DNA from: Verrucomicrobiia bacterium
GTDB lineage: Bacteria > Verrucomicrobiota > Verrucomicrobiia > Limisphaerales > UBA1100
NCBI GenBank assembly: GCA_014239365.1
Contig: JAAZZB010000033.1
Span: 10,669-74,668 of the forward strand
Length of the DNA stretch: 64,000 nt
Reading direction: 5' to 3'
Below are positions 1-64,000 of this stretch, piece by piece (positions within the stretch are counted from its first letter, which is position 1; the number at the start of each line of letters is the position of its first letter). Made by a program: the position numbers and the translations under genes. The notes beneath the pieces were generated by a model. It did no database searches. It saw only the letters and a list, made by a program, of their open reading frames with translations, and was not told the DNA's origin.

Positions 1-484
1 AAGGGCGGAAGTAACGCCCCGCTTCGCCTTCGCGCCATTTGCGGCGGCGGGCTTCGTCTTCATTGCGCGGTTCGGGGCGCGGCTCGGGAGGAAGGTTAAA
101 TTCCAAATCCTGACTGGCCGCCAAAAAATTTTCGATGGGCGGCAGCGCTTTCTCGCTGAGATCCACCAACGATTCAAAGTAATGCACCGCGCGGCGTTTG
201 GTGCGGCCATCGGTGGCTTGGAGGGATTGGAGTTGGGTGAGATAATGCGCAGCGTCGGGCCGAGGTTCCGCCGTCGATTCGGCGGGCACTTCCACCTCAA
301 TCACTTCGGGAATATTACTGCGCGCCTTGAGCGCTTGATTCTCGCGGCGCAGCTCGACGAGCTTGGCGTCTTGGGCATGGGAGGATTCCTGTTCCTTTCG
401 CGGTGGCGACTCGGCACGAGTCAGCATAAAAGTGGCAGTGCCGCTAATCAGTGCGGCGGCGAGAATGGCTATGATTTGTTTCAT
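1..484 (-). CDS. Membrane-anchored protein, N-terminal module of the recurrent 'HYFESLVD' family. The 5' end is complete and the gene runs off the left window edge.
   Basis: Absent from the ORF track because it has no stop in the window. The reverse complement from the ATG (cat at 482-484) reads MKQIIAILAAALISGTATFML...KLVELRRENQALKA...RRAVHYFESLVDLSEKALPPIENFLAASQDLEF and stays open to position 1. It is collinear with the N-termini of the 3748..4482, 23997..25247 and 57484..58845 products. Confidence 0.6.
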   Translation of the reverse strand, partial: MKQIIAILAAALISGTATFMLTRAESPPRKEQESSHAQDAKLVELRRENQALKARSNIPEVIEVEVPAESTAEPRPDAAHYLTQLQSLQATDGRTKRRAVHYFESLVDLSEKALPPIENFLAASQDLEFNLPPEPRPEPRNEDEARRRKWREGEAGRYFRP

Positions 485-634
485 CGATTTATTGTTAATC
501 AGTCACGGCTGGCCCTCGGAGCCGAGGGGCGCAATGCTCTATGCATCGATTACGCGAATTGGGTCGATGGGGTTACTTTGGCCTGAAAACGACGTTAACA
601 CCACGAATAAATGCACTGAAAAAACGCTAAGGAA

Positions 635-1645
635 TTAAAGCGCCGTGACGGCCTCGGCGATTTGGACGGCGTTGAGCGCGGCGCCTTTGAGGATTTGATC
701 GCCCACGACCCAAAAGCTCAGTCCGTTTTTCATCGCGCAATCTTTGCGAATGCGGCCGACGGCGCAGTTGTCTTTTTCAGCGCGTTCCAGCGCGAGGGGA
801 TAAATGTTTTTGGAAACTTCATCGAGCAGATCCAAGCCGGGCGCTTTTTTCAAAACCCGGCGCGCGGCAGCCACGGTGACGGGCTTGGCAAACTCCGCGT
901 TCACCGCAATGGAATGCGCGCGATACACCGGCACGCGCACGCAGGTGGTGCTGGCTTTGAAGCGCGCGTGATGCAGGATTTTGCGCCCTTCGTTTTCGAG
1001 TTTCATTTCCTCCTTTGTGTAACCGTTGTCGAGAAAGGCATCCACGTGGGGCAGGGCGTTGAAGGCAATTTGGTGGGGGTAAACTGACTTGGAAATTTTG
1101 CGGCCACGCGCGAGGTCTTTCACCTGCGATTCAAGTTCCACAATCCCCTGCGCGCCACTGCCGGACACGGCTTGATACGTGGCCGCAAAAATCCGCTTCA
1201 CGCCAAACGCCGCGTGCAACGGATGCAACGCCATCAACGTGACGATGGTGCTGCAGTTTGGGTTGGCGATGATGCCGCGATGTTTCGCCACATCCGCGCC
1301 GTTAATTTCCGGCACCACGAGCGGCACATTTTTTTCCATTCGGAAGGCGCTGGAATTATCCACCACCACCGCGCCGGCTTTCACGGCGGCGGGTGCAAAT
1401 TTTTTGCTGATGTCGCCGCCGGCACTGAAGAGGGCGATGTCCACACCTTCAAACGAATCGCGCGTGAGTTCGCGCACGGTGATTTGTTTGCCATTAAAAC
1501 GCACGCGCTTGCCCGCGCTGCGCTTGGAAGCGAGCGGCAAGAGTTGGCCCACAGGAAAGCGCCGCGCCTCCAGTACGCGCAGCATCGCCTGCCCCACGGC
1601 ACCGGTCACGCCTACCACGGCTATGTTGTATTTGCGTTTGCTCAT
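635..1645 (-). CDS. asd: Aspartate-semialdehyde dehydrogenase
   Basis: 336 aa. It has the N-terminal dinucleotide fold IAVVGVTGAVGQ and the active-site NPNCST motif, and Asd-like sequence throughout. Confidence 0.95.
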   Translation of the reverse strand: MSKRKYNIAVVGVTGAVGQAMLRVLEARRFPVGQLLPLASKRSAGKRVRFNGKQITVRELTRDSFEGVDIALFSAGGDISKKFAPAAVKAGAVVVDNSSAFRMEKNVPLVVPEINGADVAKHRGIIANPNCSTIVTLMALHPLHAAFGVKRIFAATYQAVSGSGAQGIVELESQVKDLARGRKISKSVYPHQIAFNALPHVDAFLDNGYTKEEMKLENEGRKILHHARFKASTTCVRVPVYRAHSIAVNAEFAKPVTVAAARRVLKKAPGLDLLDEVSKNIYPLALERAEKDNCAVGRIRKDCAMKNGLSFWVVGDQILKGAALNAVQIAEAVTAL

Positions 1646-1708
1646 TGATTGAATTGGGGCGCGGAGGATAGCGGAAAAAGGTGGAGAGTCAAACTGGCAA
1701 AAACGTCC

Positions 1709-1823
1709 GGGAGGGCGAAGCTCCTGCTGAGCCGAGGCGCGCGGAACGCGCGTCTTGGATGAATTGGGTGAATCGTGAGGGCGGCTTTGCCACCCTTCGG
1801 CTCAGCGGGAGCTTCGCCCTCCC
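1709..1823. repeat. R3: MITE-like element with 27-nt terminal inverted repeats (GGGAGGGCGAAGCTCCTGCTGAGCCGA / TCGGCTCAGCGGGAGCTTCGCCCTCCC)
   Basis: The arms at 1709-1735 and 1797-1823 are reverse complements with one G:T position. A second copy lies at 56200-56307 with the same arms and its interior in the opposite orientation. Confidence 0.8.
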
Positions 1824-1846
1824 GAGGTGCTGGCGCTTTGCTTTTT

Positions 1847-1896
1847 TGTAGCCCGGCCCGGTGGGCCGGGGGCCCGTGCCACCGGCACGGGCTACA
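1847..1896. repeat. R5: GC-rich palindromic repeat TGTAGCCCGG...CCGGGCTACA
   Basis: Self-complementary ends (tgtagcccg / cgggctaca). Related tandem copies occur at 41670-41751. Confidence 0.7.
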
Positions 1897-1941
1897 GCAA
1901 AAAGGCTCGTGCCGATTGGGGCCGTGTGGTTTCTTGCGTGG

Positions 1942-2460
1942 GTGAGCGATGCAGTAAAAATTCGGCCGGCCCTACGTGAGGATGTGCCGGGGATTTTGGC
2001 GATTTATAATGCCGCCGTGCGCGAGCCGGCGGCGGCGTATGAGGACGTGCCGCACACGCTGGCGCAGCGGGAGGAATGGTTCGATTATTTTGCGGGGCGC
2101 AATTTTCCCATTCACGTGGCGGAGGCCGATGGCGCGATTGTGGGCTGGGGTTCGCTGGGGCCGCATCAGGAACGGATGGGGTTTCGCTTCACCGGCGCGG
2201 TGGCGGTGTATGTGGCGGAGCGGCATCGGCGGCGGGGTATTGGCGGTCGGCTAATGGAGGCGTTGTTGGCGGCGGGGCGCGCGCGGCAGCTGCACGTGGT
2301 GCTGGCGACGATTGATGCGGCTAATGAACCGAGCCTGCAATTGCACGCGCAACACGGCTTCACGCGGGCGGGATTGTTTGCGGAGGCGGGATGCAAGTTT
2401 GGCGAGTGGCGGGATGTGATTTATTTGCAATTGCGGCTGGATGACCGGCCAATGCCTTAA
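1942..2460 (+). CDS. GNAT-family N-acetyltransferase (phosphinothricin/MSO acetyltransferase-like)
   Basis: The sequence IRPALREDVPGILAIYNAAV...HVAEADGAIVGWGSL...RRRGIGGRLMEALL carries an acetyl-CoA-binding R-x-x-G-x-G/A motif. The track ORF starts at 1861 inside repeat R5. The GTG at 1942 (MSDAVKIRPA) is a more plausible start, but it remains uncertain. Confidence 0.8.
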   Translation: MSDAVKIRPALREDVPGILAIYNAAVREPAAAYEDVPHTLAQREEWFDYFAGRNFPIHVAEADGAIVGWGSLGPHQERMGFRFTGAVAVYVAERHRRRGIGGRLMEALLAAGRARQLHVVLATIDAANEPSLQLHAQHGFTRAGLFAEAGCKFGEWRDVIYLQLRLDDRPMP

Positions 2461-2478
2461 ACTTCGGGGTACAAAAAA

Positions 2479-2502
2479 CCGCCCCACATTTCTGTGGGGC
2501 GG
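2479..2502 (-). terminator. Rho-independent terminator hairpin after 2548..3708
   Basis: A perfect 10-bp stem (CCGCCCCACA / TGTGGGGCGG) with a 4-nt loop. On the minus-strand transcript it is followed by a U-tract (A6 at 2473-2478). Confidence 0.6.
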
Positions 2503-2547
2503 TGCGAAATTACTTTATCGTTTGAGCTGGGTTAGTCTTGGTTAGAT

Positions 2548-3708
2548 TTAGCGTCCTTCACCGGGTGTGCGCGGCGTGGTCGGCCTGCCTTCGCCACCTC
2601 CTTCGCCACGGTTGCGGAGGCCTTCGAAACGCTGGCGCAATTCTTCGCGGCGTGCAGCCTCCTGCGGGTCGGTGATACGGAAACGGCTGCTGGTTTCCTC
2701 GGTAGGATTGGCGAGTTCATCCAGACGTTTTTCCACGGAGACAAACATCGCCTGGAAGTTTTCATCATTGGTGGTGCTTTTGAGGCTGGATAGGATGCTG
2801 CGTCGGCTGGTAATGGCTTCAGCGGCGAGGTTTTTGCCTTCGCCGAGCCGGGTGAGGTCGCGCACGAGCGTTCCGCGTGCACCACCGCCTCCGCGGCCAC
2901 TCATCATACTGCGCCAATCAAAGCCGCCGCCTCCACGGCGTTCGCCGCCTTCGGCGTTGCCTGCGGCACGTTCGGCATCGCGTTTGGCTTTTTCGGCGGC
3001 TTCGGTGGCCATGGATTGGAGGCCGTCCTTGAAACGATCCACCATCACTTGACCGGCGGCGGGGGATTCGTCGAGGTAATCATTGATGCGTCCCCACAGA
3101 TCATCTTTAGTGCGGTTTTCGATGTTGGCATCGTAATAGGCCGTGGCAAGGATGGGGACGGCTTGCGCTTCGAGCACTTTGGTGAGGTAATCCAACGCAC
3201 GACGATCAAGGCCGTTTTCGGTGATAAGCATTTTCTCGGCGTCATCTTTGAAGGTGGTGTCTTTATAACGAACCAAAATATCCCACAGGGCACCCACGGC
3301 GCGCATATCGAGTTGGCCGGGGATGTCGTTGGCGGCATCGGGTGGATTGCGGAGAATGTACTTGGCTGCGCCGAGCACTTTATCTTTGTAAGGATGCTCC
3401 GCGCCGTCGGCGAGTTTGGTGAGCTGGCGGTCGATGAGCGAAACTTCCACGCCAACTTGCGTTTGCCTGAGAGTGGTTACTAGAATCGCTTCGGCATCAG
3501 CACCGCCAATGCGTCCGAGGGTTTCGATAAGGCCGATGCGCAGAGAAATGGGCATAACGCGTTGGGGCTCGCCGGGGCGACCGCGTTCGCCGCCGGGGCG
3601 TCCTTCACCGCCGGGGCGTCCGCCTCCCGGACGAAAGCCGCCGCCGGGTTGGGCGGAGATGATTCCGGTGAGGGTTAGGAGAATCAGAATGTTGAGTGTG
3701 TGTTTCAT
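2548..3708 (-). CDS. Exported protein of unknown function; C-terminal module of the recurrent family, with Gly/Arg/Pro-rich low-complexity ends
   Basis: Signal peptide MKHTLNILILLTLTGIISAQ. The motifs PISLRIGLIETLGRIGG, LDRRALDYLTKVLEAQAVPILATAYYD and LTRLGEGKNLAAEAI align with the C-terminal two-thirds of the 57484..58845 and 23997..25247 products. Confidence 0.75.
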   Translation of the reverse strand: MKHTLNILILLTLTGIISAQPGGGFRPGGGRPGGEGRPGGERGRPGEPQRVMPISLRIGLIETLGRIGGADAEAILVTTLRQTQVGVEVSLIDRQLTKLADGAEHPYKDKVLGAAKYILRNPPDAANDIPGQLDMRAVGALWDILVRYKDTTFKDDAEKMLITENGLDRRALDYLTKVLEAQAVPILATAYYDANIENRTKDDLWGRINDYLDESPAAGQVMVDRFKDGLQSMATEAAEKAKRDAERAAGNAEGGERRGGGGFDWRSMMSGRGGGGARGTLVRDLTRLGEGKNLAAEAITSRRSILSSLKSTTNDENFQAMFVSVEKRLDELANPTEETSSRFRITDPQEAARREELRQRFEGLRNRGEGGGEGRPTTPRTPGEGR

Positions 3709-3747
3709 AGTTAGATTCGAGTTTTGGTTTTAGTTTGAATGGATTGA

Positions 3748-4482
3748 TTAACGCCCGCCTCGGCCTCCGCGATCGCCTCCGCGGCCTCCCCGGTCACCGC
3801 CGATTCCACGCATCATCATTCGGATGCGGTCGCCTTGGTCGCCGCCCATTTGTTCGAGCTGAACCTTTTGTTCGTCGGTCATCAACCCCATAAATTTTTC
3901 TGAACCACTGGACCAGATTTCACGCATTTTTTGGCCGCGTTCTTCCCGGGACAAATTACGATCTCTCATGATTTCGCCGATCTTCGTGCGGTTTTCTTCC
4001 CAGGATTTTGTGGCGAATGCGCGCATTTCCTCGATCTGCACGTTGGTGATGTTGAGCTGTTGACGGAAACTGGGCCGGCCAAATTCTTTGTCCATTTTTT
4101 GGTTCATAAAGTTGGCGATGGCGGGCAGTGATTCCTCGCCGGCATCCACCAAACTTTCGAAATAATGGATCACTCGCTTTTGTGATTCCACATCGGCTCC
4201 GGTCGTGCCATCGGCGGAAAGTTGGTCGATCAAATCCTGCGGATCGGTCACCACGCCGGGCACTTGCACATTGGATTCGCTGAGCATGATTGCGGCCTGC
4301 GATTTGGCCGCGGCCCGCAGATCCACCACTTCTGAGCGGAGCTTGGCCAACTCCTCGTTGTGGGTGTTTTCCTCCGTATGCTTTCGCTCTTGGATTTTGC
4401 TTTGTGAGGATGAGCTGGTGGCAAGATAGGTAACCGCCGAACTCACGATGATGGATGCGATGATGGCTATAACTGTTTTCAT
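3748..4482 (-). CDS. Membrane-anchored protein; N-terminal module of the recurrent family, ending in an RGG-type repeat
   Basis: An N-terminal TM (MKTVIAIIASIIVSSAVTYL), a coiled-coil-like segment EELAKLRSEVVDLRAA, and RVIHYFESLVDAGEESLPAIANFMNQKMDKEF. The C-terminus is GGDRGGRGGDRGGRGGR. The gene lies 39 nt upstream of 2548..3708 on the same strand. Confidence 0.75.
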   Translation of the reverse strand: MKTVIAIIASIIVSSAVTYLATSSSSQSKIQERKHTEENTHNEELAKLRSEVVDLRAAAKSQAAIMLSESNVQVPGVVTDPQDLIDQLSADGTTGADVESQKRVIHYFESLVDAGEESLPAIANFMNQKMDKEFGRPSFRQQLNITNVQIEEMRAFATKSWEENRTKIGEIMRDRNLSREERGQKMREIWSSGSEKFMGLMTDEQKVQLEQMGGDQGDRIRMMMRGIGGDRGGRGGDRGGRGGR

Positions 4483-4571
4483 AAATGTTTTTCCGACTTT
4501 TATGACGCCCTGCGCGGTGAAGCGTTACAAAGAAAAACAAAGAAAAACAAAGAAAAAACAGCTTTTTCGGG

Positions 4572-5762
4572 CTAAGACCGCGCGGATTGCACGGCGGGCT
4601 CGGTGGCACGCGGGGAGGCGCCGCGTAGTTTGGCGATCATTCCCGGCAGTTTTTCCAGCAGGAAATCGATTTCCGCATCGGTGGAATAATGGCTGAGGCT
4701 AAAGCGCACCGAGCCGAGCGCGTGCTCGGGCGAAACGCCCATCGCGGTCAGCACGTGGCTTGGCGCCAGCGAACCGGTGGTGCACGCCGAGCCGCTGCTG
4801 GCGCAAATGCCTTCGCGATCGAGCAGCAACAAAATCGCCTCCGCCTCGCAATTGGCAAAACTCAAGTTGCTGGTGTTCAGCAAACGCGGCTCCCGCGCGC
4901 CATTGCGCGTGACGCCTTCGATGCGGCTCATAATGCCTTCCTCCATCCGATCGCGTAACGTGCGGATGCGGGCGGCGTCATTTTCCAAGCTCGCCATCGC
5001 GAGCTCCGCCGCGCGACCGAAGGCGGCGATTTGCGCGACGTTTTCTGTGCCGCCGCGCCGGCCACTTTCCTGGCCGCCGCCCATGACGTACGGCTGCCAC
5101 GGTGTGCCTCGTCGCACGTACAATAATCCGATGCCCTTCGGCGCGTGGAGTTTGTGCGCTGAGAGCGAAAGAAAATCCACCCCCATCGATTTCACATCGA
5201 GCTTCAACTTGCCGGGCGTCTGCACGGCGTCGGAATGGAAAAGCACATTCTTGGCACGACACATCGCAGCGATTTCTTCGATCGGAAAAATCACGCCCGT
5301 CTCGTTGTTGGCGAGCATTACCGTGACGGCCGCCGTGTCTTCGCGAATGGCCTCGTGCAATTCGTGCACATCCAATTGGCCTGCGCGATCCACCGGCAAC
5401 CACGTGACTTCGCCGCCGCGTTTTTCAAACGCCTGACAAAATTTAACATTAGCCGAGTGCTCCACCGCCGTGGTGACGAGGTGCCGCTTGCCCGGCCGCG
5501 TGAGCAACGCGCTGTTGAGCGCGGCGTTGCTGCTCTCGGTGCCGCAACTGGTGAATATAATTTCGCGCGGATCGGCATTGATCAGTGCCGCTACCTGTTC
5601 ACGCGCGGCATCCACCGCCCCCACGAGGCGATTGCCAAACGAGTACGCGCTGGAAGGATTGCCCCATTGCTCCGTGAGAAACGGCAGCATCACCTCCAAC
5701 ACCTCCGGCGCGACACGCGTGGTGGCGTTGTTATCGAAATAATAAACTGGCTCTTCGCTCAT
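4572..5762 (-). CDS. Cysteine desulfurase, NifS/IscS class
   Basis: 396 aa with the PLP-lysine motif SAHKLHAPKG and the active-site loop SSGSACTTGS. The N-terminus YFDNNATT is typical of class I desulfurases. Confidence 0.9.
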   Translation of the reverse strand: MSEEPVYYFDNNATTRVAPEVLEVMLPFLTEQWGNPSSAYSFGNRLVGAVDAAREQVAALINADPREIIFTSCGTESSNAALNSALLTRPGKRHLVTTAVEHSANVKFCQAFEKRGGEVTWLPVDRAGQLDVHELHEAIREDTAAVTVMLANNETGVIFPIEEIAAMCRAKNVLFHSDAVQTPGKLKLDVKSMGVDFLSLSAHKLHAPKGIGLLYVRRGTPWQPYVMGGGQESGRRGGTENVAQIAAFGRAAELAMASLENDAARIRTLRDRMEEGIMSRIEGVTRNGAREPRLLNTSNLSFANCEAEAILLLLDREGICASSGSACTTGSLAPSHVLTAMGVSPEHALGSVRFSLSHYSTDAEIDFLLEKLPGMIAKLRGASPRATEPAVQSARS

Positions 5763-5882
5763 GGATACAGCCGCAACACAGCGCGGGGGAACGGCGAGTT
5801 AAACAGCTTTTCGACACTAAAATCAAAGCTTTTTCTTGTGAAGACACACAAGGCGCTGTAAATTTACAAACTTATTACCGGT

Positions 5883-7904
5883 ATGAAAACAGGACTTATT
5901 TTAGGCATCGCAGCCACAGTCGCGCTGGGCGCGTGGAGTTGGAATGCGAATCAACCGACGCAAGCCAAAAGCCCCGCAGCACCACAACCCAATCCCGCCG
6001 AGCCGCTGTGCGAACTCTGCGTTTCCCCCGGCAGCCGCGCCTCGCTCTTGATGGCGCAGCCTTCCTTCATTGCCAATCCCGCTCCGCTTGACGAAAAACA
6101 AATCGCCGCCGCGCTCGCAGAAAAAATCATCGGCCCCGATCTTGCGTTGGAAGAGGTGCGCGTCTTCAACGAAACCCGCGTGCCCGAAATGCCCCGCGTC
6201 CGCACCGCCGCCGAATGGAAAACCAAAGCCGTTCAAATGCGCAAGGACGTACTCGACCAAGTCATCTTCCGCGGTAGCGCAGCCAAGTGGCGCAACACCC
6301 CGGTCAAGGTTCAGTGGGGCGACACCATCGAGAACCTACCCGGTTATCGCATCAAGAAACTCAAGTTCGAATGTTTGCCCGGCTGGTGGATTCCCGCACT
6401 CCTTTACGAGCCGCTCAAACTCAAGGGCAAAGTGCCCGTGGTGATGAATGTCAACGGCCACGCGCGCACCGGCAAGGCTACCGACTACAAACAACTCCGC
6501 TGCATCAACCTCGTCAAGCGCGGCATGATTGTGCTCAACGTGGAATGGATCGGCATGGGCCAGTTCGCCAACCGGATGGGGCATTATCAAATGAACCAGC
6601 TCGACCTCTGCGGCTCTTCGGGCATCGCGCCGTTTTATCTCAATATGAGCAAGGGCCTCGACGTGTTGCTGGCCCATCCCAGTGCCGACCCCAAACGCGT
6701 GGCGGTGGCGGGCCTTTCGGGTGGCGGTTGGCAGACGATTTTCATCAGCTCACTCGATGAACGCGTCACGCTTGCCAATCCCGTGGCCGGCTATTCCAGC
6801 TTCAAAACCCGCGCGCGCCACGGCAAGGACCTCGGCGATTCCGAGCAAACTCCCAACGACCTCGCCCTCTACGCCGACTACACCCACCTCACCGCCATGC
6901 TCGCCAACCGCGCCGCGCTCCTCACCTACAACGCCAAGGACGCCTGCTGCTTCACCGCCGGTCACGCGCTCCCGCCGCTCATCGATGCCGCCGCGCCCAT
7001 CTTTAGTTTGCACGACCGCCGCGATTTCCTGCGCACGCACATCAACTTCAAACCCGGAACCCACAACTTCGGCGTCGATAATCGCCAGCAACTTTACCGT
7101 TTCATCGGCGACGTGTTTTATCCCAAGCACAAACAATATCACCGCAACGAAATCCCCAGCGAAAAAGAAATCAAAACCTACGACGAACTCATCGTCCCCT
7201 TGCCCAAAGACAATCACACCTTTAACACCCTCGCGCTGGGCCTCATGAAAAACCTGCCCAAACCCCAAACCGGCAGCAAAGCCGAACAGCGCGCCAAGCT
7301 GCTAAAAATCATTCACGCAAATAATTACAAAGTGAAGGCCAAGGAAATCGAAGGCGAAGACGCCATCGACGGCGTGGCGCACTACCAATTCCAAATCGCC
7401 AACGATTGGACCGTGCCGGGAACTGTCTTCACGCCCGCCAAACCCAAAGGCACCACGCTCCTCATCGCCGACGACGGACGCAAAAAACAAGCGGCTACCG
7501 TGAAGGAATTGCTCGCCGCCGGCCAACGCGTCGTGGCTTTCGATCCTTTCTTCTTTGGCGAATCCAAAATCAAGAGCCGCGATTATCTCCACGTTATTTT
7601 GATGCACGCCGTCGGCGAGCGCGCCCTCGGCGTTCAATCCGGCCAAATCACTGCCATTGCCAACTGGGCCAAAAACGAATTCGGCAGCACAGTGAATCTC
7701 AATTCAATCGGCCCCCGCCTCAGCGTGGCCGCGCGCTTGGCAGCAGTCCAAACCAAAGCCATCGCGACCGTGAAACTCGAAAACCCAATGAAAAGTCTCA
7801 AAGAAGTCATCACGGAAAACAAAGGCGCAAATCATCTTCCCGAAATGATGTGCCACGGCTTGCTCGAACATTTTGATTTGAAACAAATCGAGGCGCTGAA
7901 ATAG
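5883..7904 (+). CDS. Exported alpha/beta-hydrolase-fold protein (acetyl-xylan-esterase / dienelactone-hydrolase-like)
   Basis: 673 aa with an N-terminal hydrophobic signal and the nucleophile-elbow motif VAVAGLSGGGWQT. Substrate unknown. Confidence 0.65.
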   Translation: MKTGLILGIAATVALGAWSWNANQPTQAKSPAAPQPNPAEPLCELCVSPGSRASLLMAQPSFIANPAPLDEKQIAAALAEKIIGPDLALEEVRVFNETRVPEMPRVRTAAEWKTKAVQMRKDVLDQVIFRGSAAKWRNTPVKVQWGDTIENLPGYRIKKLKFECLPGWWIPALLYEPLKLKGKVPVVMNVNGHARTGKATDYKQLRCINLVKRGMIVLNVEWIGMGQFANRMGHYQMNQLDLCGSSGIAPFYLNMSKGLDVLLAHPSADPKRVAVAGLSGGGWQTIFISSLDERVTLANPVAGYSSFKTRARHGKDLGDSEQTPNDLALYADYTHLTAMLANRAALLTYNAKDACCFTAGHALPPLIDAAAPIFSLHDRRDFLRTHINFKPGTHNFGVDNRQQLYRFIGDVFYPKHKQYHRNEIPSEKEIKTYDELIVPLPKDNHTFNTLALGLMKNLPKPQTGSKAEQRAKLLKIIHANNYKVKAKEIEGEDAIDGVAHYQFQIANDWTVPGTVFTPAKPKGTTLLIADDGRKKQAATVKELLAAGQRVVAFDPFFFGESKIKSRDYLHVILMHAVGERALGVQSGQITAIANWAKNEFGSTVNLNSIGPRLSVAARLAAVQTKAIATVKLENPMKSLKEVITENKGANHLPEMMCHGLLEHFDLKQIEALK

Positions 7905-7950
7905 GGGAGGGGCAAGTTCCACCTTGCCCCATTACTCAATCAACCATCCA

Positions 7951-8002
7951 CCACAGAGACACAGCGAACAAAAAAACCTCTGTGCCCTCTGTGTCTCTGT
8001 GG
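7951..8002. repeat. R2: CACAGAG/CTCTGTG hairpin repeat
   Basis: ccacagagacacag (7951-7964) is the exact reverse complement of ctgtgtctctgtgg (7989-8002). Related copies occur at 9298-9408, 30247-30286, 38970-39024 and 39715-39748. Confidence 0.8.
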
Positions 8003-8067
8003 TAAAAAAGCCGCCGCGGCCGGATAATTCGCACGAATCACCAGCCAAGTTTGGCGTCCAACACACG

Positions 8068-9279
8068 ATGAAAATTGGAATCCTATTTTTACTCGCAACG
8101 CTGCTGACCGCTCCATCGGCAGAGGCGGCGAAGCGTCTGCGTGGTTTTGAAAAGCCGCCGCACAATTATTGGCAGCACGCGCCGCAGGATCGGTTCACCA
8201 AAATCAAAGCCGCGCTGGAAACCGGCAAAGTGCCGCTGGATCGTTCCAGCGAAAAGGCATTCGTCGTCAGCTTGCTGAACGCGTTGGAGATTTCGCCTGC
8301 CACGCAGACGCTCGTTTACTCTACCACCAGCCTGCAGCTCAGCCGCATCTCGCCGCGCAATCCGCGTGCGCTTTATTTTAATGAGGATGTCTACGTCGGC
8401 TGGGTGCCGCGCGGGCAAATTGAGATTGCCTCCATCGATCCCGCGCTCGGAGGCATTTTTTATATCTTCGACATCCCGCGAGGCCCCGCACCGATTCGCA
8501 TCGAACGCAGCGCGCGCTGTTTCAACTGCCACGCGGAATTCGAAAACGGTCGCGTGCCGGGCTTGCTGTTGAAATCCGTGGTGCCCGGGCCCGGCGGCGG
8601 CAGCCTCGAATCATTTCACAGCGACACCACCGGCCACAGCATTCCGCTCAAGGATCGCTTCGGCGGTTGGCATCTCACCGGCAAACACGGCATCGCTCAA
8701 CATTGGGGAAATATGGTTGGCACGCTCTCGCCCGCGGGCCTGAAAAAATTCGCCAACCCGCCGGGCAAACAATTTCGTTGGGAAACCTATCCGGTGACCA
8801 CCAGCGATGTGCTCGCGCATTTGCTGCACGAGCACCAAATCGGTTTTGTCAACCGCGCCATCAAGGCAACCTACGACACCCGCGCCGCGCTGGCCGCCGG
8901 CGATGCAAAAGCGATGATCGCCAAACACGCCGCATTGCTCACGCGCTATTTATTATTCGCCGATGAAGCGAAATTCCCAACCGGCGGCATCGGCGGCGAT
9001 GCGTTGTTGACGAAAGACTTCGCCAAGCGTGCGCGCCGAACGAAAGTCGGATTGTCGCTGCGCGATTTCGATTTACGCACGCGGATGTTCAAGCACCGCT
9101 GCAGCTACATGATTCACAGCGCGGCGTTCACGGGATTGCCCGCGCCTTTGAAGCAGCAAGTCTTTGCAAGTCTTCGCGAGGCATTGAATCCCGCTAAACC
9201 GCATCCCGCCTCCGCGCATTTGCCCGCTGCTGAGAAGCGCGCGATTGCGGGGATACTTTCGGCGACGAAGGTTTGGTAA
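8068..9279 (+). CDS. Exported hypothetical protein with a single CXXCH motif
   Basis: The preferred start is the ATG at 8068 (MKIGILFLLATLLTAPSAEA, a signal peptide), because the upstream part of the track ORF from 7924 translates repeat R2. It contains CFNCH, a c-type heme-binding-like motif. No family recognised. Confidence 0.65.
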   Translation: MKIGILFLLATLLTAPSAEAAKRLRGFEKPPHNYWQHAPQDRFTKIKAALETGKVPLDRSSEKAFVVSLLNALEISPATQTLVYSTTSLQLSRISPRNPRALYFNEDVYVGWVPRGQIEIASIDPALGGIFYIFDIPRGPAPIRIERSARCFNCHAEFENGRVPGLLLKSVVPGPGGGSLESFHSDTTGHSIPLKDRFGGWHLTGKHGIAQHWGNMVGTLSPAGLKKFANPPGKQFRWETYPVTTSDVLAHLLHEHQIGFVNRAIKATYDTRAALAAGDAKAMIAKHAALLTRYLLFADEAKFPTGGIGGDALLTKDFAKRARRTKVGLSLRDFDLRTRMFKHRCSYMIHSAAFTGLPAPLKQQVFASLREALNPAKPHPASAHLPAAEKRAIAGILSATKVW

Positions 9280-9297
9280 TATAGTAACCAAACCAAT

Positions 9298-9408
9298 TCA
9301 CCACAGAGGGCACTGAGGTTGGATTGGTAGGGCGGTTTCTCCGAAACCGCCTTGGCGCGCTCGGAGAGCACGCCCTACCTCTCTGTGTTCTCTGTGCCTC
9401 TGTGGTAA
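9298..9408. repeat. Composite repeat: R1 (9326-9379) nested between the two arms of an R2 hairpin
   Basis: The left R2 arm is caccacagagggcac and the right arm is ctctgtgttctctgtgcctctgtggt. Between them lies ggtagggcggtttctccgaaaccgccttggcgcgctcggagagcacgccctacc, identical to the copy at 23764-23817. Confidence 0.8.
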
Positions 9409-9446
9409 AAAAATGGGGCGAGGCGCCTCGTCCCTTCCAACAAAAA

Positions 9447-9476
9447 AAGGCGCCCGAAGGCGCCTTGTGATTTTTT
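9447..9476. terminator. Bidirectional terminator-like hairpin between convergent genes
   Basis: An AAGGCGCC/GGCGCCTT stem (9447-9454 / 9459-9466) with a 4-nt loop, an A-tract upstream and a T6 tract at 9471-9476. Confidence 0.55.
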
Positions 9477-9491
9477 GTTGTCGAAAAGGTT

Positions 9492-9878
9492 TTAGTTCTT
9501 CTCGAGCTTTTTGCCGGCTTTGATCCAGCCGGAGATGCCGGCGGAAAGGTGCTTCACGTTTTTGAAGCCCAGCTCGGCTGCCACCGATGCGCCGCGCTTG
9601 TAGGCACTGCACTTGGGGCCGCCGCAGTAAGCTACCACGAGGGTGTCTTTGTCGGATTTTTCCAATTGCTTGGCCAAATCTTTCGCGCCGGTGAAGGACA
9701 CCGCGCCGGGGATGTGCCCGCGTTTGGTGAAGGACTTCGCGCCATTCACGTCGATCACAACAACCTTGCCGGCCTTGATGGCTTTTTCGAGGTCGCCGAT
9801 GCTAATGTCCGGGTATTCACCGGCCTGCACGTTAATCGCGAGAACCGCGACAGCAATGAGAGATAACAGTTTTTTCAT
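9492..9878 (-). CDS. Periplasmic single-domain rhodanese (sulfurtransferase)
   Basis: Signal peptide MKKLLSLIAVAVLAINVQA. It has rhodanese-fold sequence with the active-site loop YCGGPKCS. Confidence 0.85.
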   Translation of the reverse strand: MKKLLSLIAVAVLAINVQAGEYPDISIGDLEKAIKAGKVVVIDVNGAKSFTKRGHIPGAVSFTGAKDLAKQLEKSDKDTLVVAYCGGPKCSAYKRGASVAAELGFKNVKHLSAGISGWIKAGKKLEKN

Positions 9879-10047
9879 ATCTTATTTTTGGGTTTTCAGT
9901 TGTTTCCCGGACGCCAGAGGCAGCGGGATTGTCACGTTGGACTTGGGAGGGAGCCTAATCATTCACGCCAATTGCGCAACCTTTTTTACAGTTCACCAAT
10001 TGAGTTTGGCAGCTTGAGGTTGATTGCCACTCAGGATTGTGTAGGCT

Positions 10048-10284
10048 GTGTGTATGGAACCGACTGTGGAAAGTTTGGAGGAACAAGCGCTCGCCTTGCC
10101 GGTGAAAGATCGCCTGCGCCTGGCGAATACGATGTTGAAAAGTGCGGATGGGGAAGAGGAGATAACGGAGAAGGAATGGGAGGTGGAAATGAAACGCCGC
10201 ATCGATGCAATCAAGACGGGGGATCATTCGGGCGTGACATTCGAGGAGTTTGAGCAACGATTTGAAGAGTGCTATAAAAAATGA
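10048..10284 (+). CDS. Type II antitoxin ('putative addiction module component' type)
   Basis: A 78-aa acidic protein (LEEQALALPVKDRLRLANTML...EWEVEMKRRIDAIKTGD). It overlaps the downstream toxin gene by 4 nt (ATGA). The start may be the ATG at 10054. Confidence 0.7.
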   Translation: MCMEPTVESLEEQALALPVKDRLRLANTMLKSADGEEEITEKEWEVEMKRRIDAIKTGDHSGVTFEEFEQRFEECYKK

Positions 10285-10586
10285 AACTCATTGTCCGGCA
10301 CGAGGCTGATGAGGAGTTTCATCTGGCTTGCGCGTGGATGGAATCCGAGGTGTCCGGGTTGGGGGTGCGTTTTGGTGATGAGGTTCGGAAATACCTGCGG
10401 CAAGTTTCCGCTGACCCCGAGCGTGAACGGATTCGGCAAATGCAAGGCCAAGAATATCGGCGAGTCAATCTGAAGTCATTTCCCTATTTCATCGCCTACA
10501 TTATTGATCGAGAAACCGTGGTCGTGTTCACGATTTCACATAGCCACCGAAAACCAGAGCATTGGCTGGGCAGGCTGGAACCTTAA
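10281..10586 (+). CDS. ParE/RelE-superfamily toxin
   Basis: 101 aa with the C-terminal pattern FPYFIAYIIDRETVVVFTISHSHRKPEHW, typical of ParE-like plasmid-stabilisation toxins. Confidence 0.8.
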   Translation: MKLIVRHEADEEFHLACAWMESEVSGLGVRFGDEVRKYLRQVSADPERERIRQMQGQEYRRVNLKSFPYFIAYIIDRETVVVFTISHSHRKPEHWLGRLEP

Positions 10587-11548
10587 CTGAGGCCACAATT
10601 TTTCTTTGCGCGGTCGAGGACGGTGGTGGCTAGGGCGCGGGCTTTTTGGGCGCTTTCTTTGAGGACTTGGTTTACGTGGTCGAGGTTGTTTTCGAGTTCG
10701 GCGCGTTGGGTGCGGGCTTGGGCGAAATATTCCCAGTAGTGTTCGAAGAGGATTTTTTTGAGGTCGCCGTAGCCGAGGCCGCCTTCGCGTAATTTATTTT
10801 CTGTTTCGCTGGCGACGGTTTCCGGGGCGAAGAGTTTTAACAATTGGATGGCGATGTTTTTATCGGCGTCGGGTTTGGGTTCTTCGGGGGGGCGGCTGTC
10901 CATAACGAGGCGCATTATTTTTTTGCGCAATGGTTTTTCGTCGCCAAAAATTTCGATGGTGTTGTCGTAGCTTTTGCTCATCTTTTGGCCATCGGTGCCG
11001 GGGACGGCGGCGACTTCGGCGCGGATGCGGGGTTCGGGCAGCACAAAGGTTTCGCCGTATTGCATATTGAATTTCACGGCGATGTCGCGCGTGACTTCGA
11101 CGTGTTGTTTTTGGTCGCGCCCGACGGGGACGATGTTGCTGTCGTAAATTAAAATATCGGCGGCCATCAGCACGGGGTAGGCGAAGAGGCCGTGGTTGGG
11201 CTTGAGTCCTTTGGCGAGTTTATCTTTGTAGCTGTGGCAGTTTTCGAGCATCGGCATGGGGGTGAGGGTGGTGAGCAGCCACGTGAGCTCGGTGACTTCG
11301 GGTACGTCGCTTTGTTTGAAGAAGATGGCTTTTGCGGGGTCAAGGCCGCACGCGAGGAAATCGAGGGCAACGTCCATTGTGTTTTTGCGGCGTTGATCGG
11401 CGTCGAAGAGGGAGGTCATCGAGTGGTAATCGGCGATGAAGTAGTAGGCCTCGCCTTCGTTTTGCAATTCCATGGCCGGCTGCATCATGCCGAAATAGTT
11501 GCCGATGTGCAGTGCGCCGGAGGGTTGGATGCCCGATAAAATTCGCAT
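10583..11548 (-). CDS. trpS: Tryptophan--tRNA ligase
   Basis: MRILSGIQPSGALHIGNY carries the HIGH-type motif and KMSKS is present. The start is set at the ATG at 11546-11548. The 102-codon upstream extension of the track ORF has no TrpRS-like sequence. Confidence 0.92.
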   Translation of the reverse strand: MRILSGIQPSGALHIGNYFGMMQPAMELQNEGEAYYFIADYHSMTSLFDADQRRKNTMDVALDFLACGLDPAKAIFFKQSDVPEVTELTWLLTTLTPMPMLENCHSYKDKLAKGLKPNHGLFAYPVLMAADILIYDSNIVPVGRDQKQHVEVTRDIAVKFNMQYGETFVLPEPRIRAEVAAVPGTDGQKMSKSYDNTIEIFGDEKPLRKKIMRLVMDSRPPEEPKPDADKNIAIQLLKLFAPETVASETENKLREGGLGYGDLKKILFEHYWEYFAQARTQRAELENNLDHVNQVLKESAQKARALATTVLDRAKKNCGLS

Positions 11549-11723
11549 AGCGCGGAAGGTAACAGGGCGGGGCGGGGGGTTCAAGCGGTTCGAGTGAGTG
11601 GGATGGGTTGGGAACAAATCGGGCTTTTCATTTTGGGGCGGCGTGCTACAAACCGCGCGTCCGCCAAGGGCGGACACAACCCACGGGGTGCAAACCATTT
11701 TCCTCATTGCCGACGCGGCATCA

Positions 11724-12089
11724 GTGCCGACGCCGTATGCCCAGTATTTGTTGCTGGGCGTAATGGCGGTGATGGCGGTGGGCTTCGCGTGCGGGCCGCT
11801 GATCCTTTCGGCCATTCTTGCGCCGCGCAAACCGAACGATATCAAGCAATCCACTTTCGAGTGCGGGCTGGAATCGAAGGGCGATCCGTGGGTGCAGTTT
11901 AACGTGCAATACTATTTGTACGCGCTGGCGTTTGTGATTTTTGATATTGAGGCGGTGTTCATTTATCCGTGGGCGGTGGCGTTTACGGATCTGTCGTTCG
12001 GGGCATTTCTGGCGATGGGCATTTTCATTTTGCTGCTGGCGGAGAGTTTGATTTATTTGTGGATTAAAGGTGTGCTGACGTGGAAATAA
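11724..12089 (+). CDS. nuoA: NADH-quinone oxidoreductase subunit A
   Basis: [40 protein letters not shown] is the NuoA/ND3 signature. The start is uncertain; the GTG at 11724 gives about 121 aa. Confidence 0.85.
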
Positions 12090-12093
12090 AACG

Positions 12094-12759
12094 ATGACGA
12101 CCGAAAATATCAATGCCGGGATGGACCTCGACGACACCACGCGCTCGGAGCTGGAGCGGGCGGGGGTGATCGTGTCGAAGGTGGATTTCCTCTACAACTG
12201 GGCGCGCGGCGGGTCGGTGTGGCCGCTGACGTTTGGGCTGGCGTGCTGCGCGATCGAGATGATTGCCTCGGCCACATCGCGTTTTGACATCTCGCGGTTT
12301 GGTTCGGAGGTGTTTCGTCCCACGCCGCGTCAGGCGGATTTGATGATTGTCTCCGGCACGGTCACCAAAAAAATGGCGCCGCAAGTCGTGCGGATTTATA
12401 ATCAAATGCCCGAGCCGAAATGGGTGATCGCGATGGGCGCGTGCGCGATTTCCGGCGGGCCATTCAAGCAGGGCTACAACGTGCTGAAAGGCATCGATCG
12501 TTATATTCCGGTGGACGTTTATTTGCCGGGTTGCCCGCCACGGCCGGAGGCGGTTTTGCAGTCGCTCAATTATTTGCAGGAAAAAATTCGCAAGACAAAA
12601 ATCGAGGATGACCCCGCCTTCACCGAGGGTCGCCGTCAATATCCTGTGCCGCGTTTTACAGGCACGGATTTGGAGCCGCCGTTTAATCCGGAAGTATGGT
12701 CGCCGCCGGAAAATCCAAATGCACCGGATGCACCGGAGGAGAAAGAAGCCACCGCATGA
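12094..12759 (+). CDS. nuoB: NADH-quinone oxidoreductase subunit B
   Basis: [14 protein letters not shown] and [10 protein letters not shown]...LPGCPPRPE supply the cluster N2 cysteine ligands. Confidence 0.95.
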
Positions 12760-13319
12760 GCGAACTTTCGCATGAATCATTGCTGAAAGAATTTCCCGAG
12801 GCGCAATGGGATGAAGCTGCGGGCGCGGTGATTTTGCCTGCCACAAATGCGCGCACCATCGCCGAGTGGTTGCTCGCCAGTGGCTGGGATTATTGCAGCA
12901 ACGTCACCGGCGTGGATTATCTTGAGCGCGAGGTGAAAGAAAAAATCACCAACGACGCCGGCGAAACTGAAACCGTGACACGCACCGAGCCCGGCCGCAT
13001 TGATGTGGTTTATCATCTTTATTCCATCGCAAACAAAACCGGTCCGTTGGTCATCAAGCAACGCACCGGCCGCGAAGGTGCGACGGCGGAATCGCTCACG
13101 CCGGTTTGGCGCAGTTGCGATTTGCAGGAGCGCGAGGTGTACGATTTGTTCGGCGTGAATTTCAAAGGTCATCCGGATCAACGCCGCATTTTGATGTGGG
13201 ACGAATTTGAAGGCCACCCGATGCGGCGCGATTACACCGAGCCTTTCGATTACGAATGGGAGCCGACGCCGCACGCCGAAATTTTGGAGAAACACCAACG
13301 GGGGAAGGTCATCATTTGA
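12756..13319 (+). CDS. nuoC: NADH-quinone oxidoreductase subunit C
   Basis: The ATG at 12756 overlaps the nuoB stop (ATGA). ERE(V/A)YDLFGV and [22 protein letters not shown] are NuoC/30-kDa-subunit motifs. Confidence 0.9.
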
Positions 13320-14467
13320 GCACCACCGCCGCGCCCAATTACGAGTTGTTGCAGCAGGAAGGTTTGGAAACCAGTCTGCTGGAAATCTCGATGGGGCCGC
13401 ATCATCCGAGCACGCACGGGGTGTTTCGGATGGACGTGAAGCTCGACGGCGAAACGGTGGTGGAACTGAAGCCGGTGTTCGGCTACCTCCATCGCAATCA
13501 CGAAAAGCTCGCGGAAAATATGAGCTACCTTTCGAGCATGCCCTTCACCGATCGGCTCGATTATTTTAATAGCATGACCAACAACTGGGCGTACGCGTTG
13601 GCGGCGGAACAGTTGGTGGAAGTCGAAGTGCCCGAACGCGCGGAATATCTGCGCGTGATTATGGCCGAGCTCACGCGCTTGGTGAATCACGTGACGCTCG
13701 TTGGTTTTTTTGTGAACGACCTCGGCGCACTGGGTACGCCGTTGATGTACGCCTTCCGCGAGCGCGAAAAAATTCTCGATCTCTTCGAGCAAGCCAGCGG
13801 CGCGCGAATGATGTGCAACTACTTCCGCTTTGGCGGTCTCCGCAATGATGTGCCCGAAGGTTGGCTCGATCGCACGCGGGAATTGGTCGATCGCTTCCCC
13901 GCTTTTCTTGATGAGTACGAACAGCTCCTTAGCGAAAACGAAATCATCCTCAGTCGCACGCAGGGCGTGGGGAATTTGTCGCGCGAACTCGCCATCAACG
14001 CCGGCATCACCGGCCCCATGCTCCGCGCCAGCGGCGTGAATTATGACCTCCGCAAAGTGGATGCCTACGGCATTTACGATCGCTTCAAATTTCGCGTGCC
14101 CTACACCGACGGCGACACCGGCGATTGCTACGATCGTTTTATGATTCGAATGCTCGAGATGCGCGAGAGCGTCGCGATTTTGAAACAAGCCCTCGCCGAC
14201 ATTCCCGAAGGCGACATCATCGGCAAAGTCTCCAAAGTGTTTAAGCCCAAACCCGGCGAAACCTATGGCCGCATCGAAGGGCCCAAAGGCGAGCTCGGCT
14301 TTTACCTAATCGCCGACGGTACCCCAAAACCTTACCGCTACCGCGTGCGGCCGCCGTCGCTCATCAATCTCACGGTGCTGCGTGAGATGTGTCTCGGCGG
14401 CAAAATTGCTGACGCCGTCGTCATTCTCGGCAGCATCGACATCGTGCTCGGGGAGGTGGATCGATGA
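13316..14467 (+). CDS. nuoD: NADH-quinone oxidoreductase subunit D
   Basis: [24 protein letters not shown] and the C-terminal VLGEVDR are NuoD/49-kDa signatures. The probable TTG start at 13316 overlaps the nuoC stop, but it is uncertain. Confidence 0.92.
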
Positions 14468-15159
14468 GCATTCTCGGCGGAGGAATTTTCAAAGGAATGG
14501 CGGTAACGCTGCGAAATTTTGTGGGCTCTTATTTTTATAAGGAACGCCTCATCACCAATGATTACGATTGGCGTCCCGAGGATAAATTACCTCAAAGCAT
14601 CGGCGAATATCCAAAGGAAGAAGGCGAGCAACTGCGCGACACCACCACCGTCAATCATTACAGCCGCAACTTCCCGATGCTGCTGCACGATGGCGGCGAG
14701 CCGATGGATACCGTGCGCTGCGTGGCTTGCCAAATCTGCGAGCGCGAGTGTCCGCCGCAATGCATTTACATCGAGAAGAGCGAAGACAAAACGGAGCGGT
14801 CCGACAACAAGGCGCAGTTTTATCCCGCCAAGTTTGACATCGATGTTTCCGTTTGTATGAGCTGCCAGATTTGCGTGGAGGTTTGCCCGTTCGACGCCAT
14901 CGTGATGAACAGCCAGTTTGAGCTAAGCACGCCCGATCGCTTTGGCGGGTTGCTTGTGCGCCGCGATGACTTGCTGAAGAGCAACGATTACTATCACAAA
15001 ATTCACCCGCAAGAAGCCGCCACGCGCGACCAAAAAATGGTCGCCGACAAAGCCGCCAAAGAAGCCAAGAAAAAAGCCGCCGCCGAAAAAGCTAAAGCGG
15101 CTGCGGAAGTCAAGGCGAAGGCCGCCGCCGAAGCAAAAGCCAAGGAGGAAGGCGAATGA
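14464..15159 (+). CDS. nuoI: NADH-quinone oxidoreductase subunit I, with an internal insertion and a Lys/Ala-rich C-terminal tail
   Basis: Two 4Fe-4S motifs, [12 protein letters not shown] and [12 protein letters not shown]. The tail is [36 protein letters not shown]. It sits upstream of nuoH, which is not the canonical order. Confidence 0.9.
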
Positions 15160-16505
15160 GTTTCCAGCTCATCATCGACATCCTCATTGCCACCGTGCCG
15201 TTGCTGGTGATTTTCCCGTCGCTCTTTGCCTTCACCACGTGGATGGAACGCAAAGCCCTCGCGCGCATTCAAAACCGCATCGGCCCCAACAAAATCGGCG
15301 TGCCCTGCACACGCGTCTCCCTCTTTGGCCTCGGCCAACCCGCAGCCGACGGCATCAAAATGATTTTCAAGGAAGACATCGTGCCGCGCGGTGCAGACAA
15401 ATTATTTCATTTGCTCGCACCCATCCTCGCGCTTATTCCCGCGATGCTCATTCTTTGTTTTCTGCCGCTCGAATTTCCGTGGGGGAAATTTATGTCCGGC
15501 AAAGTGCAGGCGTTTATGCTCGATAGCGCGGTCATCTTTTTCTTCGCCATCACCGGCCTCAACACGCTCGCCATCTTCATGGCCGGCTGGGCGTCGCGCA
15601 ATAAGTACTCGCTCCTCGGCGGGATGCGTGCCGTGGCGCAAATGGTCAGCTACGAAATCCCGCTCGTATTGTCCGCCGTCATCGTGGTGATGATGGTCGG
15701 CAGCCTCAACGCCAAGGAAATCGCTGACGCACAATCGGGTTTCAATTGGTTTGTGTTCAGCCCGTGGGGGCTCGCCGCGTTCATTGTTTTCTTCATCGCC
15801 GCGCTGGCCGAAACCAATCGCTCGCCCTTCGATCTGCCCGAAGCCGAAAGCGAAATCATCGCCGGCTATTTCACCGAATACAGCGGCTTCAAATTCGCGC
15901 TCTTTTTCCTTGGCGAATACATTGCGATGTTTGCCATCAGCGGCTTGGCGGTCACACTTTTCCTCGGTGCCGGCGATGGCCCGTTTGTGGATGCCGCTCC
16001 GTGGATGCCGGCGATGTGGTTTATTGCAAAAATCTTTGGGCTCATCGCCGTGATGATTTGGCTACGCGGCACGTTGCCGCGCCTTCGCGTAGATCAACTG
16101 ATGGCCTTCGCCTGGAAATTTCTGCTGCCGCTTTCTATTTTCAATATCCTCCTCGCCGGGCTGTCGTACTTCGCGCTGGATGCCCGCGTGGCAAACACTA
16201 CCGATGATGTCATCCACTACGTTAATTCGGGGAATCCCTTCGCCGGCGTGCCCGAGCTTGGCACTAATGAAGCGTTGATGGGCGCGATGATTTATCGGGG
16301 AATGGCGGGAGAACAAAATCCGATGGCGGCAAAAAAATGGTTTCTCAAAGCTGCGCTCAAAGGCCATCCAGCTTCGCGAACGCTCGTCGCGTGGTGGCTC
16401 GGCATTTGGGTGCTGAGCCTCGTGGCACTTTATGTGATGGCGAAGGGACTAAATAACCTCAGTCGCTCGACCACCAAACCGCGCGAATATTTATACGCTG
16501 AATGA
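15156..16505 (+). CDS. nuoH: NADH-quinone oxidoreductase subunit H with a C-terminal extension of about 108 aa (Sel1-like repeat plus an extra TM helix)
   Basis: It carries the NuoH/ND1 motifs ERKALARIQNRIGPN, GWASRNKYSLLGGMRAVAQMVSYEI, AETNRSPFDLPEAESE and RVDQLM. The canonical part ends near residue 341. Residues 342-449 contain LMGAMIYRGMAGEQNPMAAKKWFLKAALKGHPAS and the hydrophobic LVAWWLGIWVLSLVALYVMA. Confidence 0.92.
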   Translation: MSFQLIIDILIATVPLLVIFPSLFAFTTWMERKALARIQNRIGPNKIGVPCTRVSLFGLGQPAADGIKMIFKEDIVPRGADKLFHLLAPILALIPAMLILCFLPLEFPWGKFMSGKVQAFMLDSAVIFFFAITGLNTLAIFMAGWASRNKYSLLGGMRAVAQMVSYEIPLVLSAVIVVMMVGSLNAKEIADAQSGFNWFVFSPWGLAAFIVFFIAALAETNRSPFDLPEAESEIIAGYFTEYSGFKFALFFLGEYIAMFAISGLAVTLFLGAGDGPFVDAAPWMPAMWFIAKIFGLIAVMIWLRGTLPRLRVDQLMAFAWKFLLPLSIFNILLAGLSYFALDARVANTTDDVIHYVNSGNPFAGVPELGTNEALMGAMIYRGMAGEQNPMAAKKWFLKAALKGHPASRTLVAWWLGIWVLSLVALYVMAKGLNNLSRSTTKPREYLYAE

Positions 16506-17023
16506 CGCAGGAAATTACATTTTGGGTGTTGGCGGTCATCGCAGTGCTCGGTGCGTTGGTGGCGGTGCGGCGGCGTAATCTCATTCACGGCGTGTTCGCG
16601 CTGATGATTTTCTTCGCGGCATTGGCGGGGCTCTTCCTGCTGTTGATGGCGGAGTTCATCGCCGCGGTGCAAATTCTCGTTTACATCGGCGCGGTGGGCA
16701 TTTTGTTGTTGTTTGCCATTATGCTCACCGAACGCGTCACGGGCGACGACGCGCGCGACATCACTTCACGCGGCAGCTTCTGGGGTTGGGCAGCCGCGCT
16801 GGCGGTGTTGGTGTTCCTTTTATTGCCCGCCATTCAAGGCGCGGATTTATCGCAAACCGCCCAACCCATTAACCCATCGGTCAAAGCGCTCGGCCACCAA
16901 ATGATGGATCCGTATGTTGTCACACTTGAAGTGTTGGCGCTATTGCTCACCGCCGCGCTGATCGGAGCGGTCGCCGCTTCGCAAGGCGGCGAAAAAAAGA
17001 AGGAGGATACTGATGACGCTTGA
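16502..17023 (+). CDS. nuoJ: NADH-quinone oxidoreductase subunit J
   Basis: ATGA overlap with nuoH. The sequence LIHGVFALMIFFAALAGLFLLLMAEFIAAVQILVYIGAVGILLLFAIML is NuoJ/ND6-like. Confidence 0.9.
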   Translation: MTQEITFWVLAVIAVLGALVAVRRRNLIHGVFALMIFFAALAGLFLLLMAEFIAAVQILVYIGAVGILLLFAIMLTERVTGDDARDITSRGSFWGWAAALAVLVFLLLPAIQGADLSQTAQPINPSVKALGHQMMDPYVVTLEVLALLLTAALIGAVAASQGGEKKKEDTDDA

Positions 17024-17324
17024 GCATTGTCTCATCCTCGGCGCGGTGTTGTTTTGCATCGGCTTGCTCGGCGCACTCACGCGACGCAACGCGGTGGTGG
17101 TGCTCTTCTCAATCGAAATTATGCTCAACGCCGCCAACCTGAATTTCATCGCCTTCTGGCGATTCAGCCCCAATCCCGCTGAACTGCACGGCCCGCTGTT
17201 TACTCTTTTTACCATCGCCGTTGCCGCCGCCGAAGTCGCCGTGGGCCTCGCGTTGGTGATCGCCGTTTACCGCCATTTCAAAACCGTGGACCTCGAACAA
17301 CTCGATACCCTAAAAGAAGAGTGA
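17013..17324 (+). CDS. nuoK: NADH-quinone oxidoreductase subunit K
   Basis: 103 aa. LLGALTRRNAVVVLFSIEIMLNAANLNFIAF and AAAEVAVGLALV are NuoK/ND4L motifs. Confidence 0.92.
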   Translation: MTLEHCLILGAVLFCIGLLGALTRRNAVVVLFSIEIMLNAANLNFIAFWRFSPNPAELHGPLFTLFTIAVAAAEVAVGLALVIAVYRHFKTVDLEQLDTLKEE

Positions 17325-17372
17325 CCGGCAATTTGACAATATTTTTTGAAACGAACGGAGTGGCGCACCCAA

Positions 17373-17436
17373 GTGCTGCCGGCATCTTGCCGGCAGAAGT
17401 TGCGCTTCCGACCTGCCGGCAAGATGCCGGCAGCAC
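17373..17436. repeat. R4: palindromic repeat GTGCTGCCGGCATCTTGCCGGCAG...CTGCCGGCAAGATGCCGGCAGCAC, inside the nuo operon between nuoK and nuoL
   Basis: The two 24-nt arms are reverse complements. A second copy at 51705-51767 overlaps the lipA 3' end. Confidence 0.8.
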
Positions 17437-17442
17437 AATTAA

Positions 17443-19350
17443 ATGACCCTAGAAACGCTAGCCTTAATTCCGTTGTTGCCGTTGGTGGCGGCCGCCATCA
17501 CGAGTGGCGTGCAGTGCGGACGTCGCTCGGCGGGCATCGCCATCGCGGCGATGCTCGGCTCGTGCGTGCTCGCGCTGATGGCGTGCAGCGAGTCGTGGGG
17601 AATGGCGGCGGACACGCACAAAACGTTCGACATCGAATGGCTTACCGTTGGCGGCACCGCGATCAATTTTGGTTTTGTGCTCGATCCCCTCACCGGCGCG
17701 ATGGCCGCAATGGTCACGTTCGTCGGCTTGCTCATTTTCATTTTCTCCTTCGGCTATATGAAGGACGACAAACGGATGGCGCGATTCTTCTGTTACCTTT
17801 CACTGTTCGCCGCCGGAATGCTCGGCCTTGTGTTGGCCAACAGTTTGTTGCTCCTGTTTATGTGCTGGGAAATTGTCGGCGTGGCGTCGTATTTGCTCAT
17901 CAGTTTTTGGAATCATAAACCCGAAGCAGCCGCTGCCGGCAAAAAAGCATTCATCGTCACGCGCATTGGCGATATGGGATTTCTCATCGGCATTTTGTTG
18001 GCCTTCAAATCCACCGGCACATTGATGCTTTATGATGGCGGCGCGGGCCTGTTGGAAACCGGAATGGCCGGCACGGTGTTGGGCTTCAAAACCGCAGCCG
18101 TGGTGAGCTTGCTTTTGTTCTGCGGCGCGGCGGGCAAGTCCGGCCAATTGCCGCTGCACGTGTGGCTGCCGGACGCGATGGAAGGCCCCACGCCCGTGAG
18201 CGCGCTCATCCACGCGGCCACGATGGTGGCGGCGGGCGTGTTCCTCGTGGCGCGCGCGATGCCGATGTTCGTCGATGGCGGCACGCTGCCGGTGGTGGCG
18301 TGGGTGGGCGCGCTCACCGCGTTGGTGGCCGCGTTCATTGCGCTTGGGCAATACGACATCAAACGCATTCTTGCCTACTCCACCGTGAGCCAGCTCGGGC
18401 TGATGATGGTGGGGCTCGGCGTGGGCGGCGTGGCGATTGGGATGTTCCATTTGCTGACGCACGCGTTTTTCAAGGCACTACTTTTTATTGGCGCGGGCAG
18501 TATCATCCACGGTTGCCACGAGGAACAGGACATCCGCAAAATGGGCGGCGTGTGGAAATCGATGCGCATCACCTCCATCGCTTATTTGTGCGGCACGGCG
18601 GCGCTCGTGGCGTTTCCATTTACGAGCGGATTTTTCAGCAAAGACGAAATCCTCGCGGGCGCGTGGGCGGCCCATCGCCCCATCTTTTGGATCGCCGCTT
18701 TCGCCTCACTGCTCACGGCAATTTATATGACCCGCCAATGTTTGTACGTCTTCACCGGCGCGCATCGCGGCGAACACGAGCCACACGAAAGCCCGAAAGT
18801 AATGACCGTGCCGCTCGTCATCCTCGCCGTGGCGGCGCTGGGATTGGGCGCGGTGGCGCGCGAAACCATTTTTGCAAAACTGCCGGGCTCGGCGTTCCCG
18901 CACGAAACCATCGTCATCGTCGTGAGCATCGCCGTGGCGCTCGGCGGCATCCTGATTGGCTGGCTGGTGTACGGCGGGCGCGAGTTGGGCGAAGCACCTG
19001 ATCCGCTGGCGGTTGCGCCGTTGCGCGAGAAGCTTTGGTTCGATGAATTGTACGCCGCCACCGTCGGCCGTCTTTGGAATTTGATGGCCATCATTTGGGA
19101 GCAACTCAACGAGCTGTTGCTCTTCGTGCGCGATATGGCGGTGGCGTTGGCGCGCGCGCTTAGCAGTGCGGTGGCCATTGGCGGTGATCGCCGGTTCATC
19201 GACACGTTTGCCTTTGATGGCTTGTGCGAAAAACTCCGCGACAGCAGTTGGGCGGTCACGCGGCCGCAAAATGGATTTTTGCCAAGCTACCTTCGGCTCA
19301 TCGCATTCGGCGCAGTGGCGCTCGGGTTGCTCTTGTTTTGGATGATATGA
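17443..19350 (+). CDS. nuoL: NADH-quinone oxidoreductase subunit L
   Basis: 635 aa of ND5-type antiporter-like sequence (GKSGQLPLHVWLPDAMEGPTPVSALIHAATMVAAGVFL). A long C-terminal amphipathic segment follows the WFDELY motif. Confidence 0.93.
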   Translation: MTLETLALIPLLPLVAAAITSGVQCGRRSAGIAIAAMLGSCVLALMACSESWGMAADTHKTFDIEWLTVGGTAINFGFVLDPLTGAMAAMVTFVGLLIFIFSFGYMKDDKRMARFFCYLSLFAAGMLGLVLANSLLLLFMCWEIVGVASYLLISFWNHKPEAAAAGKKAFIVTRIGDMGFLIGILLAFKSTGTLMLYDGGAGLLETGMAGTVLGFKTAAVVSLLLFCGAAGKSGQLPLHVWLPDAMEGPTPVSALIHAATMVAAGVFLVARAMPMFVDGGTLPVVAWVGALTALVAAFIALGQYDIKRILAYSTVSQLGLMMVGLGVGGVAIGMFHLLTHAFFKALLFIGAGSIIHGCHEEQDIRKMGGVWKSMRITSIAYLCGTAALVAFPFTSGFFSKDEILAGAWAAHRPIFWIAAFASLLTAIYMTRQCLYVFTGAHRGEHEPHESPKVMTVPLVILAVAALGLGAVARETIFAKLPGSAFPHETIVIVVSIAVALGGILIGWLVYGGRELGEAPDPLAVAPLREKLWFDELYAATVGRLWNLMAIIWEQLNELLLFVRDMAVALARALSSAVAIGGDRRFIDTFAFDGLCEKLRDSSWAVTRPQNGFLPSYLRLIAFGAVALGLLLFWMI

Positions 19351-20786
19351 CTACCGCACTCACATTAGCACCGGTGCTGGCGGCGATTTTAATAATGGCC
19401 CTGCCGGAAGCACGCGCGCGAATGGTCGCGCTCGGCGGCGCGTTGGTGTCGTTGGCGCTGACGGTGTGTATGCTCACGCGGTTTGATCTCGCGGAAACCG
19501 GCATTCAGTTTCAGGAAAAATTTAATTGGATTCCCGCGCTCGGCATTGATTATTTCGTCGGCCTCGATGGCTTGAATGCGCTCGTGCTGTTGCTCGCCGC
19601 GGTGCTCGCGCCGTTGGTGGTGTTGGCTTCGTGGAATCATACCGATCGACCGCGCACGTATTTCGTGCTGATATGTCTGCAACTCACCGGGCTCTTCGGC
19701 ACGTTCACGGCGCTCAACTTTTTCCATTGGTTCCTCTACTGGGAACTGGCTTTGGTTCCGGCATTTTTCCTCATCAAACTTTTTGGCAAAGGCGAGAAAC
19801 GCCATCGCGCGGCGCTGAACTTTTTTCTGTTCACCGTGGTCGGCAGCGTGGCGATGCTGCTCGGCTTCCTGTTTCTGTTTCAGAAAACGGGCACGTTTGA
19901 TTTTATCACGCTGTCGAAAATGGGCGTCGATGTCAGCCCGTGGATTTTCTGCGCAGTGCTCGCGGGCTTGTGGGTGAAGGTGCCGATGGCGCCGCTGCAC
20001 ATTTGGCAGGCCCCCGCGTATGCCGCCGCGCCCGCGCCGGTGGCGATGCTGCTCACGGGCGTGATGAGTAAAATGGGCGTGTACGGTTTCCTGCGATTGG
20101 TGGTGCCGATTTTTCCAGACCATTTGAAGCACTACGCCACGGCGTTGATGGCCTTCGCGTTGGTGACCATTTTGTGGGGCGCATTCCTCGCGCTACGGCA
20201 AACGGATCTCAAGCGGATGCTGGCGTTTTCCTCGTTGAACCACGTGGCCTTTTGCGTGCTCGCCGTGGGCGCGTTGGGGCTGGTGGCGGATGGTGCCAAA
20301 ATCGATGTGCGCGCGCTGGCCACGCAGGGAATTATTTTGCAAATGTTCGCGCACGGCATTGCAGCGGCGGGATTATTTTATCTCGTGGGGTTACTGGAGG
20401 AACGCGGCGGCACGCGCGGCTTGGGCGACTTCGGCGGGCTCAGCTCGGTGACGCCCCGACTTGCGGCGGCGTTTTTCATGCTCACATTCTGTTCGCTCGG
20501 CCTGCCATTTATGGCGGGATTTGCGGCGGAGTTTTTGATTTTCAGTAGCAGCTTCGCCGTGGCGCCGGGCATCACGGCGGTGGCCACGCTGGGGCTTTTG
20601 GCGACGGCGGTGTTTTTGCTGACGATGCTGCAAAAAGTATTCACCGGCCCCACGCCCGAACGGCATCGCGCAATGCCGGATTTGTCTTTGATGGAAACGC
20701 TGATTTTAATTCCGCTGCTCATCCTAGTTTTTTGGGCCGGCATGGCACCGGCCACTTGGTTGCGGTTTAGCGAAATGCTTTTTTAA
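19347..20786 (+). CDS. nuoM: NADH-quinone oxidoreductase subunit M (copy 1)
   Basis: The ATG at 19347 overlaps the nuoL stop. ND4-type motifs are GLDGLNALVLLL, WELALVPAFFLIKLFGKGEKRHRAALNFFLFTVVGSVAMLLG and KVPMAPLHIWQAPAY. Confidence 0.9.
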   Translation: MTTALTLAPVLAAILIMALPEARARMVALGGALVSLALTVCMLTRFDLAETGIQFQEKFNWIPALGIDYFVGLDGLNALVLLLAAVLAPLVVLASWNHTDRPRTYFVLICLQLTGLFGTFTALNFFHWFLYWELALVPAFFLIKLFGKGEKRHRAALNFFLFTVVGSVAMLLGFLFLFQKTGTFDFITLSKMGVDVSPWIFCAVLAGLWVKVPMAPLHIWQAPAYAAAPAPVAMLLTGVMSKMGVYGFLRLVVPIFPDHLKHYATALMAFALVTILWGAFLALRQTDLKRMLAFSSLNHVAFCVLAVGALGLVADGAKIDVRALATQGIILQMFAHGIAAAGLFYLVGLLEERGGTRGLGDFGGLSSVTPRLAAAFFMLTFCSLGLPFMAGFAAEFLIFSSSFAVAPGITAVATLGLLATAVFLLTMLQKVFTGPTPERHRAMPDLSLMETLILIPLLILVFWAGMAPATWLRFSEMLF

Positions 20787-20787
20787 T

Positions 20788-22272
20788 ATGATAGCCCTGC
20801 TCACAGTCATTTTCAGCTTTGTCGGCGCGCTGGTTTGCGGGTTGATGCCGGCGCGTTGGCATCGGGCCATTCGTTGGGTGGCGCTGTCGACAGCGGGGCT
20901 GGGGTTTGCGGCGGCCTTCTGCTGCGCCCTGCGCTACACGGGGCCGGGGATGGAGGATATCATCAGCCGGACTTGGATTCCTTCGATGGGGGTTGGCTTT
21001 ATCACCGGCTTCGATGGGATCAGTTTGCCGTTGCTGTTGGTGACGGGATTGGTGGCGGTGGCGGGTGTGTTGTTCACGTGGAATCTCGATCATCGGGCGG
21101 ATCAATTTTATGCCTTTTACTTCGCGTTGATTGGCGGGGTTTACGGCGTGTTTTTGTCGATGGATTTATTTTTGCTGTTTGTGTTTTATGAAATCGCGAT
21201 TGTGCCAAAATATTTTCTGATCGCAATCTGGGGTGGCGCGAAGCGCGAGTATGCGGCGATGAAACTGGTGATGTATTCCTTCGGCGGCAGCGCGTTGGTG
21301 TTGATCGGAATGCTGGCGCTGTTCTTTGCTTCGGGGCTGAACACTTTCGATTTGCGCGCGCTGATGGAAGTGGATTTTTCCAGCGGATTGCAGGCGGTAG
21401 TGTTTCCGGTGATGTTCGTGGGCTTCGCGATCTTGGCCGGTATGTGGCCGTTCCACACGTGGGCGCCGCAAGGCCACTCGGCTGCGCCCACAGCGGCGAG
21501 TATGCTGCTGGCGGGCGTGGTGATGAAGCTCGGCGCGTACGGTTGCCTGCGCGTGGCGGTGGGCTTGATGCCCGAAGGCGCGATGGTTTGGGCGCCGTGG
21601 GTGGCGGTGTTCGCAGTGATCAACATAATTTACGGAGCGCTGGCGGCGTTGCGACAGGAGGATTTCAAATACGTGATCGGCTATTCCAGCGTGAGCCATA
21701 TGGGCTTTGTGTTGCTCGGCATCGGCACGTTGCATCTCACGGGAATGACGGGCGCGGTGTTGCAAATGTTTTCGCACGGCGTCATCGGCGCGCTGCTCTT
21801 CGCAATGGTGGGCACGGTGATTTACACGCGCACCAAAACGCGGATGCTCGACGAACTGCATCGGTTGATGGAACGGATGCCGGGCATCGCGTGGGTGTTC
21901 ATCGTAGTGGCACTCGCATCGATGGGCTTGCCGGGGTTCAGCGGGTTTGTGTATGAGCTGTACGTGATCCTCGGCGCGTGGGCGGCATTGCCAACTTGGA
22001 TCGTCATCGGCGCGGGCCTCGGGGTGTTTGCAACCTTCGGCTACACGCTGGCAAAAATTCACGAAGCATTTTTCCGCGAGCGGAGCACTGGCGACGATGC
22101 CAGCGATAACAACAACGGAGAAAGCGATGCCGATTATCCGCCAATGACTTTGCCTGAAAAAGCGGGGGTGGCGTTGTTGCTGGGCGCGTCGTTGGTCATC
22201 GGGCTTTGCCCGTGGCTGTTGACCAATCACATCGCCGGTAGCCTGCAACTTTTGCTGAACCGATTTAATTAA
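20788..22272 (+). CDS. Second NuoM-like antiporter subunit (copy 2)
   Basis: 494 aa starting 1 nt after the nuoM stop. ND4-type motifs are GFDGISLPLLLVT, FYEIAIVPKYFLIAIWGGAKREYAAMKLVMYSFGGSALVLIG and WPFHTWAPQGHSAAPTAASMLLAGVVMKLG. It is clearly M-type rather than N- or L-type. Confidence 0.88.
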   Translation: MIALLTVIFSFVGALVCGLMPARWHRAIRWVALSTAGLGFAAAFCCALRYTGPGMEDIISRTWIPSMGVGFITGFDGISLPLLLVTGLVAVAGVLFTWNLDHRADQFYAFYFALIGGVYGVFLSMDLFLLFVFYEIAIVPKYFLIAIWGGAKREYAAMKLVMYSFGGSALVLIGMLALFFASGLNTFDLRALMEVDFSSGLQAVVFPVMFVGFAILAGMWPFHTWAPQGHSAAPTAASMLLAGVVMKLGAYGCLRVAVGLMPEGAMVWAPWVAVFAVINIIYGALAALRQEDFKYVIGYSSVSHMGFVLLGIGTLHLTGMTGAVLQMFSHGVIGALLFAMVGTVIYTRTKTRMLDELHRLMERMPGIAWVFIVVALASMGLPGFSGFVYELYVILGAWAALPTWIVIGAGLGVFATFGYTLAKIHEAFFRERSTGDDASDNNNGESDADYPPMTLPEKAGVALLLGASLVIGLCPWLLTNHIAGSLQLLLNRFN

Positions 22273-22273
22273 A

Positions 22274-23764
22274 ATGGATTACTCCGCAATATTCACCGCG
22301 CTGTTGCCCGACCTATTTGTGGTGGTGGCATTGTTCGCGGCGCTGGGGGTGGACTACACCAAACTGCGCAGCGCGTCATTGGCCGACCGCGCGTGCGCCG
22401 CCTCACGCATTTGCGGCGTGGGGCTAGTGGGCGCATTGGTGGCATTAGCATTTCAGTTGACCGGCAGCCTCGCAGTGGACGGCCACGCGCTGGAAGTGAC
22501 CACGCACGGGCAATTGGTTTTGAACGCCGGCACGTTGGCGCTAAAGGCGCTGTTGTTTTTGCTGGGACTATTGGTGCTGCCGCTGGCGGCGCGAACAATT
22601 TCCACACCGCAAGTGAGCGAATATTTCGCGTTGTTGTTGCTGGCTACTTTGGGGATGGGTTTTATGGTGACGAGCCGCAACCTGCTCGGGGCATTCGTGG
22701 CGTTGGAGTTGGTGAGCTTGAGCCTGTACGCGCTTACGGCGCTGAATTCTGCGCAAAAGGGGTCGGCCAAATCCGCTGAAGCCGCACTTAAATATTTTAC
22801 TTATGGCGGCGTGGCGTCAGCGTTTCTTTTATTTGGCATCAGTTATTTATTTGGCGCATTGGGGCAACTGGATATTACGCAAGCCACACTGGCCGAGGCA
22901 CCGCGATTAGTGGTGGTGGCGTATTTATTTATTTTGGTGGGGCTTGGCTTCAAGCTCGCGCTCGCGCCATTTCATTTGTGGGCGCCGGATGTGTACCAAG
23001 CCGCGCCCACGCCCGCAGCGGCGTGGATTGCCAGCGGCTCAAAAATCGCCGGCGTGGCGTTGTTGCTTGCCTTGCTCGGGCCGGTTTCATTGCCCTCGGC
23101 GCATTCGGCGATCGTGCCGTTGTTGTTATTAATGGCCGTGGCCAGCATGGCGGTGGGCAACCTCGGCGCGTTGCGGCAATCCAATGTCAAACGCCTCCTC
23201 GCCTACAGCGCCATTGCCAATGCCGGATATATTTTGGTGGCCGTCGTGGCCTTCACCGATGACGGCCGTGCGGCGGCACTATTTTATGCGATCGTGTACG
23301 CCGTGGCCACGCTGGGCGCGTTCGCGGTGGTGAGTGTGTGGAACGACCGACTCGGGCGCGAAGCGCTCATCGATGATTTTCGCGGGGCGTGGAAAGCCAG
23401 CCCCGGCCTTTCGCTGGCGTTATTGGTATTTGTGCTGTCGCTCGCGGGCATTCCCCCGCTCGCGGGATTTGTTGGGAAATTTTATTTATTCTTCGCCGCC
23501 ATTCACGCCGCGCCACAAATGGAATATTGGAGTGACGGATTATATTGGCTCGTGGCCGTGGCCCTCGTCTTCAGCGTGGTGGCACTTTATTATTACCTAA
23601 AAATCCTAAAAGCCGTCTTCGTGCGCGAGGAAACCGGTGAGATGGACAACACGCCGGTAGGCTTGCCCGCCTCCGTCGCCATCCTCGTGCTTGCACTGCT
23701 GACGGTAGCACTCGGCGTCTGGCCCGAGCCGGTGGTGGAATATATTCGGTTGTATTTGTTTTAG
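22274..23764 (+). CDS. nuoN: NADH-quinone oxidoreductase subunit N
   Basis: ND2-type motifs are LELVSLSLYALTA, AALKYFTYGGVASAFLLFGISYLFG and LAPFHLWAPDVYQAAPTPAAAWI. The last base of the stop codon is the first base of repeat R1. Confidence 0.9.
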   Translation: MDYSAIFTALLPDLFVVVALFAALGVDYTKLRSASLADRACAASRICGVGLVGALVALAFQLTGSLAVDGHALEVTTHGQLVLNAGTLALKALLFLLGLLVLPLAARTISTPQVSEYFALLLLATLGMGFMVTSRNLLGAFVALELVSLSLYALTALNSAQKGSAKSAEAALKYFTYGGVASAFLLFGISYLFGALGQLDITQATLAEAPRLVVVAYLFILVGLGFKLALAPFHLWAPDVYQAAPTPAAAWIASGSKIAGVALLLALLGPVSLPSAHSAIVPLLLLMAVASMAVGNLGALRQSNVKRLLAYSAIANAGYILVAVVAFTDDGRAAALFYAIVYAVATLGAFAVVSVWNDRLGREALIDDFRGAWKASPGLSLALLVFVLSLAGIPPLAGFVGKFYLFFAAIHAAPQMEYWSDGLYWLVAVALVFSVVALYYYLKILKAVFVREETGEMDNTPVGLPASVAILVLALLTVALGVWPEPVVEYIRLYLF

Positions 23765-23873
23765 GTAGGGCGGTTTCTCCGAAACCGCCTTGGCGCGCTC
23801 GGAGAGCACGCCCTACCTTTCCTACCTTTTGCGTTATCTTTCGCTTAAAGCTCCTTCGTTCACTTCCCATTTC
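23764..23873. repeat. Left direct repeat of the island: R1 copy (23764-23817) plus a duplicated recF 3'-end segment (23841-23872)
   Basis: The R1 part is 53/54 identical to 28013-28066. tcgcttaaagctccttcgttcacttcccattt matches tcgcataacgctccttcattcacttcccattt (28069-28100) at 29 of 32 positions. A 23-nt insert separates the two parts here. Confidence 0.8.
23834..23872 (-). pseudogene. Displaced remnant of the recF 3' end (last 12 codons plus stop)
   Basis: The minus-strand reading gives KWEVNEGALSER*, against the intact recF C-terminus KWEVNEGALCER* at 28062-28100. Nothing recF-like lies upstream of it. Confidence 0.6.
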
Positions 23874-23962
23874 AACACAGTCCTGCCGTGCTGAAATAGG
23901 TGCTATCAATTAAATTGATCGGTTCTATAAATAATTCTAATAGACATTTGTGCGTTTTTCTG

Positions 23963-23990
23963 TTGACGCCCCCTTTGATCCTCGTAGGCT
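23963..23990 (+). promoter_or_regulatory. Possible sigma70-like promoter for the island operon
   Basis: TTGACG (23963-23968), a 16-nt spacer, then TAGGCT (23985-23990), in an AT-rich stretch. It lies only about 7 nt before the ATG at 23997, which would make the mRNA nearly leaderless. This is a weak call. Confidence 0.2.
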
Positions 23991-23996
23991 TTGTAA

Positions 23997-25247
23997 ATGA
24001 AGCCTGCCCACGGCCTGTTATTGACGATTGGATTTGCAGTGGGCACGGGGTTTTCGTATTGGATGCTTGCGGGTTCGGTGACACCGAATCGTTCGATTTC
24101 AGATGGGCCGGATGCGGAGGAAACTATTTCTTTAGTGGAACATCGTTCAGAGCTTCAAGCTGCGCGGGCGCGGGCTAATCGGGTGGAGGTGATCGAAACC
24201 AAAATTTTTGAATCGGTGAATGTGGGTCGATCGCCAGAAGAATTAATTGAAAATCTCAAAACGGTGGAGGCGAACAGCCCGGAATTTATTCAGCGCCGGT
24301 CAGTGCATTATTTGGAAAGCCTGGTGGATTTGGGGCCCAAGTCGGTGGGGCCGATTGGCACGTTTTTGGCAGAACGAGTGGACCGTGAATATCTGACCAC
24401 GCGTCAATCGCTTACCTTGAATGGGCGCCCTGTCAGTGCCGCCGAACAAGTTCGGCGGGCGATCAGTAATCCTTTGCCCAAGCCCAATTTGAATTTCGTT
24501 AGCCCGCCTTCATTGCGGTTGGGTTGTTTCACGGTGCTACTGCAAATCGGCGGGCCGGAAGCGGAAAAGGTGTTATTGGATGTATTGAAAAAAACCGCCA
24601 GCGGCGCGGAGGTTGCGTGGTTGGATGAGATTTTGGATCGACTCAATCCCGGCACGCACCGGGACAAAGTGCTGGAAGCCGCGCGCGCGGTGCTCAAGCT
24701 TGGAAGAGCCACGGATGAGACCAGCCTATTGGATCGGCAATCCAAACGCTATTTGCTTGCCGTGTTGATCCGGCATCGCGATCTGAGCGTGCTCACCCAT
24801 TTTCTGGCAAACCTCGTGGATGCCGAAGGCCGGTTGGATCCGTTGGCGTTCCGTTATCTGCTCGACTCCCAAGTCACGGGAGGCTTGGACACTCTGCGGG
24901 AAGTGTATCGCACGCGTATGACCGATGCCGACGAACGCCGCATAGTTCGCAGCCGACTCTTGCGTTACGTGGGCACGGAACCGGGAATGGACACCTTCTA
25001 CAAAGAGACTTTCCAAGCCGCAATAGCCGGACGCGATGGGATGACCTCGCGCGATGTGAGCACCGCCCTGTTAAGCCTCAGCTTTAGCCCCATCCCCGGC
25101 CAGCGATTATCTAACAATCCAGCCTTGATTCGCAACCGCCTCCATATAATAGATGGGTTGAAACGAATGATCAGTGATCCTCAATTGCAAAAACGAATCC
25201 ACTCCACCGAACGTACCCTGAACCGGATGCTTGAACCCAATCCATAG
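23997..25247 (+). CDS. Full-length member of the recurrent membrane-anchored family (island copy)
   Basis: An N-terminal TM, then HRSELQAARARA, RRSVHYLESLVDLGPKSVGPIGTFLAERVDREY and PPSLRLGCFTVLLQIGGPEAEKVLLDVLKKT. It is collinear with the 57484..58845 product. Confidence 0.75.
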   Translation: MKPAHGLLLTIGFAVGTGFSYWMLAGSVTPNRSISDGPDAEETISLVEHRSELQAARARANRVEVIETKIFESVNVGRSPEELIENLKTVEANSPEFIQRRSVHYLESLVDLGPKSVGPIGTFLAERVDREYLTTRQSLTLNGRPVSAAEQVRRAISNPLPKPNLNFVSPPSLRLGCFTVLLQIGGPEAEKVLLDVLKKTASGAEVAWLDEILDRLNPGTHRDKVLEAARAVLKLGRATDETSLLDRQSKRYLLAVLIRHRDLSVLTHFLANLVDAEGRLDPLAFRYLLDSQVTGGLDTLREVYRTRMTDADERRIVRSRLLRYVGTEPGMDTFYKETFQAAIAGRDGMTSRDVSTALLSLSFSPIPGQRLSNNPALIRNRLHIIDGLKRMISDPQLQKRIHSTERTLNRMLEPNP

Positions 25248-25253
25248 TACATA

Positions 25254-26549
25254 ATGAAACCAAAACAAACACTCCTGAAACTTCTTCTCTTTATCCTGTT
25301 GGCTTTCCCCTCGTTGAGTTGGGCGGCGCATCAGACTGGGTCGGATCAGATGACGCTAGAATCCATCCACGGCTACTGGGCTGCGCAGGGTTCAGCGCCT
25401 GAGGACGGGGAAGTGCGATTTTCTGAGGGGAGCGCGTTCCCCGATTTCAGTGATCCGGATTGGGTTGGGCTGGATTATCCCAATTATCTGGATTGGGTTT
25501 ACGCCACGTATACTCAGGAGGGCGCAACGCTGATCGACATCACCCTTGGGTGTTGGATGAGCCAGGACTGGGAAGAATCCTATCCGAGCTACGCCGAATA
25601 TCTGGCGGCTTGCGATGAAAATGGCCGAAGAGAAACGATGCGTGAAGCGACGGCGGTTTATTTAGACAACACGACATCCGAGTACTACATAAACCAAGCA
25701 GTTGGGCAAACATTCAACCTCATTCACAATGGCGAACTGGCCACCGAACGCGAAGCCGCCGAAATCGCCGGAGCGGCTGAGGAGGGTGGCAGGGGTGGGT
25801 TGCATATTTATGTCAACGAACTTTCCTTTGGCGGGACGGATGCGCTGGGGTGGACGCAGTCCGGCGAATATCAAGGCGCAGATTTTCAAAGTGCTCAATG
25901 GGTCTCAGTGCTTACCCGTGAAGGATTGATTATGGTGGCCACCGCTGGCACCGGCACGGCGGCCTCTGCAGGATCCCGTGCAGCGTTGTACGCCAACCAA
26001 ACTCTGCTGGGATTGGATGCCTTCCGCACGGGGCAAGGGTTGGGAGATGGCCTCAACGAAATGATCGAAACAGGAGGACGATCGGGCGCGGGTACGGTGT
26101 TACTGAGTGCACTAGGAATGAGAAGGCTCCGAATGAATACTAGCTCCGCAGGAGGAACAACATTCAATAGTGCTTTGCGGGGCAACACTCGCAGATCATC
26201 AGAATTCACTACTTGGAATCAGTTTCAGGCGGGAACGAAGGGGCAATTTGCATCGAGGGGTGAAGCTGGGACAGCTTGGTCGATATACAAAAGAGCAAAC
26301 GGAATTATTACAGGAACTGTCCGCAGCTCTGCTGCAAAAAGCCAGTTTCTTCGAGAGTTGGGCAATACTGGCCAAGTGCCGAAATGGATGAATCAGTGGC
26401 TGTCAAAGGGTAAAGTCCCTCCCGGTTACCACGTTGACCACATAAAACCATTATCAACGGGAGGGCTAGACTTGCCAGCAAATATGAGGCTACAAAATAT
26501 CGATTTACATAAAACGCACCATAAATATTATCGCCCATGGGAGAAGTAA
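25254..26549 (+). CDS. Signal-peptide-bearing protein with a C-terminal HNH (beta-beta-alpha-Me) nuclease motif; candidate secreted toxin
   Basis: Signal peptide MKPKQTLLKLLLFILLAFPSLSWA. The last 45 aa or so read PPGYHVDHIKPLSTGGLDLPANMRLQNIDLHKTHH (DH...N...H pattern). A Gly/Ala/Thr-rich linker separates it from an N-terminal region with no domain I recognise. Confidence 0.65.
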   Translation: MKPKQTLLKLLLFILLAFPSLSWAAHQTGSDQMTLESIHGYWAAQGSAPEDGEVRFSEGSAFPDFSDPDWVGLDYPNYLDWVYATYTQEGATLIDITLGCWMSQDWEESYPSYAEYLAACDENGRRETMREATAVYLDNTTSEYYINQAVGQTFNLIHNGELATEREAAEIAGAAEEGGRGGLHIYVNELSFGGTDALGWTQSGEYQGADFQSAQWVSVLTREGLIMVATAGTGTAASAGSRAALYANQTLLGLDAFRTGQGLGDGLNEMIETGGRSGAGTVLLSALGMRRLRMNTSSAGGTTFNSALRGNTRRSSEFTTWNQFQAGTKGQFASRGEAGTAWSIYKRANGIITGTVRSSAAKSQFLRELGNTGQVPKWMNQWLSKGKVPPGYHVDHIKPLSTGGLDLPANMRLQNIDLHKTHHKYYRPWEK

Positions 26550-26550
26550 A

Positions 26551-26910
26551 ATGACAAAAAAAATGCTGGTAAAATATGATCCGGCGAATCCGGAAAAGTC
26601 ATCGTCTGAATTTTTATTCCCAAATCGCAATTCGGGCACGATTGCGCTGTGCAGCATTAAGAACAATGCCCCCTCGGAATTCGGATTGGTGGTTTATACT
26701 GGCAGGGATTTGTCCTCTGCCGATTTGTTTGCAAGAATCATTGAAACTGGGCATGTGATTAAATCTGTTGAACAAATGATGTGTGATCTTAAAATATTTT
26801 TGATAGAAATAAAAAATCAGAAAATCGGAAACGTGGTTGCACTCGATCAGGTGGCCATCAAAGGTGATGCCCTTCGACTACGGAGCGCAAACCTAAGGGC
26901 ATATAAGTAA
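26551..26910 (+). CDS. Small cytoplasmic protein; candidate cognate immunity protein
   Basis: 119 aa with no signal peptide. It starts 1 nt after the stop of the HNH gene (taaaATG). AT-rich, with no recognisable family. Confidence 0.45.
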   Translation: MTKKMLVKYDPANPEKSSSEFLFPNRNSGTIALCSIKNNAPSEFGLVVYTGRDLSSADLFARIIETGHVIKSVEQMMCDLKIFLIEIKNQKIGNVVALDQVAIKGDALRLRSANLRAYK

Positions 26911-26954
26911 GGGGTAAGGATCTCCTCAAATAATTAGCAAATATTTTATCACAA

Positions 26955-27422
26955 ATGACACCAATTAAATACCTGTTGACTTCCGTTGCGTTTGCATTCG
27001 TGCCGTTATATTATACTGCTGCAACTAAAGGTGAAGCAATAGATGCGCAGGTCAAGCGGCGGCAGGCTATTGAGCAATTCCAAGAGGCAGTCAATGTGAT
27101 GACTGCGGGTTTCGATACGGATGGGGATGGCCGGGTCACGCGCAAAGATGCAGACGTGAACGGTTTTCTAAGGAAGGTGGCCGCACTGCCTAATTTTGAT
27201 TGGGCTTATCCCATTACCATTGACGAGGAACTGGCAACTCTTTGGAAGAAAACCGGCCGAAAAAACAAATACCTGAAAATTATTCCCCGTGCTGAATCTG
27301 GGGGGTTTGTCGGGGGCTCGTTTAATTCACAGAGATATTATCGACCGTATAGTATTGTGCTGACAAATGAGTTGGTTAAAGTGAAAGTTGAAAAGAAAGA
27401 GTGGGAATACAAGAGTGAATAA
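26955..27422 (+). CDS. Small exported or membrane-anchored hypothetical protein with an EF-hand-like DxDxDG loop
   Basis: An N-terminal hydrophobic segment LLTSVAFAFVPLYY and the motif FDTDGDGRVTRKD. AT-rich coding region. Confidence 0.45.
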   Translation: MTPIKYLLTSVAFAFVPLYYTAATKGEAIDAQVKRRQAIEQFQEAVNVMTAGFDTDGDGRVTRKDADVNGFLRKVAALPNFDWAYPITIDEELATLWKKTGRKNKYLKIIPRAESGGFVGGSFNSQRYYRPYSIVLTNELVKVKVEKKEWEYKSE

Positions 27423-27960
27423 AATTGTATTATTTTTGATGATAGCCACGGGCGCCGGTTGCCATACTGCGCCTCAGGTGTCGGACATGGAGCTGTTCTA
27501 TCGGCACATATGGTCGCATCAGTTGTCGGATGGGATTGGGACTGTGAGGCTGCGGGATTGTCATGTGGTTTTTGTTGATCGCGGCAGGCCTGTCGATGGG
27601 CTTATTGCGCCCAGTGGTATTACGTTTGCAAGTAAGGCTACAGCAGAACGCATAAACAGCATATTTAAAAATTATCAAACAGGTCGGGAAACTTCAAAAT
27701 ATTCCGGATGCATTCCAGTTGTTTACCTTCGGTTAAGCAGGATTACTTTTGGCGCAAAAAAGCACGCGGTCCCTGGCGGGAATATAATTACCACACATCA
27801 TGCGCGATTGTATTTAACTGTGGGAATCGTGGAGGCGAAATCCGATCTATTTAAATTGCATAGACCTTCTATGCATGCTTCAAAATACGAATACATATTT
27901 TCATTGAATGGGAAGTGGCAGCCAACGTATTCCGGCCCGGAAAATGTTCCTATTCCTTAA
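27415..27960 (+). CDS. Putative lipoprotein, unknown function
   Basis: The GTG at 27415 gives VNKIVLFLMIATGAGC, a lipobox-like sequence. It overlaps the previous stop by 8 nt. The track ORF begins at 27388. Confidence 0.45.
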   Translation: MNKIVLFLMIATGAGCHTAPQVSDMELFYRHIWSHQLSDGIGTVRLRDCHVVFVDRGRPVDGLIAPSGITFASKATAERINSIFKNYQTGRETSKYSGCIPVVYLRLSRITFGAKKHAVPGGNIITTHHARLYLTVGIVEAKSDLFKLHRPSMHASKYEYIFSLNGKWQPTYSGPENVPIP

Positions 27961-28012
27961 AGGGGTCAGTTCTTACTGTTGACAACTGGCTTTATTGTGG
28001 GTTTGAGATTCG

Positions 28013-28102
28013 GGTAGGGCGATTTCTCCGAAACCGCCTTGGCGCGCTCGGAGAGCACGCCCTACCTTTCGCATAACGCTCCTTCATTCACTTCCCATTT
28101 TT
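28013..28102. repeat. Right direct repeat of the island: R1 copy (28013-28066) plus the genuine recF 3' end
   Basis: See 23764-23873. The recF stop codon (cta at 28062-28064) lies inside the CCCTACC arm of R1. Confidence 0.8.
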
Positions 28103-29138
28103 GCAATTCTTCGCCTAATTCCTCGGGCCAGTTTTGTTCGGTGCAGGTCATGAAGACTTGGCCTCGGCCTTGGGTGCATTGGTTTAGGAGGGGGAGGAAG
28201 GCTTGGCGGCGGGGGGCGTCGAGTTCGCCCATGACATCATCGATCAAGAGGATGGGCGGGGCGCCGTGGGTGGCGGCGAGGTGCTCGGCTTGGGCGAGTT
28301 TGAGGGCGATGGCGAGGGTGCGTTTTTGGCCTTCACTGGCGAAATCGGCGGCGGGTTTGTGGTTGAGCTGGAGGCTCAATTCATCGCGGTGCGGGCCGAG
28401 GAGGGTGGAGCCGAGGGCGCGCTCGCGTTCGCGCACGCGCTGGAGTTCGGCAGCGAAATCTTCTTTGACGCGGGGTTGGTATTCGACGTGCAGTTCTTCG
28501 CCATCGGGGGCGATGCGGGCGTGGGCGGCGGTGATGCGCGGGGCGAGTTCGGGCAGGAGCGCGTGGCGGTGAGCCATTATTTCGTTGCCGAGTTTTACCA
28601 TTTCGTGTGTGAAACTTTCGAGGGTGGCTTCGTCGACGGGGCGGCGTTTTAGCAATGCATTTCGGGAGCGCACGGCGCGGGTGTAGTTTTGCAAAAGGGG
28701 CAGGTATGTGGGCAGGGTTTGGGTGAGGAGAAAATCAAGGAAGCGCCGGCGGCCGCGTCCGGCGCCTTTGATGAGCTGGAGATCCTCGGTGCAAAAGGCG
28801 ACGGTGCGGAGTGTGCCGAGGTAATCGCTGAGCTTGCGGATGGGTTGTTCGTCGAGCGTGAGGCGGCGTTCGTTTTTGCTCCAATAAAGTTTGATGGCGT
28901 GGGAGGCGGTGGCGATGGCGCGTCCGCCCACGAACCATCCGGGTTGGCCGTGGCGCACCATCGCGGCGCTGCCGACGCCGCGAAAGCTGCGCAGGGTGGC
29001 GAGCAGATGAACGGCTTCGAGCAGATTGGTTTTGCCCTGCGCATTGCGGCCGAGTAGCACGTGAAAGCCCGGCCCGAAGTCGGCATCGAGCCGCCGGTAG
29101 TTTCGAAAATCCCGCAATCGCAAATGCCCCAGGTGCAC
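28062..29138 (-). CDS. recF: DNA replication and repair protein RecF
   Basis: MHLGHLRLRDFRNY...LLGRNAQGKTNLLEAV carries the Walker A motif, SEGQKRTLAIALKLA is the signature motif, and ILLIDDVMGELD is Walker B. Confidence 0.92.
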   Translation of the reverse strand: MHLGHLRLRDFRNYRRLDADFGPGFHVLLGRNAQGKTNLLEAVHLLATLRSFRGVGSAAMVRHGQPGWFVGGRAIATASHAIKLYWSKNERRLTLDEQPIRKLSDYLGTLRTVAFCTEDLQLIKGAGRGRRRFLDFLLTQTLPTYLPLLQNYTRAVRSRNALLKRRPVDEATLESFTHEMVKLGNEIMAHRHALLPELAPRITAAHARIAPDGEELHVEYQPRVKEDFAAELQRVRERERALGSTLLGPHRDELSLQLNHKPAADFASEGQKRTLAIALKLAQAEHLAATHGAPPILLIDDVMGELDAPRRQAFLPLLNQCTQGRGQVFMTCTEQNWPEELGEELQKWEVNEGALCER

Positions 29139-29183
29139 GGGCGACTATGGGCTGAAGGGGCGGTGGGTGGCAATCACGGGAGT

Positions 29184-30194
29184 TTATGGGCCCTTCACTT
29201 TGGCGCGCGGGTGGGCGTCGTTGTAGGCTTCCTTGAGGCGGTCGGTGGTGAGGTGGGTGTAGACTTGAGTGGTGACGAGATTTTCGTGGCCGAGGAGTTC
29301 CTGCACGCTGCGGAGATCGGCACCGGCGTTAAGCAAATGAGTTGCGTAACTGTGGCGCAGTTTGTGCGGGGTGAGGGTGGGATCCAGATTGGCGGCGGCG
29401 AGGTAGTGTTTGAAATGCAACTGCACGAGGCGCGGATAAACAGGCCGGAGGTCATCGGGGTTGGCGAGGAAGACGGGCATCTCGTCGCTGGGCGGATGCT
29501 TCAGCGCGGCCCAGTAGCGCTCGATGGCCGCCACGGCGGGCGCGCCGATGGGCACTTGGCGTTCCTTTTTGCCTTTGCCGCGGACGCGCAGCAGGCGCTC
29601 GGTGCGATCAAGATCGAGCACGCGCATCCCGCAGACTTCGCTGATGCGCAGGCCGCAGGAATAAATGGCCTCGAGGATGGCGGCATCGCGAAGGTACGGC
29701 GCGGGGTCAATTTCGATTTCGGTTTCGTCATTCGCTTCTTCTTTGGCTTGCTCTTGAGCGGTGGCGAGTTCCGCGAGCGGGGCGTCCATCAACGCGGTGG
29801 TTTGCTCGAGCGTGAGAAATTGCGGGAGGCGTTTTTCTTTTTTGGGCAGTGTGATGTCGCGGACGGGTGAGGCATCGAGTTTGCCGCGCCGCATCAGATG
29901 TTTGTAAAATGAACGCAGCGCGGAGAAGCGTAACTGCACCGCCGAGCGGCTGAGATTGCCGCGTCCGAGGAAGCGCAAGTAGCCACGGAAATCGAGTTTT
30001 TTTAAGTGCAACCAATCGGGAGCTTGTTTGCGTTCATCCAAGAACCATCGCGAAAATTCAGTGAGCGCCTGCCGATAATTCCGCTGCGTGTACACGGACG
30101 CGCCGGCCTCAGTGTGCAAGTAATCGAGGAACGACGACACGAATGCGTCGTCATCCGCAACGGATGTTTTGGAAATGGCTGCCCTCCCCGGCAT
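29184..30194 (-). CDS. Tyrosine recombinase, XerC/XerD-like
   Basis: SFLDYLHTEAGASVYTQRNYRQAL is the N-terminal SAM-like domain. The catalytic residues are GLRISEV (R), HKLRHSYATHLL (H-x-x-R) and LGHENLVTTQVYTHL (H...Y). There is an acidic insertion (AQEQAKEEANDETEIEID) between the domains. Confidence 0.88.
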   Translation of the reverse strand: MPGRAAISKTSVADDDAFVSSFLDYLHTEAGASVYTQRNYRQALTEFSRWFLDERKQAPDWLHLKKLDFRGYLRFLGRGNLSRSAVQLRFSALRSFYKHLMRRGKLDASPVRDITLPKKEKRLPQFLTLEQTTALMDAPLAELATAQEQAKEEANDETEIEIDPAPYLRDAAILEAIYSCGLRISEVCGMRVLDLDRTERLLRVRGKGKKERQVPIGAPAVAAIERYWAALKHPPSDEMPVFLANPDDLRPVYPRLVQLHFKHYLAAANLDPTLTPHKLRHSYATHLLNAGADLRSVQELLGHENLVTTQVYTHLTTDRLKEAYNDAHPRAKVKGP

Positions 30195-30246
30195 TCATTG
30201 ATGCTAACAGAAACGGTGCGGGAAAACAAGTTGAACCATAGTGGCG

Positions 30247-30286
30247 CAGAGGGCACAGAGAAATTATTCGCTCTGTGAACTCTGAG
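30247..30286. repeat. R2-type hairpin (cacagag-N10-ctctgtg) spanning the topB stop codon
   Basis: The sequence is gggcacagagaaattattcgctctgtgaactctgag. The last topB codons (GTQSSQSE*) are encoded by the repeat. Confidence 0.6.
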
Positions 30287-32873
30287 TCCCGGCGGGTTTT
30301 TTTGCAGCCTTCTTCGCAGCTTTTTTCTTGGCCGGTTTCTTGGGGCGGGGTGGGAATTCCCAGGCGAGTTTGCCGGTGGTTTTATCGAGCAACAAAAAGG
30401 CGCTGAAGGGGCGGCCTTTTTTGGAGATGAACCCGGCGATGACGTCGGTTTTGCCTTCGGTGAAAAGTTTGATGGCTTGGTCGGCGGGGATTTCTTTTTT
30501 GAGAATTTCCTTCGCGATGCGGGTGCCGCCTTTTTGTTTGTCGGGCGCCATCTCGGGGCAAAGATAGGCGCGGTCGGTTTCGTAAACTTTAGTGGCGGTG
30601 CCATCGGCCAGCGTGGCTTCGCAGAGGAGTTGGTCGTCGGTGAGATTTTTGGATTCCGCTTCGCGTTCTTCGTCGCCTTCGAAAATGAATTCCGGTTTCC
30701 ACGCGCCGCGCGCGCCTTCGGCCATTGCGATCTCGGCGACGAAGGGTTGGCCGAAGCGGTTTTTGAAATCTTCAAACGGCCCCACGCGGCCTTTTTCCAA
30801 AAGCACCTTAGCCTCGGCGGGCACGAGTTTGTGGCTGGCGATGTATTTGTTGAGTTTGAATTTGCAGTCCGCGCCGGTGCATTCGTAGTTGCCGTCGGTT
30901 TGCTTGAGCGTGGTGCCACCGCAGCTGGGGCAAATGGCTTCGAGATCGGGATAAGTGCGATTGGCCAGCTCGGTCATTTTGCCGACCGTGCGTTCGACGA
31001 TGTCTTTGGTAAGCGATTTGATTTCGCTCATAAACGCTTCGCGACTGAGCGCGCCGGTTTCCATTTGCTTGAGTTTGTATTCCCATTCACCGGTCAACTC
31101 CGGCGAGGTCAACGCCTCAATGCCGATGTCTTCCAGTAAATCAATCAACGCGAGGCCTTTGTTGGAAACCACGAGGTCGCGCTTCATTTGTTCGTGGCGG
31201 AAAACATATTTGTGCGCGATGAGCCCTTCGATGATAGCCGCGCGGGTGGCGGGCGTGCCGAGGCCGCGCTCGCTCATTGCCTCGCGCAGTTCGTCGTCGT
31301 CCACGCGTTTGCCGGCGGTCTCCATCGCGGAAAGCAACGTGGCCTCCGTGTAACGCGCGGGCGGTTTGGTGTGTTCGCCTTTGAGCGTGACTTCTTTTGC
31401 GTCGGCCTTTTCGCCCGTCTCGGCGGGAACCAATTCGTCCTTCTCCGTGGCCACGCCGGGGCGGCGGCCGTACACTTCGAGATAGCCGGGGGTGACCAAC
31501 ACTTTGCCGGTGGTGAGAAATGAATCCTGCTCAATGCGCGTGATGCGGCGGGTGTTTTCAAATTCTGCCGACGGAAAAAAGATGGCCACAAAGCGCCGCG
31601 TCACGAGGTCATAAATTTTTTGCTCCTGCTCCTTGAGCCCGCCCGCGGGAATTTTTCCAGTCGGGATAATTGCAAAGTGATCGCTGATTTTTGCGTTATT
31701 AAAAATGCGTTTGCTCGGCGTCACCCAGTCGTTGCTCAATACTTTTGAGGCCGCGGCAATGACTTCCGGTGACAACGTGGCATTCGGTTTGGCCTTCGCA
31801 AACCCGGCGAGATGGCTGCGCACGGTATCGATGTAATCCTCCGGCAGACACTTCGCGTCCGTGCGCGGGTAAGTGAGCAGCTTGTGGCGTTCGTAAAGCG
31901 ACTGCGCGATGCCGAGCGTGTTGCGCGCGCTGAAGCCAAAGCGGTTGCCGGCCTCGCGCTGCAGCGTGGTGAGATCGTAAAGCTGCGGTGGCGCTTGCTT
32001 GGCGGGCTTTTTGATTTCCTCGATGACGCCTGTTTGGCCCGTGCAACGCTCCACAACCGATGTCGCTTCGGCCTCAGTCCAAATGCGTTCGGCGCGGGTT
32101 TGGTCGTCGTTTTCGTCCTTCTTAAAATCTTCGCGGAACCATCGGCCCGCGTACGTGCCCGCGTGCACTTCAAATTCCGCGTGCACCTCCCAATAATCGC
32201 GTGGCACAAAATCGCGAATCAATCGCTCGCGTTCGCTGAGGATCGTCAGCGTCGGCGTTTGCACGCGACCGGCGCTCGTCATATTAAATCCACCGTGCCG
32301 CGAGTTGAATGCCGTGAGCGCGCGCGAGCCGTTGAGGCCCACCAACCAATCGCTCTCCGACCGGCACAACGCCGCGTCCGCCAGCGGCTGCATTCGGCCA
32401 TCCTCGCGTAATTTTTGGAACGCCTCGACAATCGCGCCATCGGTCATCGACTGCATCCACATCCGCTTCATCGGTTTCTCCACGCCGGCCAGCGCCATGA
32501 TGTAGCGAAAAATTAATTCCCCCTCGCGGCCCGCATCGCAGGCGTTGATGATTTGATCGACCTCCTTGCGCTTGATCAACCGCAGCAGCAAATTCAGGCG
32601 GCTCTCACTTTTTTCAATCGGCTGAAGTTCAAACTTATCAGGAATCACCGGCAGATGCTTGATGCCCCACGGCAGCTTTTTGCCGTTCGGGCCTTCCGGC
32701 ATTTTCAGCTCCACCAAATGCCCCACCGCCGAAGTGACAATCGCGTTGTCGTTTTCGAAGTAGCTGTTGCGGTCCTTGCCCTTCCGCTCGAACTTGCCCA
32801 GCGTCTTGCCCAGAACTCGGGCAAGGTCGGTTTGGACCGACGGCTTCTCGGCGATGACTAGTGTTTTGCCCAT
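30264..32873 (-). CDS. topB: DNA topoisomerase III (type IA)
   Basis: LVIAEKPS is the TOPRIM N-terminus and [16 protein letters not shown] is the TopB-type active-site Tyr motif, with DHFAIIPT following. It also has a C4 zinc ribbon CPSCGG...CTGADC and a Lys-rich tail. The start is the ATG at 32873 or the TTG at 32882. Confidence 0.88.
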
Positions 32874-33013
32874 TTGTTGCAAACGTTGCGGCGGGGTTTA
32901 GTGGCCCAATGGCCTTTTGGCAACCCCTTTTTCCAGACGCACGGACGGGCTGTTTCATTGAAAAAACTTTTTTGCGCAGCCCTGCCGTGCTCAACGTGCT
33001 ATCGTCCGCCGCG

Positions 33014-33718
33014 ATGGCAAAGGGCTATTTTTCCAGTGACGCAACGCGCGCCGAGCGTGTGCGCGACCTCTTTGATACCATTGCCCCGCGCTACGATCTC
33101 ATCAACGATCTGCAAAGCCTGTGGCTGCATCGCCGCTGGAAAAAACGCCTTGTCACCTTCGCAAACCCCCGCCCCGGCCAACGTGTGCTCGATCTTTGCT
33201 GCGGCACTGGCGACATCGCGTTTGCTTTAGCAAACAGCGGCGCGGACGTCGTTGGCCTCGACTTCAGCAAACCGATGCTCGACCAAGCCATCCGGCGCAA
33301 TCGCGATCTCACCGTTACCTTCCGCGAAGGCGACGCGTTGGAAACCGGCTTGCCCGATGAGCACTTTGATTGCACCACCATCGCCTTCGGCCTGCGCAAT
33401 CTTGACAGTTTTGAAAATGGCCTGCGCGAAATGCATCGCCTCACCAAGCCCGGCGGCAAAATCCTCGTGCTCGATTTTGGCAAACCTACCTTCGCCCCGT
33501 GGCGATGGATTTATTTTGGTTACTTGAAATGGATCGTCCCGTGGTTCGGCCGCCTCATCTGCCGCGATGCCCCGGCCTACGCATACATTCACGAGTCCCT
33601 CGAAAACTATCCCGCCCAAGACGGCGTGGAAAAAGTAATGCGCGAACTCGGTTGCAAAGAAGTCACCATCCACCGAATCCTCGGCAGCGCAATGACGATC
33701 AACGTGGGGGTGAAGTAA
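33014..33718 (+). CDS. ubiE: Demethylmenaquinone/ubiquinone C-methyltransferase
   Basis: It carries FDTIAPRYDLINDLQSLWLHRRWKK, the SAM motif VLDLCCGTGD, FGLRN and YIHESLENYP. The start is set at the ATG at 33014. Confidence 0.9.
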   Translation: MAKGYFSSDATRAERVRDLFDTIAPRYDLINDLQSLWLHRRWKKRLVTFANPRPGQRVLDLCCGTGDIAFALANSGADVVGLDFSKPMLDQAIRRNRDLTVTFREGDALETGLPDEHFDCTTIAFGLRNLDSFENGLREMHRLTKPGGKILVLDFGKPTFAPWRWIYFGYLKWIVPWFGRLICRDAPAYAYIHESLENYPAQDGVEKVMRELGCKEVTIHRILGSAMTINVGVK

Positions 33719-33740
33719 GCGTTCGTGGGATTGGGGTTTT

Positions 33741-33870
33741 CTCCCTCACCCCAGCCCTCTCCCGCTGGGAGAGGGAGTAGTGGCAGTGCGAATGAACGAG
33801 GGTTAAAAAACCAACAGGGCGCGGAAGATCAATCTCCCTCTCCCTCAGGGAGAGGGTCGGGGTGAGGGTG
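33741..33870. repeat. R6: two inverted copies of a ~37-nt element (CTCCCTCACCCCAGCCCTCTCCC...GGGAGAGGG)
   Basis: 33741-33777 and 33834-33870 are near reverse complements of each other. Each contains its own ccctctccc/gggagaggg mini-hairpin. Confidence 0.75.
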
Positions 33871-33896
33871 GAAAGCTGAACAGAAAATGAGTTTCC

Positions 33897-34670
33897 TTAT
33901 TTCGCCGTTGACGCAATATCCTTCATCAACGCCAACGCCGTGGCCTCGGTGAGTTGTTGGATATTATATCGCTTCAACATTCGCGCGGCGGCGGCTTGAT
34001 GCGGAAATAAATCCAACACCGTGGCTTGCCCAAGCACTTGGCCGTCAGCCGCGCGTGTGGCAGTGACGATAATGTCCGGCACGGTGTGGGATTGTGTGCC
34101 GTTGATGCCGGGCAAGTTGATTTCACGTTCGCCCAATAAAATTTCCAAAGTCAACTCCGGCAAATTCGTTTGAGCCGGATCAATTAGCGTGGCTCCCGCT
34201 AAACGCAGCGGACGACCGAAGAGCAACTCCACTTCGCGTTTGGTTTGGCGCGTGGATAATTCATCCGCATCAAAAATGCGCGGTCCGGCGGCCGGCGCGG
34301 CCGGTGCGGCGCCACCCACTCCGGCGGGCATTGGCAAGCCGGTGGCGGGATCAATCTGCGGCGTGCCGCCCACGCCCACGGTGGGCAACTGCGGCACCTC
34401 AAACGCGCCTTGCGGGAGGTTCACGTTAATGTTGATGCGCGGCGCGCCGAGCTTCCCATAAGCTGCGCGGAAATCCTCCACGATTTGCTGCGCTTGATCC
34501 GCATTATAAATCAGCGAAAGCGGCACAGCGGGCGACACGGTGTAGACATATTTTTTGCCTTCCACCGGCGCGGCGGTTTGCTTGAACACCACCATCGCGG
34601 AACGGTTGGCGCTGGGCGCACAACAGCCAACGAGCAGCAGCGCGGGAATGAGCAATGCAATTTTTTTCAT
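33897..34670 (-). CDS. Lipoprotein of unknown function with a QIDPATGLP motif
   Basis: Lipobox LLLVGC. It contains GTPQIDPATGLPMPAGVGG followed by an Ala/Pro-rich stretch. It is the last gene of a four-lipoprotein operon. Confidence 0.6.
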   Translation of the reverse strand: MKKIALLIPALLLVGCCAPSANRSAMVVFKQTAAPVEGKKYVYTVSPAVPLSLIYNADQAQQIVEDFRAAYGKLGAPRININVNLPQGAFEVPQLPTVGVGGTPQIDPATGLPMPAGVGGAAPAAPAAGPRIFDADELSTRQTKREVELLFGRPLRLAGATLIDPAQTNLPELTLEILLGEREINLPGINGTQSHTVPDIIVTATRAADGQVLGQATVLDLFPHQAAAARMLKRYNIQQLTEATALALMKDIASTAK

Positions 34671-34682
34671 AAATTTTTAGAG

Positions 34683-35063
34683 CTAGCGCGCCAGTCGCAC
34701 GCGCACGGTGTAGTCCTTGGCCTTGGCGTTGAGCGATTTGAACTCGACGGTTTCCTGCGCGGTCTCGTCGAGGATGAGCGTTTGGAACGGCGTGGTGTCG
34801 ATGGCGAATCCCTGTTCATCCTTGAAGGCGCAGCTCACTTGCAAATCCACGCGTTTGTTGATGAGGTTCAAAATATTCGCGCGCACTTGCAATCGGCCAT
34901 CGGCCAGTTGCGTTTCCTGCATCGCCGTGCATTTTACCGTGCGGCCGCCGAGAGTGCCGAGCGCGACAAATTTGCTGTTGTTCGCCGTAGCCGCTTGTTG
35001 CGCGACGGGCGTGCCGCAGCCGGTGATGATCGCGCAGGCGCTGAGGATGAGTAGTGTTTTCAT
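34683..35063 (-). CDS. YcfL-like (DUF1425-type) small lipoprotein
   Basis: Lipobox IITGC. 126 aa with a beta-rich pattern (RLQVRANILNLINKRVDLQVSCAFKDEQGF...YTVRVRL) resembling YcfL family proteins, which are typically encoded next to lpoB. Confidence 0.55.
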   Translation of the reverse strand: MKTLLILSACAIITGCGTPVAQQAATANNSKFVALGTLGGRTVKCTAMQETQLADGRLQVRANILNLINKRVDLQVSCAFKDEQGFAIDTTPFQTLILDETAQETVEFKSLNAKAKDYTVRVRLAR

Positions 35064-35074
35064 AAATCTCCTTT

Positions 35075-36238
35075 TTAATCCGTCACGAACACCACGGTGT
35101 CGCGGCCGGTCTGTACGGTTACTGAAACATTTTTTTGTCGATTCGGCAAGGCAATGCCGTTGGCATCGAGGAACTCAATCGCAATCGTGTGGGTGCCAAC
35201 GGGCAGTTGCAGCGCGGCAAAGCTGAGGTGTTGCGGGAGATTCGTCCACGTGCGGGTGTCCGCGCGCGGTTCGGCGGAGCCGCCAATAATTTTGCCCGCA
35301 AGGCCCGCGCCCAACAAGGCCACGCCCGCGCCTTCGGTTTCGGGTTGGTTGGCGAGGATGGCGCCGCCGGTCACGCCGATGTCACCGACGAGGTCGCCGG
35401 CTTTTTTGATCGTGGCTTTTTTGGCGAGGATGGCGTCCATCGCGCGATCGCCACGGGTGGAGGCTTGGAAAGTGAGGTTGTCAAAAATCGGCGCGATGAG
35501 TGTCCGCCCGCCCGCGGTGATGCGTGCGGATTGCGCGCGCGAATGGCCGCCGTCGTACACGATTTTTTCGCCGACATCGCCACCGGTTTTTTTCATTGGC
35601 CCAAAACCGAATTGCAAAAACACCATCACGTTAGCGAGCGGGTTGTAGTCGGGCAGGCCGATGGCGGTGGCGCTGGCATTGAACCGGGCGTGTGCGAGGG
35701 CGGCGCTGCCTTTGCTGCTGTCACGGCCGAGCTTGGCGGTGATGAAGCCATCGAGGTAATCGAGCAACACCCAATCCGCGCGATGCTCCGGCTGCGCGGC
35801 GAGGGCGTCCATCAGCTGCGCGGTGCGGAAACAGGCGCGGGCGTTATCGGGCTCGCCGTCCATCCAGTAAAACACGCCGTGATAAAACCAACCCATCGCG
35901 CGCTCGTGCGATTCGCCGTGGAAACCTTTCACATTCTCAGGCGAGAACAGGCTTTGCGCCAAGCGCGTTTGGGCATCGGCTTTCAGGATTTGCCCAGCCG
36001 AGGGCATTGCGGTGGCGAGCAATGCGCGCGCTTCGGAATGGCGGCCGAGCTTGAGGGCGTGCACGGCGGTGATGAGCCGCCAGCGATTTTTATCGTGCGC
36101 GGGGGCTTTGGCAATTTGGCGATGACCGGCGGCGACGAGGTCGCCATTAAATTCCGGCGCGCGCTGAATGGCCGGCGCTTGGCACGCGGCGAATCCCAAC
36201 GCGCTTAACAGACAAATGCTCGTGGCAATTTTCATCAC
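35075..36238 (-). CDS. Lipoprotein, unknown function (helical N-terminal half, beta-rich C-terminal half)
   Basis: Lipobox-like LGFAAC, with ADTRTWTNLPQHLSFAALQLPVGTHTIAIEF near the C-terminus. Its position between the LpoB-like and YcfL-like genes matches a conserved three-lipoprotein arrangement. The family assignment is inference. Confidence 0.5.
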   Translation of the reverse strand: MMKIATSICLLSALGFAACQAPAIQRAPEFNGDLVAAGHRQIAKAPAHDKNRWRLITAVHALKLGRHSEARALLATAMPSAGQILKADAQTRLAQSLFSPENVKGFHGESHERAMGWFYHGVFYWMDGEPDNARACFRTAQLMDALAAQPEHRADWVLLDYLDGFITAKLGRDSSKGSAALAHARFNASATAIGLPDYNPLANVMVFLQFGFGPMKKTGGDVGEKIVYDGGHSRAQSARITAGGRTLIAPIFDNLTFQASTRGDRAMDAILAKKATIKKAGDLVGDIGVTGGAILANQPETEGAGVALLGAGLAGKIIGGSAEPRADTRTWTNLPQHLSFAALQLPVGTHTIAIEFLDANGIALPNRQKNVSVTVQTGRDTVVFVTD

Positions 36239-36259
36239 CGTGAAAAAACAAGCGCCGGA

Positions 36260-36877
36260 CTAACGATAAGTGACGTCGTCCTTGCCCTGTTTTTTGATTT
36301 GATGATTTCCTCCCCAGACAATTTCGCTGGTGTCCGGATCGATGAGTTGGAACGAGTACAGGACGTAGTCGCTGGCCCCCGAATTTCCCCGGCCTGAGAT
36401 TCCCTTGAAGGTGCCGGTGAGAATGAAGTCGGCGCCTCTGAATTGATTGCTGGTGATTTTTTCGCCGCCGGTGACTTGGCCGCTGAGTTTGAGGTCGCGT
36501 TCTTTTTCTAATTTGTCCATATGCTCGCGCGCCACAAAAGTTATTTTGCTGGCCGCGTGTTCGAGCAGTTTGTCGCGGATCAGCATCAGAAAAATATCTT
36601 TGTCGATGGGGAAGCGCGTGTCGTTGTTGATAGGCTCGAGCACGACCACCGGTTTGCCCTCAGCCTTGGCGATGGGATCCGCGCCGAGAATGCCGCGCGC
36701 CATCTTCTCGGAAATGGTGACGAGATCCTGCGACTCAATGCCCAGCCCGGCCACAAAGCCGCGCTCGCCCGGGCGCAGTTCGGTGACGCTCGGGCCGTGG
36801 GTGGAATTGACGTTGGTGGTGCAACCGGTCGCAGCCCAAAGGGCGGTGCCGACTAAAAGTGTAATGATGTGTTTCAT
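36260..36877 (-). CDS. LpoB-like lipoprotein (penicillin-binding-protein activator LpoB family)
   Basis: Lipobox AATGC. SEKMARGILGADPIAKAEGKPVVVLEPINNDTRFPIDKD and GADFILTGTF...YVLYSFQLIDPDTSEIVWGG mirror the conserved LpoB-domain pattern. Confidence 0.65.
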   Translation of the reverse strand: MKHIITLLVGTALWAATGCTTNVNSTHGPSVTELRPGERGFVAGLGIESQDLVTISEKMARGILGADPIAKAEGKPVVVLEPINNDTRFPIDKDIFLMLIRDKLLEHAASKITFVAREHMDKLEKERDLKLSGQVTGGEKITSNQFRGADFILTGTFKGISGRGNSGASDYVLYSFQLIDPDTSEIVWGGNHQIKKQGKDDVTYR

Positions 36878-36914
36878 ACCGTTCTCCTTTGGACGGGAGA
36901 ATATGGCAGAAAAG

Positions 36915-37481
36915 TCATCGCCCGAAAAGTTTATTCACACGCTTGCGTGGCGAGAGGCGGGGCTTTGCCGGAGCCTCTGTTGCAGGCGTGGACACCACGC
37001 CGGGGCCAACCACGGGCAAACCCGTTGCGGGATCAATCGTGGGTGCGGCAGTGCCGGATGCGGAGGCATTGGGGTCGATGGGCAAACCGGTCGCCGGGTC
37101 GATTTGCGGTTGCGGGCCAATTTCTGGGTTTGAGTTTTGGGGATTCTGCGCGCGTTCCAGCGCGGCTTGGCGCTCGGCCTCAGCTTTTTGCGCCGCTTTG
37201 CGGTCCATCATTTGGCCAATCAACAAACCCAACGCGCCACCAATGGCCGTGCCTTCGGTGGTTCGATTGCTTTTGCTGCCCACCACGCCGCCGATTGCCG
37301 CGCCCAAAACCGTGGTGGTGGTGGCTGCTGGCGCGCGTGTTTGCGGCGCCGGTTGCGGGGCTGGTGCGGGCTCACCCGCGGCGCGTAAGCCGGGAAAATT
37401 CAGGCCCGGGAAAAGTTGTGCCTGCGTTGTGCACACAGAAATCGTTAGCGAAATGAGGGCGAAAACGGCTGTTTTATTCAT
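36915..37481 (-). CDS. Exported glycine-zipper protein with two IDPATGLP motifs
   Basis: It has a signal peptide and a glycine zipper LGAAIGGVVGSKSNRTTEGTAIGGALGLLIG, then PQIDPATGLPIDP and TIDPATGLPVVG. The C-terminus is ...NKLFGR. Confidence 0.6.
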   Translation of the reverse strand: MNKTAVFALISLTISVCTTQAQLFPGLNFPGLRAAGEPAPAPQPAPQTRAPAATTTTVLGAAIGGVVGSKSNRTTEGTAIGGALGLLIGQMMDRKAAQKAEAERQAALERAQNPQNSNPEIGPQPQIDPATGLPIDPNASASGTAAPTIDPATGLPVVGPGVVSTPATEAPAKPRLSPRKRVNKLFGR

Positions 37482-37587
37482 AATAACGATACCTTCCTTG
37501 GTTTTTTCAGTTTGGAAACCGGATTTGTTAACAGGTTATTCACAGCAAACCGCGTGCCGTTTTGGGTCAAGTTTGGTCCGGTAAACA

Positions 37588-37623
37588 AAAAACCGCCGTT
37601 TTATGCGAAAAACAGCGGTTTTT
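37588..37623 (-). terminator. Possible terminator after 37647..38072
   Basis: An aaaccgc/gcggttt stem with a large loop, followed on the minus-strand transcript by a U-tract (A-run at 37586-37591). Weak. Confidence 0.35.
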
Positions 37624-37646
37624 GGCTGAAAATTGAAATTTTGAAT

Positions 37647-38072
37647 TTATCGCCCAAACAGCGATCGGGCCGGATATGCGGCATTTACGCGCGGTGGCGT
37701 GATAATAATCACCGATCCAGCCGTCGGCTGAACGTACATTGGCCGCGCATATTGGGCGCCCGGCGTCATTGCCATCGTGTGCATCGGCAACCCGCGTGGC
37801 ATCCCAAAGTAATTTGGCTGAGGAAAATAGCCCGGCATAAAGGGCACCGGCGCGACCAATTGCGGCTGAATCTGCTGCATCGGCTGTGCAGGCGGCGTGA
37901 TGAGCACCGTGGCCGCTTGCGCGCCGGGGCGTTCGGGCAGTTTGATTTCAAGGGTGCGATCGGCCATCCCCGGGCCCGTGCGCAAAACGCCCGGGCCAAA
38001 AAGTTGTGCGGAAAGTTGGGGCGCAAAACCCAGTGTCATCAGAATCGATAGCAAGCCAATCAGTCGTAACAT
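37647..38072 (-). CDS. Exported Pro/Gln/Met-rich hypothetical protein
   Basis: The preferred start is the ATG at 38070-38072 (MLRLIGLLSILMTLGFAPQLSA, a signal peptide). The mature N-terminus QLFGPG and the C-terminus ...SLFGR echo the neighbouring 36915..37481 product. Confidence 0.5.
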   Translation of the reverse strand: MLRLIGLLSILMTLGFAPQLSAQLFGPGVLRTGPGMADRTLEIKLPERPGAQAATVLITPPAQPMQQIQPQLVAPVPFMPGYFPQPNYFGMPRGLPMHTMAMTPGAQYARPMYVQPTAGSVIIITPPRVNAAYPARSLFGR

Positions 38073-38185
38073 TCGAAAAGTGTAGGCCTTCCCACCGCGC
38101 GCGCAACAGAATAGTGTGCACACGTACAAAAACTTTTTCACTCGTGACCGACTCGCCCCGCCGCTAATCTCGCCGCCCTTTAAAG

Positions 38186-38962
38186 ATGTTAGCCAAACGC
38201 GTCATTCCCTGCCTCGATGTTCACGACGGACAAGTCACCCGTGGCGTGCAATTTGGCAAAGCCGAGGCGGGCGAGCTGCGCAACGTGGGCGATCCCGTCG
38301 AGCTCGCGCTGGAGTATAATAATCAGGGCGCGGACGAGATGGTGTTCTTCGACATCACCGCCAGCGCGCACGAACGCAAGACCATCGTGGACGTCATTGA
38401 GCGCGCGGGCGATCAATGCTTTATGCCACTCACCGTCGGCGGCGGCATCCGCACCGTGGAAGACATGAGCACGATGCTCAAAGCCGGCGCCGACAAAGTG
38501 AGCATCAACTCCGCCGCCATCGCCACGCCATCGCTCATCCGCGAAGGCGCGGAAAAATTCGGCAGCCAATGCATCGTCGTCAGCATCGACGCCAAAAAAA
38601 CCGGCGACGACCAATGGCGCGTCTTCACCCACGGCGGCCGCAAGGAAGCCGGGTTGGACGCCGTCAAATGGGCGCGCGAAGCCGTGGCGCTCGGCGCGGG
38701 CGAAATTGTTTTGAACAGCATCGACGCCGACGGCACCAAAGCCGGCTACGACATCGAGATCACCCGACGCATCAGCGAAACCGTCGGCGTCCCCATCGTC
38801 GCCAGCGGCGGCGCGGGCAATCTCGACCACATGGTGGATGTCCTAAAACAAGGCCAAGCCGACGCCGTCCTCGCCGCCAGCATATTCCACTTCGGCGAAT
38901 ACACCGTCGGCGAAGTGAAAACGCATTTAGCCAAGGCGGATATTCCGGTGCGGGTGGTTTGA
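38186..38962 (+). CDS. hisF: Imidazole glycerol phosphate synthase, cyclase subunit
   Basis: [30 protein letters not shown] and ASGGAG are all HisF motifs. Confidence 0.95.
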
Positions 38963-38969
38963 TTTTTTT

Positions 38970-39024
38970 ATCACAGAGAACACAGAGCGGTTTTTTCTCT
39001 GTGCTCTCTGTGCCTCTGTGGTAT
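38970..39024. repeat. R2 complete hairpin (left flank of the TA cassette)
   Basis: The sequence is atcacagagaacacagag-cggtttttt-ctctgtgctctctgtgcctctgtggtat. The right arm is repeated directly at 39715-39746. Confidence 0.8.
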
Positions 39025-39033
39025 ATTTTTGCT

Positions 39034-39270
39034 ATGGACAATAATGTGGTTCACAGTGACACAAATATTTTAAGTGGTACGCCTGTCTTTGTGGGCACGC
39101 GCGTGCCGGCGCGGAGTCTTTCGGATTACCTTGCAGACGGCCATTCGTTGGATGAGTTTTTGGAAGACTTTCCCACGGTCAGCCGCGAGCAAGCGATGGC
39201 GTTGACGGCTCAGGCTGTTTCAAATTCAGGCGAGGTCCAATCTACTTTTGAGGATCGCCTGGAGAGGTGA
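39034..39270 (+). CDS. DUF433-family protein (antitoxin-like HTH)
   Basis: 78 aa. SDTNILSGTPVFVGTRVPARSLSDYLADGHSLDEFLEDFPTVSREQAMAL matches the DUF433 pattern (GxPxxxGTRxxV...G.s..ei...yP). It corresponds to the last 78 codons of track ORF 38416..39270. Confidence 0.7.
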   Translation: MDNNVVHSDTNILSGTPVFVGTRVPARSLSDYLADGHSLDEFLEDFPTVSREQAMALTAQAVSNSGEVQSTFEDRLER

Positions 39271-39410
39271 AGCATTTCCACGCCGACCACTTCCTTGGAT
39301 TCATTAAAGTCAAGGACGATGCCGGGTGAAACTTCTTCGGACTCTATGATTTCCGAGTCGTCCAGCCGCAGATATAGGGCATCCGCTTTTTTGTCTAAAT
39401 GTAGTTTCAT
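39210..39410 (-). CDS. DUF2283-family small protein (antitoxin-like partner of DUF4258)
   Basis: 66 aa. MKLHLDKKADALYLRLDDSEIIESEEVSPGIVLDFNESKEVVGVEMLH is the DUF2283 pattern. It has a 4-nt overlap with the upstream DUF4258 gene, and its 3' end overlaps the convergent DUF433 gene by 61 nt. Confidence 0.7.
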   Translation of the reverse strand: MKLHLDKKADALYLRLDDSEIIESEEVSPGIVLDFNESKEVVGVEMLHLSRRSSKVDWTSPEFETA

Positions 39411-39658
39411 AATTTGCCTTTCTTCGTCCGGTCAAAGAATACACTAACTATCCGTGCCGGTTCAACTCGGATATTCACTGCCACGCGCAACACTCGATTG
39501 CCGTGTTCAGGGATGCGGCGGAAAAATCGCTCCACGGAGTCATCAACCGGATCGGGTTGACGCAATTCCGGCGCGTCAATCGTTCGATCCACCCATTCGG
39601 GAAGTATCGACCGTGACTGCATAGCATGACGTGCGTGTCGGGTGTACTCGTAATTCAA
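39407..39658 (-). CDS. DUF4258-family protein (putative toxin)
   Basis: 83 aa. YTRHARHAMQSRSILPEWVDRTI...RVLRVAVN...IVSVF fits DUF4258. Confidence 0.65.
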   Translation of the reverse strand: MNYEYTRHARHAMQSRSILPEWVDRTIDAPELRQPDPVDDSVERFFRRIPEHGNRVLRVAVNIRVEPARIVSVFFDRTKKGKL

Positions 39659-39714
39659 ATTGATTTGGAATCTTCGGGATGCTCGGGTGAATTTGCAAGC
39701 GAGTTGCGCAGGAA

Positions 39715-39748
39715 TTTTTTCCCTGTGCTCTCTGTGCCTCTGTGGTTA
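39715..39748. repeat. R2 solo arm (right flank of the TA cassette)
   Basis: ttttttccctgtgctctctgtgcctctgtggt shares an identical 24-mer (ctgtgctctctgtgcctctgtggt) and the T6 prefix with 38991-39022. Confidence 0.8.
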
Positions 39749-39758
39749 AGTTCGGCGC

Positions 39759-40145
39759 ATGTCATTTATCGACGGTTTGAAATTTAATGAACAGGGGCTG
39801 ATTCCGGCGATTGTGCAGGAGGAAGGCTCGGGGCGCGTGCTGATGATGGCTTGGATGAATGCGGATTCAATCAAGAGCACGCTCGAGACGGGCAAGACGC
39901 ATTTCTGGAGCCGCAGTCGGCAGAAGTATTGGATGAAAGGCGAGAGCAGCGGCAACACGCAGCAGGTGAAAGATGTGGCCTACGATTGCGATGGCGATAC
40001 GCTGTTGATTCAAGTGGAACAAATCGGCGCGGCGTGTCACGAGGGGTACAAGAGTTGTTTCTTCACGTCAGTGAAGGACACCGAAACGGAAATCACCGAG
40101 GAGCGGTTGATTGATCCGGAGGAAATGTACGGCAAAAAATCGTGA
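39759..40145 (+). CDS. hisI: Phosphoribosyl-AMP cyclohydrolase
   Basis: [32 protein letters not shown] and DCDGDTLL are HisI motifs. Confidence 0.93.
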
Positions 40146-41674
40146 GCGATTCCCCGCACATCACGCCTTCGCGCGAGGCATTTCTGCAGCACGCGGAGCA
40201 GGGAAATTTGGTTCCGGTGTATCGCGAAATTCTCGCGGACTTCGAGACGCCGCTTTCGGCGTATCGCAAAATTCGGTCCGGCGGCGAGGCGTTTCTGTGC
40301 GAGAGCGTGGAGGGCGGCGAGCATTTGAGCCGGTACTCGTTCGTGGGCTGCAACCCGCGCGGGATCATTCGGCAGGATGGCGATCAAGTGCAGGTGGTCG
40401 AAGGCGGCAAAGTGACGGCGACGTATACGGTGAGCCGCGAGCCCGGCGAAAACCACGTACGCGATGGCCTCGAAGTGGTGGAAAAAGTTTTGGGTCGTTA
40501 TCGGCCTGTGGATTTGCCGGGGCTGCCGCGATTTACGGGTGGCGCGATGGGGTTTGTGGGGTATGAATTTATTCACGACGTGGAGCCGGTGGTGCCGCGT
40601 CCGCCCAAGGATGAGCTCGGCACGCCGACGATGTATTTTTTGATCGCGGATGAGCTTTTGATTTTCGATCGCGTGCGGCAGACGGTGACGGTTCTTGTGA
40701 ACGCCATCATCGAGGACGGCGCGAAACCGGAGGACGCCTACGAAGATGCCGTCGACGAAGTGGAGCGCCTCGTGTCGTTGCTTGAGCAACCCACCGAACA
40801 CCGCGCCGTGACGCTCACCGCCGAGCCGCCGCCCGCCGCGTTTGAGTCCAATATGGACAAGGCCGATTTCCTAGCAAACGTTGCCAAGAGCAAGGAATAC
40901 ATTCGCGCGGGCGACATCATTCAAGTGGTCGGCTCGCAGCGATTCTCCACCGAGGTAAAAGCCGATCCGCTCGATGTGTACCGCGCCGTGCGATCCATCA
41001 ATCCATCGCCGTATATGTTTCTGCTCGAGCTCGATGGCTTTTCGTTGGTCGGTGCTTCGCCGGAAATTCACGTGCGCTGCGAGGAAGGCGAAGTGCAAAT
41101 CCGCCCCATCGCCGGCACGCGCCCGCGCGGTGCCACCACCGCCGAAGATTTGACCCACGAAAAAGATTTGCTCGCCGACCCCAAAGAACGCGCCGAGCAC
41201 GTGATGCTTGTCGACCTCGCCCGCAACGACATCGGCCGCGTCTGCGAATACGGCAGCGTGCAAGTCGCCGACCTCATGATCATCGAGCGTTACAGCCACG
41301 TGATGCACATCGTCTCCAGCGTCACCGGCAAACTCACCGCCGACAAAACGCCTTACGATCTGCTGCGCACCACCTTCCCCGCCGGCACCCTCACCGGCGC
41401 GCCCAAGATTCGCGCCATGCAAATCATCAGCGAATTCGAGCAAACCACCCGCGGCCCCTACGGCGGCACCGTCGGCTACTTCAGCTTCAACGGCAACCTC
41501 GACTGCTGCATCACCATCCGCACCGCGTTGTTAAAAGACGGCAAGGCGTACGTCCAAGCCGGCGGCGGTTGGGTCAACGATTCCGTGCCCGAAACCGAAT
41601 TCGAAGAAACCGTCAACAAAGCCAAAGCCATGATCAAAGCCATCGCCCTCGCCGAGCATTGCGTAAAACTGTAG
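40142..41674 (+). CDS. trpE: Anthranilate synthase component I
   Basis: 510 aa with a GTGA overlap with hisI. It carries [33 protein letters not shown] and [11 protein letters not shown]. The stop codon lies inside repeat R5. Confidence 0.93.
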
Positions 41675-41782
41675 CCCGGGCCGATGGCCCGGGGGGTCGG
41701 TTTGTAGCCCGGGCCGGTGGCCCGGGGCCCGGACCACCGGTCCGGGCTACATTGGCGCGCTCGGAGAGCACGCCCTACCTTT
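41670..41782. repeat. Composite repeat: two tandem R5 units fused to the right half of R1
   Basis: The sequence tgtagcccgggccgatggcccgg...tgtagcccgggccggtggcccggggcccggaccaccggtccgggctaca is followed by ttggcgcgctcggagagcacgccctaccttt. Confidence 0.75.
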
Positions 41783-41861
41783 CTCAACCTTCCTCCACCA
41801 ATTCAGCATTGCCCCCCATCGCCAAACCTGCTTTAGTGCGCCCCCCGAAATCAGAAAAATT

Positions 41862-42281
41862 ATGGCTACTGAACGCTCACTCATATTGCTCAAACCCGAC
41901 TGCCTCAACGGCCATCACGCTGGCGAAGTCATCGGACGTTTTGAAAAAGCCGGTTTCGAAATCCGCGCCACCAAGCTCATCGCCCTCACCGATGATCTCC
42001 TCAAAGAACACTACGCGCACATCGCCGACCGACCCTTCTTTCCCGAGATCGTAGAATTTATGAGCGCCCGCCCCGTGCTCGCCCTCGTCCTCGAAGGCGA
42101 AAACGCCGTCGCCGCCATCCGCGACCTCCTCGGCCCCACCGATTCCACCAAAGCCCCCGCCGGAACCATCCGCGGCGACATGGGCACCACCAGCATGAAA
42201 AACATCTGCCACGCCAGCGACTCAGTCGAAAACGCCGCCATCGAAGTAGAGCGCTTCTTCAACGCGGGCGAGGTGTATTAG
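41862..42281 (+). CDS. ndk: Nucleoside-diphosphate kinase
   Basis: ERSLILLKPD, RPFFPEIVEFM, GTIRGD and NICHASDS (active-site His) are present. Confidence 0.95.
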   Translation: MATERSLILLKPDCLNGHHAGEVIGRFEKAGFEIRATKLIALTDDLLKEHYAHIADRPFFPEIVEFMSARPVLALVLEGENAVAAIRDLLGPTDSTKAPAGTIRGDMGTTSMKNICHASDSVENAAIEVERFFNAGEVY

Positions 42282-43111
42282 GGAATTCTCCCTGCGGCCC
42301 GAAGATTTATTCGCATCGATCGGAGCGAGTTGTTTGGATTAAAGATGCCAGTAGTATAACTGGGTGTCACCATCGAGCCTCCGTTTTGAATTAGATTGAT
42401 TCTAATTCCTCCCGTGCCAGAACCTCCGCCTGTGGTTTCGCCTGTGGTTCCGCCTGTGGTTCCGCCTGTGGTTCCGCCTGTGGTTCCGCCTGTGGTTCCG
42501 CCTGTGGTTCCGCCTGTGGTTCCGCCTGTGGTTCCGCCTGTGGTTCCGCTTGTGGTTCCGCTTGTGGTGGATTGACCTGGTGTGCCTTCATTTTTTAACG
42601 TGACTGTAACAGAGTTGACAGATGCAAACGAATTTGTCACGCCTTCGATTGTTTGAGTGCAACTTGCATTCACAGTATAAGTAACAGATCTCCCGCGATC
42701 TGCCGTCGTTGCATTTGCTGCGGCTCCTCCGGGGAAATCCTCATCTTTGATTGAAATCCTTCGGCCAGTCCAAGGGCAAGGAGTGCTTCCTGTCCATTTC
42801 CAATTTTCATCTCGAATGTATGGGTTGGCAGCAGTGTTAGTATCTACACACGTAATATTCATTGTCCATTTGTAATCTAGATTCCTTGTGACTGCAATAA
42901 AAGCTCCAGTTTGTACGTCTATAGTCCGTGTAAGAGTGATGGGGACAGGTTCTACGGCTCTAGGACTGCTTTCTTTCATAATTTTTATCGATTGTAATCG
43001 ATTATAAGTCTGTGCAGACAGAGATGTACAAAGGGCAAACAACAGGATCGATACTGTAATTAATCCAGCGCTTGAGCGATGTCGTATTTGAGTGTGGCTT
43101 GTATGTTTCAT
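42278..43111 (-). CDS. Exported hypothetical protein with a (T-G-G-T)n tract
   Basis: The start at the ATG at 43109-43111 (MKHTSHTQ...LLFALCTSLSAQ) overlaps the stop of the upstream gene (ATGA). The gene is AT-rich, and its stop overlaps the convergent ndk stop. The tract reads TSGTTSGT(TGGT)x8TGETTGGG. Confidence 0.6.
   Translation of the reverse strand: MKHTSHTQIRHRSSAGLITVSILLFALCTSLSAQTYNRLQSIKIMKESSPRAVEPVPITLTRTIDVQTGAFIAVTRNLDYKWTMNITCVDTNTAANPYIRDENWKWTGSTPCPWTGRRISIKDEDFPGGAAANATTADRGRSVTYTVNASCTQTIEGVTNSFASVNSVTVTLKNEGTPGQSTTSGTTSGTTGGTTGGTTGGTTGGTTGGTTGGTTGGTTGGTTGETTGGGSGTGGIRINLIQNGGSMVTPSYTTGIFNPNNSLRSMRINLRAAGRIP
42424..42568. repeat. 12-bp tandem repeat (cctgtggttccg), about 8 perfect units plus 4 degenerate units, in-frame within a CDS
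   Basis: Read directly from the sequence. The units are identical at the nucleotide level. Confidence 0.9.
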
Positions 43112-44172
43112 CTGAAATTCACAACAGTCCAATTACTTCCTTGATCGTCTGTGTATTTGAGGCCCGTTACCATATCGTTCTTAGTGTTGAGATCGATTGC
43201 AATGCTTGTGATGATTTTGTTGCTGTCTGGAAGAATGATGTTTAGATTTCTATACACGAAATAATCAATTCCACTATTTAGACTGTGGACAGTTTTTGGA
43301 GGGCCTCCGAATATTTGCTCAATTTGTCGCCTTGATTTCCCCCACAAAATTTTTTGAAGTGCACCCAACGAAGTGCCCCGATAGTTTGCAAATATATTTC
43401 TCCGCGCCGGTGCGGCTGGTGCCTGAGGTCGAGCAGGTGTTACAGCAGGGGTAGTGCCAGCGGGTGTGCCGGGCGTTTGCTCAAGCCCAGCAACGTGTTG
43501 GCCTCTCAACGCACCGTTGATTGCACCAGCCTGCGCCATTTTTGTTGCGGCATCATTTGCGTTTTTGTTTTGTGCGATGATATTGCCAACGCGTTGCCAT
43601 TTGGCAGCGGCTTGAAGGTTTATTTGAGAATTAGCATCGCCGGATTGGTGAATCCACTGCAAATAGTGTGCCGCTGGTAGGTAAGCATCTTTGGTGGCGG
43701 CGTGTTCAAAATATTTCAAGGATTGCCCGATGTTGGCTGCCCGGCCATAGCCGTGGAATAAACAGAAACCATTGTAAAAGGCCGGGCTGGCTTTGTTGGC
43801 TTCTATCAAATAGGTGTTGAGAATCCGAGTATCACGCGTGATTTCAGATGGGTACATATAATACAACGGATAACGTGTGGGGGATTTTGCCTTATGCAAT
43901 CTTATGAGCACGCCTTCGGGGGTGATGACGGCGATTTTTCCGGTGATGATTTTGCCGTTTTTTAGGTTGTACTGGCCTGATACTGTGTTTTTCGGAGCGG
44001 GGGGCTTTGGAAATCGCTTCAGACCGTTCGCGATGAAGGGGGTTGTGGGCTGAGTTATCAGGGGAAGCCCGGTGATGGGGTTAATTACATTCCCTTGCCC
44101 TTGGGTAAATCCTGCAAATGCCAATGTAGCTACGATTGCCCAAGCAGTTTGATGATTTGTTTTGGTTCTCAT
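43108..44172 (-). CDS. Exported protein with a Sel1-like repeat region
   Basis: It has a signal peptide (AIVATLAFAGFTQG) and an INPITGLP motif. The Sel1-like segment is FYNGFCLFHGYGRAANIGQSLKYFEHAATKDAYLPAAHYL. AT-rich. Confidence 0.55.
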   Translation of the reverse strand: MRTKTNHQTAWAIVATLAFAGFTQGQGNVINPITGLPLITQPTTPFIANGLKRFPKPPAPKNTVSGQYNLKNGKIITGKIAVITPEGVLIRLHKAKSPTRYPLYYMYPSEITRDTRILNTYLIEANKASPAFYNGFCLFHGYGRAANIGQSLKYFEHAATKDAYLPAAHYLQWIHQSGDANSQINLQAAAKWQRVGNIIAQNKNANDAATKMAQAGAINGALRGQHVAGLEQTPGTPAGTTPAVTPARPQAPAAPARRNIFANYRGTSLGALQKILWGKSRRQIEQIFGGPPKTVHSLNSGIDYFVYRNLNIILPDSNKIITSIAIDLNTKNDMVTGLKYTDDQGSNWTVVNFR

Positions 44173-44310
44173 TTTAGGTGTCTTCTGTTTTGAGTTGGCT
44201 TTTATTATTTTGCACGGAACAACCCGTCATAGGAGAACTGCTTCGTGGAGGAGCTTTCTTACTAAAAATCTGTAAGAATTTTGGTGTTCAGGGCAGTGTT
44301 TTGGCAGACG

Positions 44311-44925
44311 ATGTTGATTGAGGAAACACGCCCGGTGCCGGATTTGACTCGGAGTAGCTTGGTGGAGCGGCTGCGGGGGGTGTGTGATCATGCGAGTTGG
44401 GAGGTGTTTTTTGATCAGTATTGGCAGTTGATTTATCACGTGGCGCGGCGGGCGGGGTTGGCGGAGGCGGATGCGGAGGATGTGGTGCAGGAAACGGTGG
44501 TGGAGGTGGCGGGCAGTATCGATGGGTTTGAACGGGAACGGCCCGGGAGTTTTCGCGGTTGGCTGTGCGCGATTACGCGGACGAAGATCGCGATGTTTTA
44601 TCGCAAGGAATACCGGCAGCAACGGAAGCTGGATGTGTACGGCGAGGCGATGGAGGCGCGGAATGAGGGGACGCAGACGCCGGAGCTGGAAGGGATTTGG
44701 AATGAGGAATGGCAGCGGAATATTTTGCAGGCGGCGCTGGAACAGGTGAAACGGCAGGTGAGCCCGCGTCAGTACCAGATTTTTCATTGTCACGTGTTGC
44801 GCGAATGGACGGTGGCGGAGGTGGCGGCGCAGCTGGATGTGAGCGCGGGGATGGTGTACGTGACGAAGCATTGGGTAAACGCGATTTTGAAAAAGGAACT
44901 TCAGAAATTGCAGGAAGAGGAATGA
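44311..44925 (+). CDS. ECF-type RNA polymerase sigma factor
   Basis: Region 2 is DAEDVVQETVVEVAGSIDGFERERPGSFRGWLCAITR and region 4 is REWTVAEVAAQLDVSAGMVYVTKHWV. The start is taken at the ATG at 44311. Confidence 0.85.
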   Translation: MLIEETRPVPDLTRSSLVERLRGVCDHASWEVFFDQYWQLIYHVARRAGLAEADAEDVVQETVVEVAGSIDGFERERPGSFRGWLCAITRTKIAMFYRKEYRQQRKLDVYGEAMEARNEGTQTPELEGIWNEEWQRNILQAALEQVKRQVSPRQYQIFHCHVLREWTVAEVAAQLDVSAGMVYVTKHWVNAILKKELQKLQEEE

Positions 44926-45131
44926 GTGTTGAGAGTGTAAAAGATTGGCTGCGTCCGCGGGTGCGGCGGGGTTGGCTGGCGGTGGATCGCTGGTTGATGC
45001 CGGATGTGGCGGCGGAGCTGGCGGGCTTAGAGTGGGAATCGCCGCGCTTGCGTCGGCGTTTGAAAAAACGTGCGCGGCGGGTGTGGCGGGCAAAGCTGCA
45101 AACGGTGGAAAAAAATGGGCACAAATCCTGA
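44922..45131 (+). CDS. Small Arg-rich ORF between the sigma factor and kinase genes (possible regulator; speculative)
   Basis: 69 aa (MSVESVKDWLRPRVRRGWLAVDRWLMPDVAAELAGLEWESPRLRRRLKK...). The ATGA overlaps the sigma stop and the 3' end overlaps the kinase start by 17 nt. No recognisable family. Confidence 0.35.
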   Translation: MSVESVKDWLRPRVRRGWLAVDRWLMPDVAAELAGLEWESPRLRRRLKKRARRVWRAKLQTVEKNGHKS

Positions 45132-47244
45132 TAACCCGCCGCCGGAAATTCCGGAGCACGAATTGCTGCGCCGCATTGGCGCGGGCAGTTACGGCGAGGT
45201 GTGGCTGGCGCGCAGTGTGACGGGTGCGCATCGCGCGGTGAAAATTATTTGGCGTGATCGCTTTGAAAGTGAGGTGCCCTTTGAGCGGGAATTCGATGGC
45301 GTGCGTCAGTTTGAGGAAATCAGTCGCGGGCAGGCGGGCTTGGTGGATTTGTTTTTGGTGGGGCGCAATGAGGCGGCTGGGTTTTTTTATTATGTGATGG
45401 AATTGGCCGCGCCGGAAAGTGAGGGCGAAGGCGCGGGTGATTGGGAGGCGTACACGCCGCGCACGTTGCAGTCGGATTTGCGCGCGCACGGGCGGTTGCC
45501 GGTGGACGATTGTCTGGATCTCGGCATCACCGTGGCCGAGGCACTGCAGCATTTGCACGCGCACGGGCTGGTGCATCGCGATGTAAAACCTTCCAATTTA
45601 ATTTACACGCGTGGCCGCTATTGCCTCGCGGATATCGGGATGGTGACAGCCGCGAGCGACGGCGAAGCCTTTGTGGGCACGCACGGCTATTTGCCGCGCG
45701 AAGGAGCAGGGCAGCCTTCGGCGGATATTTTTGGGCTCGGGCGGGTGCTATACGAGGCGTTGACGGGCGAGGATCGTCAGTCGTTTCCGGCTTTGCCCAA
45801 GTTGATGCGCAGTGAAAAACCCTCCGCCGCGCAGCGTGAACTCAACAAAGTGATTCTCAAAACCTGCGCGCACACGCCGGAAGAACGCTACGCGGACGCC
45901 GCGGCGTTGGCGGCGGACTTGGCGCGCATCGCCGATGGCGGTCGCGCGGAAGCCGTGCGCGAACGCGGCAGATTGCTGTGGCCTGCGGCGGCGGTGTTGG
46001 CTCTGGTGGCACTGGTTTTGGGTTGGGCATTCTGGCCCGCGCCCGTCAAGGATTCAGATTTGCTGGTTCACTGGCGTTTTGATGGCGACTTACTCGATGC
46101 CAGCGGCAATGGCGTTGAGGCGCACGGCAGCTGGACGCGCGCCACGGCGGACCGATTTGACCAACCGGGCCGGGCGATTTTGATGAACGCAGATGCTTCG
46201 TTGCGGGCGGGTTACGAATGGGTTTGGCCATCGGATCAGCCGCGCACGGTGGCGCTGTGGTTTCGCGTGGATGAATGGGCAGCGCGCGAGGCGGGGTGGT
46301 TTGAGGAGCGGGCATCGGGCACCGGCGCGCCGCTCTTGCGCGGGCCGGGCTTCTCGGTGCAAATGACGGGCAACGGTTTGATTGGGCTCGATGGCAATTA
46401 CATTTGCGCGTTGTTTGATGTGGGAAAAATTGAAACGCGGCGCTGGCATTTTCTGGCCATCACCTGCGAAGGCAAATCGGGCACATCGCGCGTGTGGTTT
46501 GATGGTAAGAAATTTGAGCCGCTTGACGTGAAAAATGAAAATCCGTTTTGGTGGAAACCGGAGAAACCCTTTCGCACGGTGAAAACGCCTCTTGAGATTT
46601 TGGGCTACGAGGGTGCAGTGGACGAGGTGCGAATGTACCGCCGCGCGTTATCCGCAAAAGAGATTCAAAAAATTGATGCCGCCGAACGGCCCGCTCAACC
46701 CACCGTGGCGGGCGAGGCTTGGAGCGAATCGTTTTCGTGGGCGGCACTTTTGCCATCGGAATCCGAGCATCTTAACCATTCCAAAAACCTGCGTCGCGTG
46801 GAGGAAACTGATGGTGCGGTTTATTGGTCGCCGGAAATGGATGGCGAATCTGCGGAGGTGCAGTACCAATTTAAATTTGAGCGTCCAATCGAGCGCGCGC
46901 ACGTGCGGCTACCCATTTATTGCGTGGACCTCACACCCGCACGCGCCACGCCGATGCGCGGGGCGTTTGCGGCTGAAGTTTCGGCCGACGGCAAAGATTG
47001 GCATTCGATTTACAACGGCTTGGAACCCCAACCGCAATGGGGCGAAGGCACCGGCGCGGGTGCGCTGGTGGCCGGAATCCCCAAGGCCGTGCTGGGCAAA
47101 ACTGCGCTATGGCTGCGCGTGCGCTTGCGGGCCGAAGGCGGCACGGCAAATCTTTCAGGCGCACAACTGGGCCGTGCCCCGAGTGCTGGAAAATCAGATT
47201 GGAAAAACGAGCCAGTGCTACGCGTGAAGTTGCAATCGCCTTGA
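45115..47244 (+). CDS. Ser/Thr protein kinase with one TM helix and an extracytoplasmic LamG/ConA-like domain
   Basis: Kinase motifs are IGAGSYGEVWLA, AVKII and HRDVKPSNLIY. The TM segment is LLWPAAAVLALVALVLGWAFW. The LamG-like region is LVHWRFDGDLLDASGNG...WHFLAI...VDEVRMYRRALSAKEI. Confidence 0.85.
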   Translation: MGTNPDNPPPEIPEHELLRRIGAGSYGEVWLARSVTGAHRAVKIIWRDRFESEVPFEREFDGVRQFEEISRGQAGLVDLFLVGRNEAAGFFYYVMELAAPESEGEGAGDWEAYTPRTLQSDLRAHGRLPVDDCLDLGITVAEALQHLHAHGLVHRDVKPSNLIYTRGRYCLADIGMVTAASDGEAFVGTHGYLPREGAGQPSADIFGLGRVLYEALTGEDRQSFPALPKLMRSEKPSAAQRELNKVILKTCAHTPEERYADAAALAADLARIADGGRAEAVRERGRLLWPAAAVLALVALVLGWAFWPAPVKDSDLLVHWRFDGDLLDASGNGVEAHGSWTRATADRFDQPGRAILMNADASLRAGYEWVWPSDQPRTVALWFRVDEWAAREAGWFEERASGTGAPLLRGPGFSVQMTGNGLIGLDGNYICALFDVGKIETRRWHFLAITCEGKSGTSRVWFDGKKFEPLDVKNENPFWWKPEKPFRTVKTPLEILGYEGAVDEVRMYRRALSAKEIQKIDAAERPAQPTVAGEAWSESFSWAALLPSESEHLNHSKNLRRVEETDGAVYWSPEMDGESAEVQYQFKFERPIERAHVRLPIYCVDLTPARATPMRGAFAAEVSADGKDWHSIYNGLEPQPQWGEGTGAGALVAGIPKAVLGKTALWLRVRLRAEGGTANLSGAQLGRAPSAGKSDWKNEPVLRVKLQSP

Positions 47245-47266
47245 AGGGGGGCTAACTTCCGCGCTG

Positions 47267-47944
47267 ATGGATCCGGCTGATTTTCTTGCATTGATTTCGC
47301 GGCGGCATTGTCAGCGGGCGTTTACGGATGCGGCGGTGTCGCGCGAGGTGTTGGAGGCGGTGTTGTTGGCGGCGGGGGAGGCGCCTTCGGGGAAGAATAC
47401 GCAGCCGTGGAAGGTGACGGTGGTGAGCGGCGCGGCGCGGGATGGATTGAGTGCGGCTCTTTGTGCGGCGTTTGATGCGGGGGAAAAGGCGGTGCCGGAT
47501 TATGAGTATTCGCTGCTGCCTTCGCCAACGGAATGGAAGGATCGGGCGCGGGCGTGCGGGTTTTCGTTGTTTGAATTGAAGGGGATTGCGCGGGATGATG
47601 TGGAGGCGCGACGGGCGCACGGGCGGGAGAATTTTACTTTTTTTGGCGCACCGGTGCAGTTGATTTTTCATTTGCCGCTGGGGGCGGAGCGGGGGAATTT
47701 TTTGGATGTCGGGATGTTTATGCAAAATGTGATGCTCGGCCTCACGGCGCACGGGCTGGGGAGTTGCCCGCAATTTAGCGTGGCGGGTTATGCGGGGGTG
47801 GTGCGGGAGTCGCTGGGATTGGGCGCGGATCGCTGGGTGGTGGCGGGGATGTCGGTGGGCTGGCCGGACGGGTCGGCGTCGGTTAATGGCTTTGTGCCGG
47901 AGCGCCTGCCGCTGGCGGATTTTGTGGATTGGCGGGATGGATGA
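47267..47944 (+). CDS. Nitroreductase-family oxidoreductase
   Basis: RRHCQRAFTDAAVSREVLEAVLLAAGEAPSGKNTQPWKVTVV is the classic nitroreductase N-terminal motif. Confidence 0.85.
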   Translation: MDPADFLALISRRHCQRAFTDAAVSREVLEAVLLAAGEAPSGKNTQPWKVTVVSGAARDGLSAALCAAFDAGEKAVPDYEYSLLPSPTEWKDRARACGFSLFELKGIARDDVEARRAHGRENFTFFGAPVQLIFHLPLGAERGNFLDVGMFMQNVMLGLTAHGLGSCPQFSVAGYAGVVRESLGLGADRWVVAGMSVGWPDGSASVNGFVPERLPLADFVDWRDG

Positions 47945-48013
47945 AAATACAAGTCGCCAATAATCGGCATTATTTGGTAGCGTCTGCCGCAGCCGGAGGG
48001 GCCGGTTTTTTAT

Positions 48014-49447
48014 ATGAGTGAGGAGTATTGCAAAAGCGCGTGCCAGGAATGCAACGGTCGGATTTCTCTGCCGGTGGATGCGGTGGGCGTGGAGTTCAAT
48101 TGCCCGCACTGTGGCGTGAATCTTCAGCTCGTCCTCAAGCATTATTGCGAGCATTGCAACGGGCCGCTTTCCTTTGAGGGTAATCCGGACGCGATCGGGA
48201 TGGAGATCGAATGCGGTCATTGCAAAAACCAAACAGTGTTGCAGCCCTCGGCGTTGGTGATCGAAGACAAAACGGCGCCGGCGGAAGAAGAAGTTTACGA
48301 AGAGGAATATGACGAGGGCGAGGAATACGAAGAAGAGTACGAGGAGGATTACGAAGAAGAGGGGGACGAAGAATCCGAATCTGAACCCGAACCGGAACCC
48401 AAGCGCGGTGGCCCGCCTAAGCCACGGCAGCCGAAGCGTGGTGGCCCACCCAAGCCGCGTCAGCCCAAAAAAGTGCGTAAGCGTCCCGGCGGTGGCGGGG
48501 CCACGCCTGGCGATGGGCCGGAAAAAATTGGCCGTCGATTAGCCGGCTCCGGTGCCAAGCCCGCCGAGGAAGAATCTGAAGAGGCACCCGCAAAGGGCGG
48601 TCGGCCCGCAAGGCCCAAGCCCGGTGGTCGGCGCGGTGGCCGCCCCAAGCCCAAGCGCCGTACGCGGCCTGCGGGGGATTCGGGTGCAGCGGAATCCAGC
48701 ACACCAATGACTCGCCGCAAACCGGCGGGCACGCCTGAGGAATCAATGGATCCAATGGCCGGCGCAGTGCCGGGAGGTTCTTCCGCGCCGCCTCCCAGCC
48801 CGGCGGCACCGCAACCGGCCGGGCCGGTGGTGCGCAAAGTAGCGGGCGTGATTCCCGGCGCAGGCGGCGGCGCCCATAGCGGCGGCGCGCCTAAGTTTGA
48901 ATCTTCAGTGGGGAAAAAATCCAAAGACGAAGATGAAGAATTCGATGGGCCGTGGCATAAGAATCCTGAGAAACAAAAACTTGCCGTCGTGGTCACGGTG
49001 TTTGTGTTGTCGTTTACTTATTTTGGGATGCCCAGTTTGGCGGGATTGATCGACCCAACTTGGGGGCCCAAAGTGGAGAAAATTGTAAAACTGAAATTCC
49101 TGTTCGATGCCGGTTATCGCAACAATAATGTGGCGGAATCAATAAAGGTGGATCAGCCTTCCCTGCTCATCAGCCGGGAAACCGGCCAGAAAACCGAAGG
49201 TCAACAAGGGGCTGATGTGTTTTATGTCACCGGCTCTGCGCAGAATATCACGGACGACACGCTCGAACAGGTGGAGATCATTTTCAAACTCTACGATCAA
49301 AGCGGCGTCGTGTTGGGCGAGGCGCTTGACTACACCAACCAGCTCGGCCCAAATGTGGTTTGGAATTTCCGCGCCGCTTGTATGACTTCCGAGTCCGTGT
49401 CCACAAACATCTTTCGCGCCAAGCTCGATCGCCTCATCGTGCGCTAA
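48014..49447 (+). CDS. Zinc-ribbon / low-complexity / TM / FxLYD-domain protein
   Basis: It has two CxxC...CxxC ribbons (CQECNG...CPHCG; CEHCNG...CGHCK) and an acidic E/Y-rich tract. A basic Pro-rich tract follows, with KRGGPPKPRQP twice, then a TM segment (LAVVVTVFVLSFTYFG). The C-terminus VEIIFKLYDQSGVVLGE is the FxLYD motif. Confidence 0.65.
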   Translation: MSEEYCKSACQECNGRISLPVDAVGVEFNCPHCGVNLQLVLKHYCEHCNGPLSFEGNPDAIGMEIECGHCKNQTVLQPSALVIEDKTAPAEEEVYEEEYDEGEEYEEEYEEDYEEEGDEESESEPEPEPKRGGPPKPRQPKRGGPPKPRQPKKVRKRPGGGGATPGDGPEKIGRRLAGSGAKPAEEESEEAPAKGGRPARPKPGGRRGGRPKPKRRTRPAGDSGAAESSTPMTRRKPAGTPEESMDPMAGAVPGGSSAPPPSPAAPQPAGPVVRKVAGVIPGAGGGAHSGGAPKFESSVGKKSKDEDEEFDGPWHKNPEKQKLAVVVTVFVLSFTYFGMPSLAGLIDPTWGPKVEKIVKLKFLFDAGYRNNNVAESIKVDQPSLLISRETGQKTEGQQGADVFYVTGSAQNITDDTLEQVEIIFKLYDQSGVVLGEALDYTNQLGPNVVWNFRAACMTSESVSTNIFRAKLDRLIVR

Positions 49448-49520
49448 GTGCCGCCCGAATTGACAAGTGGAATAACTGTCGCTTGACCCGTGCCGCCCTC
49501 AGCCTCTTCAATGCGCGCCG

Positions 49521-50006
49521 ATGCAGTTACAGGTTGAAAACAAATATTTGGATTTCAGGAAATCGAGCATTCACAACGTGGGCGCGTATGCGAAACGCGA
49601 CATCCGCAAGGGCACGCGCATCATCGAATACATCGGCCGGCCGTTGACCAAAAAGAAAGCGGCCACGGAACTCGCCGATGGTAATGGCTACGTGTTTACC
49701 ATCAACAAGCATTTCGATATCGATGGCAATGTGCCGTGGAATCCTGCGCGTTTTATTAATCACGGCTGCGCCGCCAACGCCGAATCGGATGTTGAGGATG
49801 ATCGCGTGTGGATTGACGCGCTCAAAACAATCAAGAAAGGCGAGGAAGTGGTTTACAATTATAACTACGATCTCGTGGATGCGTTCGAAAACCCGTGCAA
49901 CTGCGGCGCGAAAGAATGCGTGGGCTATATGGTGGACGATGACTATTGGCCGAAGCTGAAGAAGATGATTGAGAAGCGAGAGAAGAAGAAGGGGAGGAAA
50001 AAATGA
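49521..50006 (+). CDS. SET-domain protein (putative lysine methyltransferase)
   Basis: It carries HNVGAYAKRDIRKGTRIIEYIG, RFINHGCAANAE (the NHxC motif), GEEVVYNYNY and the post-SET-like CNCGAKEC. Confidence 0.85.
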   Translation: MQLQVENKYLDFRKSSIHNVGAYAKRDIRKGTRIIEYIGRPLTKKKAATELADGNGYVFTINKHFDIDGNVPWNPARFINHGCAANAESDVEDDRVWIDALKTIKKGEEVVYNYNYDLVDAFENPCNCGAKECVGYMVDDDYWPKLKKMIEKREKKKGRKK

Positions 50007-50122
50007 CCAATTCCCAATGCCCAAGTTCCAAGGAATCCCCAAGCCCTAAAGGCTTCACGGATTAGAAATTGTGATTTTGTGATTTCCTTGGGCCTTAGTC
50101 ATTGGAGCTTGGAACTTCTCCC

Positions 50123-50488
50123 TCACTCCATCGGCCAATCCGCCACCACCAATCCCTGATACCCCTTCGCCAGCGACTTCACATTTGTGTAGCCCATCTT
50201 TTGCGCGGCGTCGCACGTGAGCGCGCTGCGATAGCCGCCGCCGCAGTACATGATAATTTCCGAGGCTTTGTCAGGGAAACGTGTTTCCAAATCACGCTCC
50301 AACACGCCCTTGCCCAGATACTGCGCTTCCTTGGCGTGGGCCTTGGTCCATTCGCTTTCCTCGCGCACATCGAGCAATACCACTTCGGGGTTTTCTGCCA
50401 AGCGCGCCGGCAAGTCTTCCACAGAAATTTCCTGCACCCGGCTGAGGGCATCTTCGACGAGCGTGAGAAATCCGGCGGAATGTTTCAT
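50123..50488 (-). CDS. Cytoplasmic rhodanese-domain protein
   Basis: The start is set at the ATG at 50486-50488 (MKHSAGFLT). It carries VLLDVREESEW and the active-site loop YCGGGYRS. Confidence 0.85.
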   Translation of the reverse strand: MKHSAGFLTLVEDALSRVQEISVEDLPARLAENPEVVLLDVREESEWTKAHAKEAQYLGKGVLERDLETRFPDKASEIIMYCGGGYRSALTCDAAQKMGYTNVKSLAKGYQGLVVADWPME

Positions 50489-50580
50489 AGGGAAAAGATA
50501 GCCCGCGCGCGGGGAAAAATCAAATGACGAAAACACAAATTGCCTTCCGGCCCAAAAAAGCCAACAGTGGCCGCACGCAA

Positions 50581-50838
50581 ATGTATCAACCCGAATCAGT
50601 AAAACTTTACGTGAAACCCGTGTGCGGCTGGTGCCGTCAAGCGGAGCATTGGCTCACCAGCCAAGGCATCGAATTTGAAACGGTCGATGTGATCGAAGAT
50701 ACCGATGCCTTCGAAGAAATGGAACGCCTCTCCGGCCAAACCCTCGCGCCGGTGATTGCCGTGGACGGCCAAGTACTCGCGGACTTCGGCGCGCGCGAGT
50801 TGGTGGTCTTTTGGGAAGGGCTCGGGAAATCAAAATGA
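50581..50838 (+). CDS. Glutaredoxin-like small redox protein
   Basis: KLYVKPVCGWCRQAEHWL contains the CxxC motif. It has a thioredoxin-fold pattern with APVIAVDG, and its stop overlaps the lipA start (ATGA). The start is taken at the ATG at 50581. Confidence 0.75.
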   Translation: MYQPESVKLYVKPVCGWCRQAEHWLTSQGIEFETVDVIEDTDAFEEMERLSGQTLAPVIAVDGQVLADFGARELVVFWEGLGKSK

Positions 50839-51734
50839 GCGCCCTCGCCGAACCCCCGCAACAAAAACGCCCGCGCTTGCCGGAGTGGTTTCGGCTGCAA
50901 CTGCCGACAGCCAGCGCGTACTTCGCCACACGTAATCTCATCGACGACCTCAACCTCCACACCGTTTGCGAAAGCGCGCGCTGTCCAAACCATTGGGAAT
51001 GCTGGAGCAAAGGCACCGCCACTTTTATGATCGCCGGCGATCGCTGCACGCGCGCGTGTGGTTTCTGCGCGGTGGATACCCGCAAGCCGATGGCGCTTGA
51101 GGCCGATGAACCCGAACGCGTCGCCGAAGCCACGCGGCGAATGAAGCTCAAGCACGTCGTCATCACCGCCGTGGCCCGCGATGATTTGGCCGATGGCGGC
51201 GCGGCACATTTTCAAAACGTCATCGAACGTGTGCGCGCGGTGAATCCCGAAATCATCATCGAAGTGCTTACACCTGATTTTTTGGATGACGATGCCGCCA
51301 TCGATACCGTGCTCGCTGCGCAGCCGGAAATTTTCAATCACAACCTGGAAACCATCCGCCGCCTCACCCCCGAAGTGCGTTCGGTGGCGACTTACGAACG
51401 CTCGCTTTCGGTTTTGAAAAAAGTGAAACAGCGCGCCTCAAACATGTTCACTAAATCCGGCCTCATGCTCGGCCTTGGTGAAACGGAAGCCGAACTGCAC
51501 GAGGCGATGGCCGACCTTCGCGCCGTTGGCTGCGATCTCCTCACGCTCGGTCAATACCTTCAGCCCACCAAAAAGCATTTGCCCGTCGTCGAATTCATCC
51601 ATCCCGACCAATTCGCCGAACACAAAAAAACCGCCGAGACAATGGGCTTCACCCACGTCGCCAGCGGGCCGTTGGTTCGCAGTTCGTATCACGCCGATGA
51701 TTTCGTGCTGCCGACATCTTGCCGGCAGGAGTGA
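50835..51734 (+). CDS. lipA: Lipoyl synthase
   Basis: CESARCPNHWEC binds the auxiliary cluster and CTRACGFC is the radical-SAM motif. The last codons (VLPTSCRQE*) are encoded by repeat R4. Confidence 0.93.
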   Translation: MSALAEPPQQKRPRLPEWFRLQLPTASAYFATRNLIDDLNLHTVCESARCPNHWECWSKGTATFMIAGDRCTRACGFCAVDTRKPMALEADEPERVAEATRRMKLKHVVITAVARDDLADGGAAHFQNVIERVRAVNPEIIIEVLTPDFLDDDAAIDTVLAAQPEIFNHNLETIRRLTPEVRSVATYERSLSVLKKVKQRASNMFTKSGLMLGLGETEAELHEAMADLRAVGCDLLTLGQYLQPTKKHLPVVEFIHPDQFAEHKKTAETMGFTHVASGPLVRSSYHADDFVLPTSCRQE

Positions 51735-51767
51735 GGTGTGGGCCTGCCGGCAAGATGTCGGCAGCAC
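51705..51767. repeat. R4 copy overlapping the lipA 3' end
   Basis: The sequence is gtgctgccgacatcttgccggcag-N15-ctgccggcaagatgtcggcagcac. Compare 17373-17436. Confidence 0.8.
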
Positions 51768-51838
51768 ATTGGGCCACAGTTTTACCAAACCAAACCAGTT
51801 TGGTTGACAGCTTCTAAGTTTTACTGTAAGTTACCGGT

Positions 51839-52067
51839 ATGAAAACATTGCTCTCGGCCAAACGACAAATTTCCATCCCCAAAGCCCTGTGCGAGGAATT
51901 GGAGATGGCCCCCGGTTCCCACGTGGAATGGGAAATCCGCGACGGTCTACTCATCGGCACGCCGCTACCCAAGGATGCTTGGAAAAAATTGCGCGGTATG
52001 ATTCCACGCACGGCGGCCAAGCGCGGTTGGAAGGCGTTTGAGGATATGCGCCGGGAGGAGCGCGCCC

Positions 52068-52075
<8 letters not shown>
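51839..52075 (+). CDS. AbrB/SpoVT-type antitoxin (VapB-like)
   Basis: 78 aa. AKRQISIPKALCEELEMAPGSHVEWEI is a swapped-hairpin AbrB-type motif. It overlaps the downstream PIN gene. Confidence 0.75.
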
Positions 52076-54505
<2,430 letters not shown>

Positions 54506-54704
54506 TGGGAAAAAGGTGCCATCCAATTTCGCACAATCTTTTTATTTTCAGCTAAAAGCGCGGTGAATAACCCGAGCTTGGGCGTTGGCCCGGTTTCTGC
54601 TAAACACCATGCCGTTGCGAGGGAGCCGCACGAATTCACCAAGGAGGTGGAATCAACCAGCCGTTTTATGAAGGTGCATCGTGTTTTCGCATTTGGGGCA
54701 AGCA

Positions 54705-55211
54705 ATGAAGATGGGACAATTGGAACCACCGGACACGCATTTCCTGTCCGGCGCTGAAGGGTGGATGGAATTGGGGGACTACGACTCGGCCTTGGCTGAG
54801 TTGGAGTTAATTTCACCGGACTACCGGCGGCACTTTGATGTGCTGCAGGTGCGTTGGCATATTCACAATCGCATGCAGGATTGGGAGCGTTGCCTGAACA
54901 TCAGCCTCCAAATGATCGAGGTGCAGCCGGAGATGCCGCAAGGCTGGATCAACCACGGCAACGCGCTTTTTTATCTCGAGCGATTCGAGGAAGCCTTCAA
55001 CTTACTCGTGCCGATGCTCAAACGCTTTCCGCACGACGAGGCGATTCCGTACAACCTCGCCTGTTACAAATGCCAAAGCGGCGCCATCCAGGAAGCCCGC
55101 GAATGGCTCGAGTGCGCCCTCAAAGTCGGCGACTCCAAGCGCGTCAAAAATATGGCCGTCAACGACCCCGACCTCACGCCACTGTGGGAGCACGGAGTGA
55201 AGATCAAATAA
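54705..55211 (+). CDS. TPR-repeat protein
   Basis: TPR-like helices, with the C-terminal motif NDPDLTPLWEH, which resembles TDPDLEPLRGQ in 62466..62948. The start is taken at the ATG at 54705. Confidence 0.6.
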   Translation: MKMGQLEPPDTHFLSGAEGWMELGDYDSALAELELISPDYRRHFDVLQVRWHIHNRMQDWERCLNISLQMIEVQPEMPQGWINHGNALFYLERFEEAFNLLVPMLKRFPHDEAIPYNLACYKCQSGAIQEAREWLECALKVGDSKRVKNMAVNDPDLTPLWEHGVKIK

Positions 55212-55256
55212 ACGCCGCCGATTGACACCCTCGCGCGGCCTCATTACCCTCGCCCT

Positions 55257-55610
55257 ATGGAGCCGGTGCAGGAGCAATCGCCCGATGTGCCCAATGTGGC
55301 GAAAGCGCGCAAACTGGGCATACTGATTTCCGTCGCGCCCACGCACGCCAGCTTTCACCACGGCCTCCAGCTCGCCGCCGCCGCACTCACCGCCAAAGAC
55401 GAAGTCTACCTCTACTGCCTCGACGACGCCGTGGCGGGTGTGGAAGACGAGCGCGTCCAAACCCTGCGCGGCCACGGCCTCCGCCTTTTCGCCTGCGCCT
55501 ATGCCTGCCAACGGCGCAAAATTGTTCCCGGCGAAAACGCTTTGTACGGCGGCCTCACATTGCTCAACGACGTAATGTCCGCCACCGATCGCTTTGTCAG
55601 TTTCAACTAA
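55257..55610 (+). CDS. DsrE/TusD-like sulfur-relay protein
   Basis: 117 aa. KLGILISVAP and LRLFACAYACQRRKI (the conserved Cys region), with a C-terminal DRFVSF. Confidence 0.65.
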   Translation: MEPVQEQSPDVPNVAKARKLGILISVAPTHASFHHGLQLAAAALTAKDEVYLYCLDDAVAGVEDERVQTLRGHGLRLFACAYACQRRKIVPGENALYGGLTLLNDVMSATDRFVSFN

Positions 55611-55616
55611 AATAGT

Positions 55617-56009
55617 TTGATGGAAACCCTCGCCGACAAATTGCAAGTCGACCTCAAGCCCAAGCGCAAAGTGCTCATCATCATCGATGCCGATCCACGC
55701 ACCAACCCGCGCGCTGCCGAGGCCGTGCGTTTGGCGGGCGGCGTGTGCGTTTGGGAACAGGTGGAAGTGAGCGTCGTGCTGCACCACGCCGCCGCCCACG
55801 CGCTCAGCGAAGCCGCGGCGGATTTGCCCGACAGCAAAATGTACAAACAATTTCTCCCGATGGTTCGCGAAAAAGGCGGACGCGTGTACGTGATGCCCGA
55901 TGAAAAAACAATGGAAACCCTCGACACCGAAGTGATTCTAAAAAACCACCTCAAAGAACCCGCCCTCGCCGAGCTGGCCGCCGAAGCGGAAATGGTAATG
56001 AGATTTTGA
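55617..56009 (+). CDS. DsrF/TusC-like protein
   Basis: 130 aa. It has the DsrE-fold pattern KVLIIIDADPR...AAEAVRLAGG and lies adjacent to the DsrE-like gene. Confidence 0.55.
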   Translation: MMETLADKLQVDLKPKRKVLIIIDADPRTNPRAAEAVRLAGGVCVWEQVEVSVVLHHAAAHALSEAAADLPDSKMYKQFLPMVREKGGRVYVMPDEKTMETLDTEVILKNHLKEPALAELAAEAEMVMRF

Positions 56010-56010
56010 A

Positions 56011-56193
56011 ATGGCCCGCATCATCCACATCCTCACCCGCGAAGACGATCCGTTGCCCGCCGGCATCATCGCCGCTCAGGAAACCATCGGCCACGAAACC
56101 CGCGTCATCGACCTCACCGAAGTGGACCCCAACGGCGACTACTCAATCCTGCTCGAAGAAATTTTTGCCGCCGATTCCGTGCAAGTTTGGTGA
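56011..56193 (+). CDS. Short DsrH/TusB-like protein
   Basis: 60 aa, MARIIHILT...EEIFAADSVQVW. The N- and C-terminal patterns resemble DsrH/TusB, but it is about 35 aa shorter than I would expect. Confidence 0.45.
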   Translation: MARIIHILTREDDPLPAGIIAAQETIGHETRVIDLTEVDPNGDYSILLEEIFAADSVQVW

Positions 56194-56199
56194 GGGTAA

Positions 56200-56307
56200 G
56201 GGAGGGCGAAGCTCCTGCTGAGCCGAAGGGCGGCGCAGCCGATCTTTGTTTACAATAACAAGGCTCGCGTTCCGCGCGCCTCGGCTCAGCGGGAGCTTCG
56301 CCCTCCC
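56200..56307. repeat. R3 second copy (MITE-like, 27-nt terminal inverted repeats)
   Basis: The arms at 56200-56226 and 56281-56307 are identical to those at 1709-1823. The interior motif cgcgttccgcgcgcc is the reverse complement of ggcgcgcggaacgcg in copy 1, so this copy is inverted. Confidence 0.8.
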
Positions 56308-56415
56308 GGGTGGGGATTTTGTGGATTGCGAACACTCGAAGCCGATTGACTTTTGGGCCTCAAATGAATAGCCTCCCGCAACTCGTGGATGACCCGCGGG
56401 CGGGAGAAAAAAATT

Positions 56416-56715
56416 ATGGCTTACGTTGTTACCGGTGCCTGTGTCGATTGCGTTTACACGAGCTGCGTGGATGAATGTCCCGTGGCCGCCTTTCACGAAG
56501 CGCCCGACAAACTGTTGATCAACCCCGAAACCTGCATCGACTGCGATGCGTGCGTCGCCGCGTGCCCCGTCGAAGCCATCCACGCTGAAGACGATGTGCC
56601 CGAAGATCAACAGGAATGGATCGCCATCAATCTGACCGCCGAAGAATTCCCAGTCATCGAAGCCGCCAAAGATGCCCTCAAAGGGCCTAAGTGCGTGAAC
56701 CCTAACGCGGCTTAA
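56416..56715 (+). CDS. fdxA: 7Fe-type ferredoxin (FdxA-like)
   Basis: MAYVVTGACVDCVYTSCVDECPVAAFHE...CIDCDACVAACPVEAI...VPEDQQEWI. The cysteine pattern CxxCxxxC..CP / CxxCxxC..CP is as in Azotobacter-type ferredoxin I. Confidence 0.88.
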   Translation: MAYVVTGACVDCVYTSCVDECPVAAFHEAPDKLLINPETCIDCDACVAACPVEAIHAEDDVPEDQQEWIAINLTAEEFPVIEAAKDALKGPKCVNPNAA

Positions 56716-56736
56716 TTTAGCCGCGCTTCAAAATTT

Positions 56737-57435
56737 TTATTCAGTCAAACTTTCGAGGATTACCTCGGCGGCGGCGCGTGGGTTTTCGGCGGCGCAGATG
56801 GGTCTTCCGATGACGAGCCAACTGGCTCCGGCTTCGATGGCTTGGGCGGGGGTCATGATTCTTTTTTGGTCGCCGGTGGCGCTGTTGGCGGGGCGGATGC
56901 CGGGGGTGACGAGCTGTATGTCGTCGGGGAGGATTTTTCGTAGGGGGGCGATTTCCATTGGGGAACAGACGAGGCCTTTGAGGCCGGCGGCGGTGGCGAG
57001 GGTGGCGAGGTGTTGGACTTGGTCGGCGGGATTTTTTTGGATGCCAAGTTCTTCCAAATCACTTGTGTCCATACTGGTGAGGACGGTGACACCGAGGATG
57101 AGGGGGGTGTTCTCGGATTCATCAGCAGCGGCTTGGGCGGCGCGGAGCATTTGGGTGCCGCCGCTGGCGTGGACGGTGAGCATTTGCACATCGAGCCGCG
57201 CGGCGCTGGCGACGGCTTTGGCGACGGTGTTTGGGATGTCGTGGAATTTGAGATCGAGGAACACGCTCGCGCCGGTGTCGCGCACGCGGCGGACGATGTC
57301 GGGCCCTTCGGCGACGAAGAGTTCTTTGCCGATTTTGAATGCGCCGACGGCGGGGGCGAGTTGTTCAGCGAGCGCCAGTGCGCGCGCGGCGTCGGGCACG
57401 TCCAACGCGGCGATGATGGGATTCTGATGATTCAA
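56737..57435 (-). CDS. pyrF: Orotidine 5'-phosphate decarboxylase
   Basis: IIAALDV, FKIGKELF, DLKFHDIPNTV and LVIGRPI are present. Confidence 0.93.
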   Translation of the reverse strand: MNHQNPIIAALDVPDAARALALAEQLAPAVGAFKIGKELFVAEGPDIVRRVRDTGASVFLDLKFHDIPNTVAKAVASAARLDVQMLTVHASGGTQMLRAAQAAADESENTPLILGVTVLTSMDTSDLEELGIQKNPADQVQHLATLATAAGLKGLVCSPMEIAPLRKILPDDIQLVTPGIRPANSATGDQKRIMTPAQAIEAGASWLVIGRPICAAENPRAAAEVILESLTE

Positions 57436-57483
57436 CGCGCGGAGGTTAGCATCCGCGCGCGCAATTGAACAGCCGGAAGCAGT

Positions 57484-58845
57484 TTAGCGTTTGCGCGGTG
57501 CGCGGCGGGGGTCGAAGCGGCCGTCGAGTTTTTTGGCTTTTTCGGGGTCGCCCATATCTGTGAGGCGTTGGCCGACGCGGTCCATCCACACGAGTACTTC
57601 TTTGTCCTGCGTTTGCACGCGGAGGGTGGAGAGATATTGTTTGCGGGCTTGGAGGGTTTCGGCGGGTACGTTGCGTCCTTCACCGAGGCGGCCGAGATAA
57701 TATTGGACGTTGCGCAAGCCGTCGTAGCGACTGCGTTTTTGTTTGTTGGGATCGGGATCCTGAGAGGCGAGCATTTGAAAACTTTCGACCATGCGCTTGT
57801 TGATGATGATGTTGGCGTCTTCGCTGACGCCGATGTAGTTGGCGGCAATCTGCCGGATGCTGCCGCGGTTGCGGTCGTCCAAGTCGGGGTTGTCGTAAAG
57901 ATTGGCAAGGATGGGCATCGCTTTGGAGCCGAGCACGCCAGTGAGGTAGCCGAGCACGGAGCGGTCGATATACGTGACCTCAGTTTCTTTGCCATCGCGC
58001 CCGCGGCGTTTGCCGGTGCGGACGAGTTGGGTTTTGGCTTGGTCAACGAAGCGGGTGTCTTTGTGTTGGCGCAAAATATTGAAGAGCATCCCGCGGTTTT
58101 GGCGGTCGAGCGCGGAAACGTTGCGGTCTTCCTCACGGATGGGCAGTGTAAGCAAATCGCGCGTGGCGAGCAGGTACGTTTCTTTGTGCACCTCGGGCGA
58201 AAGATTCTCGAGGGCTTGGGCGATGTACGCCACTTCGACGGCGCGCCTGGTTTTTTTGAGCACGTTGAGCAGCGCGTGTTCGGCGGCGGGGATGGCGTTG
58301 GCATCGCGCTTGCCAATGTGGCGCACGGTGTTCAGCAAACCAATGCGAAGGCTGGGCGGGAAAATGGGGTCGGGATAAATCCGGCCTTCGAGCCAAACGC
58401 CTGAGATAATTTCCGGTGTATTTTCGCGATACTCGAGGTCGACATTTTGGTTAAGGAAATTTTCGATGGCCGGGAGCGCTTGTGTACCCATTGAAGTGAG
58501 CTCCTCAAACTGGCGAATGACCTGCCGCACTTGGATGCGGTGCGCGTCGGTGTTGTTCGAGCGCCGGTCTTCGGTTGAGAGGTCAATCTGCTTCAAATAT
58601 TCCAAAACTTCCCGCGCCGATCCCGTGGCCGCGCCGGGCACCACCACTTCCTGCACAATAACTTCGGGTTTGCGCGCATTGGCGGCGTTCAGTTCGGAAC
58701 GCAAACTGGCGAGTTGTTCCTTATGTTTTTGGCTGGCTGAATCCGTGCGATCTTCGCGGGCCACGGTTTTCTGGCCGGAGACGATGACGTACGTTCCCGC
58801 GATGGAGACTGTGGCGACTGCAATAATGGCGACAATAATTTTCAT
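57484..58845 (-). CDS. Full-length member of the recurrent membrane-anchored family
   Basis: 453 aa. It has a TM anchor MKIIVAIIAVATVSIAGTYVIV, a coiled-coil-like EQLASLRSELNAANA, then RQVIRQFEELTSMGTQALPAIENFLNQNVDLEY, PPSLRIGLLNTVRHIG and LGRLGEGRNVPAETL. Confidence 0.75.
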   Translation of the reverse strand: MKIIVAIIAVATVSIAGTYVIVSGQKTVAREDRTDSASQKHKEQLASLRSELNAANARKPEVIVQEVVVPGAATGSAREVLEYLKQIDLSTEDRRSNNTDAHRIQVRQVIRQFEELTSMGTQALPAIENFLNQNVDLEYRENTPEIISGVWLEGRIYPDPIFPPSLRIGLLNTVRHIGKRDANAIPAAEHALLNVLKKTRRAVEVAYIAQALENLSPEVHKETYLLATRDLLTLPIREEDRNVSALDRQNRGMLFNILRQHKDTRFVDQAKTQLVRTGKRRGRDGKETEVTYIDRSVLGYLTGVLGSKAMPILANLYDNPDLDDRNRGSIRQIAANYIGVSEDANIIINKRMVESFQMLASQDPDPNKQKRSRYDGLRNVQYYLGRLGEGRNVPAETLQARKQYLSTLRVQTQDKEVLVWMDRVGQRLTDMGDPEKAKKLDGRFDPRRAPRKR

Positions 58846-58965
58846 TTTATAAAAACAACTTCCGGGTTTTTGACGCGTTTTAGTGGGAAAGGTTACCTCG
58901 GATTAATTCGGGGCGCGCTTGACCGCCAGCGTCGTGCGTGCATAGCTGTGCGCCGCGTCCCTTGG

Positions 58966-61900
58966 ATGAGTGGACGAGCAAAATTGTTCAATCAGATTTC
59001 CGCCACACCTTCGGGCCATGCCCTGTGGGAGGCCGTGGCGGCGGGCGGCGCTGTGTCTTGCTCGGGCGTGGACGCGGCGGGTTGGGCGCACTTAGCCGCC
59101 GAATTGCGCGCACGCACCGGCCGCACGGTGGTGCTCGTGGTGGCCAAGCTTAAGTTTCAGGAAACGCTCCAACAGGATTTGGAAACGTGGCTGCGCCTGA
59201 TGGAGGTGGACGCGCCCGCGCGGTTTTATCCGGATTGGGAAGTGCTGCCGCACGAAAACAAACTCCCCCACGCCGATGCCATCAGCGAACGGCTTGAGGC
59301 GTTGCAATCGCTTGCGGGCGAACACGCGCCGGTCATCACCGCCACGGTTGCGTCGCTGATGCAGTGCACGCTGCCGCCTTCGGAGATCGCCCATCGCACG
59401 CGCACGTTACGGTTGGGCGAGCGGTTGGATCCGCTGGACTTTATCGAATGGCTGGAGGCGCAGGGGTACGAGCCGGAAGCGCAAGTCACCGCGCGCGGGG
59501 AAATTTCGTTGCGCGGCGGCATCGTCGATGTGTTTCCATTTACGACGCCGTGGCCGGTGCGTTGCGAGTTTTTTGGTGATGAATTGGAATCGCTGCGTTA
59601 CTTCAATCCGCTCAGCCAAGTTTCGCGCGAGAAAATCGACAGCGCCACCTTCGCGCCCGGCGGCGAAATGGGTTTGCTGCGTGATCTCAAAGATAAATCA
59701 CGCGCCACGTTACTCGATCATTTGCCGGACGACGCCATTTTGCTTTTCTGCAATCCGGATGCCATCACCGAGGCCGCGGCGGAGAAGGTGATGGAGGTTC
59801 CCCCGGGCGATGCGTTCCATGTTGAGTGGACGACGCTGCTCGCGCGCATTGATGACCGCAAACTTTCGTGCGTGGAATTGCACGAACTGGCCGATGAAGC
59901 CGCCGACCTCACGCTGGAGATTCACAGCCTCGAGGCCTTTCGTTCGATGGATCAGCGCGCGGTGGAGCCGCAGTTGGTGGAAGCGCAGCGGCGCGAATTT
60001 TTTGCGCAACTTCACCGCTGGCGGAGGCAGGATCATGCGGTGGTGGTGCTGTGCAATAACGAGGGCGAGCAGCAGCGCTTGGAGGAACTTTGGCGCGAAT
60101 ATGGGTTTGCCGATGAGGGGAATGATGGCGGTGCGTTGGAGATTGCGCAGGGGGCGTTGAGTCGTGGCTTTTTATTTCCCGCCGGCAAATGGGTGGTGGT
60201 GAGTGATGCGGAAATTTTTGGCCGCTACAAAGTGCAACGCCCGCGCCGGCTCAAGAGCCGCCACGGCTCGGCGATGCGTTCGGCGTTTGATATTAATTTT
60301 ACGGAAATTGAGGAGGGCGATTTCGTGGTGCACGTACAGCACGGCATCGGGCGGTTTGAAGGGATGAAAGTGCTGCCGCTTTCCGGCGCGCGCGAAGGCG
60401 AATCGGAGAGTGGCCACGAGTGTTTGGTCATCGAATACGCCTCCACCGATCCGGACAATCCGCCGCCGAAACTTTATGTGCCCGTCAGCGAGGCGCATCT
60501 TGTGAGTAAATATGTTGGCGCGGGCAATGCCAATCCCGCGCTCAATGCGTTGGGCGGCAAGCGTTGGATTAAAACGAAAGAGAAAGCCGAGCGCGCAGTG
60601 GCCGATCTCGCCAGCGAAATGTTGCGCATCCAAGCCGTGCGCGAGGCGGAAGAGGGTCACGGCTTTCCGGAGGATACCGCGTGGCAGCGCGAGTTTGAAA
60701 CGGCGTTTATATACGAAGAAACCCCCGATCAGGAAAAATCCATCAACGATGCAAAGGACGATATGCAGCGGCCCAAGCCGATGGATCGGTTGATCTGCGG
60801 CGATGTTGGCTTTGGCAAAACCGAGGTCGCCATCCGCACGGCGTTTAAGGCGGTGATGGCCGGCAAACAAGTGGCCGTGCTCGTGCCCACCACGGTTTTG
60901 GCGCAGCAACATTTTAACACCTTCGCCGAGCGCATGGCGGATTACCCCGTGCGCGTGGAGTTGCTCTCGCGCTTTCGGACTAAAAAACAACAACTCAAAA
61001 CCGTCGAGGCAATGGCCGCCGGCGCGGTGGATATTGTCGTGGGCACGCATCGGCTCGTGCAGCCGGATGTGAAATTCAAGGACCTCGGCCTCGTGGTGAT
61101 CGACGAGGAACAACGCTTCGGCGTCGCGCACAAAGAACGCTTCAAGCAACTCCGCACGCACGTGGACGTGCTCACGCTTAGCGCCACGCCCATCCCGCGC
61201 ACGCTCTACCTCGCCCTCACCGGCGCGCGCGATATGAGCACTATCGAAACCGCCCCGCAGGATCGGTTGCCCGTCGAAACCATTGTGGCTGACTATAACG
61301 AAAAAATTATCCAACGCGCCATCCGCCGCGAGTTGCATCGGGGCGGCCAGGTTTTTTTCCTGCACAACCGCGTGGGCACCATCCACACGATGGAACAAAA
61401 ATTGCGCGCCATTGTCCCCGAAGCAAACATCCTCGTCGGGCACGGCCAAATGAAAAGTCATGAACTGGAAAAAGTAATGACCGCCTTCATCAATGGCGAA
61501 GCCGACGTGCTGCTTTCCACCACCATCATCGAAAGCGGCATCGACATTCCGAACGCCAACACCATTATCATTGACCGCGCCGATCGCTTTGGCCTCAGTG
61601 ATCTTTATCAATTGCGCGGCCGCGTGGGCCGTTACAAGCATCAGGCGTACGCTTATATTTTGCTGCCGCGCCACGCCGCGTTGTTGGCCGACGCGCGCAA
61701 ACGCATTAGTGCCATCAAACAATATTCCAGCCTCGGCAGCGGATTCAAAATCGCGATGCGCGATTTGGAAATTCGTGGCGCGGGCAATCTGCTCGGCTCC
61801 GAACAAAGCGGCCACATCACCGCCGTGGGTTTCGAGATGTATTGTCAGTTACTCAAACAAAGTGTCGCTCGCCTAAAAGGCGAAAAAGTAAAACCGCGCA

Positions 61901-62433
61901 TCGAAGTGGAAACGCGATTTGATTTCCTCGCGCTCAGTCCTGAGCAAAACACCGGCTCCAAAATTAAACCCACCGCGCGCCCGCGCAAAAAATCGCCGGA
62001 GATCGCCGTGCCTCGCGAAGAATGGGAATGGGCCGAGTACGACGGCGTCGTGGAACGCGCCGAGGAAGAGAACACGTGTCCCATTGCGCCCGCGTATATT
62101 CCGCTCGATTACATCCAGCCGCCGCGCCAGCGCATTGACGTTTATCGCCGCCTCGCGCAGGCCGATTCGCGCGAGGCGCTCAAGCAATTGCGCGCGGAAA
62201 TCGTGGATCGCTTTGGCCCGTTGCCTGAGGCGATGGAGCATTTGCTGCTGGTTTCCGAGCTAAAAGTCATCGCCTCCGGCAAAGCGATTACCTCGATTGT
62301 GGCCGATAAAGACCGGCTCAAACTCCTGCGTAATGAGGAATTCATTTCACTGGCTGGCAAGTTTCCGCGTCTTAAAAAGAAAACCGCCGCCCCCCGCTTG
62401 CGGGAGGTGAAAAAGTTGTTATTGGCATTGTGA
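58966..62433 (+). CDS. mfd: Transcription-repair coupling factor
   Basis: It has a UvrB-homology N-terminus, an RNAP-interacting domain ([14 protein letters not shown]), SF2 helicase motifs ([39 protein letters not shown]) and a TRG/C-terminal domain. The start is uncertain: the ATG at 58966 is preferred over the track start at 58870. Confidence 0.92.
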
Positions 62434-62465
62434 CGCCTCAAACGCTATTTTGTCCCTACGCCATT

Positions 62466-62948
62466 ATGGCAGAAAAAAAGACCGACAATCCAAAAAAGCT
62501 ATCGCGCCAGGAACAGCGCGACCTCGACATCGAGATTCATTTTCTCGAAGGCGTCGTGAAACGCGATCGTCGCTACGTGGAGGCACTGCAACTTTTGGGC
62601 GACGATTACACCCGCCGCGGCCGTTTCGAGGAAGGGCTAAAAGTCGATTGCCGCCTCGCCCGTTTGTGCCCCGATGATCCGCTGGTGCATTACAATCTCG
62701 CGTGCAGTTTTTCTCTCACCGCTGAATTTCGCAAAGCCGCCAACGCACTTCGCAAAGCGTTGCACTACGGCTACCGCGATTTTGATTTTCTGAAAACCGA
62801 TCCCGACCTCGAACCCCTGCGCGGTCAACCCATCTACGCCAAACTCGAAAAAGAAATCGCCGAGTTTGAAGCAGGCGAAACAGGCGAAACAGGCGAAACA
62901 GGCGAAACAGGCGAAACAGGCGAAACAGGCGAAATAGGCGAGGTGTGA
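62466..62948 (+). CDS. TPR-like protein with a C-terminal (G-E-T)n tail
   Basis: It contains ALQLLGDDYTRRGRFEEGL...HYNLACSFSL...FLKTDPDLEPLRGQPIY. The tail is EAGETGETGETGETGETGETGEIGEV. The start is taken at the ATG at 62466. Confidence 0.6.
   Translation: MAEKKTDNPKKLSRQEQRDLDIEIHFLEGVVKRDRRYVEALQLLGDDYTRRGRFEEGLKVDCRLARLCPDDPLVHYNLACSFSLTAEFRKAANALRKALHYGYRDFDFLKTDPDLEPLRGQPIYAKLEKEIAEFEAGETGETGETGETGETGETGEIGEV
62872..62943. repeat. 9-bp tandem repeat (caggcgaaa) x7 plus one degenerate unit, in-frame
   Basis: Read directly from the sequence. The units are identical at the nucleotide level. Confidence 0.9.
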
Positions 62949-62949
62949 A

Positions 62950-64000
62950 ATGAACGTCCGCGTCAAGGGCCGCCGTCGTCATTACCGCACCGTCTCCTTT
63001 TCCGCGCGCACCAACGAAGTCATCCTCATCGAGCAGCGCAAACTCCCGCACACCTTCGAACTCACGCGCACCAAAAATTTCAAACAAACCGCCCGCGCGA
63101 TTACGAACATGACCGTGCGCGGCGCCGGAGCAATCGGCGCCACCGCCGCGTATGGGCTCGCCCAAGGCGCGCGCGCGTTCACCGGCAAAACCGAAGCCGC
63201 CTTCGCGCGGCATATTCAACGAGTTTACGAAACCCTCGCCGCCGCGCGCCCCACCGCCGTTGATTTGGTAAACGCCCTCAACGAAGTCCGCGCCGCAATG
63301 GCCGCTGGAAAAACCATTTCCCAAAAACAAAAACTTGCTCTGCGCGCCGCCGAGAAATTTGCCAATGACGATGTGGCCCACTGCGAAGCCATTGGAACGC
63401 ACGGCGCGAAATTGATTAAGAACGGCACGCGCGTGCTCACCCATTGCAACGCCGGTTGGCTCGCCTTCGTGGACATCGGCAGCGCCACCGCCCCGATGTA
63501 CGCCGCGCAAGCGCAGGGCAAAAATTTTCACGTCTACTGCGACGAAACCCGCCCGCGCTCCCAAGGTGCCGCGCTCACCGCGTGGGAACTCGCGCAACAA
63601 GGCGTCCCTCACCAAGTCATCGCCGACAACGCCGCCGGCCACCTAATGGCCCGCGGCGAGATCGACCTCGTCATCACCGGCAGCGACCGCACCCTCGGCC
63701 GCACCGGCGAGGTCGCGAACAAAATCGGCACCTACACCAAAGCCGTCCTAGCCGCCCGCCACAACATCCCCTTCTACGTCGCCATCCCCCTCTCCACCCT
63801 CGACTGGAATTTAAAAAGCGGAAAGGAAATCCCCATCGAAGAACGCGACGAAGCCGAAGTCCAAACCGCCTGGGGCACCGACACCCGCGGAACATTCCGC
63901 CAAGTCCAAATCGCCAACCCCACCAGTCCCGCCCGAAACCCCGCCTTCGACGTAACGCCCGCAGAACTCATCACCGGCATCATTACCCCCAAAGGAATTT
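62950..64000 (+). CDS. mtnA: S-methyl-5-thioribose-1-phosphate isomerase (eIF-2B alpha/beta/delta family), truncated at the 3' end by the window edge
   Basis: Absent from the ORF track because it has no stop in the window. From the ATG at 62950 it reads MNVRVKGRRRHYRTVSFSARTNEVILIEQRKLPH...ITNMTVRGAGAIGATAAYG...THCNAGWLA...YCDETRPRSQGAALTAWEL...GSDRT...GEVANKIGTY...IPFYVAIPLST...NPAFDVTPAELITGIITPKG, and stays open to position 64000. Confidence 0.88.
   Translation, partial: MNVRVKGRRRHYRTVSFSARTNEVILIEQRKLPHTFELTRTKNFKQTARAITNMTVRGAGAIGATAAYGLAQGARAFTGKTEAAFARHIQRVYETLAAARPTAVDLVNALNEVRAAMAAGKTISQKQKLALRAAEKFANDDVAHCEAIGTHGAKLIKNGTRVLTHCNAGWLAFVDIGSATAPMYAAQAQGKNFHVYCDETRPRSQGAALTAWELAQQGVPHQVIADNAAGHLMARGEIDLVITGSDRTLGRTGEVANKIGTYTKAVLAARHNIPFYVAIPLSTLDWNLKSGKEIPIEERDEAEVQTAWGTDTRGTFRQVQIANPTSPARNPAFDVTPAELITGIITPKGI

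Follow-up and report, generated by a model that had tools for sequence, protein, structure and literature searches.

The NuoH subunit encoded in the window, the 64,000-nt stretch of DNA analysed here (GCA_014239365.1, contig JAAZZB010000033.1, positions 10,669-74,668, forward strand; Verrucomicrobiia bacterium), carries a C-terminal extension that is probably made of two layers: an old one, consisting of a ninth transmembrane helix (TM9) and a tail, and a young one, a Sel1-like periplasmic insert that behaves as an accessory, recombining allele and is a putative contact module. This reading draws on how the extension is built, on how its parts are conserved and distributed, on the kind of selection acting and on its predicted fold. 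The original prediction had treated the extension as a single unit; TM9 and the tail turned out to be old and spread over several phyla, and the Sel1-like piece alone to be lineage-specific and dispensable.

An extended NuoH in a second complex I operon

The sequence comes from a marine Verrucomicrobiota MAG, relatives of which carry the labels Verrucomicrobiae or Pedosphaera sp. The extended gene and its surroundings are laid out as follows, AF2 denoting AlphaFold2.

11598..23764, + strand: operon nuoA-B-C-D-I-H-J-K-L-M-M-N, with no nuoEFG and two NuoM
14464..15159, + strand: nuoI, upstream of nuoH (I-H order)
15156..16505, + strand: nuoH ORF (449 codons and a stop codon), opened by ATG and uninterrupted
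15156..16181, + strand: canonical NuoH core, residues 1-342, 8 TM helices (Pfam, Kyte-Doolittle, structural alignment)
16182..16262, + strand: predicted TM8 continuation and linker, residues 343-369 (AF2 helix 312-357; block 361-370 at pLDDT 67)
16263..16367, + strand: Sel1-like helix-turn-helix, residues 370-404 (Pfam sub-threshold, insert profile, AF2)
16368..16463, + strand: TM9, residues 405-436 (Kyte-Doolittle 407-433; AF2 helix 405-436; aligned with the TM9 region of 8e9g_H)
16464..16502, + strand: predicted cytoplasmic C-terminal tail, residues 437-449, ending KPREYLYAE, a member of the [PK]RxYx[YL]A[DE] motif
16502..17023, + strand: nuoJ, the start of which overlaps the stop of the extended nuoH

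Pfam NADHdh (PF00146) spans residues 14-334 of the protein (E 4.9e-110, 368 bits against a cut-off of 27) and NCBIfam NuoH (NF004741) residues 10-337 (321 bits against a cut-off of 305). None of the 28 PDB sequence matches at E<=1e-40 extends past query residue 337, and structural alignments with solved NuoH/ND1 end at about 343, with the one exception of 8e9g_H; at Z>=8 there were 264 chains, and the matches listed are all NuoH/ND1/NdhA, with Z of 37.7-41.6 over model residues 1-343. In the quinone-site loops, compared across 126 sequences, P224, D226 and G237 are invariant, and E229, E231 and E233 are nearly so. Profile scores above the cut-offs, the eight-helix fold, the quinone-site loops and the position in a nuo operon all place the protein within NuoH/ND1. 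Profiles, PDB matches and structural alignments agree on a canonical end near residue 340, in keeping with the end at about residue 341 proposed originally, and the 108-residue in-frame extension proposed along with it was found as part of one uninterrupted 449-aa ORF.

Within the operon, the nuoH start overlaps the nuoI stop and the nuoH stop overlaps the nuoJ start, in both cases as ATGA, the mark of translational coupling. The two NuoM (19224-20786 and 20788-22272) match TIGR01972 at 413 and 428 bits (cut-off 263.8), and NuoI has a C-terminal tail rich in Lys and Ala. The NuoL of this operon is 635 aa long. A canonical operon on another contig of the same genome (C60) encodes NuoE, NuoF and NuoG together with a NuoH of normal length; the missing N-module on which the original prediction had built is therefore absent from the window operon, but not from the genome. 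We conclude that the window nuoH encodes a genuine NuoH, belonging to a second complex I without NuoEFG and with two NuoM.

Anatomy of the extension

The additional hydrophobic helix that had been predicted was recovered both by hydropathy and by AF2, with a block pLDDT of 87-95 for residues 401-440. TM9 would bring the chain back from the periplasm to the cytoplasm, where a tail of 13-16 residues ends in [PK]-R-x-Y-x-[YL]-A-[DE]; by analogy with mycobacterial NuoH, this tail may dock where the membrane arm meets the peripheral arm and help to hold both together. NuoH proteins with TM9 and a [PK]RxYx[YL]A[DE] tail were treated as a group, one defined in this analysis and not a curated family, to which the window's NuoH belongs by its extra TM helix after TM8, its motif, placed for this group within 0-3 residues of the C-terminus, and its nuoEFG-less I-H operon. 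The same layer of TM9 and motif recurs in the NuoH of nuoEFG-less I-H operons from MAGs with the labels Verrucomicrobiota, Omnitrophota, Planctomycetales, Myxococcales and Deltaproteobacteria.

Eighty loci were fetched, and at none of them was there a match to NuoE, NuoF or NuoG. TM9 with RxYx[YLF]A was present at 38 of the 46 loci of I-H order (7 had another or a degenerate extension and 1 was cut), while the motif occurred at 0 of 25 loci of H-I order and at 7 of 9 loci at which no NuoI was seen. Altogether the motif was found in 45 of 79 complete tails; the extensions that bear it are 33-41 aa long in 42 of these 45, the others measuring 59, 108 and 108 aa. Class-specific extensions of NuoB, NuoI and NuoC accompany TM9 and the tail. 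A word-indexed search with residues 395-449 returned 8 long-form clusters alone among 19 candidates and missed the short forms described below, so that it is uninformative on how widespread TM9 is.

The insert adds a net 64 aa to the TM8-TM9 loop. It would consist of a continuation of the TM8 helix, a linker and one Sel1-like helix-turn-helix that runs straight into TM9. The AF2 model of NuoH (mean pLDDT 90.1) has helices at 312-357, 370-381, 389-401 and 405-436; the second and third of these form the hairpin, as helix A and helix B on either side of a loop, with block pLDDT of 84-91 over residues 371-400, a confidence that rests on few sequences, since the insert is present in 9 of the 126 rows of the AF2 alignment. 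Helix B reads AAKKWFLKAALKGH. Six of six long alleles are invariant at the Sel1 consensus positions EA..GA, A, AALKGH and SR, the entire AALKGH stretch included. In the other long alleles the linker is rich in His, which the window's is not (alignment A2).

Sel1 repeats are protein-interaction modules, and Sel1 domains are tandem arrays; many Sel1-like repeat (SLR) proteins are periplasmic or secreted. Only one unit was found between residues 343 and 406, and one stretch was matched in Pfam: when the tail was searched alone, Pfam Sel1 (PF08238) aligned with residues 374-404 at 21.2 bits (E 4.4e-4), short of the 30.7-bit gathering cut-off. Another long-form protein, P0002, also stayed below this cut-off at 23.2 bits, and five of the seven long-form proteins scanned (P0003, P0004, P0005, P0007 and P0008) had no match to PF08238 at E<=10. 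When a profile of six inserts (A2) was searched against the PDB at E<=10, all 11 sequences matched were of Sel1 type, the best being 4bwr_A at 3.9e-8; whole-sequence E-values are low because they are summed over the many repeats in the targets, and the best single-stretch E was 0.045. Foldseek with the isolated insert placed Sel1-type structures in all of its first ten rows (7 entries; E 0.64-2.7), with nothing at E<=0.001. By the A2 profile and the AF2 helices, the insert falls under the description of an SLR unit, a helix-turn-helix of about 36-44 aa with the SLR consensus. The good Sel1 consensus match claimed at the outset thus stands as one Sel1-like unit, the PDB profile matches of which are all Sel1-type, but not as a match above the Pfam threshold.

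The insert has the helix A-loop-helix B arrangement and the A/G/L consensus in common with SLR proteins (E. coli C5321, 4bwr; H. pylori HcpC, 1ouv; SEL1L, 5b26; PF08238); those proteins are tandem arrays, whereas the insert is one sub-threshold unit with a TM helix of a respiratory subunit on either side. The original prediction knew of no Sel1 fusion to a core complex I membrane subunit, and a full-text literature search for NuoH together with Sel1 likewise found no published precedent. A donor of the insert within the same genome was sought and rejected; the best match, a 205-aa Sel1 lipoprotein on contig C67 (36% identity, E 0.002), has ordinary repeat-level similarity and so provides no evidence of recent duplication.

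Hydropathy analysis (Kyte-Doolittle) recovered hydrophobic segments for all 8 canonical helices and one more at 407-433. Solved structures of complex I have the K/R-rich TM1-2 loop and the TM5-6 loop (PFDLPEAESE) on the cytoplasmic side, which fixes the topology of the eight helices; residues 434-449 (3 K/R) are then placed inside and residues 343-406, the insert, outside. On hydropathy and on homology with NuoH of known structure, the hairpin is predicted to face the periplasm, on the opposite side from the electron-input arm.

Two alleles in one genus and the competing explanations

All genomes compared are MAGs. Within the genus, four of nine genomes carry the long form (G000, G004, G007 and G008) and G001, G002, G005 and G006 carry a short form; G003, 59% complete, yielded neither. 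The short-allele NuoH of this genus and family, of 385 aa, has a core 91-95% identical to the window's and shares TM9, the tail and the operon with it, but lacks the net 64-aa insert, its TM8-TM9 loop having only a dozen or so residues. Alignment of orthologs, as originally suggested, accordingly upheld the conservation of TM9 and the tail, but not that of the Sel1-like insert, which is absent from the closest relatives. Loss of the insert in near relatives fits a neutral insert equally.

In a tree of the concatenated operon (4.7 kb), G000-long grouped with G006-short (100/99), G007-long with G005-short (100/100) and G008-long with G002-short (93/97), that is, all three long-form genomes in the tree pair with a short-form genome. 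A single long-form clade was rejected by this tree (p-AU 8e-17), which replaced a tree of the nuoH core only that was unresolved within the genus and did not reject one long-form clade (p-AU 0.208). Divergence along the operon is mosaic, a pattern of recombination that chimeric contigs could mimic, the genomes all being MAGs. The dN/dS of the insert is 0.13-0.44 (6 pairs) versus 0.05-0.12 for the core, values which indicate that the insert is under purifying selection. Its synonymous divergence exceeds that of the flanks, which suggests old, retained alleles, although only about 40 synonymous sites are involved. The insert would be an accessory, dispensable allele that segregates and recombines among the species of one genus, and would serve as a small periplasmic protein-contact or stabilising module outside electron input, with a putative periplasmic partner.

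Could the extension be an artefact, a small gene of its own joined to nuoH through a missed stop, a frameshift or a chimeric assembly? The source is a MAG and the region is of mosaic divergence among relatives, but we consider the probability of such an error negligible. Contigs X3 (another sample; 15955-16560) and X5 (another study; 16144-16333) both match the window with 0 differences, so that sequence from two other runs bears out the junction at 16170-16200, which had been singled out for checking. The same architecture recurs in seven further NuoH clusters (444-452 aa) from NCBI, JGI and ENA assemblies, and the coupling of the nuoH stop to the nuoJ start also speaks against a fusion error. 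Beyond the insert, TM9 and the tail have their homologue in the C-terminal end of the short-form NuoH, and the frame must therefore continue past the insert; no stop follows the canonical end in the relatives, those without the insert reading through to TM9 and the tail. The use that the original prediction had envisaged for the Sel1 unit, a site at which an alternative partner for electron input or assembly would dock and make up for the missing N-module, has fared poorly and is very improbable in our judgement. It would suit an operon without nuoEFG and the established role of Sel1 repeats in protein interaction; electrons enter, however, through the cytoplasmic peripheral arm, and the insert, as part of the TM8-TM9 loop, is on the predicted periplasmic side, across the membrane from that arm, so an electron-input dock is not supported and, if the predicted topology is right, is contradicted. 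Moreover, most nuoEFG-less I-H operons have no insert (a 108-aa extension was found at 2 of the 45 motif-bearing loci), sister genomes have the same operon without it, and NuoEFG is encoded elsewhere in the genome.

A functionless insert, the tolerated growth of a permissive periplasmic loop with a chance resemblance to Sel1, would leave TM9 and the tail as the parts that matter; we consider this rather unlikely, yet worth serious weighing. It would account for the absence of the insert from the closest relatives in three long/short sister pairs and for its evolving much faster than the core (in A2 the inserts share 38-48% identity with that of the window, whereas for the core the figure is 90-94%). 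Unrelated inserts occupy the equivalent loop in other lineages (L022, L023 and P0044), no other subunit co-varies with the insert, there being no length difference in the other Nuo subunits between long- and short-form operons, and the Pfam score is sub-threshold. What weighs against a functionless insert is that dN/dS is clearly below 1 in six of six pairs, that the Sel1 consensus residues are invariant in every long allele compared, that the predicted fold of the hairpin is confident, and that its synonymous divergence, over the few sites available, suggests old retained alleles. We therefore favour the reading of an old TM9 and tail joined by a young Sel1-like insert with a putative contact role.

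Implications and relation to known complexes

Many uncultured bacteria have complex I variants that lack the NADH-oxidising module, and a ninth NuoH helix with a conserved C-terminal motif tracks one nuoEFG-less class across phyla, offering a cheap sequence marker as well as a concrete candidate element for stabilisation between the arms or for the docking of a partner. The insert shows, moreover, that even a respiratory subunit as central and as strongly conserved as NuoH can bear a dispensable periplasmic hairpin of interaction type that is polymorphic among sister species. The earlier inference about electron input is corrected, the predicted hairpin being on the wrong side of the membrane to take electrons. 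A broader proposal, that TM9 and the tail are an undescribed hallmark of nuoEFG-less I-H complex I and at the same time the hairpin is one of two old allele classes, is put forward as speculative and is unlikely to hold in its entirety. The cytoplasmic TM9 tail may help to form a platform for an electron-donor module. Both 3'-end nuoH alleles could be kept in this marine Verrucomicrobia genus by recombination together with balancing or niche-specific selection, and the hairpin could bind a strain-specific periplasmic partner or be a target itself.

In the NuoH of M. smegmatis (8e9g chain H; PMC10068793), as in the window's, the eight canonical helices are followed by a ninth, and the C-terminal stretch is on the cytoplasmic side, as predicted for the window's. 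Among the matches listed, 8e9g_H was the only chain aligned through the C-terminus of the model (model 3-449 against chain 11-387, Z 41.0, rmsd 2.7, 370 residues aligned), which makes its ninth helix the structural equivalent of TM9. No sequence similarity was detected between the extension and 8e9g_H, the phmmer alignment ending at query residue 336, and the analogy would be structural only. The mycobacterial enzyme is a canonical 14-subunit complex without a Sel1-like periplasmic insert, and its NuoH tail is longer and, as far as the sequence alignment shows, does not have the RxYxYA[DE] ending. The C-terminal extension of mycobacterial NuoH has been proposed to hold the membrane and peripheral arms together, its density being called weak by its own authors (PMC10068793).

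The window operon also resembles '2M' complex I, which, in the passages available from PMC6606698 and PMC9040806, has a second NuoM and no NuoE/F, as the window operon does. A lengthened lateral helix of NuoL is a further trait of the 2M type. The passages available from Spero et al. 2015 make no mention of NuoH extensions. The Nitrospira clade-3 2M operon, as described in the available part of PMC6606698, has no nuoH and an enlarged nuoG, whereas the window operon has nuoH and no nuoG.

The extended nuoH frame and its operon

The gene lies within an operon that is devoid of nuoE, nuoF and nuoG, in which nuoI precedes nuoH and two bona fide NuoM proteins are encoded (TIGR01972, 413 and 428 bits):

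11598-23764, nuoA-B-C-D-I-H-J-K-L-M-M-N operon, with nuoH within it
15156..16505, + strand, nuoH, an uninterrupted ORF of 449 residues

ATGA overlaps occur at both ends of nuoH, its ATG with the nuoI stop and its TGA with the nuoJ ATG; the extended frame thus belongs to the operon's translational coupling. Residues 14-334 match Pfam NADHdh (E 4.9e-110), the NCBIfam NuoH models match over residues 10-337, and none of the 28 PDB sequence matches at E<=1e-40 runs beyond residue 337. An AlphaFold2 model (126-sequence alignment; mean pLDDT 90.1) was aligned with solved NuoH, ND1 and NdhA chains, and the structural alignments stop at about residue 343, with the exception of 8e9g_H. Together these limits indicate that the original prediction, which placed the end of the canonical protein near residue 341 and counted 108 further in-frame residues, was right. 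An assembly accident was ruled out by independent contigs, since 15955-16560 was matched with 0 differences by a contig of another sample and 16144-16333, likewise with 0 differences, by a contig of a different study.

The same genome carries a canonical nuo operon on contig C60, encoding NuoE, F, G, H, I and J; the open frame holding this second NuoH spans 351 codons, and the protein stops directly past TM8. The N-module, earlier described as missing, is therefore absent from the window operon, but the organism does encode one. Outside both nuo operons, a 709-codon frame contains a second NuoF-like domain, Complex1_51K (contig C9, 38265-38777; L019). At window ~15045-15156, NuoI residues ~195-231 form a Lys/Ala-rich low-complexity tail, which is variable, as tblastn alignments to relatives end at residues ~192-195. 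Immediately 3' of nuoN, four co-directional ORFs (23997-27422; 416, 431, 119 and 155 aa) had no match in Pfam or NCBIfam.

A polymorphic Sel1-like insert

To survey the extension, 41 related genomes were searched with the 108-residue tail and the frames were then read. The entire tail was found in G007, G008 and G004, all of the window genome's genus, at 54-57% identity (long forms), while the last ~35 residues alone were matched within a 385-aa NuoH in four other members of the genus (G001, G002, G005, G006), and also in four genomes of the family's other genera (G021, G011, G015, G014) and in one of another family (G025); G003 (59% complete) had no match to the tail. In alignment, these short forms consist of the canonical core, a loop of about a dozen residues, a TM helix and the tail KGLxNxSRSxxKPREYLYAE, and long forms have a net 59-67 additional residues between TM8 and the final helix. 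The extension is therefore retained in relatives as TM9 and tail, its Sel1-like part being confined to long forms. A tail search of 5.8 billion protein clusters recovered 7 other NuoH clusters of full architecture (444-452 aa) and one unrelated Sel1 protein (634 aa). The titles of related records describe marine or aquatic MAGs of Verrucomicrobiota, Verrucomicrobiae or Pedosphaera sp.

Evidence that the insert is Sel1-like is modest, though consistent. Pfam Sel1 matched residues 374-404 with 21.2 bits (E 4.4e-4, tail alone), below the 30.7-bit cut-off; P0002, a long-form cluster, scored 23.2 bits, also sub-threshold, and five other long forms scanned gave no match. A profile of six inserts retrieved 11 PDB sequences at E<=10, every one Sel1-type and including C5321, HcpC, SEL1L and SLR proteins of Oxalobacter and Legionella, with a best whole-sequence E of 3.9e-8 but a best single-stretch E of only 0.045. 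When the insert was folded alone (pLDDT 81.8), the ten leading Foldseek rows (7 entries) were all Sel1-type, none at E<=0.001. All six alleles keep the residues EA..GA, A, AALKGH and SR, which are Sel1 structural positions. From the sub-threshold scores, the exclusively Sel1-type PDB matches and these invariant positions, the insert is one Sel1-like hairpin and not a Sel1 domain; the predicted Sel1 match holds in that reduced form. Searching full texts for NuoH combined with Sel1 brought up a single paper, which was unrelated.

Many further Sel1-repeat proteins (200-860 aa) are encoded in the family's genomes. The best match to the insert in the window's own genome is a 205-aa protein (contig C67; L101 783-1400, minus strand; 36% identity, E 0.002) that combines Sel1 repeats with a signal of the lipoprotein type (…LAGTGC…).

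An operon tree (4.7 kb: nuoD, I, H-core, J, K and the 5' part of L) paired long with short forms, namely G000 (the window's genome) with G006 (100/99), G007 with G005 (100/100) and G008 with G002 (93/97), and rejected a single long-form clade (p-AU 8e-17). Sliding-window DNA divergence within the genus was mosaic (window 14464-17274 against L020, L021, L024, L025 and L100). Between G007 and G005, divergence was 0-3% from nuoI through the initial ~400 nt of nuoH, then 9-17%, with the switch near window 15500; between G007 and G008, it was 0-3% on both flanks of the insert (3' end of nuoH, continuing into nuoJ), 9-10% inside the insert and 3-14% upstream. This mosaic, with the long/short pairing, suggests either that 3' alleles of nuoH have recombined between species or that the insert was lost repeatedly, with the caveat that MAG contigs can be chimeric. 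Other subunits showed no length change between long-form and short-form operons.

Predicted topology and role of the hairpin

In solved complex I, the K/R-rich TM1-2 loop and the acidic TM5-6 loop are cytoplasmic quinone-site loops; the TM1-2 loop of the window NuoH has 9 K/R. With these loops cytoplasmic and eight canonical helices, residue 343 is placed in the periplasm. In the AlphaFold2 model, TM8 is one long helix (312-357), followed by a linker of lower confidence (pLDDT 67), two helices (370-381 and 389-401), TM9 at 405-436 and a coil tail. The hydrophobic helix predicted to follow the Sel1-like part is thus borne out, both by TM9 and by a hydrophobic segment at 407-433. TM9 is predicted to return the chain, leaving the last 16 residues (3 K/R) cytoplasmic.

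The linker preceding the hairpin is His-rich in other long alleles (L002 and L003 at ~1560-1620, L004, P0002, P0004), with 5 His in ~18 residues in the G007/G008 type versus one in the window allele; in those His-rich alleles it may form a periplasmic metal-binding site.

The hairpin is accessory, polymorphic and, by prediction, periplasmic. The original prediction had proposed a dock for an alternative electron-input partner, which this topology contradicts; provided that it holds, a part in electron input is excluded. Most likely the hairpin serves as a small element for protein contact or stabilisation, with neutrality of the insert a serious rival. Based on about 40 synonymous sites, dN/dS was 0.13-0.44 in the insert versus 0.05-0.12 in the core, and in pairs with the window's genome dS was 1.3-2.1 versus 0.45-0.51.

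TM9 and the C-terminal motif in nuoEFG-less operons

Tails and gene orders were read at 80 loci of species-representative genomes, fetched with the NuoH C-terminal region; NuoE, F or G had no match at any of them. Where nuoI precedes nuoH, 38 of 46 loci encode an additional TM helix and then RxYx[YLF]A close to the C-terminus, 7 have a degenerate or other extension and 1 is cut by a contig end. With the reverse order the motif was found in 0/25: 14 tails are without extension, 8 carry a TM9 that terminates in GGGRVEV (or GGGRVAF) and 3 have something else. At the nine loci with no NuoI seen beside NuoH, seven carry the motif. Anchored on the motif (n=45), the tails give the consensus [PK]-R-x-Y-x-[YL]-A; E or D comes next in 27, and in 7 the chain ends there; the extension measures 33-41 residues in 42/45, the exceptions being one of 59 aa and two long forms of 108 aa. 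Titles of motif-bearing records name Verrucomicrobiota (several orders), Omnitrophota, Planctomycetales, Myxococcales and Deltaproteobacteria. TM9 plus tail is a feature of a widespread nuoEFG-less complex I class and, by analogy, most likely acts as a clamp or docking element on the cytoplasmic face.

When window subunits (12094-15159) were compared with loci L020-L099, alignable reach in nuoI-nuoH versus nuoH-nuoI operons extended to residue 209 versus 171 for NuoB and 192 versus 159 for NuoI, and began at 20 versus 62 for NuoC; these longer stretches may be class-specific cytoplasmic extensions accompanying the NuoH tail. Three Dehalococcoidia MAGs (L069, L099, L083) have NuoH frames of 1013, 1031 and 542 codons, with Cys motifs of the 4Fe-4S type in their C-terminal parts; they may be NuoH-NuoI fusions.

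A literature search on NuoH C-terminal extensions returned mycobacterial and E. coli structures only. Among solved structures, M. smegmatis NuoH (8e9g_H) is the sole chain aligning with the window model through the C-terminus (model 3-449, Z 41.0, rmsd 2.7, 370 residues), although the two extensions share no sequence similarity. The authors of that structure proposed that C-terminal extensions stabilise the connection between membrane arm and peripheral arm, and themselves remarked that density for the NuoH tail was weak (PMC10068793). With its two NuoM, the window operon resembles '2M' complex I; having nuoH and lacking nuoG, it differs from the Nitrospira clade-3 2M type as described in PMC6606698.

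Follow-up and report, generated by a model that had tools for sequence, protein, structure and literature searches.

A small genomic island that encodes no recombinase, located beside the 3' end of recF in a marine Verrucomicrobium

A 4.1-kb stretch located between the housekeeping genes nuoN and recF of a marine Verrucomicrobium is a real and fairly ordinary small genomic island that lacks a recombinase gene of its own; it was called so because it is absent from close relatives. Its interior (23873-28012, + strand; 4140 bp in the window, that is, the whole 64,000-nucleotide stretch of DNA analyzed) comprised five ORFs, all on the + strand, and was bracketed by direct repeats, each formed by a palindromic element of 54 nt (R1) and the last 12 codons of recF. 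We consider, with a probability of roughly 55%, that this interior represents a non-autonomous islet that was integrated by a single crossover at the recF 3' end and whose cassettes were shuffled later.

The left core flank is nuoN (22274..23764, + strand), the last gene of the nuo operon (Pfam Proton_antipo_M, E = 1.4e-61), which was 86-96% identical at the nucleotide level in relatives with or without the island. On the other side lies recF (28062..29138, - strand; Pfam SMC_N and AAA_21), whose last 12 codons plus stop (28062-28100) constitute the right copy of the duplicated tail. A first, sequence-only reading of this DNA had reported the duplication of R1 and the recF tail in direct orientation, and this was confirmed: the copies extended over 23764-23872 and 28013-28100, R1(L) and R1(R) differed at 1 of 54 positions, and the left and right recF-tail 32-mers at 3 of 32. 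The common sequence ended at 23872 and 28100, not at 23873 and 28102. Translations agreed with the right 32-mer being the real end of recF (...KWEVNEGALCER, with the TAG stop inside R1) and the left one an orphan fragment (23834..23872, - strand; 12 codons with their own TAA stop, translated as KWEVNEGALSER). It was R1(L), and not the orphan tail as previously stated, that directly adjoined the TAG stop of nuoN. The left copy contained 21 extra nucleotides between R1 and the tail, consisting of a 9-bp tandem duplication (CCTACCTTT twice, 23812..23829) that was private to the window, since neither the sister contig L092 nor any empty site had it, and of the spacer GCGTTATCTTTC (23831-23842), which overlaps the stop of the orphan tail and was also found at empty sites. 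The recF-tail 23-mer GCTCCTTCNTTCACTTCCCATTT appeared in the window only at 23850 and 28078 (chance expectation 0), and the tail was missing from the two other R1 copies of the window and, in other genomes, from 89 of the 91 loci with R1; the remaining two were the orthologous nuoN-recF sites. The 32-mer is thus not part of the dispersed repeat, as had been proposed, and the island presents the flanking direct repeats including part of the target gene that characterize integrative islands.

R1 displayed the features of a REP element. R1(L) (23764..23817), the left part of the left repeat, is a GTAG-headed palindromic REP doublet (REPIN-like), with the heads arranged as an inverted doublet (GTAGGGCGGTTTCTCCGAAACCGCC and, inverted, GTAGGGCGTGCTCTCCGAGCGCGCC). 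R1(R) (28013..28066), with the variant GGGCGATTTC, supplies the TAG stop of recF; the A form of its G>A variant was present in island-bearing contigs only (window, L092, and L138). Matches without mismatches to the pattern GGTAGGGCG...CGCCCTACC were obtained at 9327, 23765, and 28014 of the window (0 matches in shuffles) and a half copy at 41752, so that R1 is dispersed over the 64-kb window, with three full copies plus the half copy, and over more than 91 loci in other genomes. Folding energies ranged from -35 to -37 kcal/mol (z about -5; -36.5 kcal/mol and z = -5.4 for the R1(L) hairpin). The right half of R1 was identical over 25 nt across several phyla.

The nuoN gene was found directly next to recF in 10 related contigs or MAGs (RecF 69-95% identical), seven with RecF identities of 93-95% (L001, L067, L093, L094, L095, L096, and L128) and three with 69-79% (L097, L099, and L100), where both genes were about 95 bp apart with neither repeat nor remnant between them; the adjacency is therefore ancestral. 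The absence of the island from these 10 loci bears out the insertion that had been claimed, and the predicted ancestral order nuoN - R1 - recF occurred in 6 of the 10 empty sites, with an R1(L)-type element at the same place as in the window. Empty sites of types A, B, and C differed in whether R1 was present and in where it lay relative to the recF stop, and seven different nuoN-recF configurations were counted among close relatives, including a different insert of 658 bp in L140.

The left copy was collinear with type-A empty sites (nuoN, R1, spacer GCGTTATCTTTC, TAA stop, and tail), and the architecture of the orphan tail (13-nt spacer and own TAA) was that of the functional recF ends of L001, L093, and L094. 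The right copy, without the 12-nt spacer and with its stop in R1, showed a form confined to island contigs (window, L092, and L138). By architecture, the left orphan copy resembles the original recF end, and the earlier suggestion of a replacement 3' end gained support from the orphan having the empty-site architecture and from the recF-attached copy occurring only with the island. The divergence between the two copies is about that of alleles from different strains, and their sequences are not enough to establish which of them is the incoming one.

Other island-bearing contigs differed in content and in junctions. L092 carried the same repeats around a different interior, with 2.1 kb lacking similarity to the window, whereas ORF5, the right end, and the right repeat were 99.4-100% identical (96-97% for the core flanks). 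In L138 a different recF allele followed the island right end, R1(R), and the initial ~20 nt of the tail, all three as in the window, which places a breakpoint inside the tail. The right-end segment of the island (AAAGGGGTCAGTTCTTACTGTTGACAA...GAGATTCG, 27958..28012) was common to window, L092, and L138 and to a second island type (L137 and L139), and was found nowhere else. This second type presented an orphan recF tail on the left and, on the right, a different REP instead of R1 together with a 130-bp AT-rich spacer, the right flank being equal to what the empty site L096 natively has between its genes. A breakpoint in L139 bears an inverted partial copy of the right-end segment (27958-28012 of the window). 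The orphan tail of L139 likewise adjoins R1 at that position but derives from another type of recF allele. This suggests that the same site served for insertion in several backgrounds, and R1 may be a non-obligatory part of the repeat, given L139 and L137. Flank identities were mosaic between the two sides of the island.

The five same-strand ORFs matched the initial guesses of a family paralog, an HNH protein, a small partner, and two small exported proteins, the last two having hydrophobic N-termini. ORF1 (23997..25247, + strand; 416 aa) has an N-terminal membrane anchor and no Pfam or NCBIfam match, and three host genes (57484-58845, 2548-3708, and 3748-4482) are its paralogs at 30-35%; at other loci, ORF1-like genes precede proteins with the N-terminal domain of ORF2. 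ORF2 (25254..26549, + strand; 431 aa) consists of a signal peptide, a conserved N-terminal domain of ~70 aa, a linker, and a predicted C-terminal HNH toxin domain (aa 317-430; DNA 26202-26549). The C-terminal ~115 aa were 55-72% identical to the tips of Rhs, CDI, PT-HINT, and Fil_haemagg_2 proteins (named Rhs or carrying PF05593, PF07591, or PF13332), the alignments covering aa ~317-430 only. A profile of 13 tip homologs matched solved HNH domains (Cas8f-HNH; E ~1e-6), PF01844 matched 13 of 13, in all cases below the gathering score, and the motif DH...N...H was invariant among them. Judging from these comparisons, ORF2 is a putative secreted polymorphic toxin with a predicted HNH nuclease tip. 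Its ~70-aa N-terminal domain, which is undescribed, recurs next to ORF1-like genes. ORF3 (26551..26910, + strand; 119 aa) is a candidate cognate immunity protein, with homologs (32-35% identity) directly downstream of homologous toxin tips at three unrelated loci (L142, L143, and L144). ORF4 (26955..27422, + strand; 155 aa) is a small predicted exported protein with a hydrophobic N-terminus, and its last codons form the right border of the segment swapped in L092. ORF5 (27412..27960, + strand; ~182 aa) is lipoprotein-like (N-terminal ...LMIATGAGC), was 98-99% identical in L092 and L138, and had no family match in Pfam or NCBIfam.

The interior was AT-richer than its surroundings, as first noticed by eye (GC 0.496 for 23874-28012 vs. 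0.571 for the whole window). GC3 values of 0.56-0.60 for ORF1 and the N-terminal part of ORF2, and of 0.43-0.46 for the stretch that reaches from the C-terminal domain of ORF2 to the end of ORF5, contrasted with 0.70-0.75 in the flanking genes. The decrease took place in two steps, the second one at the toxin tip, where the lowest-GC 1.8 kb of the window begins (26201); ORF1 and the N-terminal part of ORF2 were only mildly atypical. The same five genes with indistinguishable composition in all relatives, which would have spoken against an insertion, were not what we found: relatives with empty sites exist and the composition inside differs from that of the flanks. The island is a compositional and evolutionary mosaic, not a single cassette.

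According to our preferred reading, an islet would have entered the nuoN-recF intergenic hotspot of this marine Verrucomicrobium lineage as circular DNA with its own REP element and last 12 recF codons, recombining once with the chromosome (Campbell type). The exchange would have taken place within the 3' end of recF, at TCACTTCCCATTT or close to it; this sequence was nearly invariant across sampled functional recF alleles. The original recF end, with its own TAA and 13-nt spacer, would have stayed as an orphan beside nuoN, and recF would now end in the islet-borne copy, with the TAG of the R1 head as stop. Replacement of cassettes would later have remodeled the interior, whose youngest layer is probably the low-GC one with toxin tip, immunity gene, and ORF4-5, and the flanks would have been shuffled among strains through homologous recombination. 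The circle junction predicted from this scheme is island right end - R1(R) - CTTTCGCATAACGCTCCTTC.TTCACTTCCCATTT - CAACACAGTCC. Site-specific att integration, the circular intermediate, the crossover point, and the enzyme are what we infer. The recombinase would not be encoded by the islet: it may have acted in trans or have disappeared since, or the homologous recombination machinery of the host may have taken its place. No recombinase domain was found in ORF1-5 (Pfam and NCBIfam), as anticipated, nor in the variant ORFs of L092. Several observations weigh against integration of an islet: no integrase, excisionase, or replication gene occurred in any of the four island-carrying contigs, neither the predicted circle junction nor an exact excision product appeared among the contigs examined, and no viral, plasmid, or phage relative of the island was found. 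In addition, a simple model of one element with one attP does not predict the right side of L139/L137, L096-like and without R1; RecA-dependent integration would have had a homology of only about 90 bp to act on, which is little; and, as ORF1 has host paralogs and the composition is in part only mildly atypical, some of the island may stem from a close relative and not from a mobile element.

A different origin, which we regard as unlikely, would be the formation of the island in situ, with no mobile element or circle: a tandem duplication of R1 and the recF tail would have arisen first, through REP-mediated unequal crossing-over or hairpin slippage, and illegitimate or homologous recombination would then have let genes accrete between the copies. 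In enterobacteria, REPs are known join-points of tandem duplications. The strong hairpin of R1 and its membership of a dispersed REP family, the plasticity of the site with its seven configurations including the L140 insert, the fresh 9-bp slippage duplication, and the layered interior are all compatible with such an origin, but wherever a contig carried the duplication there was cargo as well, only the tail and not R1 is duplicated in the second island type, and a plain tandem duplication would yield identical copies whereas the two copies differ in spacer and stop.

The same right junction of L139/L137 (another REP and AT-rich spacer), together with the variable presence and position of R1 at the recF stop in types A, B, and C, could indicate that only the ~35-bp recF tail was duplicated, R1(R) being a later, independent insertion of the mobile REP doublet at the recF stop and the ~90-bp repeat partly a coincidence. 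GTAG REP termini commonly give TAG stops to adjoining ORFs (PMC3733652), which fits this proposal. We consider it doubtful, however; after R1(R), just as after R1(L), come first CTTTC and then the tail, both copies being collinear save for one 12/13-nt indel, and an independent insertion at an identical relative position and orientation is less parsimonious.

A stronger version of the integrative reading, to which only a small probability can be given, is that the R1-recF-tail repeat is a genuine attachment site for a recombinase acting in trans, which could be an integrase encoded elsewhere in the genome, a REP-associated transposase recognizing the GTAG heads, or the Xer-like neighbor of recF. 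No REP is known to serve islands as an att site. If this version were true, integrase-less toxin cassettes would be satellite integrative elements hopping between strains of marine Verrucomicrobia, the recF end would be rewritten at each integration, and the orphan tails of two recF allele types (window and L092 vs. L139) would reflect independent integrations at the same nucleotide position.

The Xer-like tyrosine recombinase gene (29184..30194, - strand) was indeed located just beyond recF, at 45 bp and outside the island, and its product scored 292.9 bits with TIGR02224 (XerC), below the cut-off of 335. It also lies next to recF in the close empty-site relatives L001, L067, L093, L095, and L096, conserved at 85-88%, and therefore it is not linked to the island. 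That this neighbor integrates or excises the island as happens with IMEX elements or dif modules, using a dif-like site in the repeat, seems very improbable to us: the right tail contains TTTCGCATAA, which resembles a XerC half-site, but tails of types B and C, which flank an island too, lack this half-site, no dif-like site was detected in the window at ≤3 mismatches, and the 28-nt segment compared matched E. coli dif at 13 of 22 arm positions, below the chance maxima of 14-15 reached elsewhere in the window. An identity as IMEX or dif module was rejected on these grounds. It is equally hard to believe that the island is ancestral to the clade and that empty sites are secondary deletions, which direct repeats of ~90 bp would favor and of which type-A sites, which look as if they had arisen by crossing-over inside the tail, could be instances, since the distant L097, L099, and L100 keep no trace of it, the orphan tail needs an earlier duplication or insertion anyway, and the cargo is of atypical composition.

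On the reading that we prefer, integration of an islet, the locus offers an example from uncultured marine Verrucomicrobia of a predicted weapon of competition, a secreted HNH toxin with its immunity gene, whose carrier islet varies among strains while the chromosomal hotspot is fixed, and of a conserved repair gene whose last codons can be replaced without loss of the gene. The predicted junction can be searched for in existing metagenomic reads and would separate active mobility from a frozen scar. More original leads may be the cross-phylum 25-nt REP half-site and the undescribed N-terminal domain with its ORF1 partner.

The individual components have counterparts in known systems. ORF2 resembles polymorphic toxins (Rhs, CDI, PT-HINT) in having a C-terminal domain common to differing N-terminal architectures, an immunity homolog always directly after the toxin tip, a toxin-tip and immunity DNA of lower GC than the N-terminal part, and, in L092, a different module behind a related N-terminus. 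In contrast with them, it has no Rhs/YD, haemagglutinin, or PT-HINT region nor any Pfam-recognized trafficking domain, but a Sec signal and the undescribed ~70-aa domain. R1 agrees with GTAG REPs and REPINs (PMC3733652; Bertels & Rainey, PMC3337134), which are known from the PVC superphylum (PMC3733652): it has GTAG heads at both ends, is formed by two inverted, extragenic, and dispersed hairpin units of ~25 nt, and provides the recF stop while adjoining that of nuoN. It differs in being only part of a duplicated segment, and the cross-phylum identity of its right half is unusual for families described as lineage-specific. The island as a whole shares with integrative islands that target gene 3' ends, such as the tycheposons of marine Prochlorococcus (bioRxiv 10.1101/2020.12.28.424599), a conserved gene as target, entered at its 3' end and left intact, direct repeats of which one is a partial orphan gene end, atypical composition, cargo genes, and presence or absence among close strains. 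Their classical targets are tRNA or tmRNA genes whereas here the target is protein-coding recF plus a REP element, and they differ from the four island contigs as regards integrase, excisionase, and replication genes; integrase-less remnants have been described for tycheposons (bioRxiv 10.1101/2020.12.28.424599). Identity with a tycheposon was rejected, the window having no tRNA or tmRNA gene and the island no recombinase. Flexible islands and hotspots exchanged by flanking homologous recombination (PMC10872708) are likewise found at a fixed position with contents that differ among close strains, and show mosaic identities on both flanks as the nuoN-recF site does. However, exchange through flanking homology alone makes no duplicated gene end, and therefore the orphan recF tail needs an extra integrative or duplicative step.

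The island at 23873-28012, which carries ORF1 to ORF5 between nuoN and recF, is bounded by direct repeats composed of R1, a 54-nt palindromic repeat, and a copy of the last 12 recF codons, referred to as the tail. Pattern search of the window placed R1 (GGTAGGGCGGTTTCTCCGAAACCGCCTTGGCGCGCTCGGAGAGCACGCCCTACC) at 9327, 23765, and 28014, with a half copy at 41752, and shuffled sequence gave 0 matches. Alignment of the left and right repeat regions showed 1 position different between the two flanking copies, R1(L) and R1(R), 3 mismatches over the 32-nt tail, and a 21-nt insertion in the left copy relative to the right one; a 23-mer spanning most of the tail was found in the window only at 23850 and 28078. 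The right tail, read on the minus strand (...KWEVNEGALCER*), corresponds to the genuine C-terminus of RecF (358 aa; 28062-29138), whose TAG stop sits within the head of R1(R). The left tail translates as KWEVNEGALSER* with a TAA stop of its own, and the TAG stop of nuoN (22274-23764) directly adjoins R1(L). Alignment and translations agreed with the repeat described in the sequence-only reading, with coordinates to within 1-2 nt. The possibility that the repeat continues into a degenerate nuoN 3' end was discarded, as the approximately 15 of 34 matching positions upstream of R1(R) are not above chance. Neither Rfam families nor tRNA were found at the junctions, and the window contained no tRNA genes.

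R1 folds into a long hairpin (-35 to -37 kcal/mol, z about -5) made up of two inverted units of ~25 nt, each starting with GTAG. GTAG-tagged REPs/REPINs have this same arrangement of inverted GTAG-headed hairpin units; they occur in the PVC superphylum, and adjacent ORFs often end in a TAG stop that they supply (PMC3733652). When the right-hand 25-mer was scanned against one genome per species, at least 91 loci were obtained, distributed among many Verrucomicrobiota, Kiritimatiellales, Victivallales, and some Zoogloeaceae/Betaproteobacteria; the constant half was paired in them with varying left hairpins, and one locus (L029) was a perfect inverted doublet. This right half (GCGCGCTCGGAGAGCACGCCCTACC; window 23792-23817, 28041-28066, 9354-9379, and 41752-41779) was identical over 25 nt at these at least 91 loci (L001-L091), in many species and several phyla. 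Such identity across phyla is unusual, given that REP families tend to be lineage-specific. The tail, allowing up to 5 mismatches, was absent from the 91 R1 loci listed except for L001 and L067, which are orthologous nuoN-recF sites; the 32-mer is therefore not part of the dispersed repeat, as had been claimed. This search for the tail elsewhere covered the window and the R1 loci of relatives, the source genome lying outside the species representatives scanned.

Other repeats were present in the window. Three or four different REP units clustered at 41668-41783, between trpE-like and ndk-like genes, and beside them the second-lowest-GC stretch of the window (42278-44172) coded for two secreted proteins, of which one contains a (TTGG)n tract specified by a 12-nt tandem repeat (42389-42604); this stretch is possibly a further accessory islet. 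A second dispersed motif, (T)CTCTGTGCCTCTGTGGT, occurred at 7972-8003, 9375-9406, 38991-39022, and 39715-39746; it comes directly after R1 at 9375 and also follows R1 in the relatives L002, L008, L023, and L026, an arrangement suggestive of BIME-like compound clusters. A 9-nt tandem repeat, GAAACAGGC, with about 9 copies, was located at 62850-62948 downstream of a long mfd-like ORF, and further palindromic families, CTGCCGGCAAGATGCCGGCAG and GTAGCCCGGGCCGGTGGCCCGGGG, were paired at two distant sites (17373-17437 and 51705-51768; 1845-1874).

A RecF-based scan of metagenome contigs yielded 49 loci, which were analyzed by tblastn with the window proteins and by reading of the junctions. Two of the R1 loci, L001 (CALKBX010000005.1) and L067 (JAPKDK010000150.1), matched the window collinearly to the left and right of the island, at ~88-90% nucleotide identity, and jumped from 23820/23872 straight to 28013. 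Among close relatives (RecF ≥93%) the nuoN-recF site was polymorphic. Empty sites consisted of nuoN, R1, CTTTT, GCGTTA(T/A)C(T/G)TTC, and the tail with a TAA stop (type A: L001, L093, and L094), of R1 directly adjoining the tail (type B: L067, L095, and L128), or of an AT-rich spacer of 130 bp without R1 (type C: L096). Occupied sites carried another insert of 658 bp with a small Cys-rich ORF (type D: L140), an arrangement of the window type, repeats included (type F: L092, L138, and L141 [ERZ23487725]), or, in type E (L139 and L137), nuoN, R1, a degenerate B-type orphan tail, a chimeric ORF1' and a DUF805 gene, the 62-bp right end of the island, another REP with an AT-rich spacer, and recF. 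The type D insert (reverse complement of 127-785 in L140), at the same nuoN-recF site, comprised a 139-aa Cys-rich protein and other GTAG REP variants. In distant relatives (L097, L099, and L100; RecF 69-79%) the gap between nuoN and recF was ~95 bp; nuoN next to recF is therefore the ancestral state, and the island is derived. The nuoN-R1-recF order proposed as ancestral was borne out by empty sites in relatives, and such sites, to be looked for in related genomes, were found (e.g., L001 and L067).

The left copy was collinear with type A empty sites (nuoN, R1, spacer, TAA stop, and tail), with the sole exception of a 9-bp tandem duplication, which is missing from L092 and so represents a private slip of the window. 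The recF-attached copy lacked the 12-nt spacer, took its stop from R1, and carried a G>A variant of R1, a form that among the contigs compared appeared only in those bearing the island. This difference between the two copies is what Campbell-type integration predicts. In the best-supported reading, incoming DNA with its own "REP + recF tail" would have crossed over close to where the tail ends distally, displacing the native recF end and delivering a replacement one by single-crossover integration, with a trans-acting enzyme and, later, shuffling of cassettes within the islet. The circle junction expected from this model would be ...GGGTTTGAGATTCG-R1(R)-CTTTCGCATAACGCTCCTTC[A/G]TTCACTTCCCATTT-CAACACAGTCCTGCC....

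The right end of the repeat is marked by TCACTTCCCATTT, nearly invariant in the functional recF alleles sampled (two positions differed in L138). In L138 the island end found in the window, together with R1(R) and the initial ~20 nt of the tail, was joined to a different recF allele, and in L139 an orphan tail from another allele type occupied the same place. Because of these three features, recurrent recombination in the short tail stretch is suggested, in a small sample whose record is blurred by homologous recombination among strains. The nuoN end of L139 was only 87% identical to the window; its recF end was near-identical, but this region is highly conserved in all alleles. A conserved segment of ~55-62 bp (window 27958-28012; L139 reverse complement 1398-1458) forms the end of both types of island, immediately ahead of the REP, and may serve as the terminus of an element, as a binding site, or as a regulatory signal. 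An inverted 27-bp copy of the island right end lay at 463-491 of L139 (reverse complement), at the breakpoint truncating ORF1; as this 27-mer was found only at the island end and in that inverted copy, it was rejected as a dispersed repeat.

The Xer-like gene (29184-30194) scored as XerC/XerD, below the equivalog cut-offs. The stretch TTTCGCATAA of the tail resembles a XerC arm; with the E. coli dif arms as reference the match was 13/22, compared with random maxima of 14-15 in the window, where no dif-like site was found. The gene adjoins recF at empty and occupied sites alike, in all close relatives whose sequence extends far enough, and the XerC-arm resemblance is not beyond chance. Involvement of Xer has no support. 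The idea that the islet has a larger counterpart with an integrase, pursued through ORF1 homologs (L145, L146, and L148), was dismissed, these loci having other contexts, no recombinases, and no R1. Viral, plasmid, or phage origin was likewise rejected, as no relatives of ORF1 or ORF5 were found in viral contigs and island DNA had no blastn match in plasmids or phages.

As the sequence-only reading had noticed, the interior is AT-richer: GC3 was 0.56-0.60 in ORF1 and the N-terminal part of ORF2 and 0.43-0.46 in the ORF2 toxin tip, ORF3, ORF4, and ORF5, vs. 0.70-0.75 in the flanking nuoL/M/N, recF, xer, and topA. The lowest-GC 1.8-kb stretch of the window begins at 26201, the start of the toxin tip. 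Identity between the window and L092 (JACKQG010000043.1) was 96.5% for nuoN, 97.0% for recF, 91.6% for ORF1, 81% for the left intergenic region, and 99.4-100% for ORF5, the right end, and the right repeat; 25314-27389 had no similarity, its place being taken in L092 by other secreted proteins, one with a HEMGH motif. This uneven identity and swapped interior indicated that the islet is layered and is remodelled by cassette replacement.

ORF1-ORF5 all lie on the + strand and had no significant match in Pfam or NCBIfam, a scan that also confirmed the claimed lack of a recombinase among them. Promoter and terminator counts were no different from shuffles. ORF1 has paralogs elsewhere in the window (30-35% identity) and relatives in other loci (44-65%), followed by proteins with the N-terminal ~70-aa domain of ORF2; since the relatives repeatedly precede this domain, the two form a conserved pair. 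The same succession, with the motif ...DPDW... in the domain, was observed in the unrelated loci L145 (1393-4686), L146, and L148 and at window 23997-25560, which suggests an undescribed pairing of an accessory protein with a trafficking domain, for secreted polymorphic proteins of Verrucomicrobia. Over residues 317-430, ORF2 shared 55-72% identity with the C-terminal ends of proteins that are named Rhs or have RHS, PT-HINT, or Fil_haemagg_2 domains, including an E. coli Rhs fragment (64%). The profile of such tips matched solved HNH domains (E ~1e-6), and PF01844 matched 13/13 members below its threshold. In three unrelated loci, such toxins were directly followed by homologs of ORF3 (32-35% identity); thus, ORF2 and ORF3 are a predicted polymorphic-toxin/immunity pair. 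ORF4 and ORF5 have hydrophobic N-termini, with a lipobox-like GAGC in ORF5.

Taken together, the observation is genuine and the core of its interpretation is upheld, namely insertion of a small foreign islet at the 3' end of recF. From the proposed insertion with a replacement end, the islet and the duplication including the last 12 codons stand as observed, and the mechanism is what we infer from them. The island is a new example of known phenomena and not a new class: it joins the features of a hotspot islet that lacks an integrase, of a polymorphic toxin module, and of a REP element.

Follow-up and report, generated by a model that had tools for sequence, protein, structure and literature searches.

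A predicted HNH nuclease toxin and its immunity gene at a replacement hotspot in an uncultured Limisphaerales bacterium

What a signal-peptide-bearing protein with a nuclease-like C-terminus does beside a small, tightly coupled cytoplasmic gene is the question raised by two adjacent ORFs in the window, i.e., the whole stretch of 64,000 nucleotides that was analyzed. The initial annotation proposed a toxin and its immunity gene, with a delivery region of unrecognised type. The pair is very probably a polymorphic-toxin/immunity module of an uncultured Limisphaerales (Verrucomicrobiota), combining a secreted HNH nuclease with its antidote at a replacement hotspot. Polymorphic toxins of the Tox-HNH class were described by Zhang et al. 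in 2012 (PMC3482391), and a class of Sec-dependent toxins with lineage-specific N-terminal domains is also on record (PMC3482391 section 37; PMC4287609). The kind of system is well known, but none of the curated databases searched contains its delivery part, its toxin subfamily, or its antidote family.

Gene organization and export signal

The locus comprises the following features.

23997..25247 (+): 416-aa membrane-anchored protein, one N-terminal transmembrane helix at residues 7-25
25254..26549 (+): toxin gene, 431 aa, ATG start; encodes a mosaic in which signal peptide, module A, linker, and module B precede a C-terminal HNH domain
25254..25325 (+): Sec-type signal peptide, residues 1-24, cleavage after SWA; from sequence features and a blastn breakpoint
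26551..26910 (+): cognate immunity gene, 119 aa, no signal peptide, ATG start; from conserved downstream pairing

Both ORFs, 25254-26549 (431 aa) and 26551-26910 (119 aa), stand as first described, on the + strand. The stop codon TAA of the toxin gene occupies 26547-26549 and is followed by one spacer base, then by the ATG of the 119-aa ORF. The N-terminus of the toxin (MKPKQTLLKLLLFILLAFPSLSWA, with A after the cleavage site) is organized into n-, h-, and c-regions as in a Sec signal peptide; hydrophobicity over 15 residues peaks at residues 7-21, and S-W-A follows. The export signal initially proposed is thus supported by an n/h/c organization of residues 1-24, judged from the sequence. The 119-aa product is without a hydrophobic leader.

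The C-terminal HNH domain

26205..26546 (+): HNH (beta-beta-alpha-metal) toxin domain, residues 318-431 (114 aa); from profiles, AF2, Foldseek, and alignment

The 431-aa product ends in ...PPGYHVDHIKPLSTGGLDLPANMRLQNIDLHKTHHKYYRPWEK. The assignment of this C-terminus to HNH nucleases, first made by eye, is borne out by a profile match in the PDB and by the predicted structure. The domain consists of a four-helix N-terminal subdomain followed by a beta-beta-alpha core (residues 391-423). D395, H396, N410, H419, and H423 are invariant in an alignment of 22 homologs, so that the HNH motif is not a chance match; the predicted catalytic residues are D395, H396, N410, H419, and H422/H423. The AF2 model (pLDDT 86.5) contains the beta-beta-alpha core; in the numbering of the HNH-domain fragment, its two strands span residues 79-83 and 98-102, and its helix spans 103-112. 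D395-H396 stand where the first strand ends, and H419 lies in the helix. The top Foldseek matches are all HNH nucleases, namely the DNases of pyocins AP41/S2 and colicins E7/E9, Cas8f-HNH, and McrA, with probabilities of ~0.9-1.0 and E-values of just 0.02-0.1. The C-terminus of the toxin has the HNH fold and its catalytic residues, and nuclease activity is predicted for it.

The DNases of colicins E7/E9 and pyocins S2/AP41 are the best structural matches (TM 0.40-0.44, rmsd 2.6-3.7 Å, ~80 residues, probability ~1). These bacteriocin HNH DNases are neutralised by a small immunity protein (Im) whose gene lies just downstream, the place of the 119-aa ORF in the window. However, sequence identity is only 16-22%, the resemblance being structural only and involving a predicted model. 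Colicins have no signal peptide and possess receptor-binding and Tol/Ton translocation domains, whereas the window toxin lacks both kinds of domains. The closest solved relative by sequence is the HNH domain fused to Cas8f in the type I-F_HNH Cascade (PDB 8ydb, 8w1p, 9sjn), matched by the toxin-domain family profile with E = 3e-7. The alignment follows the pattern ...PxGYxVxHIxPLSxGGxDxxxNMxLL.I..H....H..Y..W at the extreme C-terminus. However, Cas8f-HNH belongs to an RNA-guided effector and is not a secreted toxin, and just the ~46-residue core aligns.

Pfam HNH (PF01844) scores 13.2-15.8 bits on the window toxin, below its gathering threshold of 21.4, and weak matches are found in 22/22 members of the toxin-domain family (best E = 1e-4). 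The toxin has no match in the NCBIfam scan and none to Colicin-DNase (PF12639) in Pfam. This HNH toxin subfamily has no curated model in Pfam or NCBIfam.

A conserved downstream partner

The 119-aa ORF, proposed as an immunity gene from its start 1 nt after the toxin stop, turns out to be a conserved cognate partner. Indeed, a member of its family lies directly downstream, within ~25 nt after the toxin domain, in 19/19 comparison loci, which comprise all those with a full-length toxin domain and two with a remnant only. Small ORFs with 32-39% identity to the partner are placed 0-24 nt downstream in seven of seven loci (L001-L004, L012, L010/L011), and an immunity homolog is present downstream in 12/12 genome loci with a full-length HNH domain. 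At the genome loci, the immunity family tracks the full-length domain and not core-only relatives. The toxin domain and the partner gene form a genetic pair, and the 119-aa protein is predicted to bind the toxin. The homologs clearly do not share an unchanging C-terminus and partner of the kind expected for housekeeping genes.

The immunity family, an unnamed one, counts at least 276 members, all annotated "hypothetical". Pfam yields nothing for it except a chance-level DUF7309 match (E 0.067), with no match of the 119-aa protein to the Colicin_Pyocin immunity family; NCBIfam matches of the immunity gene are at chance level, and a PDB sequence search with the immunity profile gives no significant match. 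As the family has no Pfam match, no curated immunity model fits it, including those of SUKH, SuFu, and Imm14/18/24/33, the families listed for Tox-HNH (PMC3482391).

The close coupling of two small genes, with a nuclease among their products, could also point to a type II toxin-antitoxin or abortive-infection module that works inside the cell on the producer's own DNA, and the PDB matches include the defence-related HNH proteins McrA and Cas8f-HNH. However, the toxin bears a signal peptide and ~300 residues of non-catalytic modules, the antitoxin would lie downstream instead of upstream, and the homologs are RHS/CDI cargo, so that the probability of such a module is close to nil.

Distribution of the toxin domain

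RHS, PT-HINT, and Fil_haemagg_2 (filamentous-haemagglutinin) toxins of many phyla end in a homologous domain of 111-114 aa with 55-72% identity, and the HNH toxin domain is likewise carried by signal-peptide-only scaffolds. Its presence on RHS, PT-HINT, and FHA scaffolds upholds the early view of the domain as polymorphic-toxin cargo. It occurs in 28 species-level genomes from more than eight phyla. In E. coli, it is found as an Rhs orphan cassette (P0011; NZ_CP116067, locus L014) 64% identical to the domain of the window, with a partner ORF of 120 aa that overlaps the toxin stop and matches the window partner in size and position. Toxin remnants with orphan immunity genes are found in Planctopirus and E. 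coli.

The window toxin resembles the Tox-HNH class by its classic C-terminal HNH (D-H...N...H), used as swappable cargo on RHS, FHA, HINT, and signal-peptide-only scaffolds, and by its immunity gene directly downstream. It differs in that the subfamily stays sub-threshold for Pfam HNH and has no NCBIfam match, and in an immunity family without a Pfam match. The phyletic range of Tox-HNH as listed in 2012 is without Verrucomicrobia and Planctomycetes (PMC3482391).

Two modules ahead of the nuclease

25341..25598 (+): module A, residues ~30-115, small helical domain; from HMMER search and AF2
25761..26168 (+): module B, residues ~170-305, pre-toxin module of long helices; from HMMER search and AF2

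The view of the N-terminal part as an unrecognised delivery region holds as regards RHS and MAFB domains. Indeed, RHS/YD repeats and the DPxG...DPxG autoproteolysis motif are absent from the 431-aa toxin (Pfam scan without PF05593 or YD-shell match), the sole "DP" being that of DPDW at residues 67-70, and MAFB-N/DUF1020 (PF06255) has no Pfam match at E <= 1. However, this part is not a single region; it is made of two separable modules, one of them widespread on RHS toxins. Both were revealed by exhaustive HMMER search, whereas a word-seeded search with the N-terminal 317 aa found the toxin itself only.

Module A, with the motifs HGYW...PEDGE...EG...DPDW...W and an AF2 pLDDT of 71-94, is confined to a few Limisphaerales-like metagenome contigs. 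It is 46-49% identical between genomes whose flanks are 90-98% identical. The first alignment of the module being too divergent as a search query, a trimmed alignment was used; it gave no confirmed locus in species-representative genomes, and the metagenome scan gave three loci.

Module B is characterized by the motifs SFGGTDALGWT.S..YQG...SR and AT.GTG and has an AF2 pLDDT of 70-89. The stretch at residues 228-241, initially taken for a Gly/Ala/Thr-rich linker, belongs to this conserved module and is not a linker. Elsewhere, many RHS-type fragments have module B 13-60 aa past their last DPxG, or else it directly follows a signal peptide; apart from a few exceptions, full-length proteins have 80-200 aa between it and their C-terminus. 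In other bacteria, the domains C-terminal of it include WHH/Colicin-DNase, Ntox46, and Colicin_E5. A module B HMM finds no match at the 28 genome loci with the HNH domain; module B and the HNH domain are thus independent modules. Module B is a pre-toxin module that links signal-peptide-only toxins with RHS toxins and has no Pfam or NCBIfam model. The curated pre-toxin domains PT-TG, PT-VENN, PT-HINT, and DUF637 do not match modules A/B, and no recurring Pfam family emerges at E <= 1 from 37 module A and B sequences, nor from nine full-length carriers. A Foldseek search of the PDB with the N-terminal model returns nothing, the best match (TREK channels, E = 2.4) being meaningless.

A variable slot

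25313..27389 (+): variable slot; other cargo in sister genomes with flanks 92-94% identical
26955..27422 (+): d155, 155-aa ORF; hydrophobic N-terminus and one EF-hand/dockerin-like DxDxDG loop

DNA identity to a sister genome (92%) stops at 25312, inside the signal-peptide codons (blastn). At the slot, sister genomes carry a zincin-type protein and C-termini of no recognised type. On the right-hand side, the last 11 codons of d155 share 10/11 protein identity with the end of the zincin ORF of a sister genome, which marks a recombination junction. A PDB sequence search with d155 gives nothing significant, and its Pfam/NCBIfam matches are at chance level only. GC content is 41-46% in the toxin C-terminal domain, the immunity gene, and d155, vs 57% for the window. 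Module A carries five different cargos across loci; besides the window toxin, these are found at L017 (562-aa zincin type), L016, L009, and L008, the last together with a GH-E fragment and an Ank gene. Homologous N-termini therefore carry different C-termini followed by different downstream genes, as looked for in the comparative check.

A scavenging or extracellular nuclease with a protective intracellular inhibitor, like NucA/NuiA of Anabaena or barnase/barstar, digesting environmental DNA instead of killing competitors, would also account for the signal peptide, the nuclease domain, and the adjoining small cytoplasmic protein. However, RHS, PT-HINT, and FHA/CdiA-like contact-dependent toxins carry the same domain as their terminal cargo, an RHS-type pre-toxin module precedes it, the locus is hypervariable between near-identical genomes, and orphan immunity genes and toxin remnants exist in Planctopirus and E. 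coli. Shared toxin cargo, pre-toxin module, hypervariability, and orphan immunity are hallmarks of conflict systems and not of nutrition, which leaves a scavenging role very improbable.

Three independent assemblies show the sister-genotype allele split among three ORFs, indicating that the slot can decay. With the remnant-plus-immunity arrangements common for the toxin-domain family and no outer-membrane export route evident for the toxin, this fits a decaying or non-deployed cassette, acquired by recombination and kept mainly for immunity against the toxins of neighbours, the toxin itself not being effectively delivered. However, the ORF of the window is uninterrupted and retains a start codon of its own, the signal peptide, and every catalytic residue, and the 90%-identity cluster of the 431-aa toxin groups three sequences that come from distinct ENA and NCBI records, so that a decaying cassette is judged improbable.

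The upstream gene and resemblance to Maf systems

The initial annotation had also suspected a functional link between the toxin and the 416-aa gene. The 416-aa ORF ends at 25247, leaving a 6-nt gap to the toxin gene, and its product is 90% conserved (aa) in sister genomes. A homolog stands directly upstream of the module A gene in 5/5 locus types with a visible upstream side. Two paralogs of the gene exist in the window, at 57484-58845(-) and 2548-4482(-), neither of them with a toxin neighbour. Pfam, NCBIfam, and PDB contain no relative of the 416-aa protein, all matches being at chance level. The gap, the paralog status, and the conserved adjacency hold, and the link is a supported hint only, as all the cases may stem from one and the same orthologous locus (nuoN-recF) and the two paralogs of the window stand apart from any toxin gene.

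The order of an envelope-anchored protein, a Sec-dependent toxin, and an immunity gene is that of the MafA-MafB-MafI systems of Neisseria. In both systems, the toxin combines a repeat-free, lineage-restricted N-terminal domain with a variable C-terminal toxin, and the genes lie in a genomic island; the C-termini of MafB, too, are partly shared with Rhs/Cdi toxins (PMC4287609; PMC3482391). However, the layouts are alike without homology (no DUF1020/PF06255 match), module A being a small and unrelated helical domain. MafA is a lipoprotein, whereas the upstream protein of the window is anchored by a transmembrane helix; MafB-N is constant, whereas module A varies strongly between strains; and each genome fragment has a single locus, the window containing no array of orphan cassettes. 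By analogy, the 416-aa protein is a candidate MafA-like partner. The deletion of MafA did not block MafB secretion (PMC4287609).

On a broader reading, doubtful but possible, the 4.2-kb block around the pair would be a previously undescribed Maf-like, Sec-dependent delivery system specific to Limisphaerales, in which the 416-aa protein is a dedicated partner that holds or releases toxins via module A, and module B, shared with RHS toxins of many phyla, acts as a general translocation domain taking nuclease cargo across the inner membrane of the target.

Proposed mode of action and significance

According to the polymorphic-toxin reading, the 431-aa toxin would be synthesized with its Sec signal peptide for export to the periplasm, as its sequence suggests. 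Module A, a lineage-specific N-terminal domain, would probably retain or present it at the envelope of the producer, possibly via the 416-aa membrane-anchored protein, as proposed for MafB-N and MafA. In RHS toxins, module B is the start of the fragment released by autoproteolysis, and it most likely helps the nuclease into the target cell, e.g., across the inner membrane. There, the HNH domain would cut the DNA of the competitor and kill it, with H396 predicted to act as general base, D395 and H419 to bind the metal, and N410 to brace the hairpin. In the producer and its kin, the 119-aa cytoplasmic protein would bind and block the nuclease. Recombination between the conserved signal-peptide codons and the 3' junction at ~27390 would swap the whole mature toxin together with its immunity gene.

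Verrucomicrobia subdivision 3 is environmentally abundant, uncultured, and little studied. The locus extends interbacterial toxin/immunity biology into this group and brings three families new to Pfam/NCBIfam, i.e., the HNH toxin subfamily, its immunity family, and module B; the toxin-immunity pair itself is a compact nuclease-inhibitor pair. Module B is the most useful lead. How such RHS toxins cross the inner membrane of the target is an unsolved step, for which module B is a candidate since it opens released RHS fragments and precedes several nuclease cargos.

The repeat-bounded block

23764..23872 (strand not applicable): left direct repeat (~110 nt), a 54-58 nt GC-rich hairpin and a 38-nt copy of the recF 3' end
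27388..27960 (+): d190, 190-aa lipoprotein-like ORF (...LMIATGAGC...), 98% identical in a sister genome
28013..28100 (strand not applicable): right direct repeat copy, overlapping the recF 3' end
28062..29138 (-): recF, its 3' end overlapping the right repeat

The direct repeat copies bound a block of 4.2 kb. From its 98% identity in the sister genome, d190 stands outside the variable slot, yet within this block; its Pfam and NCBIfam matches are at chance level only. It was considered as the kept immunity gene of a displaced zincin toxin, a role rejected for lack of similarity to the gene that follows the intact zincin toxin of L017. A promoter/terminator scan of 23600-28200 gives counts not above shuffled expectation and thus says nothing on operon structure, and an Rfam scan of the region finds nothing. 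The 58-nt flanking repeat was discarded as an island-specific att site, the hairpin recurring at 9326 and 41764; its core is thus a dispersed REP-like element. The extra 38-nt duplication of the recF end is the only part of the repeat specific to the 4.2-kb block, and a reading of the block as an insertion is a side note.

A very probable toxin-immunity gene pair

The positions of both ORFs in the initial annotation agree exactly with the window:

25254-26549, + strand: toxin ORF, 431 aa
26551-26910, + strand: partner ORF, 119 aa

A single base separates the TAA stop of the toxin from the ATG of its partner, and the toxin starts 6 nt after the end of a 416-aa ORF (23997-25247, +) encoding a membrane-anchored protein. 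Judged from sequence, toxin residues 1-24 (MKPKQTLLKLLLFILLAFPSLSWA) would form a Sec-type signal peptide, with the appropriate charge, hydrophobic core and small-x-small layout; inspection of the 119-aa product revealed no comparable leader. The two genes very probably constitute a real toxin-immunity pair of known kind, whose activity is predicted.

The HNH toxin domain

The C-terminus of the toxin is, according to sequence comparison and structure modelling, a predicted HNH nuclease domain that serves as exchangeable cargo of toxins. Among 5.8 billion proteins searched, 24 relatives were found, and these match the window protein over its last 111-114 residues only (55-72% identity). In all relatives this shared segment is the extreme C-terminus, apart from the weakest match, P0025, whose partial similarity is internal. 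The N-terminal parts vary and comprise RHS repeats with a DPxGL core, PT-HINT, filamentous-haemagglutinin repeats or other signal-peptide proteins; the toxin domain is exchanged modularly across delivery scaffolds.

The HNH assignment is based on four lines of evidence. A profile of the domain alignment best matched the HNH domain of Cas8f-HNH proteins (E = 3e-7), followed by Cas9 HNH and McrA. Pfam HNH was touched by all 22 members, below the gathering score (13.2-15.8 bits for the window protein vs 21.4). The AlphaFold2 model of the domain (pLDDT 86.5) predicts four helices followed by a beta-beta-alpha core, and its top Foldseek matches were the pyocin AP41/S2 and colicin E7/E9 DNases, Cas8f-HNH, McrA and the teneurin C-terminal toxin, with probabilities of about 0.9-1.0 and modest E-values of 0.02-0.1. 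The domain thus has an HNH fold, and its catalytic residues are intact, D395, H396, N410, H419 and H423 (window numbering) being invariant in the 22-domain alignment.

Scanning one genome per species, the domain was found in 28 genomes belonging to Verrucomicrobiota, Planctomycetota, Lentisphaeria, Bacteroidota, Alphaproteobacteria, Calditrichota, Hydrogenedentota and Ignavibacteriota. Its occurrence in E. coli is rare and takes the form of an Rhs orphan cassette: of 5426 complete genomes, 2 have the whole domain and 2 others a remnant. PGAP labels it 'HNH endonuclease signature motif containing protein'.

The immunity partner

At four loci with differing delivery scaffolds, the gene located 0-7 nt past the toxin encodes a 123-135-aa protein sharing 32-35% identity with the window 119-aa ORF over its full length. 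A profile built from these five proteins retrieved at least 276 relatives, all about 120-140 aa long, all annotated 'hypothetical' and none with a Pfam domain. Among the 28 genome loci, an immunity-family ORF lies 6-24 nt downstream in 12 of the 12 that carry a full-length domain, and is mostly missing beside relatives with the HNH core alone. Identity to the window pair is about 65% for toxin domains and about 35% for partners, a faster divergence of the latter that is the fast-evolving-inhibitor pattern expected for immunity proteins. In Bremerella cremea, a partner-family gene directly follows a full-length coding sequence for the toxin domain; in Planctopirus ephydatiae, just the last 44 toxin codons are left before such a gene, which is a classic orphan-immunity arrangement. 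The 119-aa ORF is the cognate partner of the toxin domain, and the genetic coupling between this domain and a fast-evolving small cytoplasmic protein is strict.

A sister group of C-terminal domains (loci L030, L031 and L035-L040) shares the HNH core only (profile positions ~40-117), lacks the TWNQFQ helical N-subdomain and mostly has no immunity-family gene downstream. This joint absence suggests that the N-subdomain is the part recognised by the immunity protein.

Two N-terminal modules

The part preceding the HNH domain had been regarded as a single orphan region with a Gly/Ala/Thr linker. A word-seeded search with residues 1-317 gave no match. When 1.84 billion representatives were searched exhaustively with HMMER, 57 matches emerged in two separate regions, which replaces the single region by two modules; the supposed linker belongs to the second, module B.

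Module B (residues ~170-305) occurs in about 50 proteins, 80-200 residues before the C-terminus in nearly all full-length carriers. It stands either 13-60 residues past the RHS DPxG cleavage motif, as in a 2588-aa RHS protein, or straight after the signal peptide in small proteins. The curated toxins found C-terminal to it are WHH/Colicin-DNase, Ntox46 and Colicin_E5. This recurrent position and the varied toxins behind it therefore mark module B as a pre-toxin module; it matches no Pfam family.

Module A (residues ~30-115) is a lineage-specific N-domain. The HMMER search gave four relatives only, all from similar metagenomes; it was found at three loci in JGI metagenomes and, within the limits of pattern seeding, in none of 185,579 species genomes. 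In a model of residues 24-317, module A is predicted as a confident small helical domain (pLDDT 71-94) and module B as long helices (pLDDT 70-89), with a disordered linker in between; Foldseek found no relative of this model in the PDB. Neither module occurs at any of the 28 genome loci with the HNH domain, and the window toxin is therefore a specific mosaic assembled from independent modules.

A replacement hotspot

The sister genome L006, like the independent assemblies L007 and L015, shares the order nuoJ-N, 415-aa gene, variable slot, recF, xerC and topA. DNA identity to it is 92% up to 25312 (codon 20, within the signal peptide) and 94% from 27390 on, and the 2.1 kb from 25313 to 27389 are unrelated at the DNA level. 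GC content is 41-46% in the C-terminal domain, the immunity gene and a downstream 155-aa ORF vs 57% for the whole window.

In the sister slot lie three ORFs (99, 239 and 232 aa; L006 9279-11024, also L007 and L015) that are colinear with a single intact 562-aa protein of locus L017 (453-2141). The latter includes a signal peptide, two module A copies, a coiled coil and, at its C-terminus, a zincin-like domain with HEMGH, and its gene is followed by that of a small secreted protein. As the split is seen in three independent assemblies, the sister allele is probably a genuine pseudogene rather than the product of misassembly. Module A is also joined to an unrecognised C-terminus accompanied by two membrane proteins (L016), to another C-terminus, behind which lie a GH-E nuclease fragment and a gene with ankyrin repeats (L008), and to yet another C-terminus (L009). 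The 90%-identity cluster of the 416-aa gene bears the names 'Verrucomicrobia subdivision 3' and 'Limisphaerales'. This conserved locus is a replacement hotspot in Limisphaerales, at which toxin and immunity genes are replaced together.

Downstream of the module-A protein of L008, positions 1455-2991 carry the GH-E fragment (PF14410), the ankyrin-repeat gene and a DUF7674 gene, and have the appearance of an array of orphan toxin fragments with immunity genes.

Two further ORFs lie at the right-hand edge of the window slot. The 155-aa ORF (26955-27422) is hydrophobic at its N-terminus and has one EF-hand/dockerin-like loop, DTDGDGRVT; at the protein level, 10 of its last 11 codons are identical to the end of the sister zincin ORF, and it is therefore a chimera formed at the right-hand recombination junction. 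The 190-aa ORF (27388-27960; low GC, 44.5%) is lipoprotein-like, with a lipobox-like LFLMIATGAGC motif. It has no family match and does not resemble the gene that follows the intact L017 zincin toxin; its sequence is 98% identical in the sister genome, where no gene is called.

The upstream 416-aa gene

At each locus whose upstream flank can be seen (the window with L005, L006/L007/L015, L016, L009 and L017), the module-A gene is directly preceded by a 416-aa gene homolog (52-90% identity). This conserved adjacency fits the functional link hinted at in the initial annotation; conserved synteny of one orthologous locus could explain it as well. The two other paralogs in the window (57484-58845, -; 2548-4482, -) have no toxin neighbours. 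The 2548-4482 copy appears as two adjacent ORFs, 2548-3708(-) and 3748-4482(-), with Gly/Arg/Pro-rich low-complexity segments (PGG/RGG repeats).

Possible mechanism and known systems

The toxin would be exported via Sec, module A possibly mediating release or surface presentation, perhaps together with the 416-aa membrane protein. Module B may then aid entry into the target cell, inside which DNA would be cleaved, and the immunity protein would neutralise the toxin by binding.

The pair falls among the polymorphic toxins of Zhang et al. 2012 (PMC3482391), whose lists include a generic Tox-HNH class and, for trafficking, a Sec/'T2SS' signal-peptide class; lineage-specific N-domains located behind a signal peptide are described there as well. 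The closest system-level analogue, in organisation only, is Neisseria MafA-MafB-MafI, where the gene of a conserved envelope protein precedes a toxin gene (signal peptide, genus-restricted N-domain, variable C-terminus) and an immunity gene (PMC4287609); MafB secretion requires the signal peptide but not MafA (PMC4287609). Unlike the Maf system, the window protein has no DUF1020, its upstream protein has a transmembrane anchor and no lipobox, and module A varies between strains. The modelled nuclease resembles colicin/pyocin DNases in structure but is not a sequence member of that family, nor does the partner belong to the Im family.

Three families are absent from Pfam and NCBIfam, namely the HNH subfamily, the immunity family that goes with it and module B. 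The pair itself would not surprise a specialist. Worthwhile leads are module B and the partnership of Maf type that may exist with the 416-aa gene.

Flanking repeats

A GC-rich hairpin element of 54-58 nt (GGTAGGGCGGTTTCTCCGAAACCGCC..GGCGCGCTCGGAGAGCACGCCCTACC) is found at 9326-9379, 23764-23817, 28013-28066 and 41764-41779; two of these copies are exact, one has a single mismatch and one is a half copy. All four lie directly beyond the 3' end of a gene. The element resembles a dispersed repeat of the REP or terminator type and has no Rfam match (23500-28300 scanned, covering two copies). The two copies flanking the block from the 416-aa gene to the 190-aa ORF have a further 38 nt in common (23835-23872 and 28063-28100, 89% identity), the right-hand segment being the 3' coding end of recF. 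The 4.2-kb block therefore has the appearance of an insertion into the nuoN-recF interval, with duplication of the end of recF. Both positions have a detectable hairpin copy in the sister genome L006, and only one has a detectable 38-nt part.
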